Origin: Diplonema japonicum
Lineage: Eukaryota; Protista; Euglenozoa: Diplonemea
Reading direction: 5' to 3'
Length of the DNA stretch: 64,000 nucleotides
Assembly (NCBI GenBank): GCA_964019335.1
Contig: OZ025666.1
Span: 372,001 to 436,000, forward strand
The notes under the pieces were generated by a model. That model was not told where the DNA came from. It did no database searches and saw only the letters and a program-made list of their open reading frames with translations. A program made the position numbers and the translations under genes. The stretch's first letter is position 1. Each line of letters opens with the position of its first letter. Of the stretch, positions 1 through 64,000 are shown in pieces.

Positions 1-356
1 TGGTTCGCGAGGCCGAGGAGTTCCAGGAGGAGGACAAGAAGCTGAAGGAGAGGGTGGAGGCGAAGAACACCCTTGAGTCGACCGCCTACAACCTGAAGAA
101 CCAGGTGAACGACGACGAGAAGCTCGGCGGGAAGCTCGACGAGGACGACAAGACGGCGATCGAGGAGGCGGTGAAGGAGGCTCTGGGTTGGCTGGACGAG
201 AACCCGTCGGCCGACAAGGAGGAGTACGACGAGCAGCTCCAGAGCCTCCAGAGCATCACCAACCCCATCGTCTCCAAGGTCTACCAGCAGGGCGCCACTG
301 AGGGCGGTGCTGGCGGCAGTGAGGACCAGGACATGGGTGACTCTGACGAGCTCTGA
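1..356 (+). CDS. BiP: BiP/GRP78 (ER Hsp70), 3' partial
   Basis: Hsp70 C-terminal lid (EAKNTLES...[13 protein letters not shown]) ending in the ER-retention signal SDEL. Nearly identical to 56532-56887, including about 300 bp of 3' flank. Confidence 0.95.
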
Positions 357-1241
357 GCAGGTCGCGGTTCTTTTTTTTAAACGAAAAAGTAGGTGATGCT
401 GAAAAACTCACCACAAAGAAAAAGTCCTCAAGGGGCTTTTTTGTCTTCTACTTTGAGTAACAATAACTATTCTTTAAAAGAAAATACCCCCATTTTTGTT
501 TTCACCCTCTTCTCCTTTCTCTTTTCTTTTTCAAGTAGAGTCATCGCAAGTCACCCCAATGAGCACGCGCATCTCTCCGGATGGACAGATACACGCCCAT
601 TGGACGGACGCATGTAGAGCAGAACTCTACATCGTCTTTGGATCTCTGATTTTACAAAGAAAAAGGCAAAGCAAAGAAAAAGAGGGAGTAAGAAAATAAT
701 AGTCTTAAAATAAAAGGGGAGCGTTGGCATTGTGTGTGCTGGTTATTTCCTTCTCCAGGTTTCGACCCTTCACTTACCATCAGATATGTTGCTACTTCTT
801 TCCTCTCTTCAGTTTTACCGTTTCTCTTCTATCTTGAAATTTTTGAAATTGTTATTCTTGCATAGTTTTTTAATGCTCACTTATTTCTTGTTTTTTGGGG
901 GTTTCCAACCTCCCTGTGTATGTGTAGTTCCTGGTTGTGGTTTGGGGAGACACAAGCGAATGGGAAACCGCCACTGAAATCGAAACTGGCAGTGTCGCTG
1001 TGGGCTGCGGGGATGGAGGATCTGAAAATACATATCCATATACCAGAAACACTCCACGGTTGCCCTCTTCCCTTAGTGGAGGTGATGACCACCAGACCCC
1101 TGGTTAGATGTTTTCCCCATGTGGGCACAGAAAGAGAGAAGCATCCCATTCCTTCACGTTGTTTCCCAGTTAGTGAAAAGAAGCGGAAAGAGGGAGGCTG
1201 AGACACCCGCATTGGTGTAACTTCAAAAACTTTCCTTCGGA

Positions 1242-1342
1242 ATGATGAGAAACAAAATTCATAGATCTCGTTCGTCTGAGCAGACTTCCATTTTTTTGGA
1301 GGGCTGCGTGTGACTGATAAGAATTTTCGGCCTTCAAGCTGA
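1242..1342 (+). ncRNA. Box C/D snoRNA family B (copies also near 52126, 53166, 58000, 58489)
   Basis: C box ATGATGA. D' guide AGATCTCGTTCGT is the exact complement of SSU ACGAACGAGATCT (present at 41338-41350), and the +5 rule gives the A equivalent to human 18S Am1383. D guide TTCGGCCTTCAA is complementary to LSU TTGAAGGCCGAA. Confidence 0.9.
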
Positions 1343-1394
1343 CCTTATTTTTTGCTGCCCCTCTCACTCTGTTGGCAGCAGGCCTTCACACCCT

Positions 1395-1480
1395 GTGATG
1401 AGAACAACGACATCAACACTCTCGTTCTTCTGATTTTAGTTATGAAGACAGATGTTCCGTTCATGCTTCTGCAATGCTGA
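1395..1480 (+). ncRNA. Box C/D snoRNA family D (copies also near 4597, 51844, 52278, 53317, 58152, 58641)
   Basis: C box GTGATGA. D' guide CTCTCGTTCTT fits SSU AAGAACG (yeast Am974 / human Am1031 context). D guide TTCTGCAAT fits 5.8S AUUGCAGAA (Gm75 context). Confidence 0.88.
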
Positions 1481-2061
1481 GGATATGCGACATAAATAAA
1501 ATAAAGTTCTTTTTCCAAATACCAGAAACACTCCACGGTTGCCCTCTTCCCTTAAGTGGAGGTGACGACCACCAGACCCCTGGTTAGATGTTCCTGTTTT
1601 TCTGAGCATTGATGTGTGGTGCCCAGCTATTTCACCGTTCATTCCCTCTCTTGCTAAGGCAGAGAAATTGTGCAGTGAGGCCTATTCCCCAACATGTCGT
1701 TTATCAACTGACCTTTCCAGGAGTTTCCCGCCTGCTTTTTTCTTTTTCAAGCTGTGTCCTAAGCCCCCATACTTCCACCGCTCCGCATGATGATCAGAGA
1801 ATACAATCCAATGACTGCTGTTTCCATGAGAAGCCATCTTCGGTGACATAAATTGTTTCTTAAAATTTCAAAACTGACAAACTGTGGTTTTCCGTGTTTT
1901 CTTCAAAGAGTCTTCAGCTGAAGTCATTATTTTCTTTTGCACTCCCATTCTCATTCGTTTCAAAGGCCCTGTCCTGTGTTAGATTACAGCTGCTTTGTCT
2001 TCGAACCTCTTCCACACAGCACAATCTTCCTTTCTTCTTATTCTTCTCCTTCTTCAAGAAA

Positions 2062-2937
2062 ATGACGCGTTCCACTATGATGCTCGCGATGCTGCCTGTT
2101 GTGGCGTCTCTGCAGATGGAGATGAGCTGCCTGATGGACGTGGGGATGGGGGCTTACGGGCTGATCGACGCTGGTCTGGGGATCAACAGCGCTGTGTCCT
2201 CGTGCGGGGATGCGGGGAAGAAGGGGCAGTGCACCGCGGACATCGGGAAGGTGGTGTCTGGTCTGGGGAGCACGAGCGCGTACATCTCGATGGCGGTGGG
2301 GGACTGCGGGGGCGAGGGGAACCAGTGCGCGGTGGACGTGTCGCAGGCGGTGTCGTCCCTCGGGAAGGCTGTGCAGGATGCGGGGAAGGCTGAGCAGTCG
2401 TGCAGGCAGAACGCGTCGAGGGCCCTGTGCGCGTCGGATGTGCTGGCGGCTGGGTCGAAGGTGGCGCTCGCGGCGAGCCAGGTGCAGGCGGCGAAGGGGA
2501 GCTGCGCGACCGTGGCGGAGAAGAAGGTGGCGGATTTGAAGAACTTCAACATGAACTGCATCATGGACGTGGCGATGGCCGCCTTCGGGCTGGTGAACGG
2601 GGGCCTCGCCGTGAACGCGGCGGTGGCGGACTGCGGGGCGGAGGGGAGCTCCGGGGCCTGCGCTGAGGACATCGGGAAGATGGTGTCTGGGCTGGGGTCC
2701 GCGAGCGCGCAGATCAGCGCGGCTGTCGGGGACTGCGGCGGGGCGACGCAGCAGTGCTCCGTCGACGTGTCGAAGGCGGTGGCCTCCTTCGGGAAGGCGA
2801 CCGAGGAGGCAGGGAAGGCGGCACAGGTCTGCGGCGACAAGACCCAGTCCGCCCTCTGCGTCTCCTACCTCCTCGCCTCCGGCTCAGGCATCTCCCTCGC
2901 CGTCAGCGATATCCAGGCGGCCTCCAAGTCTTGCTAG
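2062..2937 (+). CDS. Secreted Cys/Ala/Gly-rich protein with two ~135-aa internal repeats, function unknown
   Basis: Signal peptide (MLAMLPVVASLQ) and strong GC3 bias. Duplicated unit C.MDV...GL..N.AV..CG...C..DIGK.VSGLGS.SA.IS.AVGDCGG. Confidence 0.85.
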   Translation: MTRSTMMLAMLPVVASLQMEMSCLMDVGMGAYGLIDAGLGINSAVSSCGDAGKKGQCTADIGKVVSGLGSTSAYISMAVGDCGGEGNQCAVDVSQAVSSLGKAVQDAGKAEQSCRQNASRALCASDVLAAGSKVALAASQVQAAKGSCATVAEKKVADLKNFNMNCIMDVAMAAFGLVNGGLAVNAAVADCGAEGSSGACAEDIGKMVSGLGSASAQISAAVGDCGGATQQCSVDVSKAVASFGKATEEAGKAAQVCGDKTQSALCVSYLLASGSGISLAVSDIQAASKSC

Positions 2938-3562
2938 GCTTAGCTCGAAAACAGAGATCTATTCTCTATTCACTTTCGTTTCTTCTTGCAACAGACATAG
3001 CCCCTCCTTACTATGTGTCCCTATGCTGACGCTATTACAATGGCAAACAGCAATGTTTTTCTTCTTTTTTTAACGCTGACGTGCGCACAAATGAAGTGCC
3101 AAACTAGTTTTTTTGTAATTCGACGTGGCATGTGGAGCCTTATCGTTTTTTTATGCTCCTTCCTTCCTCCCTTCCATCCCCTTTGGGTACATTCTCTAAT
3201 TTATGGCAGCAGTGCCTTCCGACTTCTCTCTTTTTAAGTCTTTATTTTTATGCATCTTTGCAACTGAGTTGGAGTAGGGAACTTTGAATTTGTGGCATGA
3301 TGACAAACCATGTTTAGTGTAGTGCGCATCTGACACCCCTCTTGCAGGTGGTGGTTGAGAATACATACATCGGTCTAGACTCGTTTATGACTGACCTTCC
3401 ACATTAGTTATTTCGTTTTTAAGAGATCATGAACAGACTAGGGTTGGGCGCTTATAACAGAGGACAGAAGCATCCCATTCCTTCACGTTGTTTCCCAGTT
3501 AGTGAAAAGAAGCGGAAAGAGGGAGGCTGAGACACCCGCATTGGAGGGACAGCATTCTGCAA

Positions 3563-3631
3563 ACCTTCACCATTACCCCCCAGGGTAGCTTTTTGAAGTG
3601 TGCTGGAGGGCAAGTTTGGAAGGTGAGAGTG
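3563..3631 (+). ncRNA. Single-hairpin AGA-box pseudouridylation guide (copy near 52614)
   Basis: Basal stem ACCTTC/GAAGGT followed by AGA. Pocket strands ACCATT and AAGTTTG (14 nt from AGA) fit LSU CAAACUU-UA-AAUGG. Confidence 0.75.
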
Positions 3632-3687
3632 GAAGAGAAGCAGCTGAGGTCTTTGGTGTGGTGGTGAGGAGGGGCAAGAAAACCGAC

Positions 3688-3760
3688 ATGATGACCACAT
3701 CATATCCACTAAATTTTCTGATGAAGAGTCTTAAAATCTACAATGTCATAGTTACTCTGA
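3688..3760 (+). ncRNA. Box C/D snoRNA, U46/snR63-like target (copies near 52739, variant near 5360)
   Basis: ATGATGA...GTCATAGTTACT-CTGA is complementary to LSU helix 69 AGUAACUAUGAC. The +5 base is the A in the yeast Am2256 context. Confidence 0.9.
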
Positions 3761-3828
3761 TCTCTTTCCGTCCTTTCCCTTTGCTCACTTTTTCACCCAG
3801 AAAAACAGAACAAGAATAACCCCCCCCC

Positions 3829-3896
3829 CCCCGCATTTAAGGCAAGGGAATGAAGCATTTAGTCTTGTTTATCCCTAGTCATTGTGGGGTAGATAT
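3829..3896 (+). ncRNA. AGA-box guide for LSU helix-69 region (copies near 52864, 54144)
   Basis: Stem CCCCGCA/TGTGGGG plus AGA. Pocket TTTAAGG / GTCAT fits AUGAC-UC-UCUUAAG. Confidence 0.75.
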
Positions 3897-3924
3897 GGCT
3901 TCAGGAGGGCAGCAGCACAGCCGT

Positions 3925-4004
3925 GTGATGACCAACACGAGGCATTTGTCTGAACACCTTTTGCGACGATTATAAAAACGTATTCTACCTTAACTTATCG
4001 CTGA
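3925..4004 (+). ncRNA. Box C/D snoRNA, U15/snR13-like target (copy near 54240)
   Basis: GTGATGA. D' guide ACGAGGCATTTG is complementary to LSU CAAAUGCCUCGU (yeast Am2281 context). An extra CTACCTTAA is complementary to the adjacent UUAAGGUAG. Confidence 0.9.
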
Positions 4005-4823
4005 CGTTTGTGTTGCTGTGCTTGGGCTGATTTCCCTTTTTTTTCCTCTCCTTTTTTTTTCGAGGTGCGCCCCCTGTAATCAAGTAAATGGTGCTTGTGC
4101 AGGGTGCCCCCACCGGCTTCCTTTAAATCATCGAGTTTTTTTTTTCGCACCTGTCCCACCGGGGTGCAATTCTGCTGGGCTGAACACCCCCATGTCCTTC
4201 ATCAGCGGGAAACACCCCGCAGATCATTACCTCTAGCACTCGAGGCTGTCCCCCCTTTGTCCAAGATGAAAGAAAAAGGATCTTAGTTTTTTGCAATACC
4301 ACCAGAAACACTCCACGGTTGCCCTCTTCCCTTAAATGGAGGTGATGACCACCAGACCCCTGGTTAGATGGTCTCTTCCCCCTTTTTTTTTTGCAGTGAG
4401 TGGTTTGTTTTTTGAGTCCCACCGCTCGCATGATGATCAGAGAATACAATCCAATGACTGCTGTTTCCATGAGAAGCCATCTTCGGTGACATAAATTGTT
4501 TCTTAAAATCTTCAAAACTGACAAACTGTGGTTTTCTATCTTTTGTTGACCAAGATGGACATGACAAGGATGAGGACCAAGCAGTGGAACGCGCCTGTGA
4601 TGAGAACAACGACATCAACACTCTCGTTCTTCTGATTTAGTTATGAAGACAGATGTTCCGTTCATGCTTCTGCAATGCTGAGGATGAGGATTGCGACATA
4701 ATCATTTTTTACCCCCAAATACCAGAAACACTCCACGGTTGCCCTCTTCCCTTAAGTGGAGGTGATGACCACCAGACCCCTGGTTAGAGTCTTTGAGAAG
4801 GTCGATGTGGCGTGCATCGTGCA

Positions 4824-4886
4824 TCGTCCCTCGCTATGCCTGCTGAGCGGACATGCCCAGGAGAGTACGTAAGGGGCGAGAGATGT
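4824..4886 (+). ncRNA. AGA-box guide for the LSU peptidyl-transferase region (copy near 54644)
   Basis: Stem TCGTCCC/GGGGCGA plus AGA. Pocket TCGCTAT / ACGT fits GCGU-UC-AUAGCGA (yeast Psi2826 context). Confidence 0.7.
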
Positions 4887-5654
4887 GTGTGTGTGTGGTC
4901 CCTGCCACCAGACCCCTGGTCAGAGGTGAATGAGATATCGACAAGAGTCATCAGGAACTTGTGGCATGATGACAAACCATGTTTAGTGTAGTGCGCATCT
5001 GACACCCTCTCTTGCAGGTGGTGGTTGAGAATACATACATCGGTCTAGACTCGTTTATCAACTGACCTTCCCACCTGCTTTATTTGTTTCCCAGTTAGTG
5101 AAAAGAAGCGGAAAGGGGGTCCCAACTGATGATCAGAGAATACAATCCAATGACTGCTGTTTCCATGAGAAGCCATCTTCGGTGACATCAATTGTTTCTT
5201 AAAAATCTTCAAAACTGATACGACAAAGCTGCCCTCTTATCCCACACCAGCTTGACACTCAACCAAGGTCATGAGTACCCGGGTGAGTGTCTCGAGACGC
5301 TTCCAACCCACCTGGTGGGGATTTAAAAAAAAAAAAGAAAACCTAATCGAGAAAAGCAAATGATGATCGTTAATTCACGCTTAATTTTCTGATGAAGAGT
5401 CTTAAAATTTTAATGTCATAGTTACTCTGATCTAAACAAAAAGAATAAGTGGTAATAGGCGATGACAAACCATTTTTAGTGTAGTGCGCACTGACCTTTC
5501 CAGCTTTATTTTTTTTTTAAAGACAGAAGCATCCCATTCCTTCACGTTGTTTCCCAGTTAGTGAAAAGAAGCGGAAAGAGGGAGGCTGAGACACGGATCC
5601 GACAGCCAGACTGAATTTTTGTTACTTTCAAACATTCTCACTTTTCAAAGGCAA

Positions 5655-7103
5655 ATGGCTATCAATTCGCCGTCACTCAAATGGAGCGAACACATGAAGC
5701 CGTCGGTGCTGAATAGAGGGCACCTTGGTGACGAGGACGAAGTGGAGCGTGAGGAGAGGTGGCGGCTGAAGTGGAAGAGCTTTGCGATAGTATACATAGC
5801 GTACACAGGGTACCACTTCACGAGAAACAACATCAGCGCTGCGAAGATGGGACTGAAGAGCGACGTGGGCCTCACGCTAGGTGAGCTGGGCTCCGTGGAT
5901 ACTAGCTTTCTAACCATGTACGCAATGGGGCAGTTTATATCTGGTGCGATGGCAGACACATGGGGCCCACGGGCGACAATGATGACAGGCATGATCGGGA
6001 GTGCAGCGTGCAATCTAATCATCGGGCTTGCGGACAACCCGTCCTTGGAGCTCAAGGTGCTGTGGGCGTTGAACGGCATCTTCCAGGCAACAGGCTGGGC
6101 CTGCTCACTCAAGGTCCTCTCTAACTGGTTCCCCGAGTCTGAGCGTGCCTTTGCTGTCGGCGCCTGGTGTACTAACTCCTCCGTCGGCTCCATTGCCACC
6201 GCCTTCCTAGCTGGGACAATCATGTCATTCTTCGCATGGCGTGGAGCCTTCATCATCCCTGCCCTCCTCGTGCTGGGCCTTGCAGTGGTCGTGTACTTCG
6301 GGTTGTACAACGACCCAGAAGAGGTTGGCATGCGGCACACATGCGACACCGAAGTGCCGATTGACGAAGAGTCCCCACTGCTGGGATCGGGGTCGACGGG
6401 GGTGAAGCGTATGTACCTGTCGCTGCTGACACCGGACACGACACCTCTGCTGACTGACGTGACTGTGGACTCTGTGAGGTCTCTAATGAACGGTGGAGAG
6501 GCACCGTTGATAAGCATGCTGAAGGAACCGCGTGTATGGATCATGGGGTGCGGGTACTTCTTCGTGAAGCTAGTAAGGTACAGCATGTGGTTCTGGATGC
6601 CCATGTACCTCCACACAGTGCAAGGCTACTCTGTGCAGGCCGCAACGTTTGCAGGTTCAGCCTTCGACATAGGCGGTGTGATAGGCCTCCTCATCGTGGG
6701 AAAGGCTTGCGACAAGTACATGCCCCACCGTGCTAGGGCAGCAAGCCTGGGTTTGCTGTGCTTGTCGGGTGCCTTGATGATCTTCCCTACACTGGCGGCC
6801 ATGTCGCCCACAATGTGTGTAGCTGGGCTAATGTTGTGCGGGCTGACACTGTACGCCCCTGACTGCATCGTGGCAGGCGCCTCAGCTCAGGACATAGGTG
6901 GGCTAGAGGGGACTGCTAGCGCGGCTGGTATCATTAATGGACTGGGTTCTATTGGTGCTTGTTTTCAAGGATTTGTGGTTTCCTTCATTGTCACCCTTTA
7001 CGGCTGGGACAAGCTGTTCTACTTCTTCTCTGTTTCCGTTCTCTTTGCTGTTGTAATAATGGCACCTCTTTCACTCAAGCCTTGGGTGGTCCGCAGTTCG
7101 TAG
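5655..7103 (+). CDS. MFS transporter, organophosphate:Pi antiporter (GlpT/SLC37-like)
   Basis: About 12 TM segments. Motifs YHFTRNN, YAMGQFISGAMADTWGPR, NWFPESERAFAVGAW, KLVRY...FWMP.YL, AAGIINGLGSIG. Confidence 0.9.
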   Translation: MAINSPSLKWSEHMKPSVLNRGHLGDEDEVEREERWRLKWKSFAIVYIAYTGYHFTRNNISAAKMGLKSDVGLTLGELGSVDTSFLTMYAMGQFISGAMADTWGPRATMMTGMIGSAACNLIIGLADNPSLELKVLWALNGIFQATGWACSLKVLSNWFPESERAFAVGAWCTNSSVGSIATAFLAGTIMSFFAWRGAFIIPALLVLGLAVVVYFGLYNDPEEVGMRHTCDTEVPIDEESPLLGSGSTGVKRMYLSLLTPDTTPLLTDVTVDSVRSLMNGGEAPLISMLKEPRVWIMGCGYFFVKLVRYSMWFWMPMYLHTVQGYSVQAATFAGSAFDIGGVIGLLIVGKACDKYMPHRARAASLGLLCLSGALMIFPTLAAMSPTMCVAGLMLCGLTLYAPDCIVAGASAQDIGGLEGTASAAGIINGLGSIGACFQGFVVSFIVTLYGWDKLFYFFSVSVLFAVVIMAPLSLKPWVVRSS

Positions 7104-8042
7104 AGTAGAGCAAAAGAGAAAAAAAAAAAAAAAAAAAAAAAAAACAAGAAAAAAAAAAAAATATATGAGAGAGTTTTTTTTTTGTTTGTATTACACTTCT
7201 TTCTTCTTCTTCTTTTTCTTCTTTCTGATATCCCCCCCCTTTTTTTTATGTTTCCTCGCTCATTCCCCTTTCCCCCTTTTTTTTCTGTTCAGTTCTCTGG
7301 AAGGGAAGGGGAGGGGAGGTGTTGTTGGAGGGAAAATAATTTTAAAAAAAGAGAACAAAAAAAAAATTCGTAGTAAAAGAAAAGGAGAATGAATCGTAGC
7401 TAAAAAAACCCCGCTGTCATTAGGGAGGGGGGAAAAAAAGGAGGAAAATTACCCGTTTTTTTTCCCCCTCTTTCTCTCTCCTTTGATGTCCCTCAGGTCC
7501 TGTTCTTCGCCGGAATGGTGCAAAATTACTTTTTTTTTGCTTTTTTCAAAAAAAAAAAAAGAGGAAAAAAAAGTAATACCTGAGGGGAGTGAGGAGGTTT
7601 TTTAGGGATCATTTTTTTTTTTGTGTGTTTTGAAATTTTCTTCATTCTCTCATTTCTCTTGAGAGTCTTTAAAAAAAATCTTAAAAAAAAGGAATGTACC
7701 ACCTGCTTTCTGCCTTTAGCATCCTTCCATGATTGCCATGCACACAGCACGGGGTCTTGCAAGAAATGCAAGTGGGCTTCTGGTTATGCTGCTGTTTTGC
7801 TGCCGTCCTTCGTCAAGGGATGAGATCGGTGGGTCAAATGGTGCCCTTTTTTTTTTCTTTTTTTTTTTCCCATCCTTCTTTTTGTTTCTTCCTTCTTTTC
7901 GTTTGTTATTTCTTTTTCTTCTAATTTTATTTCTTTATCTGCCTCTCTTCATTCCATCTTCCCCTCTTAGAAAGAAAGTAAGAAGAAACAGAACCGGTGG
8001 GTTTTCAAAAAAAAGAATTTTTTTTTTTTTTGCCTCGAAACG

Positions 8043-9073
8043 CATAGTATCCAGGGTTAACCGATCACCTTCGGGTTTTGAAACCCGACCCGAGCAATTT
8101 TGGATTTTCGATCACTGTTCGGGTTAATGATGGGTTTTTTTGTAATTTCGGATCGGTTTGATCGGTTTTTTTCTAATTTCGGAGGGTGTCTATCTGAGCC
8201 CCTTCCAGCCATTAAAACCCAAAATAGAGCCTTATTTAAGGCTTTAAATGCAGTTTTGAAAAAACTGGTTTTCAGACTTGTTATTATATACCGGGTCAGG
8301 GTCTGTTTATGCGCACGAGCAATTTTACCTAATAAAAATAGCTCATGAGCGCGGCTTCGCAACGGTACGCGACAGCCTACCTCTGCAAAGACGTGTGAGA
8401 GGGGGAATGGCTGTCCTACTCGGCCATAGCCCAAATACAGCCTTGAGACGACCTCATTCGATATCGAAGCGTGGTGGCTGGCTCAGAAAGCTGCTCTCCC
8501 TGTTTTGCATGACAGGGCCTTGTCGCTGCTGTACGCGCAGCCTGGTAACAGCCGTGGACGCGGTGTTCTCCTCGATCGACGCCAAGTTCGGAGAGATGCG
8601 TCGCGTCCGCCTCACACCAGACGTACGAAGGCAGCTGTTGTTCTTGTACCTGAACCAGGACATCAGCGGTGCTCTGTCTTCGGCTGACAGGCACCACGTT
8701 CTCAGGCAGGCCGGGTTGCAAGCAGGGAGGTAAGAAATTGGGCGTTCATCGCTATGTGCGTGCATTCAGTTCTCTGTGGGTGAACATCCTGCCTCAACGG
8801 GCGCGCTTCCGTGTCCCATGGAGCTTTTCTAGGCGCCCCCCTTACTTTGTGCATTGCTACACTTCCCGTTCAAGTTTCAATGTCTTTCATTATTGACTTT
8901 CGCGCCTAGTTAAAAACCCGCCAAAAACCGGGGTCGGCTTTGTGTATCTGGGGCCCGGGATACGAATATAAGGGTTTTAAGCATGGTTGCATGCTCGCCT
9001 TTCATTTGACGTCAATTTAAAACCCGATTGTAATTAAAAACCCGCGGGTGATCGGTTAACCCTGGATACTATG
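8043..9073. mobile_element. Non-autonomous TIR DNA transposon (1031 bp), 6-bp TSD
   Basis: Perfect 27-bp TIR CATAGTATCCAGGGTTAACCGATCACC at 8043 and its reverse complement ending at 9073. GAAACG is duplicated at 8037-8042 and 9074-9079. Confidence 0.9.
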
Positions 9074-9198
9074 GAAACGAGAAAAAAAAAAAAAAAAAAA
9101 AAAAAAAACACCCATACCGTGACGTGGCCTTACTTTTTTTTTTTTTTTTAAAAAATCGGGCAGCAAGACCTTTGGCCGGTCAAGGTGCGTAACGACAC

Positions 9199-9334
9199 CT
9201 CCCCTTAAACGAGTTATTTCAAGGAGGTCTGTGACAGAGTGATGCTCGGCAGAGAGACATGAGTAAGGCAGACCTTACAGCGAGCAACTGTCACCCAGGC
9301 ACAAACAGACCTTTCAAAACAAGGGGTAACATGG
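9199..9334 (+). ncRNA. Candidate long single-hairpin ACA-box RNA
   Basis: Nested stems CCCCTT/AAGGGG, AGGTCTGT/ACAGACCT, TGACAG/CTGTCA, TGCTCG/CGAGCA and GTAAGG/CCTTAC, followed by ACA at 9329-9331. Confidence 0.55.
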
Positions 9335-10046
9335 ATCGAAAAAGATGCCCCAGATCGAGTTTTTTTTTATTCCCCCCCCCTCTTGTGTGGCCTGCGCGAA
9401 CTTCTGAAGCCCGCAGCACTGTCACTTTCTTTTCAGAGTTTTCTATCTCTGCTACATAATTTTTTTTTAATTTCCCCTCCCCTCCCCCCCCCCCCCCCCC
9501 CCCCACCTGAAGCGACGTCAATCTTCTCCATCATCGTGACCCCCTCGCCCCCTCGTGTGTAGGGTGTGGTTAATGAAGAAAGAGTCGCATCGAATACTAA
9601 TGTCACTTTATACACAAATCACGGTGCATTCCAGGGGGCAGAACGATTGCTTTTAATTCAAAAGTCGTTTTTTTATATTATTTTTTTCACTTGGCTTGAC
9701 TGGTCAGTAAATAAAGACACACTGCTGTTGGTCTCTATCTCATCCTCCTTCCCCCCCCCCCCCCCCTTCTTCGTTCTTCTTCTTCTTCTTTTTTTTTGTC
9801 ACTCTTTTTTAAAAGAAGATCTAAGGAGGTATCATATTTATTTCTACTTTTCTTTTTTTTATTCGTCCGCTCCACTCCCCCCCCCCTCTGCGCCGACAAG
9901 AAAAAGAAGAAATAAAAGAAGAGAAAAGGGTGTGCTCACTTCGACACTGAGCTTGCGCTGGGACACGCTGAGACATTTTTTTTTTGCTTCTTTTTGTTAA
10001 AAATATTTATGTCTTTTGGACAAATTGCCACCAGGGAAACAGTAAC

Positions 10047-11697
10047 ATGTACCCACGTGACTCAATGAACGATACGCTGGGGCAGAGCACCAGCCTGCCC
10101 AGCATGCTAGTGGGTGGGGACGAGGTGCTGACATTTGGTGGGCTGAACCCAGCAGCGCCGTCTGAGCCTGAAATGGCAAAGGACAGCACCCAGCTAGACA
10201 TGCTGTTGGCAAGAGCAAAGACAAGCACACAAGGGTCTGTTGTTGATGCACAGCCTGTTATGACGAACGCGTACCAGCCCACTATTCAGTTCGCAAACAT
10301 GGCGCCTGCGTCACCTGGGAGACAGCAACAGCAACCACAACCGCAGCAACAGGTGCAACAGCCTCCATCCCAGCCACCACAGCAATTCTCGCAGCCTCTC
10401 TATCACCCACCGCCTATACATAGCAATGTGTTCACTCAGCAATCGTCTCCTCTTCCCCGCCAGGCCCCTGTCAGCATCCCTGTCCCTTCTCCTGTTCCTC
10501 TCCCAGCACCCCCTGTCATCCCCGACCAAGAGCCCAGGGGTGACTCTATTGAAGAGGAGAGTGCCATGCTGCAGGCGCAGCTTGCCAAGCAGACTGGTGA
10601 GATGCAGCGTTATTTGCAAACTGAGATGGCGAAGCTTTCTGTTGCCATGAAGCACACCGCAGCGGGTGTCACCCCACCTTCACACAGCCCGCCCAAAGCT
10701 TACTCTGCTCCTGTAACCCCCGCGGCCCCTGTTCCTGTTGCCCTTCCTGTGCAGGCTCCTGTGCAACAACCTGTTTCTCAACCTGTTCAGTTCTTCATGA
10801 CACAGCCGTCGCATGTTTCCTCGCACATGAGGACCACCTCGCCACTCAGGAATCCTAATCAGGCCCCGATCACCGCCTCACCGTCCTTCACGTCCCCTGC
10901 CAGCACATCGCACGCATCCCCCGCACCGACATGGGCAGATGTTAAACGGTCGGCAGAGCTGGCCGAAATTACACAAAAGCGCATTGCGTCGCCTGTGTGG
11001 GACGAGCCCATGCAGGCACTGACCCCAATGGGGAAGGTCGCCGTGCCGTCGAACCTGAACAGCGTGGCGACGGAGTCTGCTGGCAACCCAAGGGACTCGC
11101 TGGCCACGACCTCACTGCCGAGTATACGGTGCATCGACAGCACCGTGTCAGATAGGAGGCAGCAATACCCTCTGAACCCGCCTTCTGCATCGGATGCTTC
11201 AGAGGCTGGGGGCGACAAGGTCAGGGAGTATGCTGACAGGCTGCGGTCCTGTTTGGTATGGTAATTATCAAAAATAAGAGAAACCAAAGGCAAATGTCCA
11301 TGAAGCATCGCAAGCGATGGTTGCGGCGCAGAACCTGGCAGCCCTCAACCTCGAGAGGCTGGTCGACGTGCTGCAGCAGTTCGCCCCGAGCTTGGAGCGC
11401 AAGGAGATCGGAATCACATGGAAGTCCCTTGTAGGGAACTATGTAAAGTCCGCCGAGAAATTTCATAACGATAAGAGAAAGAGGGGAAGCCGTTCATCCG
11501 GAAAGGGATCTGCTACCGGGGGGGTCGGGGGGGTACAGTACGAGCTCGATGAGTCTCTCCCGCCCACACCGAGGAGCAACAACCACAGTGAGTTCACTCT
11601 GGGGACAAACGGCATGGAACGCACACTGGAGGAGGTCATGAGTTTCATTGACAAGCGTATGAAAACAGGGGGAAGAAAAAAAAGGGTGCTAACTTGA
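10047..11697 (+). CDS. Hypothetical Pro/Gln-rich protein; exons 10047-11255 and 11290-11697
   Basis: Two ORFs joined in frame by a 34-bp GTATG...AAG intron (11256-11289). Confidence 0.75.
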
Positions 11698-11757
11698 TCC
11701 CTGAGTCTCCAGCCATGCGCAAGCACTTGGGGTCAAATTTGCAGTTCTCTCGGGGAG

Positions 11758-11791
<34 letters not shown>

Positions 11792-13221
11792 ACAGCCCTT
11801 TCTCCTCAGAGCCTAAAGCGCATTTCCAAGGTTCGTGCCAAGCATGACGCAATGGCTGCTACTGACACGATCCCAAGCCACGCATTGCAAGCAGCTGCTT
11901 ATGCCATCCCTTTCAATGCTGTTGGTCCTAATTAAAAGGAAGAAAAAGAAGGGAAGATGGGGGGGGGGGGGGGGGGTGATTGCTATTATATGTGTAAGTG
12001 AATAAAAAAAGAAGCGTTGGCTTTCTTTCTTTTTCGTTCTCTGATTTTTTTCTTCCCCCCCCCCGCCACTTTTGTTGTATTCTCGTGCGCAACGATTTTT
12101 TTTTTCGACCTCCCTCCAGCTTAAGTGTTGGGTGGTGATTTTCTCTTTTTTTTTCTTTTTTTTTTTAAATGGTGGCTGCTATTGAAAGTGATGTTGTCAA
12201 ACAAGAAGAAAAAATAATTTATTTACAAGAAAAAAAAAAAAAAGATGCTCAATGATTTTTTTTTTGTCAAAGTGTGGGTCTCTTGTAGACAGTGAGTACC
12301 CCCCGTACCACGATAAGAACTGTACTGAGAATTTCTTTTTCCCCCTCGTTCTCCCGATTACCGACTTGTGCGTGACTAAACTAAACATATTTTTATTTCT
12401 CTTCTTTCGCACTGAACGACCCCCGACCGCTACACTACTCACCCCTTTACATTTTTTTTGTAATTTTTAACCTGCCCCACCATGCAAAGCAAAAAAAAGA
12501 AATTCTTTTTTTTTTCCTCCATAAATTAAACAGAGAACACCCCGCCTATAGCAAGCCGTGGCATTTAAAAAAAAAAAAAAAAAAAAAAAAGAATTACAAG
12601 CAGCGCCGTGAGACATTATTTTCTTCGCCCCACTGCTTATCATTTGTTCTTTCACTTTTTGGTTTGAACCTTTTTATCTCTGGTCCTTTGTTTCCAATTA
12701 AAAAAAAAGAAGGAAAGGGTGGGGGAGAAAAAAAATGGAAATAAGAACAAGAAAAAAAAAGAAAAGAATTTTCTTTTACACCCCCCCCTTTCCGCTCCGC
12801 TTTGAATTTGTTGTTCCCTCATTGTTCACCTACCCACCACCTGTAACATGTCATCTTTTATATCTTTTTTTTATATTTTTCTTCTCTTTTTTTCCTTTGG
12901 ACATTCCATCAGTTGTACCTAAACAAAATCCCACCGCTAGATTTTTTTGTACAGCCAACGACGAGCACTGAGCGCATACGTTGAGTCTACGGTGCATGCA
13001 TGGACGAGGGATAGCCACCACACCATCTCTACTCCCTCTGAGTAGAAGTTCGCCTGGCGTAGTCTGCCTCCGTAAATCCATTTTCGAGCCCATTTACACG
13101 TTTACTGTTTTATGTTCTCATGCTGTACTTACCCCATTCTTACCAGTCCTTTATTGATCATAAAACAAAAAAAAAAAAAAAAAAAAACAAAAAAGAAAAC
13201 AGAAAACAGAAAACAAAAATA

Positions 13222-16200
13222 ATGGCCGATGTATCTGAAGAGAAGCCCCCGAGCAAAGTGCTTGGGATCGACGAGAGCATTCAAGTGGGTGAAAGAGACG
13301 GAGAGCCTGTCACCACCTCGGAGCTCTTCAGGTTCGCAAAAGGGCCAGAGAAGACCCTCCTTATCACTGGCATTATTGGTGCAGTCTTCGTCGGTGCCGC
13401 TCTCCCTATTTTCTCGTACCTCTTTGGGAAGATGGTGAACGAGGCATCTGGTGAAAACGAGGCTGAGGTTGGCGAGGACGTGGCGAAGTGGGCGAAATGG
13501 ATGGCCATTGCCGCTGGTATTGCTTTCATTGCAGGCTGGATCATGATGAGCAGTTTCCTCATCTCTGGTGAGAAGCAGACCCAAAAGATCCGAGAGAAGT
13601 ACTTCGAGTCCCTGATGAGGCAGGAGCCTGGGTGGTTCGACTTGCAACGAACCGGAGCACTCACAACAAGACTCCATGGCGACACGCAGGTGATCCATGC
13701 CGGTATTGGTGAGAAGGCAGGCTTCTTCTTCATGCATACCTCCACAGTAGTTCTCTCTTATGTTGTGGGGTTTCTCTCCTCGTGGCGACTCACCCTTGTC
13801 CTCCTTGGTGTTGTTCCCTTCTTGGCCGTGGCTGGTGGGTTGATGCACTACGTTCTCACCACTGTGACGACGAAGAGCAGGGCAGCCTACGCCCTTGCAG
13901 GTGCTGTCTCTGAGGAGGTGTTTGGATCAATGAGAACAGTTCATGCATTCAGTGCCCACAAGAAGCTCGTTGGGATGTACAATGGACACCTTGACAATGC
14001 CCGTGATAGCGGGATGTACCTTGGTGTGTCCACTGGTGGTGGTATCGGCATCACGATGTTGCTCTTCTTCGCCTCGTACTGCGTCGGCTTCTACTACGCC
14101 TCCTACCTTGTGAAGTGGGATCTCAACAACATGGGTGACATCCTCAGTGCCTTCTTTGCCATTGTGATCGGATCCTTCTCCTTGGGACAGATAGCACCCC
14201 CGATGGCCGCCTTCGCTTCGGCACGTGCGGCGGCCTTCCGAGTTTTCGCAGTGATCGACAGGGAGCCCCGTGTGCAGCCTGGGAAGAAGAAGCTTGAAAA
14301 CCTGAAGGGGAGGGTCTGCCTTGAGAACCTCACCTTTCGGTACCCCTCTCGCACGGACTACCCTGTGTTCAAGAACATGAACATCGAGATGGAGGCGAAC
14401 AAGACTGTGGCGCTGGTCGGGTTGTCCGGGTGTGGGAAGTCTTCGATCGTGTCTATCGTGCAGAGGTTTTACGAACCGGCGGCGGGGCAGTTCGGGATCA
14501 TCCTCGATAACGGGGCGATGAAGGCGTACCCTTACGAGACGAACCTTGAGCTCTTGGAGCACAGGCAGAACAGCAAGGGTGGGCAGTTCACTGTCGAGCT
14601 TCCCATCACACACGACTCGCAACACCTGAAGAAGTGCTTGGTGGACTTGGGGGCAGAGACCCACAGTGTTCCCGACACTGACGGTCCGATCCGGTGCGAA
14701 GGGGGCAGGTGGTTCTGGGTTGAGAAGGAGCAGAAGGAAGGAGAGGAGGCTGTGGAGTTCGAGCTCCCCCCTGCAGTGTCCCTGAGGCTGTCACAGGCAC
14801 AGAACGAGAACGAGCAGGAGGTGAGCCTGGAGCTTGCCTTCGGGATGTACAAGTTCGACGTGAGCAAGATGAGGAGGACGAACGTGACGCAGCGCATCGT
14901 GTACTCCGACAACGGGCAGGTGACTGTGGACGGGACCCCGATCGGGAACCTGGACCTGGAGTGGTGGAGGGATCAGATCGGGATGGTGACCCAAGAGCCT
15001 GTTCTGTTTGTAGGGTCTGTTTCCGACAACATCCGGATGGGGAAGAGGGATGCGACGCTGGACGAGATCAAGGACGCTTGCAGGAAGGCACACATCCACC
15101 ACGTGATTGAGAAGTGGCCTGAGAAGTATGACACGCTTGTGGGTGAGGGTGGGTCGCAGTTGTCGGGTGGGCAGAAGCAGCGTATCGCGATCGCGAGGGC
15201 CATCATCAAGAAGCCACGTGTTTTGATCTTGGACGAGGCCACCTCGGCCCTGGACAGGGCGTCGGAGTTACAGGTGCAGAAGGCTTTGGACAAGTTGCTG
15301 TCGAGCGAGCACCACGAGAAGCCGACGACCATCGTGATCGCTCACAGGCTGCAGACAGTGATGAAGGCGGACAAGATCGTTGTGATGCAACCTCCTGCGA
15401 ACTCGACAAGTGGGAAGGGGGCGAAGATCGTGGAGGTGGGAACACACTCGGAACTCTTGGAGAAGAAGGTATGTGTTAATTTGTGTTTTTTAAGTGTCTC
15501 TCGATCACACACCACACCTTTAATCAGGGTCATTACGCATCTCTCTGGAACACCCAGAGCAAGGCTGTTCACACGACTCAGAAGACAAGTGACGCGAATG
15601 CACCGAACAAAGGGGACGACGAAGTCAGCAAGGATGATGATGATGTCGTGTCTGTGGCCACAAGTGAGGAAGACGATGCACCACTTGCTGTGGGGAAGAC
15701 GGCCTCTGAACTCAAGAAGGAGAAGAAGGAGGCGATGGAGAAGAAGGTGGCAGAAAAGAGCAGCTTGGCGAGGGTGGCAAGGCTTGCTGGTCCTTGGAAT
15801 GTTTGGCTTATTCCTGCGATGATTGGTTGCATCATGAATGGGGCTGTGTATCCTATTTATGCTTACCTCTTCACTGAGGCACTTGATGTGTTCAGGGACC
15901 TTCAGAACAACAAGCCTCTTTCCCCCGCAGGGGCGCCACAGGAGGTCACTGACAGAGACGAAATTGATGTCTGGGCCTTCATGTTCCTGGCACTTGGTGG
16001 CTGGGCTCTTATCGCTAACATCATGCAATTCGGCAGCTTCGGGTACATGGCGGCACAGCTGACACACCGCATCCGCTCCATGCTGTTCGAGCACATCCTT
16101 ACCCAAGACATGTCCTTCTTCGACATTCCTGACCACGAGAGCGGGGCTCTATCAGCTATCCTCTCTGGGAAGGCTGAGGCCATCAACACCATGTTCGGTC

Positions 16201-17603
16201 CCAACATCGGGATGATCCTCCGCACCCTCTTCTGTCTTGGGATTGGGTTTGGAATTGCCTTTTCTGAGCAGTGGAAGCTTACCTTGGTGCTGCTCTCTTC
16301 TGTACCTGCTATGGCGTTGTCTGGCTTCTTGAACTTGCTTCTCATTGGTGAGGGTTTCGAAGGCAACTCCGGTGGAGCGGCTGGGAGGGTCACAAGCGAG
16401 GCCATCTCGAACATCAAAACTGTCTCCGCTTTCAACATGCAGGACAAGATGCTTGAAGTGTACTCCAAGGCAGGTGAGGGTGAGCTGGCAAAGAAGGAGA
16501 AGAGGTCCATCGGTATCGGGGCCACTTTCGGCTTCTCGCAGTTCTCGATGCTTGGCACCTTCGCCCTTGCCCTGTGGTATGGTGGGAGGCTCATCTCCGA
16601 TGGGGAGACTGACTTCAGGTCCATGATGCTTGTTCTGATGGAGGTGACGATGTCCGCCATGGGTGTCGGTGAGGCAATGGGTCTTCAAGGGACTGGTCTC
16701 GATGCGAAGGAAGCTGCAGCGGAAGTGTTTGAGATCCTGGACACGAAGTCGAAGGTGGACCAGATGTCATCTGAGGGGAAGAAAGGGGTGATGACAGACT
16801 GCAAGATCGACTTCCACGAGGTGACATTCCGGTACCCCACCCGCCCTAACATGACTGTTCTGAACAAGCTGAACCTTGAGATCCCTTCTGCTGGGGAGAA
16901 GGGGATGCAGGTCGGGCTGATCGGGGGCACGGGGAGCGGGAAGTCTACTGTTCTGCAGCTGTTGCAACGCTTCTACGAGGTCCCGGAGGGGAAGATCGTT
17001 GTGGACGGGACGGACCTGAGAGACGTGGACCTGCAGTGGTGGAGGGAGCAGGTCGGGGTTGTGTCGCAGGAGCCTGTGCTGTTCGCGACGAGCGTGTTGG
17101 AGAACATCCGGTTCGGGAAGGAGGATGCGACGCTGGAGGAGGCGATGGAGGCGGCGAAGCTGGCACACATCCACGACGACATCATGAAGCTCCCCGACCA
17201 GTACGAGACGAACGTGGGGGCGAAGGGGTCGCTCTTGTCTGGGGGTCAGAAGCAGAGGGTGGCGATCGCGAGGGCAATCGTGAAGAAGCCGAGGGTACTG
17301 CTCCTGGACGAGGCGACATCGGCACTGGACAACGCGAGCGAGAAGGAGGTGCAGAGGGCGCTGGACAACGTGATCTCCTCCAGCTCCATGACCACCATCA
17401 CAATCGCACACAAGCTCACCACCATCCAGCAGGCCGACTCCATCACCGTCCTCGACAGGGGTGACATCATCGAGCAAGGGACCCACGAAGAGCTCATGAA
17501 GATCGAGAACGGGGACTACAAATCCCGCTTCATGCTTTACCACTCCATCGACACAGCTGATGGTGAGGGTGAGACTAGCCCTAGTCATTCGAACCCTTTC
17601 TGA
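13222..17603 (+). CDS. ABCB1/MDR-like full ABC transporter, copy 1; intron 15469-15527; about 1440 aa
   Basis: TMD-NBD-TMD-NBD layout with Walker A GLSGCGKS and GGTGSGKS, LSGGQKQR twice and LDEATSALD twice. A 59-bp GTATG...CAG intron fuses the two ORFs (LEKK|GHYA). Confidence 0.95.
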
Positions 17604-18324
17604 ACAAAAGGTGTTCAACCCTAGTCATTAAGCCCGTTCTGTAGCCATAACTTGAAATGGTGTGATGAAAATGAGAATTTACGCTTCCTAGTTTTTATTT
17701 CTCCCACCAAACTTTTAGAGACAAGTATGGTCTTTTTCTCTCTACCTTAACTTGCAGCTTTTTTTTTGTGAGTTGCTTGTTTCCCTCTCTTCTAACACTC
17801 TTCCCTCTCGAAGATTTTTTTAATCGTTTGTAAAGAAGCAATTAAAAGTAATATCATTGAAAAGATAAAAAGTATTATAAAGACATTCGGGGCGAATTGA
17901 ATTCGCGTTTTTCGTTGTTACAATTAATTGTGATTGTGCATCGAAAGATAAACTCATTCGCACCCCGTACTTCTTATTTTCCTTTTTTTTTTTTTCTCTC
18001 TTGTTTCGTTAAGATCTTCAGTTGTTTAGCCGAGCTTCAGGCTTTACTACTTACAATAGTTTCTTCGTATTACTGATTTGTTGCCGAAGGCATGCAATTA
18101 CTGTTTCATGTTGCAGAGAGCTGAGGAAGGAGGGGGATGAGAACTGTCCTGCAGGTACACGGCCCTTAAGTATAAAAAGAAGAAAAAGAAAGGGAAGGGA
18201 AATGTCCGGAACAGTCTGCCTTCCTTCCGGTAATATTTTTTTTACAGTAATAAAAAAACAAACACAGGTTAACCGTTTTCTTCTCTTTTCTTTTACCCTC
18301 TCTTCCATACACAACAAAGACACG

Positions 18325-19149
18325 ATGACGATGATGCTGCGCTCCCTTGTGTGCGTGACAACACTGTTCGCATCGGCCCACGGGCACGGCTACGTGAAGG
18401 CACCTGCGTCGAGGAACTACGCTTGCAAGCAAGGGTCGAACAAGAACTGCGGCGGGGTGCAGTACGAACCGCAGAGCGTGGAGGGGGCGGACAGGTACCC
18501 TGACAGCGGGCCTTCGGACGGAACGCTCGCTGCGGCGGGGCAGGACAACTGGGCGGCCCTGAACGAGCAGTCAACGACGAGGTGGGCGAAGACTTCGATC
18601 AGCTCCGGCCCTGTGGACTTCACGTGGCAGTTCACGGCGAACCACATCACGCGGGACTGGAGGTACTACATCACGAAGGAGGGGTGGAACGGGGTGACCC
18701 CTCTGGGGAGGAACACCTTGGAGAGCAGCCCCTTCTGCACGGTGGACGGAGCAATGGTGCAGCCGCCGATGGTGGTGACGCACTCGTGCACGGTCCCGAC
18801 GAGGAGCGGCTACCACGTGGTCCTCGCCATCTGGGACGTCGGTGACACTGCGGCCAGCTTCTACAACGCCATCGACCTCGACTTCAACGGGGGCAGCACG
18901 ACCCCTGTCCCGACAACCCTCCCCACCCCGGCCCCAACAGGGGACACCGCAAGCCCTGTCCCGACACCGGTTCCTACAAATGCCCCTCCTGCAGGGATCT
19001 GCAACGGCCCTGTTATCGCAGAGTGGGGAAGCTGCCTTGACTCGCCTTCGTGCTGCGAGGCTCCCGCCCGCTGCTACCAGCAGAACCAGTGGTACGCCCA
19101 GTGCAGGGCGAAGTGCGATGTCCCTGAGTGGTGCAAGCTCATCGGATGA
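18325..19149 (+). CDS. Lytic polysaccharide monooxygenase AA10 (CBP21/GbpA-like) with P/T linker and CBM1-like tail
   Basis: Signal peptide then HGYV (His-brace His1), YEPQSVEG, FTANH, HVVLAIWDVGDTAASFYNAID. C-terminal WGSC...CYQQNQWYAQC. Confidence 0.93.
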   Translation: MTMMLRSLVCVTTLFASAHGHGYVKAPASRNYACKQGSNKNCGGVQYEPQSVEGADRYPDSGPSDGTLAAAGQDNWAALNEQSTTRWAKTSISSGPVDFTWQFTANHITRDWRYYITKEGWNGVTPLGRNTLESSPFCTVDGAMVQPPMVVTHSCTVPTRSGYHVVLAIWDVGDTAASFYNAIDLDFNGGSTTPVPTTLPTPAPTGDTASPVPTPVPTNAPPAGICNGPVIAEWGSCLDSPSCCEAPARCYQQNQWYAQCRAKCDVPEWCKLIG

Positions 19150-20039
19150 TGACAGCAAGAAGGAAAAATAATAGAAAAAGAGAGAGAAAGGGGGGGAAAA
19201 AAAATGAACGTAGCACACTTTTTAAAAGGGATGCGGGGCATGCTGGTTTTTTTTAGGAAGGGGGCTTTCCGTGACTCCGGGTCACGCTCCTTCTCCTTGC
19301 AGCCCCGCCACACCATTTCTTCCCTTTGTCCGTTTGGAGCCTCTATGGAAATCATGTCCTGGAGCTTTTTATTTTGTTTCTTCTTCTTTTCACAACTGTT
19401 TTTTTTTTGTGTCCCTTTTTTATTCCTTGTGGCAATCGTTTACTTGAAAAATAACCCCCACCCCTTCCTCACTCGTTCGCATGCTTCCTCTCTCTCTTTT
19501 TTTTCCCCCTTTTTTTTTTTGATAAGTAGAGACAAGGGAAACGTTCCAAAACAGGAACCTCCTTTTTATCTCATCTTTTCTTTGTTTCCCTTTTCCCTTT
19601 TTCTTTTTTCAAAAGCTACTTGTTACAAGCTTAACTATGCAAGGGGGGCAGCGCAGAGGTTGTCCCCCTCTCCCGTTACCTCTATGAAAAGTACCAACAC
19701 AGCTTTGTGGGTAACGGCGACAAAAAAATGAAATTTCTCCACACGTTCTTCTTCACTGTACTTCCCTTTTCCCCAGTGACCCCTCGATGCACTGTGTGCA
19801 AAGACTTCGCACATTGTCGAAACCACTGAAGAGAAAAGGCAGGTACTTTCGTCTTCTTAAACGACGCTTCGAAAAAAAAAAAAAAAAAAGCCTTTCTATT
19901 CCCTCTCTTTTTTTCTTCTTTTTATTTTTTTTAGCTTGCTGCTGAAAATTATATAAAAAACCAATAAAAGTACTGTAAGACGAAGTAAAAACTTCCTGTC
20001 CGCCGGAGCCTCCGGACGTTTTTGTTTCAAGCCCCTGCC

Positions 20040-20174
20040 CTAGCTTTCCCCCAGCATGTCCTGAAGAATTTATCGCCTTTTCAAAATCCAGGAATAGCGC
20101 CATACTGTCTCGTTGTGCCTGCTGCCTTTTTAGGTCATTTGTTCAATTGTCGATCGCCCGGTGCAGAACAAGTT
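20040..20174 (-). pseudogene. Degenerate non-LTR retrotransposon RT fragment
   Basis: Minus strand reads ...GRSTIEQ... then, in another frame, ALFLDFEKA. These match the consecutive RT motifs GFRxGRST and LDxxKAF. Confidence 0.55.
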
Positions 20175-20178
20175 ATAT

Positions 20179-23100
20179 GAGCTCGTCCGGAAAACAATGT
20201 CAACACTTTTTTGGGCACCTCCGAAAATTTCTTGTTTTGATTATTTGAGCAAAAAAAGGGCAGCATGCAACCATAGGAAGATGACATATGTGGTGTACAT
20301 GACGCCGTTCTTTCAATTGCGGTGCTTGTTTTGCCATGAGGGTGGCAGGCTTTGCAACCGGCTGCCCCCGGGAAGCGGAAAATAGAGGTCAGAAGAACGA
20401 CGAAAAATGTTTAAAATGCAGTTTAAAAGCTTGAAATGCAGCACCTAGGGTGCATAAATGTGGTGAACACACACCTTTGTGTCCCCTGGGTACAACCCAG
20501 GGTCGGGTTACTGTTAAAAGTACTTAGCGAAAAATATATGGCATTGCAAAACCCCCCAAAAACCGGTAAAACCCGTTTTCCAGTGTTTTTTTGACCCGAA
20601 ACAAGGGGCGTTTTTCAGGTTCCGGGGGGTGAAGGCAAAAGAAAAACACGAAATAAAAACAATAACAATATTGAGAAATGGCACTTTTTGTGACTTTTTC
20701 CCCCGTTTTTTTTCCGTTTTTTATAATTTCTTACACTTTATTATCACACTATTCACCAGCCCAACACTGAACACAGCATTCACTGTAACCACACGATCAG
20801 CCCACACTAAACTCTTTTTCTTTGGCTTCCCTCCCCCTCTCTTCACAGGCTTTTCCTCGGTGCTGCTACTTTCCTCTTCGGAATCACTGCTTTCGCCGTC
20901 GCACGTTTTTTGCTGGCGGTGGGGGCGTACTTCATGGCATGAGCAGTGCGGTCCACGTTTTCGGACCGAATGGCCATTCTCTCATCCTGGGATTGGGCAT
21001 ATTTCAGAAGGCGACGAGGTTTGATTGAGATGGAAGAAGATTCGACAGATTCGGTAAGAGGATGGCCACTGTTGCTGCCGCTGCCGCTGCTGCTGTTACT
21101 GCTCTCACTATCAGTATCACTGTCAGTATCCGAATCACTAGCATCTGTGTTTCGAACATCATCAGAGGAGAACATCACCTTCTCATCCCAATCATTGGAC
21201 CCAAAGACCGTCTCATATCGAATTGTTCCAGATGTCTGCCCCCCTGCAAAGTGGAACTTCTGCATGATGGAGTCCACCTTCCTCAATATCGTCGGTATCG
21301 TTGTTGCCGTCTGCGAGGGTCGTGCTGGAGAGACTCCAACCGTGCGCGCAAAGAACAACCACGAAGCACGAGGGCCGTACCACTTCTCGGCGCGCGAAAG
21401 CCACCCTACCATGCTATGACACTTGAAGTGTTTGGCGTTGTCTGAGAAGAAAGTCAGATTGCTCGGGTTGTTGTGGTCTTCTAGAATATGGGGGAGCACC
21501 AACCGCATGCACTTCCGAGTTATCTGGGCGGACTGCTTGTTGTTGTGCATCATGGCGAAGTAGCTCCTATACAGTATGGGACCGCCTAGCTTATCCCGGC
21601 TGGCAACGACGAACGTCAAAATACTACTTTTGTATTTGTTGAACTCGTTCTGTTGCAGCTCGAGATATGACTGGTGGACAAACCGGGCGCTATAGTCGAC
21701 GACAACACGATAATTCCGTCTGGCTGGAGGTTGATGTGGATTTCCTTGGCTTCTTCCTCGTCGGCGGTGCACGTAGTTGTGGAAGGCGTAAGCCATCATC
21801 TGCTTACACAAGAGCCACATGAAAGAGGTTACGGAGTACGTCGTCAGGCGGGGTTCACAGACCTGGGCCTGCGATCTTTTGATAGTTTCATACTTCCTGA
21901 AGGTGATCCGACGCGACGGGACCGCACCAGCTCGTGCTTGAAACATGAGGGGAAGAGAATTGGCCCACATGACTTGCAAGCTCCAGTTGAACACGTGAGG
22001 CTGTCGCGGTTGCAGAGAAAAGTCTCCAGCAGATCATTCAGATCGCTGATTGGTACAATTCCGTGTTCTTTGCACCCCTCATCGCAGCTCGATCTGTACT
22101 CCTGCGCTGAACGCCAGCTGCAGAGGTCGTCAAGCATAAGCTCTGTCTGGTGTCTCTGCTTGCAAACGACCCGAGGGGTGTTCGGGGCAGGTCGAACCTC
22201 CAGAGGACGCAACGCAAAAAAGATTGTACGCTTCGCAAGACCGCCCTCCGCTACGTACTTGTTAGTGCGGTGTATGAAATACGAAGCAACATGAGGTTCA
22301 CCTTCCGTGTGTCGCCTGGGCCAGCTTCTGCTGCTTCGCAAACTCTGCGTTCGTCCTCCAAAACTTCCGGACGTTTTTTCGCATGAGGCGGCGCTTCCTC
22401 GTAGCTTCGCTATCTTCAGCCTTCTGAGGGGGACACGCGCACGGTACAGTCGGCGGTTTTCCTTCCCGCCCCTGACAAACCCCAGATCCTTCGCGACGCC
22501 ATTTATCAGATCGTAGTTCGCGAGCACAGAGAGGAGTGCCTTTCTTTGCTTATTTCCGAGGGTAGGCCATGCCCAGCGGATAGTAGCACAACAAGAACAG
22601 CTGCACATCCCTGCTTCTGGCGTCTTCTTCGCAGATGTGGGTGTCCTGCCAAGGCGGGTTGGTGTAGAGGGGATGCCTTGTTCGGTCGGCTGCGGTGCTC
22701 TCTTCACGACGGCCCTCGACATGGCAGAGTGACAAGGGGGCAAGCACACCGATCAGGTGCGTATGGGGGGATAGCGAACTGTGCCTGCACTGTAGGATCA
22801 TTACAGTGAGATGAGCGCAGTTTGTACTTCCCTGAGACGAGGTCTCTCACCTTCTGTCGCGTGCATTTGAAGCCGTTGGTGGCGCATACTTTCCCCCTGG
22901 TCCCAAAACCCTTCTTTCCCAAGGATGTCAAGCATTTCACACACACTACTTCCCTCTCTTTCACCTTCTGTTGAACAACACTGGGCAGGGTCTCATACTT
23001 GAATAACCCATCCACAGACCCACAAGAACAAGCCATATTCTTTTAGAAATAAAGTACAGTCCCCTTAGTAGGTGTTTTGAGTGTCCAGGTGCACACAAAC

Positions 23101-23329
23101 TACGCCAAAAACCAAAAAAAACCATTCTAAAAAGCATGTTTTTGCACGCGTGTTTAGACGTGTTTAGAAATGAAACGGACGGCGAGCATTGTGACCTATA
23201 TGGTGAACACACTCAGACTGCAATTCTGCACACAAAGTGGTGTCGGACTACTTTTGTACTTAGAAATTTTCCGAGGATTTTGCGTTGCAAAAGAGGGTCA
23301 TTTGTTGACATTTTCTTCCGGACGAGCTC
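20179..23329 (-). mobile_element. Sola2-like DNA transposon, degenerate
   Basis: About 27-bp imperfect TIRs GAGCTCGTCCGGAA...AATGTCAACA with GAG..CTC termini and an ATAT TSD. Minus-strand ORFs carry a Cys/His cluster, DYSARF...ELQ, FFSDNAKHFK and WLFFA followed by a frameshifted HG. Confidence 0.75.
21213..23036 (-). pseudogene. Frameshifted and truncated transposase
   Basis: Split over ORFs 22704-23036, 21844-22749 and 20843-21994. Similarity is lost after the HG motif near 21335. Confidence 0.65.
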
Positions 23330-23370
23330 ATATTTAAAGAAAGAACAAAAGGTATACTAACAAACTAAAA

Positions 23371-26300
23371 ATGGCTGAAGCTGTCGATGTTCATGAAGAG
23401 AAGCCTCCCAGCAAAGTGCTTGGGATCGACGAGAGCATTCAAGTGGGTGAAAGAGACGGAGAGCCTGTCACTACCGCGGAGCTCTTCAGGTTCGCAAAAG
23501 GGAAAGAGAAGACCCTCCTTATCATAGGCATCGCAGGTGCTATTGTAACTGGTTCGGCCCTCCCTGTCTTTTCATACCTCTTTGGGAAGATGGTGAACAC
23601 TGTGTCTGGTAAGAATGAAGCTGAAGTCGGCGAAGATGTGGCTAAATGGGCGAAATGGATGGCCATTGCCGCTGGTATTGCCTTCATTTCGGGCTGGATC
23701 ATGATGACCAGTTTCCTCACCTTTGGCGAGAAGCAGGTTAAAACGATCCGAGAGAAGTACTTCGAGTCCCTGATGAGGCAGGAGCCTGGGTGGTTCGACT
23801 TGCAACGAACCGGAGCACTCACAACAAGACTCCATGGCGACACGCAGGTGATCCATGCCGGTATTGGTGAGAAGGCAGGCTTCTTCTTTTTGCACACTTC
23901 AACTATTGTTTTCTCTTATGTTGTGGGGTTTCTCTCCTCGTGGCGACTCACCCTTGTCCTCCTTGGTGTTGTTCCCTTCATTGCATTGTCTAGTCTCTTG
24001 ATGAACCACGTTCTCACCACTGTGACGACGAAGAGCAGGGCAGCCTACGCCCTTGCAGGTACTGTCTCTGAGGAGGTGTTTGGATCAATGAGAACAGTTC
24101 ATGCATTCAGTGCCCACAAGAAGCTCATCGGGATGTACAATGGACACCTTGACAATGCCCGTGATAGCGGGAAGTACCTTGGCTTGTCCACTGGTGGTGG
24201 TGTCGGCATCACGATGTTTATCTTCTTTGCTTCCTATACTGTCGGCTTCTACTACGCCTCCTACCTTGTGAAGTGGGATCTCAACAACATGGGTGACATC
24301 CTCAGTGCCTTCTTTTCCGTCGTGATCGGATCCTTCTCCTTGGGACAGATAGCACCCCCGATGGCCGCCTTCGCTTCGGCACGTGCGGCGGCCTTCCGAG
24401 TTTTCGCAGTGATCGACAGGGAGCCCCGTGTGCAGCCTGGGAAGAAGAAGCTTGAAAACCTGAAGGGGAAGGTCTGCCTTGAGAACCTCACCTTTCGGTA
24501 CCCCTCTCGCACGGACTACCCTGTGTTCAAGAACATGAACATCGAGATGGAGGCGAACAAGACTGTGGCGCTGGTCGGGTTGTCCGGGTGTGGGAAGTCT
24601 TCGATCGTGTCTATCGTGCAGAGGTTTTACGAACCGGCGGCGGGGCAGTTCGGGATCATCCTCGATAACGGGGCGATGAAGGCGTACCCTTACGAGACGA
24701 ACCTTGAGCTCTTGGAGCACAGGCAGAACAGCAAGGGTGGGCAGTTCACTGTCGAGCTTCCCATCACACACGACTCGCAACACCTGAAGAAGTGCTTGGT
24801 GGACTTGGGGGCAGAGACCCACAGTGTTCCCGACACTGACGGTCCGATCCGGTGCGAAGGGGGCAGGTGGTTCTGGGTTGAGAAGGAGCAGAAGGAAGGA
24901 GAGGAGGCTGTGGAGTTCGAGCTCCCCCCTGCAGTGTCCCTGAGGCTGTCACAGGCACAGAACGAGAACGAGCAGGAGGTGAGCCTGGAGCTTGCCTTCG
25001 GGATGTACAAGTTCGACGTGAGCAAGATGAGGAGGACGAACGTGACGCAGCGCATCGTGTACTCCGACAACGGGCAGGTGACTGTGGACGGGACCCCGAT
25101 CGGGAACCTGGACCTGGAGTGGTGGAGGGATCAGATCGGGATGGTGACCCAAGAGCCTGTTCTGTTTGTAGGGTCTGTTTCCGACAACATCCGGATGGGG
25201 AAGAGGGATGCGACGCTGGACGAGATCAAGGACGCTTGCAGGAAGGCACACATCCACCACGTGATTGAGAAGTGGCCTGAGAAGTATGACACGCTTGTGG
25301 GTGAGGGTGGGTCGCAGTTGTCGGGTGGGCAGAAGCAGCGTATCGCGATCGCGAGGGCCATCATCAAGAAGCCACGTGTTTTGATCTTGGACGAGGCCAC
25401 CTCGGCCCTGGACAGAGCGTCGGAGTTACAGGTGCAGAAGGCTTTGGACAAGTTGCTGTCGAGCGAGCACCACGAGAAGCCGACGACCATCGTGATCGCT
25501 CACAGGCTGCAGACAGTGATGAAGGCGGACAAGATCGTTGTGATGCAACCTCCTGCGAACTCGACAAGTGGGAAGGGGGCGAAGATCGTGGAGGTGGGAA
25601 CACACTCGGAACTCTTGGAGAAGAAGGTATGTGTTAATTTGTGTTTTTTAAGTGTCTCTCGATCACACACCACACCTTTAATCAGGGTCATTACGCATCT
25701 CTCTGGAACACCCAGAGCAAGGCTGTTCACACGACTCAGAAGACAAGTGACGCGAATGCACCGAACAAAGGGGACGACGAAGTCAGCAAGGATGATGATG
25801 ATGTCGTGTCTGTGGCCACAAGTGAGGAAGACGATGCACCACTTGCTGTGGGGAAGACGGCCTCTGAACTCAAGAAGGAGAAGAAGGAGGCGATGGAGAA
25901 GAAGGTGGCAGAAAAGAGCAGCTTGGCGAGGGTGGCAAGGCTTGCTGGTCCTTGGAATGTTTGGCTTATTCCTGCGATGATTGGTTGCATCATGAATGGG
26001 GCTGTGTATCCTGTTTATGCTTACCTCTTCACTGAGGCACTTGATGTGTTCAGGGACCTTCAGAACAACCAACCCCTTTCCCCCGCCGGGGCACCGCAAA
26101 TGGTCACTGACAGAGACGAAATCGACAAGTGGGCCCTTTCGTTCCTTGGGGTTGGTGGTCTTGCACTCATTTCAAACATCATGCAGTTTGGCTGCTTTGG
26201 GTACATGGCGGCACAGCTGACACACCGCATCCGCTCCATGCTGTTCGAGCACATCCTTACCCAAGACATGTCCTTCTTCGACATTCCTGACCACGAGAGC

Positions 26301-27749
26301 GGGGCTCTATCAGCTATCCTCTCTGGGAAGGCTGAGGCCATCAACACCATGTTCGGTCCCAACATCGGGATGATCCTCCGCACCCTCTTCTGTCTTGGGA
26401 TCGGGTTTGGAATTGCCTTTTCTGAGCAGTGGAAGCTTACCTTGGTGCTGCTCTCTTCTGTACCTGCTATGATGCTGGCTGGTTTCTTGGAAATGCTTCT
26501 TATGGGTGAAGGCACGGAAGGCACTTCCGGTGGAGCGGCTGGGAGGGTCACAAGCGAGGCCATCTCGAACATCAAAACTGTCTCCGCTTTCAACATGCAG
26601 GACAAGATGCTTAAGGAGTACTCCAAGGCAGGTGAGGGTGAGCTGGCAAAGAAGGAGAAGAGGTCCATCGGTATCGGAGCCGTTTATGGTTTCTCGCAGT
26701 TCTCGCTTCTTGGCACCTTCGCCCTTGCCCTGTGGTATGGTGGAAAACTCATCTCCGATGGGGAGACTGACTTCAGGTCCATGATGCTTGTTCTGATGGA
26801 GGTGACGATGTCCGCCATGGGTGTCGGTGAGTCGATGGGTCTTCAAGGGACTGGTCTCGATGCGCAGGAAGCTGCAGCGGAAGTGTTTGAGATCCTGGAC
26901 ACGAAGTCAAAGGTGGACCAGATGTCATCTGAGGGGAAGAAAGGGGTGATGACAGACTGCAAGATCGACTTCCACGAGGTGACATTCCGGTACCCCACCC
27001 GCCCTAACATGACTGTTCTGAACAAGCTGAACCTTGAGATCCCTTCTGCTGGGGAGAAGGGGATGCAGGTCGGGCTGATCGGGGGCACGGGGAGCGGGAA
27101 GTCTACTGTTCTGCAGCTGTTGCAACGCTTCTACGAGGTCCCGGAGGGGAAGATCGTTGTGGACGGGACGGACCTGAGAGACGTGGACCTGCAGTGGTGG
27201 AGGGAGCAGGTCGGGGTTGTGTCGCAGGAGCCTGTGCTGTTCGCGACGAGCGTGTTGGAGAACATCCGGTTCGGGAAGGAGGATGCGACGCTGGAGGAGG
27301 CGATGGAGGCGGCGAAGCTGGCACACATCCACGACGACATCATGAAGCTCCCCGACCAGTACGAGACGAACGTGGGGGCGAAGGGGTCGCTCTTGTCTGG
27401 GGGTCAGAAGCAGAGGGTGGCGATCGCGAGGGCAATCGTGAAGAAGCCGAGGGTACTGCTCCTGGACGAGGCGACATCGGCACTGGACAACGCGAGCGAG
27501 AAGGAGGTGCAGAGGGCGCTGGACAACGTGATCTCCTCCAGCTCCATGACCACCATCACAATCGCACACAAGCTCACCACCATCCAGCAGGCCGACTCCA
27601 TCACCGTCCTCGACAGGGGTGACATCATCGAGCAAGGGACCCACGAAGAGCTCATGAAGATCGAGAACGGGGACTACAAATCCCGCTTCATGCTTTACCA
27701 CTCCATCGACACAGCTGATGGTGAGGGTGATGCCTCGAACCCATACTAG
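23371..27749 (+). CDS. ABCB1/MDR-like transporter, copy 2; intron 25627-25685
   Basis: Same architecture and identical intron. Substitutions relative to copy 1 lie mostly in TM helices. Confidence 0.95.
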
Positions 27750-28696
27750 GCGTAGAATAACTTAGGTCGATTTAAATTTCTGTTACTCAAAAAATTCAAC
27801 TATTGTGCACAAGTACCTAAGTATATATGATTATTGCGACGGAACCTGTTCACCTGTTCTATTTGTGCTTTCAAGTTCAAGGACTGTTTGCTGAATTCCT
27901 TTTATGATATTCGTGCTTTCAAAGTTTTTCTTTTTTTTTTTAGGCGATCTGTCACATACTGCAGGTTCCCTTAAAGGTCATCTTTTTTTAATATATCTTC
28001 TTACTTCTTTCTAGCTTTCTTCCCTGCACTGCTTTAATTTTGATTTTTTTTTTTTTACTCTTCCTTGTTTTTCTGATGGGTTGTTACAGGTATCCACGCA
28101 TCATTGTGATTTTTAATTTTTGCTTTTCTGCGCTATGAAGACATTCGATTAATTTTTTGAAGTTGAACATCACAAAAAGTGCACACAAAAATGGCCCCTT
28201 AGTGAAGAAATGAAAAAAAACGAGTTGAGTGTCGTCTGAATAGAAAGATTCGTTTTTTTTTTAATTTGTTCTTTTCTCTCTGCTCGTTTTCTTGTTATAA
28301 GACACGAGCGGAAATTTAAGGAATAAATTAATGGCGTTTTTAACATCATTTGGGCGAACATTTAAACACGTTTTTCTTTTCCCACAATACTTGGCCTATT
28401 TGGCAATCAGCGCACGCAAGAGACATCCAGGATATCTTACATTTTTCGCAAGGCATCCATACCGTCAGCCTCCGTCTGTGCGCCATGGTTGTGTTCTGTT
28501 TAAACATAGCTAGTCACACTTGTTACCTCTCTTCTTGGTGTGTATTTTCTTTGTTTCTTCTCTCTTTTAAATGAGAAGTCTGGTTGTGGTCAAGCACTCT
28601 TTTTTTTTCTTCTTTTTTTCACCTTCTTCTCTGTATTTATTCTTTTCCAGACGTTCACTGTCTTTTTTTTTTCCCTCTAATTTAGCACAGATAAAC

Positions 28697-31600
28697 ATGG
28701 AAGAGAAGCCCCCCAGTAGAATGCTTGGGATCGACGAGAGCATTCAAGTGGGTGAAAGAGACGGAGAGCCTGTCACTACCGCGGAGCTCTTCAGGTTCGC
28801 AAAAGGGCCAGAGAAGACCCTCCTTATCACTGGCATTATTGGTGCCGTTGTGGTAGGTGCTGCTTTCCCTATCTTCTCGTACCTCTTTGGGAAGATGGTG
28901 AACGAGGCATCTGGTGAAAACGAGGCTGAGGTTGGCGAGGACGTGGCGAAGTGGGCGAAATGGATGGCCATTGCCGCTGGTTTTACCTTCATTTCAGGCT
29001 GGGTCATGATGAGCAGTTTCCTCATCTCTAGCGAGAAGCAGACCCAAAAGATCCGAGAGAAGTACTTCGAGTCCCTGATGAGGCAGGAGCCTGGGTGGTT
29101 CGACTTGCAACGAACCGGAGCACTCACAACAAGACTCCATGGCGACACGCAGGTAATCCATGCTGGTATTGGTGAGAAGGCAGGCTTCTTCTTCATGCAT
29201 ACCTCCACAGTTGTTCTCTCTTATGTTGTGGGGTTTCTCTCCTCGTGGCGACTCACCCTTGTCCTCCTTGGTGTTGTTCCCTTCATTACATTGGCTGGTG
29301 GGTTGATGAACTACGTTCTCACCACTGTGACGACGAAGAGCAGGGCAGCCTACGCCCTTGCAGGTGCTGTCTCTGAGGAGGTGTTTGGATCAATGAGAAC
29401 AGTTCATGCATTCAGTGCCCACAAGAAGCTCATCGGGATGTACAATGGACACCTTGACAATGCCCGTGATAGCGGGAAGTACCTTGGCTTGTCCACTGGT
29501 GGTGGTGTCGGCATCACGATGTTTATCTTCTTTGCTTCCTATACTGTCGGCTTCTACTACGCCTCCTACCTTGTGAAGTGGGATCTCAACAACATGGGTG
29601 ACATCCTCAGTGCCTTCTTTGCCATTGTGATCGGATCCTTCTCCTTGGGACAGATAGCACCCCCGATGGCCGCCTTCGCTTCGGCACGTGCGGCGGCCTT
29701 CCGGGTTTTCGCAGTGATCGACAGGGAGCCCCGTGTGCAGCCTGGGAAGAAGAAGCTTGAAAACCTGAAGGGGAAGGTCTGCCTTGAGAACCTCACCTTT
29801 CGGTACCCCTCTCGCACGGACTACCCTGTGTTCAAGAACATGAACATCGAGATGGAGGCGAACAAGACTGTGGCGCTGGTCGGGTTGTCCGGGTGTGGGA
29901 AGTCTTCGATCGTGTCTATCGTGCAGAGGTTTTACGAACCGGCGGCGGGGCAGTTCGGGATCATCCTCGATAACGGGGCGATGAAGGCGTACCCTTACGA
30001 GACGAACCTTGAGCTCTTGGAGCACAGGCAGAACAGCAAGGGTGGGCAGTTCACTGTCGAGCTTCCCATCACACACGACTCGCAACACCTGAAGAAGTGC
30101 TTGGTGGACTTGGGGGCAGAGACCCACAGTGTTCCCGACACTGACGGTCCGATCCGGTGCGAAGGGGGCAGGTGGTTCTGGGTTGAGAAGGAGCAGAAGG
30201 AAGGAGAGGAGGCTGTGGAGTTCGAGCTCCCCCCTGCAGTGTCCCTGAGGCTGTCACAGGCACAGAACGAGAACGAGCAGGAGGTGAGCCTGGAGCTTGC
30301 CTTCGGGATGTACAAGTTCGACGTGAGCAAGATGAGGAGGACGAACGTGACGCAGCGCATCGTGTACTCCGACAACGGGCAGGTGACTGTGGACGGGACC
30401 CCGATCGGGAACCTGGACCTGGAGTGGTGGAGGGATCAGATCGGGATGGTGACCCAAGAGCCTGTTCTGTTTGTAGGGTCTGTTTCCGACAACATCCGGA
30501 TGGGGAAGAGGGATGCGACGCTGGACGAGATCAAGGACGCTTGCAGGAAGGCACACATCCACCACGTGATTGAGAAGTGGCCTGAGAAGTATGACACGCT
30601 TGTGGGTGAGGGTGGGTCGCAGTTGTCGGGTGGGCAGAAGCAGCGTATCGCGATCGCGAGGGCCATCATCAAGAAGCCACGTGTTTTGATCTTGGACGAG
30701 GCCACCTCGGCCCTGGACAGAGCGTCGGAGTTACAGGTGCAGAAGGCTTTGGACAAGTTGCTGTCGAGCGAGCACCACGAGAAGCCGACGACCATCGTGA
30801 TCGCTCACAGGCTGCAGACAGTGATGAAGGCGGACAAGATCGTTGTGATGCAACCTCCTGCGAACTCGACAAGTGGGAAGGGGGCGAAGATCGTGGAGGT
30901 GGGAACACACTCGGAACTCTTGGAGAAGAAGGTATGTGTTAATTTGTGTTTTTTAAGTGTCTCTCGATCACACACCACACCTTTAATCAGGGTCATTACG
31001 CATCTCTCTGGAACACCCAGAGCAAGGCTGTTCACACGACTCAGAAGACAAGTGACGCGAATGCACCGAACAAAGGGGACGACGAAGTCAGCAAGGATGA
31101 TGATGATGTCGTGTCTGTGGCCACAAGTGAGGAAGACGATGCACCACTTGCTGTGGGGAAGACGGCCTCTGAACTCAAGAAGGAGAAGAAGGAGGCGATG
31201 GAGAAGAAGGTGGCAGAAAAGAGCAGCTTGGCGAGGGTGGCAAGGCTTGCTGGTCCTTGGAATGTTTGGCTTATTCCTGCGATGATTGGTTGCATCATGA
31301 ATGGGGCTGTGTATCCTGTTTATGCTTACCTCTTCACTGAGGCACTTGATGTGTTCAGGGACCTTCAGAACAACCAACCCCTTTCCCCCGCCGGGGCACC
31401 GCAAATGGTCACTGACAGAGACGAAATCGACAAGTGGGCCCTTTCGTTCCTTGGGGTTGGTGGTCTTGCACTCATTTCAAACATCATGCAGTTTGGCTGC
31501 TTTGGGTACATGGCGGCACAGCTGACACACCGCATCCGCTCCATGCTGTTCGAGCACATCCTTACCCAAGACATGTCCTTCTTCGACATTCCTGACCACG

Positions 31601-33060
31601 AGAGCGGGGCTCTATCAGCTATCCTCTCTGGGAAGGCTGAGGCCATCAACACCATGTTCGGTCCCAACATCGGGATGATCCTCCGCACCCTCTTCTGTCT
31701 TGGGATCGGGTTTGGAATTGCCTTTTCTGAGCAGTGGAAGCTTACCTTGGTGCTGCTCTCTTCTGTACCTGCTATGATGCTGGCTGGCTTCTTGAACACG
31801 CTGCTTATCGGTGAAGGCATGGGAGGCACTTCCGGTGGAGCGGCTGGGAGGGTCACAAGCGAGGCCATCTCGAACATCAAAACTGTCTCCGCTTTCAACA
31901 TGCAGGACAAGATGCTTGAAGTGTACTCCAAGGCAGGTGAGGGTGAGCTGGCAAAGAAGGAGAAGAGGTCCATCGGTATCGGAGCTTCTTTCGGTTTCTC
32001 GCAGTTCTCGATGCTTGGCACCTTCGCCCTTGCCCTGTGGTATGGTGGGAGGCTCATCTCCGATGGGGAGACTGACTTCAGGTCCATGATGCTTGTTCTG
32101 ATGGAGGTGACGATGTCCGCCATGGGTGTCGGTGAGGCAATGGGTCTTCAAGGGACTGGTCTCGATGCGAAGGAAGCTGCAGCGGAAGTGTTTGAGATCC
32201 TGGACACGAAGTCGAAGGTGGACCAGATGTCATCTGAGGGGAAGAAAGGGGTGATGACAGACTGCAAGATCGACTTCCACGAGGTGACATTCCGGTACCC
32301 CACCCGCCCTAACATGACTGTTCTGAACAAGCTGAACCTTGAGATCCCTTCTGCTGGGGAGAAGGGGATGCAGGTCGGGCTGATCGGGGGCACGGGGAGC
32401 GGGAAGTCTACTGTTCTGCAGCTGTTGCAACGCTTCTACGAGGTCCCGGAGGGGAAGATCGTTGTGGACGGGACGGACCTGAGAGACGTGGACCTGCAGT
32501 GGTGGAGGGAGCAGGTCGGGGTTGTGTCGCAGGAGCCTGTGCTGTTCGCGACGAGCGTGTTGGAGAACATCCGGTTCGGGAAGGAGGATGCGACGCTGGA
32601 GGAGGCGATGGAGGCGGCGAAGCTGGCACACATCCACGACGACATCATGAAGCTCCCCGACCAGTACGAGACGAACGTGGGGGCGAAGGGGTCGCTCTTG
32701 TCTGGGGGTCAGAAGCAGAGGGTGGCGATCGCGAGGGCAATCGTGAAGAAGCCGAGGGTACTGCTCCTGGACGAGGCGACATCGGCACTGGACAACGCGA
32801 GCGAGAAGGAGGTGCAGAGGGCGCTGGACAACGTGATCTCCTCCAGCTCCATGACCACCATCACAATCGCACACAAGCTCACCACCATCCAGCAGGCCGA
32901 CTCCATCACCGTCCTCGACAGGGGTGACATCATCGAGCAAGGGACCCACGAAGAGCTCATGAAGATCGAGAACGGGGACTACAAATCCCGCTTCTTGCTT
33001 TACCACTCCATCGACACGTGTGTAGCTGATGGTGAGGGTGATGCCTCGAACCCCTTTTAA
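28697..33060 (+). CDS. ABCB1/MDR-like transporter, copy 3; intron 30932-30990
   Basis: Same architecture; a mosaic of copy 1 and copy 2 segments. Confidence 0.95.
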
Positions 33061-33504
33061 GACAATAGATTGGAAATATTTGTTTTTGCTAATCTTTTTT
33101 TTAATAGTTATCTGAGCATCTTTTTTATTTGTTTTTTCATCACCACCATATAGTACCTTATAGCATTTTTTTTTTTCTGGTATAGCACCGTCTCGCACCC
33201 TCATGTTTTAATTCTCTTTGAATGATCTTTTTATGAAGCAATAAAGAAGAATTTCGTGGTAATCGAGAGAATTTAAGGGATAAAGGCATTCGAGGGGAGA
33301 CGCTGTTTTGATTCATTTTAACCAAACTCCGAGATTTCTTTTTTATCAAATGCGGTTCAGGATACAACGCACACAAGACCATTCTTACTGTGCACGACTT
33401 CTGACCGCCAAGGAGAATCGACTCAATTATTCATCTAACCTATCGTTTAAAGCCGTTGATTCTTCTTCTTTTTTTTTCGGGGGGCGGTATTATCATGTCG
33501 AACG

Positions 33505-33970
33505 ATCAGCAGGGGGACAGTAAAGGACCCGGCCCACCTCCAAGTGGTGCAGACGGGCCGGGACGGGGCAAAACAGCAAACGTGGGCTGAGCAAGCACGA
33601 AAAGCGGTAGGAAAGGTGGTGAAGGTGGACCACACTTTGTTACCAACGATAGCAAAGGAGCAGAGGACGAACAAGAAGACGCCGCAGGGACAAGGGAAGG
33701 GGCAGAAGGACTCATTCAGAGCCATCCTGGGGCATGGGCGGCACCGAGAGAATGTGAGATGGCGAAGGGAGACCCGAAAGCATCTCTCAAAGCTTTCATG
33801 GGGGACGTAGCAGCGGTGATGGGGGAACCGCTAAAAAGAGAGGGGAGGAAGCCAGGGGAGGAGTGTGTAGACATCCTCATCTGGGTCAACAGGAAGGAAG
33901 CAGAAGCCAAGGGAGCGGGCTGAAGGGAGATAGGGGCAGGTAGAAGAACAAGACAGGACGTCCCAGATCA
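33505..33970 (+). other. Purine-rich GC island, possible degenerate retroelement
   Basis: Abrupt composition shift in an AT-rich spacer. The 5' motif CCGGCCCACCTCCAAGTGGTGCAG resembles the ingi/L1Tc 5' signature. Confidence 0.3.
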
Positions 33971-34183
33971 GGGATTTCCTTTTACCTCTTTATTTTTTTT
34001 TCTTTCTTTTTTTTGGAGTCGAGCCATCTTTAGAAACATACGAGCCTCTTAGTTGGTACATACTGTTACAAGACGCACAGTGGGCAAAATGAAAGGCATT
34101 CAGGACCCTTCTCCCCCTCCCTCCCGGTAAGTAGTCAGATATCTTGAGCAACTAACTCTACATTCATGACATCCCGACATCTT

Positions 34184-34232
<49 letters not shown>

Positions 34233-34587
34233 CACTTCATCCTTTCTTGCTTTCAATGTGTTTTTTATTTTCTCTTTCACTGCGATTTGAAATACATATT
34301 TGTGAAAGTGAGTATCCCTCTCTGCAAACTTCAACATTTTAATGATTTTTTTTTCTTCTTTTTTTTTTTTTATAGCTTTTTGCTAAGTACCGTATTTAGT
34401 AAGTTTTTTTGAACACAGATCTTGGCAAGGTCTGCAAGTTTTCGTGAGCTTACATAGTTAACTTGATAACTTAACTTCTGGTTCGATTTATTTTTTTTTT
34501 CATAGCTGAATTCTTTTAAAATACAGTAGTTTATTTTACAGTCATTTATCTTTTTTAAAAAAAAAGTGAAAAAGCGCTTATCAACAA

Positions 34588-37500
34588 ATGGCCGATGTAT
34601 CTGAAGAGAAGCCCCCGAGCAAAGTGCTTGGGATCGACGAGAGCATTCAAGTGGGTGAAAGAGACGGAGAGCCTGTCACCACCTCGGAGCTCTTCAGGTT
34701 CGCAAAAGGGCCAGAGAAGACCCTCCTTATCACTGGCATTATTGGTGCAGTCTTCGTCGGTGCCGCTCTCCCTATTTTCTCGTACCTCTTTGGGAAGATG
34801 GTGAACGAGGCATCTGGTGAAAACGAGGCTGAGGTTGGCGAGGACGTGGCGAAGTGGGCGAAATGGATGGCCATTGCCGCTGGTATTGCTTTCATTGCAG
34901 GCTGGATCATGATGAGCAGTTTCCTCATCTCTGGTGAGAAGCAGACCCAAAAGATCCGAGAGAAGTACTTCGAGTCCCTGATGAGGCAGGAGCCTGGGTG
35001 GTTCGACTTGCAACGAACCGGAGCACTCACAACAAGACTCCATGGCGACACGCAGGTGATCCATGCCGGTATTGGTGAGAAGGCAGGCTTCTTCTTCATG
35101 CATACCTCCACAGTTGTTCTCTCTTATGTTGTGGGGTTTCTCTCCTCGTGGCGACTCACCCTTGTCCTCCTTGGTGTTGTTCCCTTCTTGGCCGTGGCTG
35201 GTGGGTTGATGCACTACGTTCTCACCACTGTGACGACGAAGAGCAGGGCAGCCTACGCCCTTGCAGGTGCTGTCTCTGAGGAGGTGTTTGGATCAATGAG
35301 AACAGTTCATGCATTCAGTGCCCACAAGAAGCTCGTTGGGATGTACAATGGACACCTTGACAATGCCCGTGATAGCGGGATGTACCTTGGTGTGTCCACT
35401 GGTGGTGGTATCGGCATCACGATGTTGCTCTTCTTCGCCTCGTACTGCGTCGGCTTCTACTACGCCTCCTACCTTGTGAAGTGGGATCTCAACAACATGG
35501 GTGACATCCTCAGTGCCTTCTTTGCCATTGTGATCGGATCCTTCTCCTTGGGACAGATAGCACCCCCGATGGCCGCCTTCGCTTCGGCACGTGCGGCGGC
35601 CTTCCGAGTTTTCGCAGTGATCGACAGGGAGCCCCGTGTGCAGCCTGGGAAGAAGAAGCTTGAAAACCTGAAGGGGAGGGTCTGCCTTGAGAACCTCACC
35701 TTTCGGTACCCCTCTCGCACGGACTACCCTGTGTTCAAGAACATGAACATCGAGATGGAGGCGAACAAGACTGTGGCGCTGGTCGGGTTGTCCGGGTGTG
35801 GGAAGTCTTCGATCGTGTCTATCGTGCAGAGGTTTTACGAACCGGCGGCGGGGCAGTTCGGGATCATCCTCGATAACGGGGCGATGAAGGCGTACCCTTA
35901 CGAGACGAACCTTGAGCTCTTGGAGCACAGGCAGAACAGCAAGGGTGGGCAGTTCACTGTCGAGCTTCCCATCACACACGACTCGCAACACCTGAAGAAG
36001 TGCTTGGTGGACTTGGGGGCAGAGACCCACAGTGTTCCCGACACTGACGGTCCGATCCGGTGCGAAGGGGGCAGGTGGTTCTGGGTTGAGAAGGAGCAGA
36101 AGGAAGGAGAGGAGGCTGTGGAGTTCGAGCTCCCCCCTGCAGTGTCCCTGAGGCTGTCACAGGCACAGAACGAGAACGAGCAGGAGGTGAGCCTGGAGCT
36201 TGCCTTCGGGATGTACAAGTTCGACGTGAGCAAGATGAGGAGGACGAACGTGACGCAGCGCATCGTGTACTCCGACAACGGGCAGGTGACTGTGGACGGG
36301 ACCCCGATCGGGAACCTGGACCTGGAGTGGTGGAGGGATCAGATCGGGATGGTGACCCAAGAGCCTGTTCTGTTTGTAGGGTCTGTTTCCGACAACATCC
36401 GGATGGGGAAGAGGGATGCGACGCTGGACGAGATCAAGGACGCTTGCAGGAAGGCACACATCCACCACGTGATTGAGAAGTGGCCTGAGAAGTATGACAC
36501 GCTTGTGGGTGAGGGTGGGTCGCAGTTGTCGGGTGGGCAGAAGCAGCGTATCGCGATCGCGAGGGCCATCATCAAGAAGCCACGTGTTTTGATCTTGGAC
36601 GAGGCCACCTCGGCCCTGGACAGGGCGTCGGAGTTACAGGTGCAGAAGGCTTTGGACAAGTTGCTGTCGAGCGAGCACCACGAGAAGCCGACGACCATCG
36701 TGATCGCTCACAGGCTGCAGACAGTGATGAAGGCGGACAAGATCGTTGTGATGCAACCTCCTGCGAACTCGACAAGTGGGAAGGGGGCGAAGATCGTGGA
36801 GGTGGGAACACACTCGGAACTCTTGGAGAAGAAGGTATGTGTTAATTTGTGTTTTTTAAGTGTCTCTCGATCACACACCACACCTTTAATCAGGGTCATT
36901 ACGCATCTCTCTGGAACACCCAGAGCAAGGCTGTTCACACGACTCAGAAGACAAGTGACGCGAATGCACCGAACAAAGGGGACGACGAAGTCAGCAAGGA
37001 TGATGATGATGTCGTGTCTGTGGCCACAAGTGAGGAAGACGATGCACCACTTGCTGTGGGGAAGACGGCCTCTGAACTCAAGAAGGAGAAGAAGGAGGCG
37101 ATGGAGAAGAAGGTGGCAGAAAAGAGCAGCTTGGCGAGGGTGGCAAGGCTTGCTGGTCCTTGGAATGTTTGGCTTATTCCTGCGATGATTGGTTGCATCA
37201 TGAATGGGGCTGTGTATCCTATTTATGCTTACCTCTTCACTGAGGCACTTGATGTGTTCAGGGACCTTCAGAACAACAAGCCTCTTTCCCCCGCAGGGGC
37301 GCCACAGGAGGTCACTGACAGAGACGAAATTGATGTCTGGGCCTTCATGTTCCTGGCACTTGGTGGCTGGGCTCTTATCGCTAACATCATGCAATTCGGC
37401 AGCTTCGGGTACATGGCGGCACAGCTGACACACCGCATCCGCTCCATGCTGTTCGAGCACATCCTTACCCAAGACATGTCCTTCTTCGACATTCCTGACC

Positions 37501-38969
37501 ACGAGAGCGGGGCTCTATCAGCTATCCTCTCTGGGAAGGCTGAGGCCATCAACACCATGTTCGGTCCCAACATCGGGATGATCCTCCGCACCCTCTTCTG
37601 TCTTGGGATTGGGTTTGGAATTGCCTTTTCTGAGCAGTGGAAGCTTACCTTGGTGCTGCTCTCTTCTGTACCTGCTATGGCGTTGTCTGGCTTCTTGAAC
37701 TTGCTTCTCATTGGTGAGGGTTTCGAAGGCAACTCCGGTGGAGCGGCTGGGAGGGTCACAAGCGAGGCCATCTCGAACATCAAAACTGTCTCCGCTTTCA
37801 ACATGCAGGACAAGATGCTTGAAGTGTACTCCAAGGCAGGTGAGGGTGAGCTGGCAAAGAAGGAGAAGAGGTCCATCGGTATCGGGGCCACTTTCGGCTT
37901 CTCGCAGTTCTCGATGCTTGGCACCTTCGCCCTTGCCCTGTGGTATGGTGGGAGGCTCATCTCCGATGGGGAGACTGACTTCAGGTCCATGATGCTTGTT
38001 CTGATGGAGGTGACGATGTCCGCCATGGGTGTCGGTGAGGCAATGGGTCTTCAAGGGACTGGTCTCGATGCGAAGGAAGCTGCAGCGGAAGTGTTTGAGA
38101 TCCTGGACACGAAGTCGAAGGTGGACCAGATGTCATCTGAGGGGAAGAAAGGGGTGATGACAGACTGCAAGATCGACTTCCACGAGGTGACATTCCGGTA
38201 CCCCACCCGCCCTAACATGACTGTTCTGAACAAGCTGAACCTTGAGATCCCTTCTGCTGGGGAGAAGGGGATGCAGGTCGGGCTGATCGGGGGCACGGGG
38301 AGCGGGAAGTCTACTGTTCTGCAGCTGTTGCAACGCTTCTACGAGGTCCCGGAGGGGAAGATCGTTGTGGACGGGACGGACCTGAGAGACGTGGACCTGC
38401 AGTGGTGGAGGGAGCAGGTCGGGGTTGTGTCGCAGGAGCCTGTGCTGTTCGCGACGAGCGTGTTGGAGAACATCCGGTTCGGGAAGGAGGATGCGACGCT
38501 GGAGGAGGCGATGGAGGCGGCGAAGCTGGCACACATCCACGACGACATCATGAAGCTCCCCGACCAGTACGAGACGAACGTGGGGGCGAAGGGGTCGCTC
38601 TTGTCTGGGGGTCAGAAGCAGAGGGTGGCGATCGCGAGGGCAATCGTGAAGAAGCCGAGGGTACTGCTCCTGGACGAGGCGACATCGGCACTGGACAACG
38701 CGAGCGAGAAGGAGGTGCAGAGGGCGCTGGACAACGTGATCTCCTCCAGCTCCATGACCACCATCACAATCGCACACAAGCTCACCACCATCCAGCAGGC
38801 CGACTCCATCACCGTCCTCGACAGGGGTGACATCATCGAGCAAGGGACCCACGAAGAGCTCATGAAGATCGAGAACGGGGACTACAAATCCCGCTTCATG
38901 CTTTACCACTCCATCGACACAGCTGATGGTGAGGGTGAGACTAGCCCTAGTCATTCGAACCCTTTCTGA
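34588..38969 (+). CDS. ABCB1/MDR-like transporter, copy 4; intron 36835-36893
   Basis: Protein identical to copy 1 at a constant offset of 21366 bp. Identity continues about 590 bp into the 3' flank. Confidence 0.95.
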
Positions 38970-39561
38970 ACAAAAGGTGTTCAACCCTAGTCATTAAGCC
39001 CGTTCTGTAGCCATAACTTGAAATGGTGTGATGAAAATGAGAATTTACGCTTCCTAGTTTTTATTTCTCCCACCAAACTTTTAGAGACAAGTATGGTCTT
39101 TTTCTCTCTACCTTAACTTGCAGCTTTTTTTTTGTGAGTTGCTTGTTTCCCTCTCTTCTAACACTCTTCCCTCTCGAAGATTTTTTTAATCGTTTGTAAA
39201 GAAGCAATTAAAAGTAATATCATTGAAAAGATAAAAAGTATTATAAAGACATTCGGGGCGAATTGAATTCGCGTTTTTCGTTGTTACAATTAATTGTGAT
39301 TGTGCATCGAAAGATAAACTCATTCGCACCCCGTACTTCTTATTTTCCTTTTTTTTTTTTTCTCTCTTGTTTCGTTAAGATCTTCAGTTGTTTAGCCGAG
39401 CTTCAGGCTTTACTACTTACAATAGTTTCTTCGTATTACTGATTTGTTGCCGAAGGCATGCAATTACTGTTTCATGTTGCAGAGAGCTGAGGAAGGAGGG
39501 GGATGAGAACTGTCCTGCAGGTACACGGCCCTTAAGTATAAAAAGAAGAAAAAGATCGTTG

Positions 39562-39704
39562 ATGACCACCATCACAATCGCACACAAGCTCACCACCATC
39601 CAGCAAGGAACTCACGAGGAGCTCATGAAGATTGAGAACGGGGACTACAAATCCCGCTTCTTGCTTTACCACTCCATCGACACAGCTGATGGTGAGGGTG
39701 AGAC
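39562..39704 (+). pseudogene. C-terminal relic of a fifth ABCB copy
   Basis: MTTITIAHKLTTIQQ|GTHEELMKIENGDYKSRF...DGEGE, with an internal deletion relative to the intact copies. Confidence 0.85.
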
Positions 39705-41304
39705 CACGAACAATTTTAGAGGGAATACAAGAGTTTCGTTGATCACTTAACGTTTATGCTATCCCATGCTTAGTCTAGAAAACAGAACAGAACATTTTTG
39801 GTTGTCTTGAGGGACAGCTTTCAAAGACTAACGGCATTGTACTTTTTCTTTCCACCTAGCCTTATGTTTTTTTTTTTTTCTTCTGCTTTTGAATTCTTAA
39901 AACACCGAAGAGACTACCTACAAGCCCACTGGCAAGCCCCCCGAGCCCACCGACTATCCCCCACCGACTAGCCGTAGACCTAGCAAGCTAATCAAAAAGC
40001 AGCAGGAAGAAAACAAATCAAGTGTAAACAAATAGAAAGAAGAAAAAAAAAGAAAAAGAAAAAAAGGAAAGAAAGAAAAAATAACATAAACCCCAACAAC
40101 CCTCTTCCCCCATGTGCATCAATATAAAAAAAAAAAAAAAAAAGAAAAAAAAAGAATCCCGAGGACTGGCAACCAAAGGAGAAAAAAAAAAAAAAAAAAG
40201 CCTTTAATTGTGTAGTTATAGACTGTTAACCCCTTTTTTATGCCCTCCCCTATACGTAAAATCAATTCCTCACTTGCTCTTCTTCATTTTCTTTTTTGCC
40301 TCTCTTCGATTTTGCTTACCATTGACAAATAATAGAAAAAGAAAATTAATTTGTCAATAACTTCCTCCGGGAAGAGAAACGCTTTTATTTTCCCCTAGCT
40401 CATTTCCCTGCCCTCTTTACTTTTTCTTACGTGTCATATTCTCTTGCTCACAGGGTGCTGGCTTTTTTATATTTTTATTGGGGACCAATGTTTCCAACCT
40501 CCCTGTGGTGGTTCCTGGTAATTGTGGTTTGGAGAAACACAAGCGAAAGGGAAACTCTCGTTCTAAAGCCGTACACGTGGGGAAACCTGGACGGGGGTGG
40601 AGAGCCCACCCTACGCGTGGCGCCAGTTAGCATCGCCCTCAACGGAGAGTCCCTTATCCCATTACATCGAACAAGGAGGTGGCTTCACCAGGTCAGGCAA
40701 GTAGCCTCCCCGCGGCATCGTGCCAGTGAAGCAAGCCTCCCACAACTCTCTAGTTGGTGTTTAATTGCTTCTGTGGCCCCTCTCCCTATTTCAATTTCCA
40801 AGCTTTCTTTACTTCTCCACTCTTACTTTCTACGGGACCACAGGGGACTTGGGAGGCTTCGGGGCGAAGTTTCATAAGGGTGGCCGCTGTGTCACATACT
40901 GCATGGCACCACTAAAATCGAGACAACTTTTATTTGTAAAGGGAAGAGAAAGAAGAAAGAAAAAGCCTTTTGGTGAAACGCTTAGCAAGAGATGTGGCAC
41001 GTTTCAATCCCTTCCCCATCCCACCCCCCTTTTTTTATGTTTAATCCGAAAGCTAGGGCACGCGGTAGCCAAAAGAAGGGGAAAACGAAAGAAAACTACA
41101 AGAAAATATAAAGAATGGTGAGGGGAAAGAAAAAGAAAAAGAAAAAAAGAAAAAGCGAATCGGCCAGTGTGCACATCGGGGGAAAAAAAAAAACACTTAG
41201 CTTCCTGTAGCGTTGACAAAACTCATGTGCCTGAGGTGCCAGCCTCCTTTTTCTTGTGTTTTTTTTTTTTCTTTATTTTTTTCTCCGTTTCTCGGTCCAT
41301 TGTG

Positions 41305-41415
41305 CTGGTGGAGTGATTTGTCTGGTTGATTCCGTTAACGAACGAGATCTCGACCCTTAAATAGGTGTGACATACATCTGCCCGAGACGGTGCAATACTT
41401 CTTAAGGGGACTGCG
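41305..41415 (+). rRNA. Isolated SSU (18S) rRNA fragment (pseudogenic)
   Basis: TGGTGGAGTGATTTGTCTGGTTGATTCCGTTAACGAACGAGATCT...TAAATAG...ACTTCTTAAGGGGACT, the conserved flanks of V7. Confidence 0.85.
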
Positions 41416-41649
41416 TGCGTCTCTCTGACGTTCGTAGGGCTTATCTTTAAGAAGGGGGGATAGGGGGAGGGGGGATACTTCGGATTTTAATTATTTTATG
41501 CAACTTGTTGCCGTATTTTAAAAAAGAAAAAAATAATAATAATGAGAATGAAAAAGCTTTTTGCTCGGCACGTGTTGGCATATTTATGTATTAAAATCTT
41601 TTTTTTTTTTGAATGATAAAATATTTTGCAGCAAAAATAAGAGAAAATA

Positions 41650-41975
41650 ATGTTCGCTGTTGACCTCCCCATCGGTCATCACCGGTAGCGCCCAAGTGGA
41701 AGAAGCAGATGCTCTGGGTGGCGAACAGGCAGCAAACTACACGGGCTCAGAATCTTGGTTACCCGGGGCGCCCTGGCTGGGGTTGAGCTACCGCACGCAT
41801 TAAGGACACGACGCGGAACGCAGAAGCAGCTAGGCTGAGGTGCGCCCCCTGTAATCAAGTAGTAAATGGTGCTTGTGCAGGGTGCCCCCACCGGCTTCCT
41901 TTAAATCATCGAGTTTTTTTTTCTTCCTGAACAGTGAGCCCCCCATGCACACTGAAATTTTATCGAGTTTTCTTT
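41650..41975 (+). repeat. Dispersed structured repeat, copy 1
   Basis: Homologous to 42430-42825 and 63740-64000. Its 3' hairpin also occurs at 4062-4145. Confidence 0.85.
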
Positions 41976-42429
41976 TTTTTTCTAGGGGCGTCGATACATG
42001 GCTGCGACAGGAGACCACTCTCCTCTTCGAGTCAAACTGCCCCCTACCCTAGCACAACTACAAGCAATGTTTCTCGCCCGTCCATCTCATCGCGACAAGG
42101 CACCAGACAGCAACGGCAGAACGGTGACCGATTAGTGTGAATTTTAACGGTGAGCACCCATCCGCGCCCCAAGATTTATCAAATTTTCTCTCTCTCTATT
42201 TTGGGATAAAAGAAAAGGGGGAACAAGTCATGAAAGCCTGACAGACATGTTTTTTTATTTTTGAAAATGCCTTTTGTGTTCCTCAGTTTCTTTGTGCTGT
42301 TCCCCGTGTCCATGCCTAACAATAGTAAATGACCCTGAGCAGAATCAATTTTTTGATGCAGGTTGAAAGCTGACAGGATTGTTTTTTTCTATCTTCTTTT
42401 TTCGATCATTTTTTTTTCTTTTCCTTTTT

Positions 42430-42825
42430 TGGTGGTGGGGATAACACAGAATGGAAATATAAAGAAGCAAATCAGATGTGTTGTTCGCTGTTGACCTCCA
42501 CGTCGGTCATCACCGGTAGCGCCCGAGTGGAAGAACGTATCGCAGATGCTCAGGGTGACGAACAGGCAGCAAACTGCACGGGCTCAGAATCTTGGTTACC
42601 AGGGGCACCATGGCTGGGGTTGAGTTGCACACCGCACGCATTAAGGACACGACGGAACGCAGAAGAAGCTACAACTAGGCCGAGGCGCGCCCCCTGTAAT
42701 CAAGTAGACGATACTTGTGCAGGGCGCCCTGCCACATACTGCAGGCACCCTTAAATAGTCTCTTTTTTTTTTTTTTTTTCCTGAACAGTGAGCACCCCCA
42801 TGCACACTGAAATTTTATCGAGTTT
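42430..42825 (+). repeat. Dispersed structured repeat, copy 2
   Basis: Same family. Hairpins are followed by AGA/ACA motifs and then oligo-T. Confidence 0.85.
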
Positions 42826-43113
42826 TTTTTTTTAAATCCCTTCTTTCTGCTTCCTCTTGCCTTTATTTTTTTCAATCTTTTTTATTTCAACCTATTTTCC
42901 CTCTTTCATAGCACACGTTATATCAATACCACAGCATTATTTTTTTTTTTTGAGATAAGTTTTTTTTTGTGGCGGTATCGTGTGTATGCTATGCTTCGTT
43001 TGTTCTTGAAATCTGCACCTTCCCCCTCCCTCTCTCCCCATTTTTGAACAATTTTCTTCCAACTACTGTAGGCAGAACCTCAACACCTCAGTTTTTAAAA
43101 ACTATACCACAAA

Positions 43114-44793
43114 ATGAAGGCAATGAAGGTATTAGGGCTCGTAATGCTCGTAGGTGCTGCGTCGGGGCAGTCGGTCGCCGATTGTCAAAGGTGCATCAAC
43201 AGAGGGGAGCCCTGTTATAAATCAGACTGGGCTGAGCCGTGTTATCCAGGTGGGGGCAGTGCAGGTGCATGTGCGGCGAATGGAGCAACATGGTGCCCAA
43301 GCATGGGGGGGACTGGTCCCGCACCGAATCCGACCCCCACTCCCCCCACCCCCCCCGCTGGTCCCAGTGCACAGGCGGGGCACGACAGCAGGCTCATTGC
43401 GTACGTCGGCAATTGGCAGGCCTGCCCCACGGACGCACAGGTGAACGCCTACACCCACATCCTCGTTTCCTTCGCTGTGTCATACACCTGGGCCGCTGCC
43501 AAGAACCAGTGCAACGCGCAGTGCAAGATCAGCACGCCTGTCCCTGTCTGCAACAACGCACCCAACCCTGGCCTCATCTCCAAGTGGCGTGCTGCTGGTA
43601 AAAAGGTCATCCTCTCCTTCGGCGGTGCCGGCATGGGTGGCTCTTGGGACGGCCTCAACGACTGCTGGGAGTACTGCTACGGGAAGGAGGACTACGTCAT
43701 CCAGCAGCTTGTCGATATCTCCAGGAGCCAGGGCTTCGACGGGGTGGACATCGACTACGAGTACTACTACGAGAACGGGCAGAGGGGGTCCTCCTTCGCT
43801 AAGGGTGCACAGGCTCAGAAGTTCCTGAGGGACGTGACAGTCGGGCTGAGGCAGAGCCTCCCCTCCGGGAGCGAGGTCTCGCACGCCCCTATGGATATCG
43901 ACATGAAGAAGGGGACCGGCTACTACAACGTCATCAAGGAGGTGGCGAGCTCCATGGACTTCCTCATGCCGCAGTACTACAACGGGGTGACCCGCCCCAA
44001 CACAGACGGGATCAACGGGGGGGTGCACGAGTCCGCCCTGCAGCACTTCAAGACCCTCGTCACGGATTGCTTCAACAACGACCCCACGAAGGTGGTGTTT
44101 GGGTTCTGCATCAGCGACTGCTCAGGCACCGGCTCCAACAGCAACGCGCAGCAGGCTGTCAGCGTGATGAACGACCTGAACAAAGAGTACCCCTGCAACG
44201 GGGGGGCTTTCTTCTGGGTTGCTCTGCACGACACCAACGGTGCCTGGTCGCGTACAGTAGGCAACACAGTCAGCCAGACAAGGGGCTGCAGCAGTGGCGG
44301 TAACCCCAACCCTCCTTCTACTCCCATGCCTACCCCTATGCCGACTCCCATGCCTACTCCTTTGCCGACTCCCATGCCCACTCCTATGCCTACTCCCATG
44401 CCGACCCCACAGCCTGCTAACGAGCCTGATGCTACTCCCATGCCTACTCCAATGCCCACTCCTATGCCTACTCCCATGCCGACCCCACAGCCTGCTAACG
44501 AGCCTGATGCTACTCCTATGCCCACTCCTATGCCAACTCCCATGCCGACCCCACAGCCTGCTAGCAGGACACCTGCTCCCACTCCCATGCCAACCCCTAT
44601 GCCGACTGATGCTTCCACTCCCGTGCCCACAGATGACAACCAGTGCGCACGCAGGATCGGAATGTGGGGCGGGTGCATGCAGAACAGGAACTGCTGTGAG
44701 GCAGGGCTTCAGTGCTACCAGCAGAGCAGGTGGTGGGCAAGGTGCCTGAGGAGGTGCTGGTACGCGCCTGAGTGCAGGAGGATCAGCAACTAG
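43114..44793 (+). CDS. Secreted GH18 chitinase with (PTPM)n linker and CBM1-like tail
   Basis: Signal peptide, KVILSFGG, catalytic [21 protein letters not shown]-terminal WGGC...[11 protein letters not shown]. Confidence 0.93.
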
Positions 44794-45775
44794 AAAAAAA
44801 AAAGAGGTTTTGTTTAATTTCTCCCCCCTTTTTTTGTGATATATCGCGCAAAATGTCTTGTGTCGAAGGGGTTGGCTGGGCTTGAGTCTGTTGAATCCAT
44901 TGTTTAAAAAAAAAAAAAAAAAGGCCCTGAGGGAGGGGGAAAAAAAAGAACCAGGGAGAGAAAGAAAGAGAAAAACGGGTTTTTCTCTTCATTTTTGGTG
45001 ACAGCAAACTTATTTTGACAACATGTCAGATTTTTGCATCGATCGCCGGCTTTCTCAAATTCCCTAATGCTTCTTTTGTTTTCCTCCCAGAAAAAAAGCA
45101 CGAACCTGGCCAAATATATATATTCTTTATTTCTTCCTCTTCCCCACCCCTGCTTTGTTGTTTTCCTCGTTCTTTTTCTGGTTTCGTTTTATGAGGTTAC
45201 TTTGTCTTCTCTCTCTTTTGATAAGGGGAAGAGAAAGAGGAGAAGAAACACCCAATCTCATGCTTTTGTTTGCTTTTTGCTTCAGTGAACGCACCCCTTG
45301 CACACTGGATCAAAAGATTCTTTTTCTTTTTTTTTCTTTTTTTTTTTTTCGACTTCTCTATTTAAATTCTTTTTATGGCCCGTAAAAAAAAAGAGAAAAA
45401 ATAGCTTTTGTCATTTCTTAATTGAAAAAAAAAAAAGTGGAGAGGTCTTTTAAAAAAGAAAAGGAGGTTGTGTTTTATATCCCTCTCTTTTCCCTTTATT
45501 TATTTCTTTTTAAAAAGTTTTTTACCTTCTTCTTCTCCCCCTTTTGTTTCATCCTCAAAAAAACAAAAAAGAGGAAAACCAAATACACCATTATAAAAGA
45601 AGAAGTTTTTTTTTTATTTTTATTTATTTTTTTTTTTTTACTACCTATCTCTTTTTTTTTTTCCTTCTTTGTTTCTTTTTATTTTATTTCCCTTTACTTA
45701 TGGACCAGCCTTTGGGTTGAATTAAAAAAAAAAAGGCAATAGGGGGGAGGAGGAGAGGGAGAAAAAAAAAAGAAA

Positions 45776-46678
45776 ATGTTCGACAACAAATCAATAGATG
45801 GAGGAAAGAATGAAGGCCCGCAAGTAAAAGCGGGGCCGGCTCAACAAGGAGCGAGCGTTCCGGGAAGTTCAGCTTCTAACGAAGAAGGAAGGATGGAAGA
45901 GGTAGAGGTGGATTTTTCCCGAGCAGACCCTGTACTGAAGGAGGGACTCTCCACACTAAAATCGAGAATGGGACGAAAAGAAGAAGGCGGCGTTGCGTCT
46001 GCTGACGAACCCGAGGAGAGAATCAAAAACCCGTTCAAACAGCTTTCCGACATCAGCGCAAAATCAAACGGTGGGAAGGTGCTTCTAACACGCGACGTAA
46101 ACGGCTCCTGGAAAACAGCCGACGGTTTAACATGGGGACATGCAGTTCCACAAGACAGAACTCCAATAGAGCCCGTTCACCCTGACATCGTCCCCCCTGT
46201 CGGTAGTGACATAGTAGACAAAGTACTGGGCACAAAACCGGGTGAATCAATCGCTCTGAAAACAGAAGTTGCCGATTATATATCAAAGCGGGATGAGGCC
46301 AGACTGTGGTGGTTGGAAAAAATGAAAACTCCTTATAATAAACACAATGCCGGGGCTATGCTGGGTGTCGAAGTACCAGAGCGCAATGCCCACATAGACC
46401 ACGCCATGATGATGCGGCAGTACGGGCCTGGGCACCTTCCCTCCACCACCGCCGAGTGGGAGATCCACGAGACCATGGAGCAAAGGCGAAAATACCTGCG
46501 AACACTGCCCACGCAACCCCGTTACATCAAATGGTCCAAACGAGCCGTATTTGGATCCGTAGGTGGCTTATTCCTCCTTCAATGGGCATGGGTCAAGGGC
46601 AACGGGCACAAGGCCGACCAGTCGTACCGGTATTCTAAAGCAGTTGACATCACAGAGAGGCGTAATAAGTATGAATAA
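45776..46678 (+). CDS. Hypothetical protein with a single C-terminal TM segment
   Basis: 300-aa ORF on the coding strand with the hydrophobic stretch AVFGSVGGLFLLQWAW. Confidence 0.7.
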   Translation: MFDNKSIDGGKNEGPQVKAGPAQQGASVPGSSASNEEGRMEEVEVDFSRADPVLKEGLSTLKSRMGRKEEGGVASADEPEERIKNPFKQLSDISAKSNGGKVLLTRDVNGSWKTADGLTWGHAVPQDRTPIEPVHPDIVPPVGSDIVDKVLGTKPGESIALKTEVADYISKRDEARLWWLEKMKTPYNKHNAGAMLGVEVPERNAHIDHAMMMRQYGPGHLPSTTAEWEIHETMEQRRKYLRTLPTQPRYIKWSKRAVFGSVGGLFLLQWAWVKGNGHKADQSYRYSKAVDITERRNKYE

Positions 46679-46875
46679 GAGGGAAAAAACAACCACACGC
46701 ACAGGCAAAACCCCCCGTACAGATCGCGATCAGTATACCCATATGTGTGAGGAACGGGGGGTATCCTTGTTTTTTTTATTTCTCGTTTTTTTTTGTGGAT
46801 CGGAGGCAGTGTTGTGTGATTCCCCCCCCTCCCCTTCTCGTTTGAATTAAACCAGGACCAGTGGGGTGGTGTAGG

Positions 46876-48411
46876 ATGAATAGCTATGCCGGAGGGGTAG
46901 CAGCGCCACCCACGACACCGATACCAATGGGCGAGCACCTTGTGAACTTCAACCAGATGCCCTCGAACGATCAGCTGGCCAACTCAACACAGGAAGGCCC
47001 TCTTGCGACGCTCACTGCGTTGGAGTCTATGAAGTATTCTGCATCGCTCCGCGAGGACTACATCACAGCACAGAAGTGCAAAGAGCAGATGGAGAGGCTC
47101 CAGTGTAACACTGCCAACACTGCCACGCCTCGGTTCACCATGTGCACGCCTCTCCCGTGCAGTGTGTTTGAAAGGCAGATCATCACACGGAACGAGATGA
47201 AAAAGGAGCTCACTGAAGATGTGTTGCTGCAGCCGCTTGTGACGCAGGCAGAGATCATCGGGTTCTGGAACGAGCTTGCGTCGAAGCTCGCAGAGGAGCA
47301 CAAGACGGTGGGGAACATGGCTTACGGCCTCCTTGTGCTGCAGATGTACCGTAGGCTCTGCGGGGTCGTGCCTTACGCAACCCGTCTGAACCAAGACCTC
47401 GTGAACAGGGCGCACAAAGGCGCTTCCCTTATCGAAAAGTGGGGTGTCGTCAGTAGGACCCTCAGCAAGCCTGACACATGGCCCGATGACCTCTATGCAG
47501 CTGCTCTGCAAGGGCTGAACGGCAGTCTGGCCGTGAGACACGAGGCGCACGCCGCATGTGTCGGGACCGCTGTGCATGCTCTCATGAACAACTCCGGCAG
47601 CAGCACATGGACATCACTCCCGCACAGAAGATGGCTGCTCTCCCCTGGCCTAAACGAAACTGGCTTCGGCACATCGGGAACGACCACCACAGTGTACACC
47701 TACGCTGCCTCGCAGAACCACCACCTAATGAAGCCGTACACAGCCTTCCCTCCCCAGGGGTACTTCCCGTTGGAATGGGTAGACGAAGACCTTGCTTGGT
47801 CCTGCAGTGTGAACCCCATGCAATACGTGCAGCATGGCGAAGTGGAGGTCACCATCTCACCGATAGTGTCGCAGAATGGGACGTATCAACGCCTACAAGC
47901 ACTGAAGCTGAAAGAAGGTGTGTATGTGAACACGGACTACCATGGACTGGGACCTTGCGTTGTGTTTAAACCAGAGGGCATCCTGCTGGCGGACGGGTCG
48001 TGCTATGAAGTTGTGATCACTGGTATGGGGAGGTACAACGGAGAGGGGGGCGAGCTTGTAGTCGACGAAAGCGTGCTGGCAGACGGTGCGACGAGAATCA
48101 CATTGAAGAACACATCGCAGGTGAAGTACGATGTGAAGTTCAGCTTTGCTGGGATAGAGGCCTGTCCGCCATTGGTAACGGCGCTGTCATCAGGGGTCAC
48201 AGTGTCGGAAGGGCATCAATACCGCAGTGCTGTCCCACCAGGCGCGACGATCCCCTTCGTCAAAGGCGTCTGGTCATCATACACTAAGCTATGTGCTTCC
48301 GGCCCCCCCGATACCACTCCGTCCTCCACTCCGGAACGCATATCTTATATGACTATTTTCTTCAAGTCCGGCCTCCCTGCCACTACCGTTGACACTGCAG
48401 ATTTGGGTTAA
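46876..48411 (+). CDS. Hypothetical protein with UVR-like helix and CAP/SCP-like domain
   Basis: EDYITAQKCKEQMERLQ is UVR-like. LQMYRRLCGV and PHRRWLLSPGLNETGFG are CAP-like. Confidence 0.65.
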   Translation: MNSYAGGVAAPPTTPIPMGEHLVNFNQMPSNDQLANSTQEGPLATLTALESMKYSASLREDYITAQKCKEQMERLQCNTANTATPRFTMCTPLPCSVFERQIITRNEMKKELTEDVLLQPLVTQAEIIGFWNELASKLAEEHKTVGNMAYGLLVLQMYRRLCGVVPYATRLNQDLVNRAHKGASLIEKWGVVSRTLSKPDTWPDDLYAAALQGLNGSLAVRHEAHAACVGTAVHALMNNSGSSTWTSLPHRRWLLSPGLNETGFGTSGTTTTVYTYAASQNHHLMKPYTAFPPQGYFPLEWVDEDLAWSCSVNPMQYVQHGEVEVTISPIVSQNGTYQRLQALKLKEGVYVNTDYHGLGPCVVFKPEGILLADGSCYEVVITGMGRYNGEGGELVVDESVLADGATRITLKNTSQVKYDVKFSFAGIEACPPLVTALSSGVTVSEGHQYRSAVPPGATIPFVKGVWSSYTKLCASGPPDTTPSSTPERISYMTIFFKSGLPATTVDTADLG

Positions 48412-48462
48412 CATCGATTTATCGGAGCGCTTTGTTGTTGTACCTCTTTTTTCTTCCTACAA

Positions 48463-50311
48463 ATGTCTTTACCAGTCTTAAGCACACACATTAGGACACG
48501 ACCAAAAATGACACACGAACTAACAAAGATGAAGCGCGAGGCGTGGTGGAAGCTTGTAGGCCACTCCGATGTCAAGAAAGCAACGAAGGTGTGCACCGCC
48601 ATGCAAAAGTAATATCATCACCTACAGGATGCATCCAACTCAGACCCATGGGGTCCATCAGTGGACCAACTCAAAGGGTTGGCAGAGGCGTGCTACATTT
48701 CCGATGACAGGGCAGAGGTGATGCACAACTTATGGAAAAGAATTGAGGACAAGGACCCAAAGAAATGGAGGAAAATCGCGAAGGCGCTTGTGTGCCTTGA
48801 GTACGTGATACTACATGGCCCTGAGGACGTGGTGCTCGAGGTGCGGAGTGGGCTCTTCAGGTTGAAGCCGCTGAAGAACTTCAAGTATGTCGACGACAAG
48901 GTGGACAATGGGGAGACGGTGCGCTACAAAGTGACAAACCTACTGGACCTTGTGCAGAACGATGACAAGATCAAGCAAGCACGCGAGCGTGCAAAGAGAA
49001 CGGCAACCCGCATCACCTCTAACTCCTCTGCTTCTCAGGTTGACCGTTCCTCCGCCTACTCCACCGAGCACAGTTCGCACAGCTCCCGCTCTCGCGACCC
49101 TTCCCCCACCCCTGCCACAGACGAAGAGTTGGCAAGAAAGCTCCAACGGGAGTTCAACAAAGAAGCCGGCCTCCCAGCAGGTTACAGACATCGTGCCGCC
49201 ACCTCCTCGGCTGTCCCAGGCGTCAATGTCGCTGAGCAGCACCGCCTCATGGACGAAATACGAACGAAGCACCAACAGCACCCACCACAAGCTCCCACGC
49301 AGCCTGTGCAGCCGGCACAGTCCTCGCTACCCGCACAACAGAGTGGGTATTCCAGCACCTCTGCCACCACCTCGACAGCGCCTGCAACCTGGTCGCTGGC
49401 ACCTCCATCGAGCACCTCTCAGGGGCAGAGGGTATCGCAGCCTCAGGTTCAGGTACAGCAACCTCAAGCGCAGGCACCAGTGCAGCAACCGCAGGCTGTG
49501 GACTTTTTCAGTCAACCTGTGCAACAGCAACAACAACAACAACAACCCCAACAACAGCAACAGCCGGCCCTGTTCGGTCAGCAGCCACAGCAACCTCAGC
49601 AACAGTTGTTGTTCGATCAGCAGCAGCAACCTCAGCAGTCCCCCTTCCAGCAACCTCCCCAACAGCAACCAGCATTTGACCCCTTCGCACCTGCTCCTGT
49701 GCAGCAGCAACAACAGCAGCCTTCTCAACCGCAGCAGGATTTCAACGATTTCTTTTCATCTCTGGGACAAGACTCGCCTCAGGCACAGGCGGGGTTTGCG
49801 GGTATGCAGCAGCAGCAGCAGCCTGTTGCTGAGCCTGCTCCGGTACCTGTTCAACCTGTGCAGATGCCTCCTGCGCCTGTGCAACCTGCACCTGTGCAAC
49901 CAGCACCTGTGCCTGTGCAAATGCCTGCAGTGACAGCGCCTGTGCAGCAGCAGCAGCCGCAACAAGAGTTGGACCCGACCTCCCCGGGGCCTGGGCTGAT
50001 TGAGAAGAAGTTCATGTCAGACTTGGACAGCTTCTTGACAGGAGGGCCAAAGAAAGGGCCTGGTGTGGCACCGCCAACGTTAGGACAGCTGCAGAGCGCG
50101 CAAGGGACTCAACAGCAGGCACCGCAGCAATGGCAGCAGGTATGGTTCTGAGATGCTGGGACAACCAACTTACAGCAACAGCAACAAGCCCCAATGGGCG
50201 TGCAAGGCTACTCGCAGGCCACTCCAGCTCAGGCTCAGGTGTGCTTCTGACTTACCCACCACCATACCACAGGGAACTAACCATGACCCCGCTTTGATGT
50301 TCCAAAGCTAG
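48463..50311 (+). CDS. Epsin/ENTH-domain protein; introns 48589-48627, 50140-50175, 50239-50272 (alternative start 48508)
   Basis: DASNSDPWGPS, LWKRI...WRKIAKALVCLEYVILHG and F.YVD after splicing. UIM-like DEELARKLQ and a Q/P-rich tail with DFF/DPF motifs. Confidence 0.9.
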
Positions 50312-51425
50312 AGCGGAAGAGGTCCTCTTTGGTGCCACGGAAAGCTCATGAATGGAGAATGTTCAAAAATAACAGAAACGAAACGGGGGTGTGAATTGAT
50401 GTGAATTGGGAAGAAAGTGGAAAGTAGGGGGGGGGGGGGGGGGGGAAAGAGGATAGAAGAATATTTGTGTCGATTATTTTTTTGGGTGATTTCCCCTTCT
50501 CCTCTTTTTTTTCTTTTTGGTTCTGAACAAAAAAAAAAATAAACAAATCGAAAATCGAAGAATTGTTTCTCCCATGCCACTTCTCTCCCTTTTCTTTCAA
50601 TTACTTTCTTTTTATATATTTTTTCTCCGGTTTTTCTTTCTTTTCACTTTTCGGAATCAAGTGCCCACATTAAAAACAAGGTACTTTGATAAAGCATACA
50701 AAAAAAAAAAAAAAAAAAAAAAAGAGATACAATTTCAATTTCTCAGAAGCACGTCAGATAGCAAGCCACGTGCAGCTGAAAAGATTAAGTTTTCCCTTCG
50801 TGGTTGTGTACCCAGCAATAGAGGCCTGAGTAAAGCTGTATCTTGTTGTTGGTGCTCTTGCTGGGGAAGAGATATTTTTTAACTTGCCGGCTTTTAACCT
50901 TCTTTTTTTTTTCTTCTTTCTCTTTCTACTTTCCTATTGGACGTGGCCGGCGAGCCTGTTCTAGGGAAAAAGTAGGAGGGGGGGGGGACAGTGTAGTAGC
51001 TGTTTTTTTTCTTTCTTCCAATTTTTCTGCTGACCTATTCCTGCCCCCCCCCCCCCCCCCCCCTTCAGTACCCTGCTCGATGAGAAACAAATTTCATAGA
51101 TCGCTCGTACGTCTTATCACCTTTACCCCCCAGCGTAGCTTTCTAAGAGAAGCAGCCGATGTCTTTTGCGTTAAACGAAGTCAGCCATCATCGGTAGCCT
51201 TTAGAGGCGCAAGTGCCGTGCTCGAAGAATGCTCCTTATTTACCATTTTTTTTTTGACCTTGGGAAGAATGTGAATACTTTTCTGGGTTTGGATTTGCCC
51301 TTAAGCATCGCCTTTTTTTTTTCCTACAGAAAATAAATCGAACATCCCCCCCTCCTTTTTTTTTCATCCCGATTTTCTTTTTCAGGTTTCCAAAAGAAGT
51401 ATAAAAAAAAGAAAAGAAGTGAAAA

Positions 51426-54400
51426 ATGAACAACAGGCGAGTGATGCTGTGCATGCTGGTGGCTGTCCTGGCGCTCTCTGCACGGGCTGATGAGAAGAGG
51501 GGCACGATCGAGGGTCCCGTGATCGGGATCGACCTTGGGACGACCTACTCCGTGGTGGGTGTGTGGCAGAACGGGCAGGTGGAGATCGTCCCGAACGAGA
51601 TGGGTAACCGTATCACCCCCTCCGTCGTCGCCTTCACTGAGACCGAGCGTCTCATCGGTGACGGTGCCAAGAACCAGATGTCCCAGAACCCCGACAACAC
51701 CATCTACACCGTGAAGCGTCTTATCGGCCGACTGTTCTCTGACAAGGTATGTTTGGGAAATGAAAGTACAGGGAAGAAAGAGGGGGAAGGGGAAAGGGAG
51801 GGGGGTGGCATGTATTTTTTTTTGGCTTTGTTGATTGAAACCTGTGATGAGAACAACGACATCAACACTCTCGTTCTTCTGATTTTAGTTATGAAGACAG
51901 ATGTTCCGTTCATGCTTCTGCAATGCTGAGGATATGCGAAACATAATGAATATAAAGATCTTTTCCCAAGTACCAGAAACACTCCACGGTTGCCCATCTT
52001 TTCCCTTGTGGGCACAGAAGGACAGAAGCATCCCATTCCTTCACGTTGTTTCCCAGTTAGTGAAAAGAAGCAGAAAGAGGGAGGCTGAGACTTCATAGGG
52101 TGTAACTTCATAACTTTCCTTCTGAATGATGAGAAACAAAATTCATAGATCTCGTTCGTCTGAGCAGACTTCCATTTTTTTGGAGGGTTGCGTGTGACTG
52201 ATAAGAATTTTCGGCCTTCAAGCTGACCTTATTTTTGCTGCCCCTCTCACTCTGTTGGCTGCAGGCCTTCACACCCTGTGATGAGAACAACGACATCAAC
52301 ACTCTCGTTCTTCTGATTTTAGTTATGAAGACAGATGTTCCGTTCATGCTTCTGCAATGCTGAGGATATGCGACATAAATAAAATAAAGTTCTTTTGATT
52401 TTTTCTCAAATACCAGAAACACTCCACGGTTGCCCTCTTCCCTTAAGTGGAGGTGATGACCACCAGACCCCTGGTTAGATGTTTTCCCCATGTGGGCACA
52501 GAAAGACAGAAGCATCCCATTCCTTCACGTTGTTTCCCAGTTAGTGAAAAGAAGCGGAAAGAGGGAGGCTGAGACACCCGCATTGGAGGGACAGCTGCAG
52601 CAGCATTCTGCAAACCTTCACCATTACCCCCCAGCGTAGCTTTTTGAAGTGTGCTGGAGGGCAAGTTTGGAAGGTGAGAGTGGAAGAGAAGCAGCTGAAG
52701 TCTTTTGTGTGGTGGTGAGGAGGGGCAAGAAAACCGACATGATGACCACATCATATCCACTAAAATTTTCTGATGAAGAGTCTTAAAATCTACAATGTCA
52801 TAGTTACTCTGATCTCTCTCCGTTTTTTCCCTTTGCTCACTTTTTCACAAGAATACCCCACCCCCCCGCATTTAAGGCAAGGGAATGAAGCATTTAGTCT
52901 TGTTTATCCCTAGTCATTGTGGGGCAGATGCACATCAAGACGGAAGATATAATACCAGAAACACTCCACGGTTGCCCTCTTCCCTTAAGTGGAGGTGATG
53001 ACCACCAGACCCCTGGTTAGATGTTTTCCCCTTGCGGGCACAGAAAGACAGAAGCATCCCATTCCTTCACGTTGTTTCCCAGTTAGTGAAAAGAAGCGGA
53101 AAGAGGGAGGCTGAGACACTTCGTGGGTGTAACTTCATAATTTCCCTTGATAATTTTCCTTCGGAATGATGAGAAACAAAATTCATAGATCTCGTTCGTC
53201 TGAGCAGACTTCCATTTTTTGGAGGGCTGCGTGTGACTGATAAGAATTTTCGGCCTTCAAGCTGACCTTATTTTTGCTGCCCTTCTCACTCTGTTGGCAG
53301 CAGGCCTTCACACCCTGTGATGAGAACAACGACATCAACACTCTCGTTCTTCTGATTTTAGTTATGAAGACAGATGTTCCGTTCATGCTTCTGCAATGCT
53401 GAGGATATGTGACAATGTTCTTATTCCAAATACCAGAAACACTCCACGGTTGCCCTCTTCCCTTAAGTGGAGGTGATGACCACCAGACCCCTGGTTAGAG
53501 TTTTTGTGAATGAGATATAATACCAGAAAGCCCTTTCCACCTTCACAGAAACCCAAAAGAAGGCTAGTCTGATGACAAACCATATTTTTATATTTCACCT
53601 CTGACGCTTTGAGGGGTCTGCCCGAAAGGGTGGGCTCAGTTTGAAAATACGAACTTTTCGTCACACTGACCATGCCATCTACCGTCGGGACCCACTCTTC
53701 CCTGTGATGATAATGCACTCCGTTTATCTTTGTAGGTTGGGACAACTGAGCACCTCGTGTGTTGAGGATGCTGCATTAGGATTTGTTAATCTAGAATAGA
53801 CTGAGAAGGAAGACTAAAAGAGAAAGCAACGAACAAGGTGGTCACAGCTAGTGGCAGCCCCAGCGACCCTCCATGGATCTGACCACCCGTTCCGACTCAC
53901 CCAGATAGAGCTACGCCTCATATTCTCTAAATATCTCCCATCAAAAGTAAAGTTTCGAAGAAGTGGTTGTTCCTTCCTTTTTTAAATGATGAAAATATAT
54001 ATTCTGTCAGTGCTGGCACCAGAGCAGAGCTGCGGAGGGGTAGCACCCTTTGTGACCATGAGCACATTTTTTATTATCCGCTGCTGAAATGAAAAGAAAG
54101 CTTACCCCACGAATACCTGGCAACAACAACCACAACCCACCCCCCCCGCATTTAAGGCAAGGGAATGAAGCATTTAGTCTTGTTTATCCCTAGTCATTGT
54201 GGGGCAGATATGGCTTCAGGAGGGCAGCAGCACAGCCGTGTGATGACCAACACGAGGCATTTGTCTGAACACCTTTTGCGACGATTATAAAAACGTATTC
54301 TACCTTAACTTATCGCTGACGTTTGTGTTGCTGTGCTTGGGCTGATTTCCCTTTTTTTTCCTCTCCTTTTTTTTTTTTTTATTTTGCACCTGTCCCACCG

Positions 54401-55085
54401 GGGTGCAATTCTGCTGGGCTGAACACCTCCATGTCCTTCATCAGCGGGAAACACCCCGCAGATCAGTACCTCTAGCACTCGAGGCTGTCCCCCCTTTCTC
54501 CAAGATGAAAGAAAAAGGATCTTAGTTTTTTGCAATACCACCAGAAACACTCCACGGTTGCCCTCTTCCCTTAAGTGGAGGTGATGACCACCAGACCCCT
54601 GGTTAGAGATCTTTGAGAAGGTCGATGTGGCGTGCATCGTGCATCGTCCCTCGCTATGCCTGCTGAGCGGACATGCCCAGGAGAGTACGTAAGGGGCGAG
54701 AGATGTGTGTGTGTGTGTGTGTGGTCCCTGCCACCAGACCCCTGGTCAGAGGTGAATGAGATATCGACAAGAGTCATCAGGAACTTGTGGCATGATGACA
54801 AACCATGTTTAGTGTAGTGCGCATCTGACACCCCTCTTGCAGGTGGTGGTTGAGAATACATACATCGGTCTAGACTCGTTTATCAACTGACCTTCCCACC
54901 TGCTTTCTTCTTTTTTGGTTCCCAGAGAAGTTCCAACAAGCTTCAGAGCCGCATGATGATCAGAGAATACAATCCAATGACTGCTGTTTCCATGAGAAGC
55001 CATCTTCGGTGACATAAATTGTTTCTTAAAAATTTCAAAAAACTGACAAAAACACCAGAACAAGAAAGAAACTTTGAAATTCTAG

Positions 55086-55154
<69 letters not shown>

Positions 55155-56887
55155 AACCCCACAGACCGTGCAAAGCGACAAGAAGCTGCTGTCCTACAAG
55201 ATTGTTCCAGGCTCGAACGGGCACCCGGATGTGAAGGTGCACTACAAGGGTGAGGACAGGCAGTACACTGCGGAGGAGGTCTCGTCGATGGTGTTGACGA
55301 AGATGAAGGGTATTGCCGAGGATTTCCTTGGGAAGGAGGTGAAGAACGCTGTGGTGACTGTGCCCGCCTACTTCAACGAGGCACAACGTCAGTCGACGAA
55401 GGACGCTGGTACGATCGCCGGTTTGAACGTGGTGCGCGTGATCAACGAGCCGACGGCTGCGGCCATTGCCTACGGGCTGGACAAGAGGGACGAGGGTGAG
55501 AAGAACATCCTCGTCTTCGACCTTGGTGGTGGTACCTTCGATGTGTCGCTCCTCCAGATCGACGACGGCTTCTTCGAGGTGATCGCCACCAATGGTGACA
55601 CCCACTTGGGTGGTGAGGACTTCGACAACAGGATGGTATGGTAAAGAAGAAAGAAAAGGAGGAAAAAAAAAAAAAAAAAAAACCCACCAATCCACACCAC
55701 AGGTGAAGCACTTCTTGAAGGTGATCCAGAAGAAGCACGGGAGGGACCTGTCGAAGAACCAGAGGGCCCTCGCCCGTTTGAGGAAGGCCTGTGAGTCGGC
55801 GAAGCGTCAGCTCTCCTCGCAGCCCGAGGCCCGTGTTGAGGTGGACGGGTTGGACGAGGGTCTGGACTTCTCGGAGAAGCTGAACCGTGCGAAGTTCGAG
55901 GAGCTGAACATGGACCTGTTCAAGGGTACCCTGAACCCCGTGAAGGCTGTGCTGGCGGACGGGAAGCTGAAGAAGGAGGAGGTGGACGAGATCGTGCTCG
56001 TGGGGGGGTCCACCCGTATCCCGAAGATCCAGAACCTCATCAAGGACTTCTTCAACGGGAAGGAGCCCAACAAGGGGATCAACCCTGACGAGTCTGTTGC
56101 CTACGGTGCGACGGTGCAGGGGGCCGTGATGAGCGGGGAGGTGAACGAGATCCTCGTGGCGGACGTGGTGTCCCTGTCGCTGGGGATCGAGACCGCTGGG
56201 GGGGTGATGACGAAGCTCGTGGAGCGAAACACGCGGATCCCGACGAAGAAGGCGCAGACCTTCTCGACGCACCAGGACAACCAGCCCGGTGTGAACATCC
56301 AGGTCTTCGAGGGGGAGCGTTCGATGACGAAGGACAACAGGCTTCTCGGGAAGTTCGAGCTGTCGGGGATCCCTCCCGCCCCCCGTGGTGTGCCGCAGAT
56401 CGAGGTGTCGTTCGAGGTTGACGCGAACGGGATCCTCACCGTGGGGGCGGAGGACAAGGCGAGCAACAACAAGGAGGCGATCACGATCGCGAACGACAAG
56501 GGGAGGCTCAGCGAGGAGGAGATCGCGAAGATGGTTCGCGAGGCCGAGGAGTTCCAGGAGGAGGACAAGAAGCTGAAGGAGAGGGTGGAGGCGAAGAACA
56601 CCCTTGAGTCGACCGCCTACAACCTGAAGAACCAGGTGAACGACGACGAGAAGCTCGGCGGGAAGCTCGACGAGGACGACAAGACGGCGATCGAGGAGGC
56701 GGTGAAGGAGGCTCTGGGTTGGCTGGACGAGAACCCGTCGGCCGACAAGGAGGAGTACGACGAGCAGCTCCAGAGCCTCCAGAGCATCACCAACCCCATC
56801 GTCTCCAAGGTCTACCAGCAGGGCGCCACTGAGGGCGGTGCTGGCGGCAGTGAGGACCAGGACATGGACGACTCTGACGAGCTCTGA
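51426..56887 (+). CDS. BiP: BiP/GRP78; exons 51426-51746, 55165-55635, 55703-56887
   Basis: Signal peptide, [34 protein letters not shown] and C-terminal SDEL. GTATG...CAG introns of 3418 and 67 bp restore the frame. Confidence 0.96.
51844..55046 (+). ncRNA. snoRNA cluster 3, inside BiP intron 1 (about 25 units)
   Basis: Contains the families seen in clusters 1 and 2, plus unique C/D RNAs at 53569-53669, 53704-53804 and 53986-54087. Confidence 0.88.
53704..53804 (+). ncRNA. Double-guide box C/D snoRNA
   Basis: GTGATGA. D' guide GTAGGTTGGGACA fits LSU UGUCCC.ACCUAC (yeast Cm2337 context). D guide CTAGAATAG fits the adjacent CUAU.CUAG (Um2347 context). Confidence 0.8.
55091..55150 (+). repeat. 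(CT)30 microsatellite / pyrimidine tract before the BiP intron 1 acceptor
   Basis: Direct read; lies 14 nt upstream of the exon 2 boundary. Confidence 0.95.
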
Positions 56888-57804
56888 GCGAGTCGCGGTT
56901 CTTTTTTTTAAACAAAAAAGTAGATGATGCTGAAAAACTCACCACAAAGAAAAAGTCCTCAAGGGGCTTTTTTGTCTTCTACTTTGAGTAACAATAACTA
57001 TTCTTTAAAAGAAAATACCCCCATTTTTGTTTTCACCCTCTTCTCTTCTTTTCTTTTTCAAGTAGAGTCATCGCAAGTCACCCCAATGAGCACGCGCGCA
57101 TCTCTCCGGATGGACAGATACACGCCCATTGGACGGACGCATGTAGAGCAGAACTCTACATCGTCTTTGGATCTCTGATTTTACAAGAAAGAAGCAACGA
57201 GGGAGGGGCAGAATTCTCATTATTTTTACCGATCTTCTCAGCCTTCCTTAACTTTCTTTTTCTTATTTATTTGTAACCCTCACGAGTCCCTCCAATAAGA
57301 CGCGCATCTCTCCGGATGGACAGATACACGACACTTGGCAGGACGCATGTAGAGCAGAACTCTACATCGTCTTTGGATCTGTGATTTTACAAAGAAAGAA
57401 GCAAAACGAAATAAAAGAAGGTGTAAGAAGAAAGATATTTTTACATAAGGACGATCATGATGCATATCTAGAACAGAGGGTTGCAGTGGTCTTTTATGCT
57501 TTTTTTTTTTTTTGTTTTAACAATATTATTGTCGAGACTAAAAACTAGTTGATGGCAGCGTAATGAGCTATTTTATTAGGTAAAATTCCGCTCGTGCACA
57601 CAAACAAATGAAGCGCCAAAGTAGTTTTTTCCTTTCACTCTCTCTCTCTCCCTCTTTTTTTTTCAGCTTATCGCTTTCCTCTCTTCAATTTACCCATGTC
57701 TCTTCTATCTTGTATTTATTGAAATGATTTTCATGCTCATTGCTTTTCACTTTTGTTCATGCTTCTACGCTGCTGAAGTTATGCGACACACGACATTTCC
57801 CAAA

Positions 57805-58848
57805 TACCACTCCACGGTTGCCCTCTTCCCTTAAGTGGAGGTGATGACCACCAGACCCCTGGTTAGAGGGTTCCCCCTTGTTGCAAAGAAGCCATTCTTC
57901 CCGTTGTTTCCCAGTTAAGAAGCGGAAAGAGGGCCGCTGATGGCAGTGAAGTGACCTTTGCGTCTTGCTCACTTGAGAACCAGATAACTTTCCTTCGGAA
58001 TGATGAGAAACAAAATTCATAGATCTCGTTCGTCTGAGCAGACTTCCATTTTTTTGGAGGGCTGCGTGTGACTGATAAGAATTTTCGGCCTTCAAGCTGA
58101 CCTTATTTTTGCTGCCCTTCTCACTCTGTTGGCTGCAGGCCTTCACACCCTGTGATGAGAACAACGACATCAACACTCTCGTTCTTCTGATTTTAGTTAT
58201 GAAGACAGATGTTCCGTTCATGCTTCTGCAATGCTGAGGATATGCGACATTAATAAAATGAAGTTCTTTTGATTTTTTTTTCCCAAATACCAGAAACACT
58301 CCACGGTTGCCCTCTTCCCTTAAGTGGAGGTGATGACCACCAGACCCCTGGTTAGAGGGTTCCCCCTTGTTGCAAAGAAGCCATTCTTCCCGTTGTTTCC
58401 CAGTTAAGAAGCGGAAAGAGGGCCGCTGATGGCAGTGAAGTGACCTTTGCGTCTTGCTCACTTGAGAACCAGATAACTTTCCTTCGGAATGATGAGAAAC
58501 AAAATTCATAGATCTCGTTCGTCTGAGCAGACTTCCATTTTTTTGGAGGGCTGCGTGTGACTGATAAGAATTTTCGGCCTTCAAGCTGACCTTATTTTTG
58601 CTGCCCTTCTCACTCTGTTGGCTGCAGGCCTTCACACCCTGTGATGAGAACAACGACATCAACACTCTCGTTCTTCTGATTTTAGTTATGAAGACAGATG
58701 TTCCGTTCATGCTTCTGCAATGCTGAGGATATGCGACATTAATAAAATGAAGTTCTTTTGATTTTTTTTTCCCAAATACCAGAAACACTCCACGGTTGCC
58801 CTCTTCCCTTAAGTGGAGGTGATGACCACCAGACCCCTGGTTAGAATT
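57805..58848 (+). ncRNA. snoRNA cluster 4: 489-bp tandem unit (about 2.1 copies) carrying families A, B, D
   Basis: GTGATGACCACCAGACC recurs at 57841, 58330 and 58819. Confidence 0.85.
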
Positions 58849-58972
58849 GGCAGTGAGTGAGAATGTGGGACATGTTGCAAACCGAGTCCTAAAATGGATC
58901 AACGTGACATGCATCCTCCGCGCCCCCGTTTTTATTACTAAAAAAAGGAGGGAAACAAAAAAGAGGGGGAAA

Positions 58973-61900
58973 ATGGGTGAAAGGGACAGAAGGAGACGGC
59001 GGGAAGAGAGGACTGGAGGAAGGAGGAGGAGAAGGGGGAGCAGCAGCGACGACGAAGACAGACCGAAGAAGAAGAGAGAGCGGGTTGCCGGCAAATCATC
59101 AGGATGGGATGTGGGTCCGGGGGTATGTCCCCCCTCAAGAAAAAGAAAATACAAAACAGGGCGCACCAATTGCATCGACAGCTCCTGGCGGGCAGCTGAT
59201 GATAGCAGGACCGCAGCCCACAATGCCGACCAGCGTTGATCCAAACGCCCGAAGGCTGTACGTGGGCAATGTAGTACCGCTGCTGAGCGATGAGATGCTG
59301 GCGAATTTCTTCAAAGTATGCGGGCTATGTTAAAGTCAAACCCCACCCCAGATGCACGCAATGGCGGGCCGTCAGAAAATCTACCAAAACAAAATCAAAA
59401 TCGCGCAAGAAATGATGTGCGACACCTCGACAGTGCCCCAGCCCAACGAGATGGTGAACCCCATCGTGGAGTGCAACGTGACAAGGTCGGAGGACCCTGC
59501 CAGGGCAGGGTTTGCATTCGTCGAACTAAACGACGAGGAGCTCACCACAGAGTGCCTGAGACTCGACGGGAAATGCGTCCCGCTCCCCGACGGCACCATG
59601 GTCACCCTCAAAGTCAGCAGGCCAAAGAACTATGTGGCCCCAGCTTCCACACCTCCTCCTATGCAAGCGCCGTCGATAGGTATTGTGGGGCAAAAAAGAA
59701 CAAAGGGCGATGTTTAAGGGCTAATCCCACTTGAGGACCACACTTAGGGGGGGTGGGGGTCTATCTCTTGATGCTTCCTTTTTGAAGCCTCGCTTTCGTT
59801 CCGATGGCGGGTACCAGGGTCTTTCGCAGACGGTTGATGCGGTCCTTCTTCAGGTTGGTCTTCAGCTCTTTTGGCCTGTCATGGGTTTCTCGTGAGGCGA
59901 AGATCGGTCTCCTTGCAAAGCCTATCGCTGCCTTCCCTCCTATTGTCATGAGGGACTTCACTCTCGTTTGCTCTTCGTCGGGAAAGGCCTCTTCCTTCCC
60001 TGCGTCGTGCACCTGTCGTTCACCTTTTCGATCAACTTCTTGATCCTTCGCCTTTTCCATCTGCGTCACTCCCAGCGATCTTCGTGTTGTCGCTTCAAAG
60101 TCTAGGGCCAACTCCACCTCCGACGTTGTGTCTCCTTCCACCCATCTTAGCTCCGACATCCATTTCAACAGCGACTCCGCGTACATTCCCACTTGTCGTC
60201 CCGAGCTGTTCCAACGGGTGTCAAGTCTTCACCCCCACCACTTCCCGTTCCCATGGAAGTTCTCCTCCAATATCTTCCACTTGGATCAGGTCCTCATCAC
60301 GCTTCGCTACTATCATCGCCAGGTACCTCTGCAATCTCTCCAGGTGTGCAAATCCGTACCCCTCGGCAAGATCCCGTGTAGTTCCAGGCAGAGAGGCCAA
60401 CCCGACCTGTCGCGAAGCGGTTCCAACCCGTCCCTCGCTAGCTCTTCCTGCGCAAGTGGGCATTCGTATAGCTGGTGCCGTAGCAGCGTCACTGTGTTCT
60501 GGTATATTGCCGTGCATATGTCGCATCTATAATTTTGAGGAAGCATTGTCTCTCCGGGTAGCCTCCCATCCTCTCTTTTCAAGTCATCCTTGTCCGGATC
60601 CTCTTCCTCACTTGCCGGGTCGAGTGGTACAGTTTTCGGTCCCGCACTGGCATGTGGGCTTATGTAGGGGTCTGCTCCTCTACGACCCTCCTCAACTGGT
60701 AGGCTACCACCGGAGCCTTCTCCTCCTTCCACAGCCTATTCGTTTCCGGGTCAGCCCCTGCCTCCAGCCCTCGTACCGTACTTCTTTCCTTCGTGAGGTC
60801 CCCGCATCGGGCCTTCCTCACAGTCTGGCCTCCCTGAAGACGTGTCCTCTTTCTGGCCATCCCGTGTTCTTGCAGTCCGTCAATCGGCCCCAGCTCCATC
60901 CGATGTACGGTAGCCACCTTTTCATCAGGTTCCCTACCGGTCCTCTCGGCGTCCCTCCTTCCATGTAGTGTCCCGCTATTTTCTCCAATCTCTGTCGCAG
61001 TCCTTCCTTTCCAAGCCCCGGATATCATTTTTAGGGACCAGTATGCCACGAATGAGGGGTCGTTGGTAACAATCGAAACGAACAAAAAAAAAAAAAAAAA
61101 AAAAACAGGCGTGACGCTTCCCGAAGACGCAAGAGGCAAGCTTGTGATGAGCGGGTTTCCCAACAACATGGGAGGCGACGAAATCAAAGAGCTGTTGCTC
61201 ACGTTCGGGGAACTGAAGAACTGTCAGATGATGACGGAAGCCGACGGGGCGAGCAAGGCGTGCTGCGTGTTCGAGTTCGCCGACGAGTCGCACAACGACA
61301 TGTGCATCAACGCGCTCAACGGTATCGACATGGCAGAAAACCACCTCAGCGTGCACAAGGTCGGTGCAGGCGCCCTTGTCCTCCACGCGGGAACCGGACC
61401 CGACGGGCAAAAAGAAGAGCCCGAACAGCTTTTACTCCAAAATTTGATAAACCTCGGCATGGGCCTCCACCAAGCACTGCAAGCATTGGGCGAATGCAGC
61501 TCATCGACTCTACGATCGACCGGCATCAGCAACACCGGGGCCATCACCGTCAAAAAACCGACGAAGATATTGGCGTTGCTTAACCTTTTCGATGAAGAGG
61601 ACCTTGAAGACCCTATCAATTTTGACAGCATCAAAGCAGAGATCGAACAGGAGGTCGAGAAGTACGGAAGAGTCGTGAGCCTGACGATCCCAAGAGACCA
61701 ACCGCATCCTCCAGTGTTGAGGGAGAAGCCTCCAAAGCCGACTCAACTGTTGGCACCGTCAACTGAACAACGGCTGGCCATAACAGGGCCGATGGGAGCT
61801 ACGGCTGCACCACCTGGGTACGCTCTCGATAGGAATTCAGGTGCGTTGATTCCCTTGAACAAGGTAGAGGAGGAAACACGGAAGATAGGAGAAGAGAACG

Positions 61901-62258
61901 TAAGGCGGATGCGCGACTGGGAACAGCTCTGCACTGATATAGATGAGACGTACGAAAAGGCCAGAGAGAAATGGGAAAAGGACGTTCAGGACCCTATCAA
62001 GAACGGTGTTGGGAAGGTGTTTGTTGAGTACTGGACATCGGACGAAGCGCATGCTGCGCAGGTTGCTCTTGCTGGGAGGCACTTTGATGGGCGTACTGTA
62101 ATCACATCCTTCCTTCCTGAAGAATGGTTCCATGAGCAAACGGTGTGTTGGGGGGGGGGGGAAAAATTATTTTTTTTCAGGAGGGTGGTGGTGAGTCTTT
62201 CGATGAGATTATGAAATCCCTTGAAGGTGGCGGTGAGATTAGGCAGATCGAAGGGTAG
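58973..62258 (+). CDS. U2AF65: U2 snRNP auxiliary factor large subunit; exons 58973-59122, 59160-59315, 59352-59679, 61109-62142, 62181-62258
   Basis: R-rich N-terminus, SGWD ULM, RRM1 ARRLYVGN...FAFVE...RPKNY, RRM2 LLLTFGELK...ALNG, UHM LLNL...EVEKYGRV...GVGKVFVEY...GRHFDGRTVITSF. All four introns are GT-AG and frame-consistent. Confidence 0.9.
59715..61075 (-). mobile_element. Degenerate antisense coding element in U2AF65 intron 3
   Basis: Broken minus-strand ORFs including a Zn-finger-like YRCDIC...LLRHQLYEC. It inflates the intron to 1429 bp against 36-38 bp for the others. No TIR or TSD found. Confidence 0.55.
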
Positions 62259-62721
62259 AAGGAACTGAAGATAAAAAAAGTGGAGGGGGGAGGCAAAGGC
62301 TTGGTCGTTTGGGATATATTAAAAAAAAAAGAAAACCAATGTTAGTGTTTTAAGATGAAAAAAAAAAAAAAGTGTGTTGTTTTATTAAATACTTCAAGAC
62401 AGAAATTGACGTCAATGGACTACCACCTGAAAGGACCTTCCAAGGAAGACTTGGGGGCAGAATAACCAGGCGAAGAGTCAAGTTACCCCAACACCAGGAA
62501 AAAAATTTATTTTATCCCCTCCCATGGTCAAAGGCCTGTGCTTGTAACACTACTTTAAGCCACGGCTAAACAGGTTTTCTCTCTCTTTATTTTTTTTTTT
62601 TTATTTTATTTTTTCTCCCTTTTTCTACGAGTCACCCCCCTCTTTTTTTTCACATAAACTAGAAATGTTTAAAACAAAAAAGAAAAGGACGCAAAAAAAA
62701 GAAATTTGAAAAAAAAATATA

Positions 62722-63713
62722 ATGAATCATAACGTGTTTATAACAGAGGTAGGTATACCCGCACCAGGTCTTCCTGGACCAATAGTAAGCGAGAGCATGA
62801 GAGACACTCGAATACCAAGAAGGGAAATGGTGAAGAATATATATGACTTCCCAAGGTATAAAGAAACGTTACAGAAAGAAAAAGAGGGAAAAAAAAGAAA
62901 AAAAAAAAAAAAAAACCCACCCAGCGTACAAAATTTAAAAGTTGAAAACGGAGACAATCTACCTTGGAGGTACAAAATTCGTCCGCCGGGAAGGGCACCT
63001 GTTTTTAGAATGGCACAGGTATGGATTTTTTTTTTTTTTTTTTCCCCGAAAATTTCAAAAAAAAAAAAAAAAAAAAAAAAAAGGGTAAACGGCATACTCA
63101 TCAAGCACAGAGAATGGCACGGCACCAAGCCATATTCCCTCCAGGGGTTGATGAGAATCAAGGCGGGATGATAAGAATGTTGTCAGAAGCAAAACGGAAG
63201 GAGATAAGCTGTCGGTTGCCCAATGTACGGGCAGCTCCGGAGCGGTGTGAGGAGCTGTGTGAGATCCCTGAATGCAGCAGAAGCCCTTCTGTCGTTTCGG
63301 TGCCCTCTTCTCATTCAGTTAAAAAGAAGATTTTGCGCGAGAGGTTGTCAAAGGAGAGCATGGCTGTAATTGAGTCTCGCTCGGGGATTGAAGTCCCGTT
63401 GCAGCCCCCTACCCCATCTGCCCCACCTCCTATCCCTTGCACACCGATTGCGTCCTCCGTCGTTAGCAACTCTTCGGCCTATGATAATTTAACTTCCGTT
63501 TCTCTCCGTACCCCTCAGACCTCTGCCCACTCCACAAACCTGCAAAGCGGGATTAATCGGTTGCAAAAGAACCTTTTGGAGGAGCAAAGTTACAAAAAAG
63601 AAGTGCAAGACGAGCTCAAATCGCTCAAAGTCCGGCAGGAAGCACTCATCGCAGTCCTCTCCCCAACAGAGAGAGAGGAGCTCCAGAGAAACCTGGCCTC
63701 GAGAGCATCTTAA
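62722..63713 (+). CDS. Hypothetical protein with C-terminal coiled coil; probable introns 62856-62924 and 63019-63083
   Basis: GT...AG introns remove the poly-A/T runs and join two ORFs in frame. Confidence 0.7.
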
Positions 63714-63739
63714 AAAAAAAAAGAAAAAAAGTAGTTTTT

Positions 63740-64000
63740 TTGGTGGTGGGGATAACATGGAAATATAAGAAGTACATCAGATGTGTTGTTCGCTGTTGAC
63801 CTCCTCGTCGGTCATCACCGGTAGCGCCCGAGTGGAAGAACATAATGCAGATGCTCAGGGTGACGAACAGGCAGCAAACTGCACGAGCGCAGAATCTTGG
63901 TTACCCGGGACGCACCGGCTGGGGTTGAGCTGTACACCGCACGCATTAAGGACACGACGCGGAACGCAGAAGAAGCTACAACTCGGCCGCGGTGCGCCCC
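63740..64000 (+). repeat. Dispersed structured repeat, copy 3 (runs off window)
   Basis: Homologous to 42430-42690. Confidence 0.85.

Follow-up and report, generated by a model that had tools for sequence, protein, structure and literature searches.

A predicted WWE-type module within the first nucleotide-binding domain of tandem ABCB transporters in Diplonema japonicum

The transporters ABCB1, ABCB4 and ABCB11 share the domain order TMD-NBD-TMD-NBD and a common set of ATPase motifs, and the proteins described here resemble them in both respects (best PDB matches, E about 1e-120). Extra segments are known on ABC proteins of otherwise standard build. The regulatory insert in NBD1 of CFTR is one of these, and its effect on regulation is shown; it is not a WWE domain and lies at a position other than the one considered here. 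The N-terminal R domain of PfMDR1 is another, for which regulation is shown in the accessible text of PMC10410737, again at a different position and not of the WWE type.

WWE domains occur singly in the E3 ligases TRIP12, HUWE1 and RNF146, and in pairs in Deltex (DTX1) and ZAP (PARP13). As described in PMC9720839, WWE1 of ZAP lacks a pocket and acts as a scaffold, a dead unit next to a live one. Among inserted WWE domains, that of VPS13A/C comes closest: a single domain of 75 residues is built into this lipid-transfer protein, which is unrelated to the present host, and is often missed by databases, according to PMC7613979.

In the 64-kb window analysed here (the whole stretch of 64,000 nucleotides), four tandem ABCB genes of D. 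japonicum encode an additional 143 aa in NBD1, and it is very probable that the architecture is that of an ABCB transporter with a WWE module in this domain. In the two top ABCB PDB matches shown, the NBD1 alignment breaks near human residue 448, where the 143 aa are inserted in the present proteins. Compared with TRIP12, HUWE1 and RNF146, the host is a transporter and not an E3 ligase, a second unit is predicted to be nested within the first, and the ADP pocket appears to be lost from the outer unit and to have arginine in place of its glutamine in the inner one. The tandems of Deltex and ZAP likewise have two units, but here no RING or PARP domain accompanies them. No published report of an ABCB-WWE fusion was found in a literature search that included the main text of PMC13257379 and reached few subscription journals and, for other papers, no supplements.

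Tandem ABCB genes and the NBD1 insert

By their architecture and motifs the four genes are P-glycoprotein-type ABCB full transporters. Pfam recognises two ABC_membrane domains and ABC_tran in protein P0009, a single chain of the order TMD-NBD-TMD-NBD, and in alignment both NBDs contain the established motifs of the ATPase: the A-loop Tyr, Walker A, the Q-loop, LSGGQ, the Walker B Asp-Glu, the D-loop and the H-loop. At the level of these motifs both ATPase sites are intact. An earlier note, made from the DNA letters, had likewise inferred a P-glycoprotein-like ABCB pump. Each copy has a single 59-nt GT-AG intron and a product of 1434-1440 aa (Table 1); at 1434 of its 1440 residues the product of copy 1 agrees with transcriptome protein P0011.

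Table 1. Coordinates of the ABCB genes and of the parts of the copy 1 insert in the window
Feature	Position	Strand	Remarks
ABCB copy 1, TMD1-NBD1(insert)-TMD2-NBD2	13222..17603	+	spliced 1440 aa
143-aa insert, copy 1, NBD1 loop after QRFYEP motif	14491..14919	+	429 nt, in frame
Outer WWE (predicted), first five strands and helix, aa 1-59	14491..14667	+	from alignment ranges; borders approximate
Inner WWE-like unit, aa 60-133, predicted circularly permuted	14668..14889	+	borders approximate
Strand aa 134-141, predicted to complete outer WWE	14890..14913	+	141 ~ HUWE1 1683, TRIP12 834
Copy 1 GT-AG intron, 59 nt	15469..15527	+	spliced in 3 of 4 runs examined
ABCB copy 2	23371..27749	+	insert 24649-25077, intron 25627-25685, 1439 aa
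ABCB copy 3	28697..33060	+	insert 29954-30382, intron 30932-30990, 1434 aa
ABCB copy 4	34588..38969	+	insert 35857-36285, intron 36835-36893, 1440 aa

The same note had proposed an in-frame insert of 143 aa with coding-type codon bias, and both statements hold. All 143 codons are free of stops, and the distance from QRFY to QEP, at the Q-loop, is 177 aa in NBD1 against 34 in NBD2, a difference of exactly 143. The other two frames of the + strand contain 7 and 4 stops, 21 of 5000 base shuffles of the insert stay open, and GC3 is 0.84 compared with 0.80-0.84 in the flanking NBD sequence. The reported identity of the insert in all four copies is confirmed (0 mismatches), but it extends beyond the insert: in NBD1, the linker and NBD2 the window copies agree just as closely (about 100%), and because the flanking NBDs are identical too, the agreement is uninformative about the insert. 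It would reflect recent duplication or homogenisation rather than selection acting on this segment. There is hardly any difference between copies 1 and 4, and the departures of copies 2 and 3 from copy 1 are confined to discrete blocks of TMD1 and TMD2, with up to 38 in 150 nt. These comparisons suggest homogenised motors with diversifying substrate-binding parts.

A 6-nt direct repeat stands at both ends of the insert, the 3' end of which reads CAG-G, and the orthologues keep only the downstream Gly; the border is therefore ambiguous by two codons, and 14485-14913 is equally valid. A target-site duplication was ruled out, the repeat being absent from the orthologues.

NBD1 has a second, smaller insertion of about 9 aa after the H-loop strand (about 15390-15430), which is found in all orthologues and not in NBD2. 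An LPMO_10 (AA10) gene (18202-19149, + strand, E 7e-46) lies between ABCB copies 1 and 2, as do two overlapping ORFs of 375 and 292 aa on the - strand (20843-22722) with no Pfam match, possibly, at a guess, a decayed mobile element. The product of a GH18 glycosidase gene (43114-44793, +, E 6e-11) has a long linker of Pro-Thr-Pro-Met repeats and ends in a Cys-rich tail that by eye resembles the tail of the LPMO gene. The 472-aa ORF at 57757-59175 (+) is a long tandem repeat with a BiP/Hsp70-like gene upstream. ORFs of 291 aa (2062-2937, +; Cys/Ala-rich and internally repeated) and 511 aa (46876-48411, +) have no Pfam match at E <= 0.01.

Predicted fold, nesting and pockets

A WWE fold for the insert is well supported by prediction. 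On the window insert the Pfam WWE profile (PF02825) reaches 14.0 bits (aa 94-133), and on full D. papillatum proteins 20.5 and 20.2 bits, against a gathering cut-off of 21.1; on inserts alone all seven match at E <= 1 (best E 2.8e-5). An AlphaFold model of the insert without its NBD, from an alignment of only 7 rows and 4 species, reached pLDDT 87 and pTM 0.76 (84.7-87.0 over five models) and contains two similar strand-strand-helix-strands repeats. A single-sequence model was poor (pLDDT 44) and was not used. When the model was aligned exhaustively to 48,161 chains, ranks 1-11 were all WWE domains (Z 6.8-9.5), the next fold scoring 4.7, with superpositions of 1.4-2.3 A rmsd over 63-68 residues that span model residues 1 to 141; the single domains of TRIP12, HUWE1 and RNF146 were among the closest (Z 8.9-9.5, 1.4-1.6 A, 65-68 residues). 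It is to the unit spanning 1 to 141 that this test of the fold, a six-strand half barrel with one helix, applies. Foldseek gave TRIP12 WWE a probability of 0.99 and a TM-score of 0.56, with nothing at E <= 0.001 and unrelated top rows by E-value. WWE-labelled clusters appeared in the ESM Atlas at 0.83, which we take as a lead only, and the D. papillatum insert returned nothing usable there. A PDB sequence search with the insert had 0 matches, and in two profile searches of PDB sequences there was likewise no WWE; the matches of these two to a Fab and to CBS (E 0.08-0.75) were attributed to chance.

The earlier suggestion of a WWE-like insert thus stands as to the fold, and a disordered or WWE-unrelated segment is not what was predicted, but there appear to be two WWE-like units and not one. 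The upstream PYETNL motif of the earlier note belongs to the outer unit. The conserved Trp-Trp-Glu motif of WWE domains is not preserved: the inner unit keeps W74 and W76 but has Glu for the second-strand Trp and S, Q or N for the helix Glu, and the outer unit is without Trp.

Each WWE match starts at model residue 1 and ends at 140-143, with about 66 residues aligned and about 75 looped out, while unrelated PAS-like matches delimit 60-134 as a compact unit within which the Pfam WWE match also falls. From these end points and spacings, an outer WWE (1-59 and 134-141) probably holds a circularly permuted inner WWE (65-70 and 73-132) with the last strands of the two exchanged. We put this no higher than probable, as it draws on end points and spacing and as the two halves resemble each other little in sequence (hhalign probability 3%, P = 0.014). 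Such an exchange would return both chain ends to the NBD loop.

An ordinary side-by-side tandem of the Deltex or ZAP kind, with the nesting an artefact of modelling, is a separate question from that of function. It would account for the two consecutive secondary-structure repeats in the sequence, residues 64-68 allow an in-register reading as the usual last hairpin, and the alignment behind the model is shallow. Against this, the tandem entries of DTX1, Deltex and ZAP superpose over only 64-67 of their 160-182 residues, equivalent to one domain, so that the predicted packing differs from theirs, and the TM-score to DTX1 is 0.32. The spacing from Gln to Arg is 9 residues in HUWE1 and 5 in the insert (129 to 134), and hinge deletions of this kind favour strand swapping; insertion into a hairpin loop, moreover, requires adjacent chain ends. 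We consider the side-by-side arrangement improbable, and the evidence points to a strand-swapped nested pair unlike the tandems of Deltex or ZAP.

In the pocket of HUWE1, W1619 stacks on the adenine, which is read by Q1667, while Y1658, N1669 and R1676 hold the phosphate; the glutamine makes a dual hydrogen bond to adenine in all the structures covered by the available part of PMC11269756. When model residues 1 and 141 are equated with HUWE1 1617 and 1683, the outer unit keeps none of the five ligand residues: Trp is replaced by I, M, A or V and Arg by Q, V or T, and, by spacing, Tyr, Gln and Asn by C, H or C, and V. In the inner unit, where spacing matches Y1658, Q1667 and N1669 to Y120, R129 and N131, W76 is kept in 7/7 sequences, Y120 in 6/7 and N131 in 7/7, but the adenine-reading glutamine is absent and is Arg (R129) in all seven. 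Depending on the register, the phosphate arginine of the inner unit is either the invariant R68 or replaced by G65. Canonical ADP-ribose binding, one of the roles raised in the earlier note, is disfavoured because of this Gln-to-Arg change in 7/7 inner units and the degenerate outer pocket. Since the insert retains neither the W-W-E motif nor the glutamine, it should not be classed among the canonical readers of ADP-ribose.

Distribution among diplonemids

A phmmer search of 1.84 billion representatives gave 3 matches at E <= 0.001, two of them ABCB proteins; the third, a PASTA-repeat protein (P0004), matched over 19 residues and was discarded as chance. A first homologue search with a length limit of 411-1311 aa had yielded 0 of 62 candidates, and cluster look-ups and further searches (2 of 556 and 5 of 7995 candidates) added more orthologues. 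The carriers are D. papillatum (five proteins), Rhynchopus humris, R. euleeides, D. japonicum and two ENA proteins, and the fusion is thus present in further euglenozoans, namely diplonemids of two genera. All 11 orthologue proteins have an insert of 143-158 aa at the same site of NBD1, in a set that is biased, having been found through the insert; none of the eight that have an NBD2 has one there. In public databases these proteins appear as 'Multidrug resistance protein 1' or 'hypothetical', with no WWE among their precomputed Pfam domains.

Across genera, identity to D. japonicum is 37-47% for the insert, 62-70% for the NBDs and 48-59% for the TMDs; the partly alignable linker has 35-42% in three proteins and 11% in one. 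Over seven sequences 35 of the 143 insert positions are invariant, 19 of them in the inner unit, and they include W74, W76, R129, N131, R68, E78, E86 and E89. The net charge is acidic in every one of the seven inserts (-6 to -9 in six, -5 in one).

Searches that were word-limited or used a single sequence found no relative of the insert outside Diplonema and Rhynchopus (Diplonemidae). An insert match was seen in 0 of 54 metagenome, 0 of 118 viral and 1 of 8 prokaryote candidates, the last (L001) being a coincidental 25-residue motif in an unrelated ORF. A degenerate DNA pattern found 10 metagenome loci; the top-scoring of the 11 loci together reached 12.9 bits, and none had ABC similarity. Bodo saltans virus is a giant virus of a euglenozoan host. 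Six of its WWE-domain-containing proteins are among the top 25 viral matches in BFVD, five with probabilities of 0.77-0.99 and none at E <= 0.001, and a giant-virus origin was considered on account of these ranks; the viral scan gave it no sequence support (0/118).

Possible roles of the insert

Insert residue 141 aligns with residue 448 of human ABCB1, three to four residues after the equivalent of Y444. In that protein L443/Y444 is the contact of coupling helix IH4 with NBD1, and this site tolerates mutation better than its NBD2 counterpart, as given in the portion of PMC4505440 available; such tolerance may be why it was NBD1 that took the insert. In the corresponding loop of PfMDR1 NBD2, 3 PfMDR1 rows of 46 align only from the loop onward, the other 43 from residues 1-14, and this loop seems likewise to be expanded, consistent with an insertion of PfMDR1 at that place.

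Our preferred reading, to which we give a probability of about 0.45, is that in this P-glycoprotein-type pump, on this view an active exporter, the nested WWE insert of NBD1 is a binding handle, for a protein partner or for a non-canonical anionic ligand, by which the pump would be recruited or tuned. A WWE domain would have entered the surface loop, three to four residues after the socket tyrosine of NBD1, in the ancestor of Diplonema and Rhynchopus. The duplicated pair, its last strands swapped, would have both chain ends returning to the loop; the outer unit, its pocket dead, would serve as a stalk, while the site of the inner unit would be a remodelled one with Arg in place of the adenine-reading Gln. 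Binding at the inner site could then act on the adjacent TMD-NBD1 coupling joint or on localisation. A role in protein interaction, the other one raised in the earlier note, would fit better than canonical ADP-ribose binding.

A stronger form, in which a WWE within a WWE acts as a sensor that gates transport through the TMD-NBD1 joint and reads either a modified ADP-ribose or nucleotide or a phosphorylated or acidic peptide, seems to us a rather doubtful proposition.

We also regard it as unlikely that the inner WWE binds an adenine nucleotide (ATP, ADP, ADP-ribose or PAR), making the pump a sensor of nucleotides or of ADP-ribosylation. The stacking Trp, the phosphate Tyr and the Asn are kept as described above, and the invariant R68, on the swapped strand, could act as the phosphate Arg, but the adenine-reading Gln is Arg throughout, the register of R68 is uncertain, with Gly65 perhaps holding the Arg position, and the acidic net charge is poor for PAR. 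For human WWE domains, PMC11269756 gives binding of ATP and ADPr in the range of 15-709 uM. Diplonemids have an orthogroup resembling PARP7/11/12/13, but in PMC10161547 it has 1 D. papillatum member and sits in the contractions table of that species.

A passenger that folds and binds nothing, kept only because it is seldom lost cleanly and NBD1 would suffer from its unfolding, likewise has the odds against it. Both pockets depart from the canonical set, the loop tolerates insertions, as the PfMDR1 rows indicate, and insert identity is below that of the TMDs. On the other side are its retention in all four window copies and in the 11 orthologues of that biased set, and invariant polar residues at R68, E78, E86, E89, R129 and N131. 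A purely structural role is possible, because the insert is conserved less than the TMDs and close to the alignable linker, and the invariant residues may be the fold core. The binding-handle reading is nevertheless the one that we prefer.

All of these readings concern a segment that is present in the protein. Contigs from four of the eight runs holding this stretch were examined, none recorded as RNA. One 1770-nt contig of run X7 covers 14083-15466 and 15526-15911, skipping the intron and keeping the whole insert with nothing added; a single contig of run X2 crosses 14427-15128 without gaps and with 20 differences, run X1 has contigs over each insert junction and run X3 over the 3' junction. 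The joint table holds two joints only, the intron and one NBD1-NBD2 jump, and a joint skipping the insert was found in none of the four runs. EukProt Trinity proteins labelled Diplonema japonicum contain the insert at 100% identity. The intron-less contig and the Trinity proteins show that the insert is retained in mRNA and not spliced out. Diplonemids have non-canonical introns with short repeats, and the end repeat and CAG-G of the insert recall these, and a rare spliced form could exist beyond what the contigs show; but a non-canonical intron or assembly artefact, missing from the protein, is refuted for the major form and has hardly any probability left, given the contig that skips the real intron and holds the entire insert, the Trinity proteins of two species, and conservation at the protein level across two genera in which the end repeat is absent.

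Our findings indicate that an ABCB ATPase can carry a whole folded module, as predicted here, near the joint that couples ATP to the membrane, with its catalytic motifs intact and in two genera. WWE domains have been known mainly from PARPs and E3 ligases; the present proteins add transporters to their hosts and suggest that the domains can be nested and their pocket rewired. D. papillatum, described as genetically tractable in PMC8611851, has orthologues, so the function is directly testable there. If gating by the insert were true, this would be the first case of a WWE module controlling an ABC transporter, and the module would have a new WWE topology.
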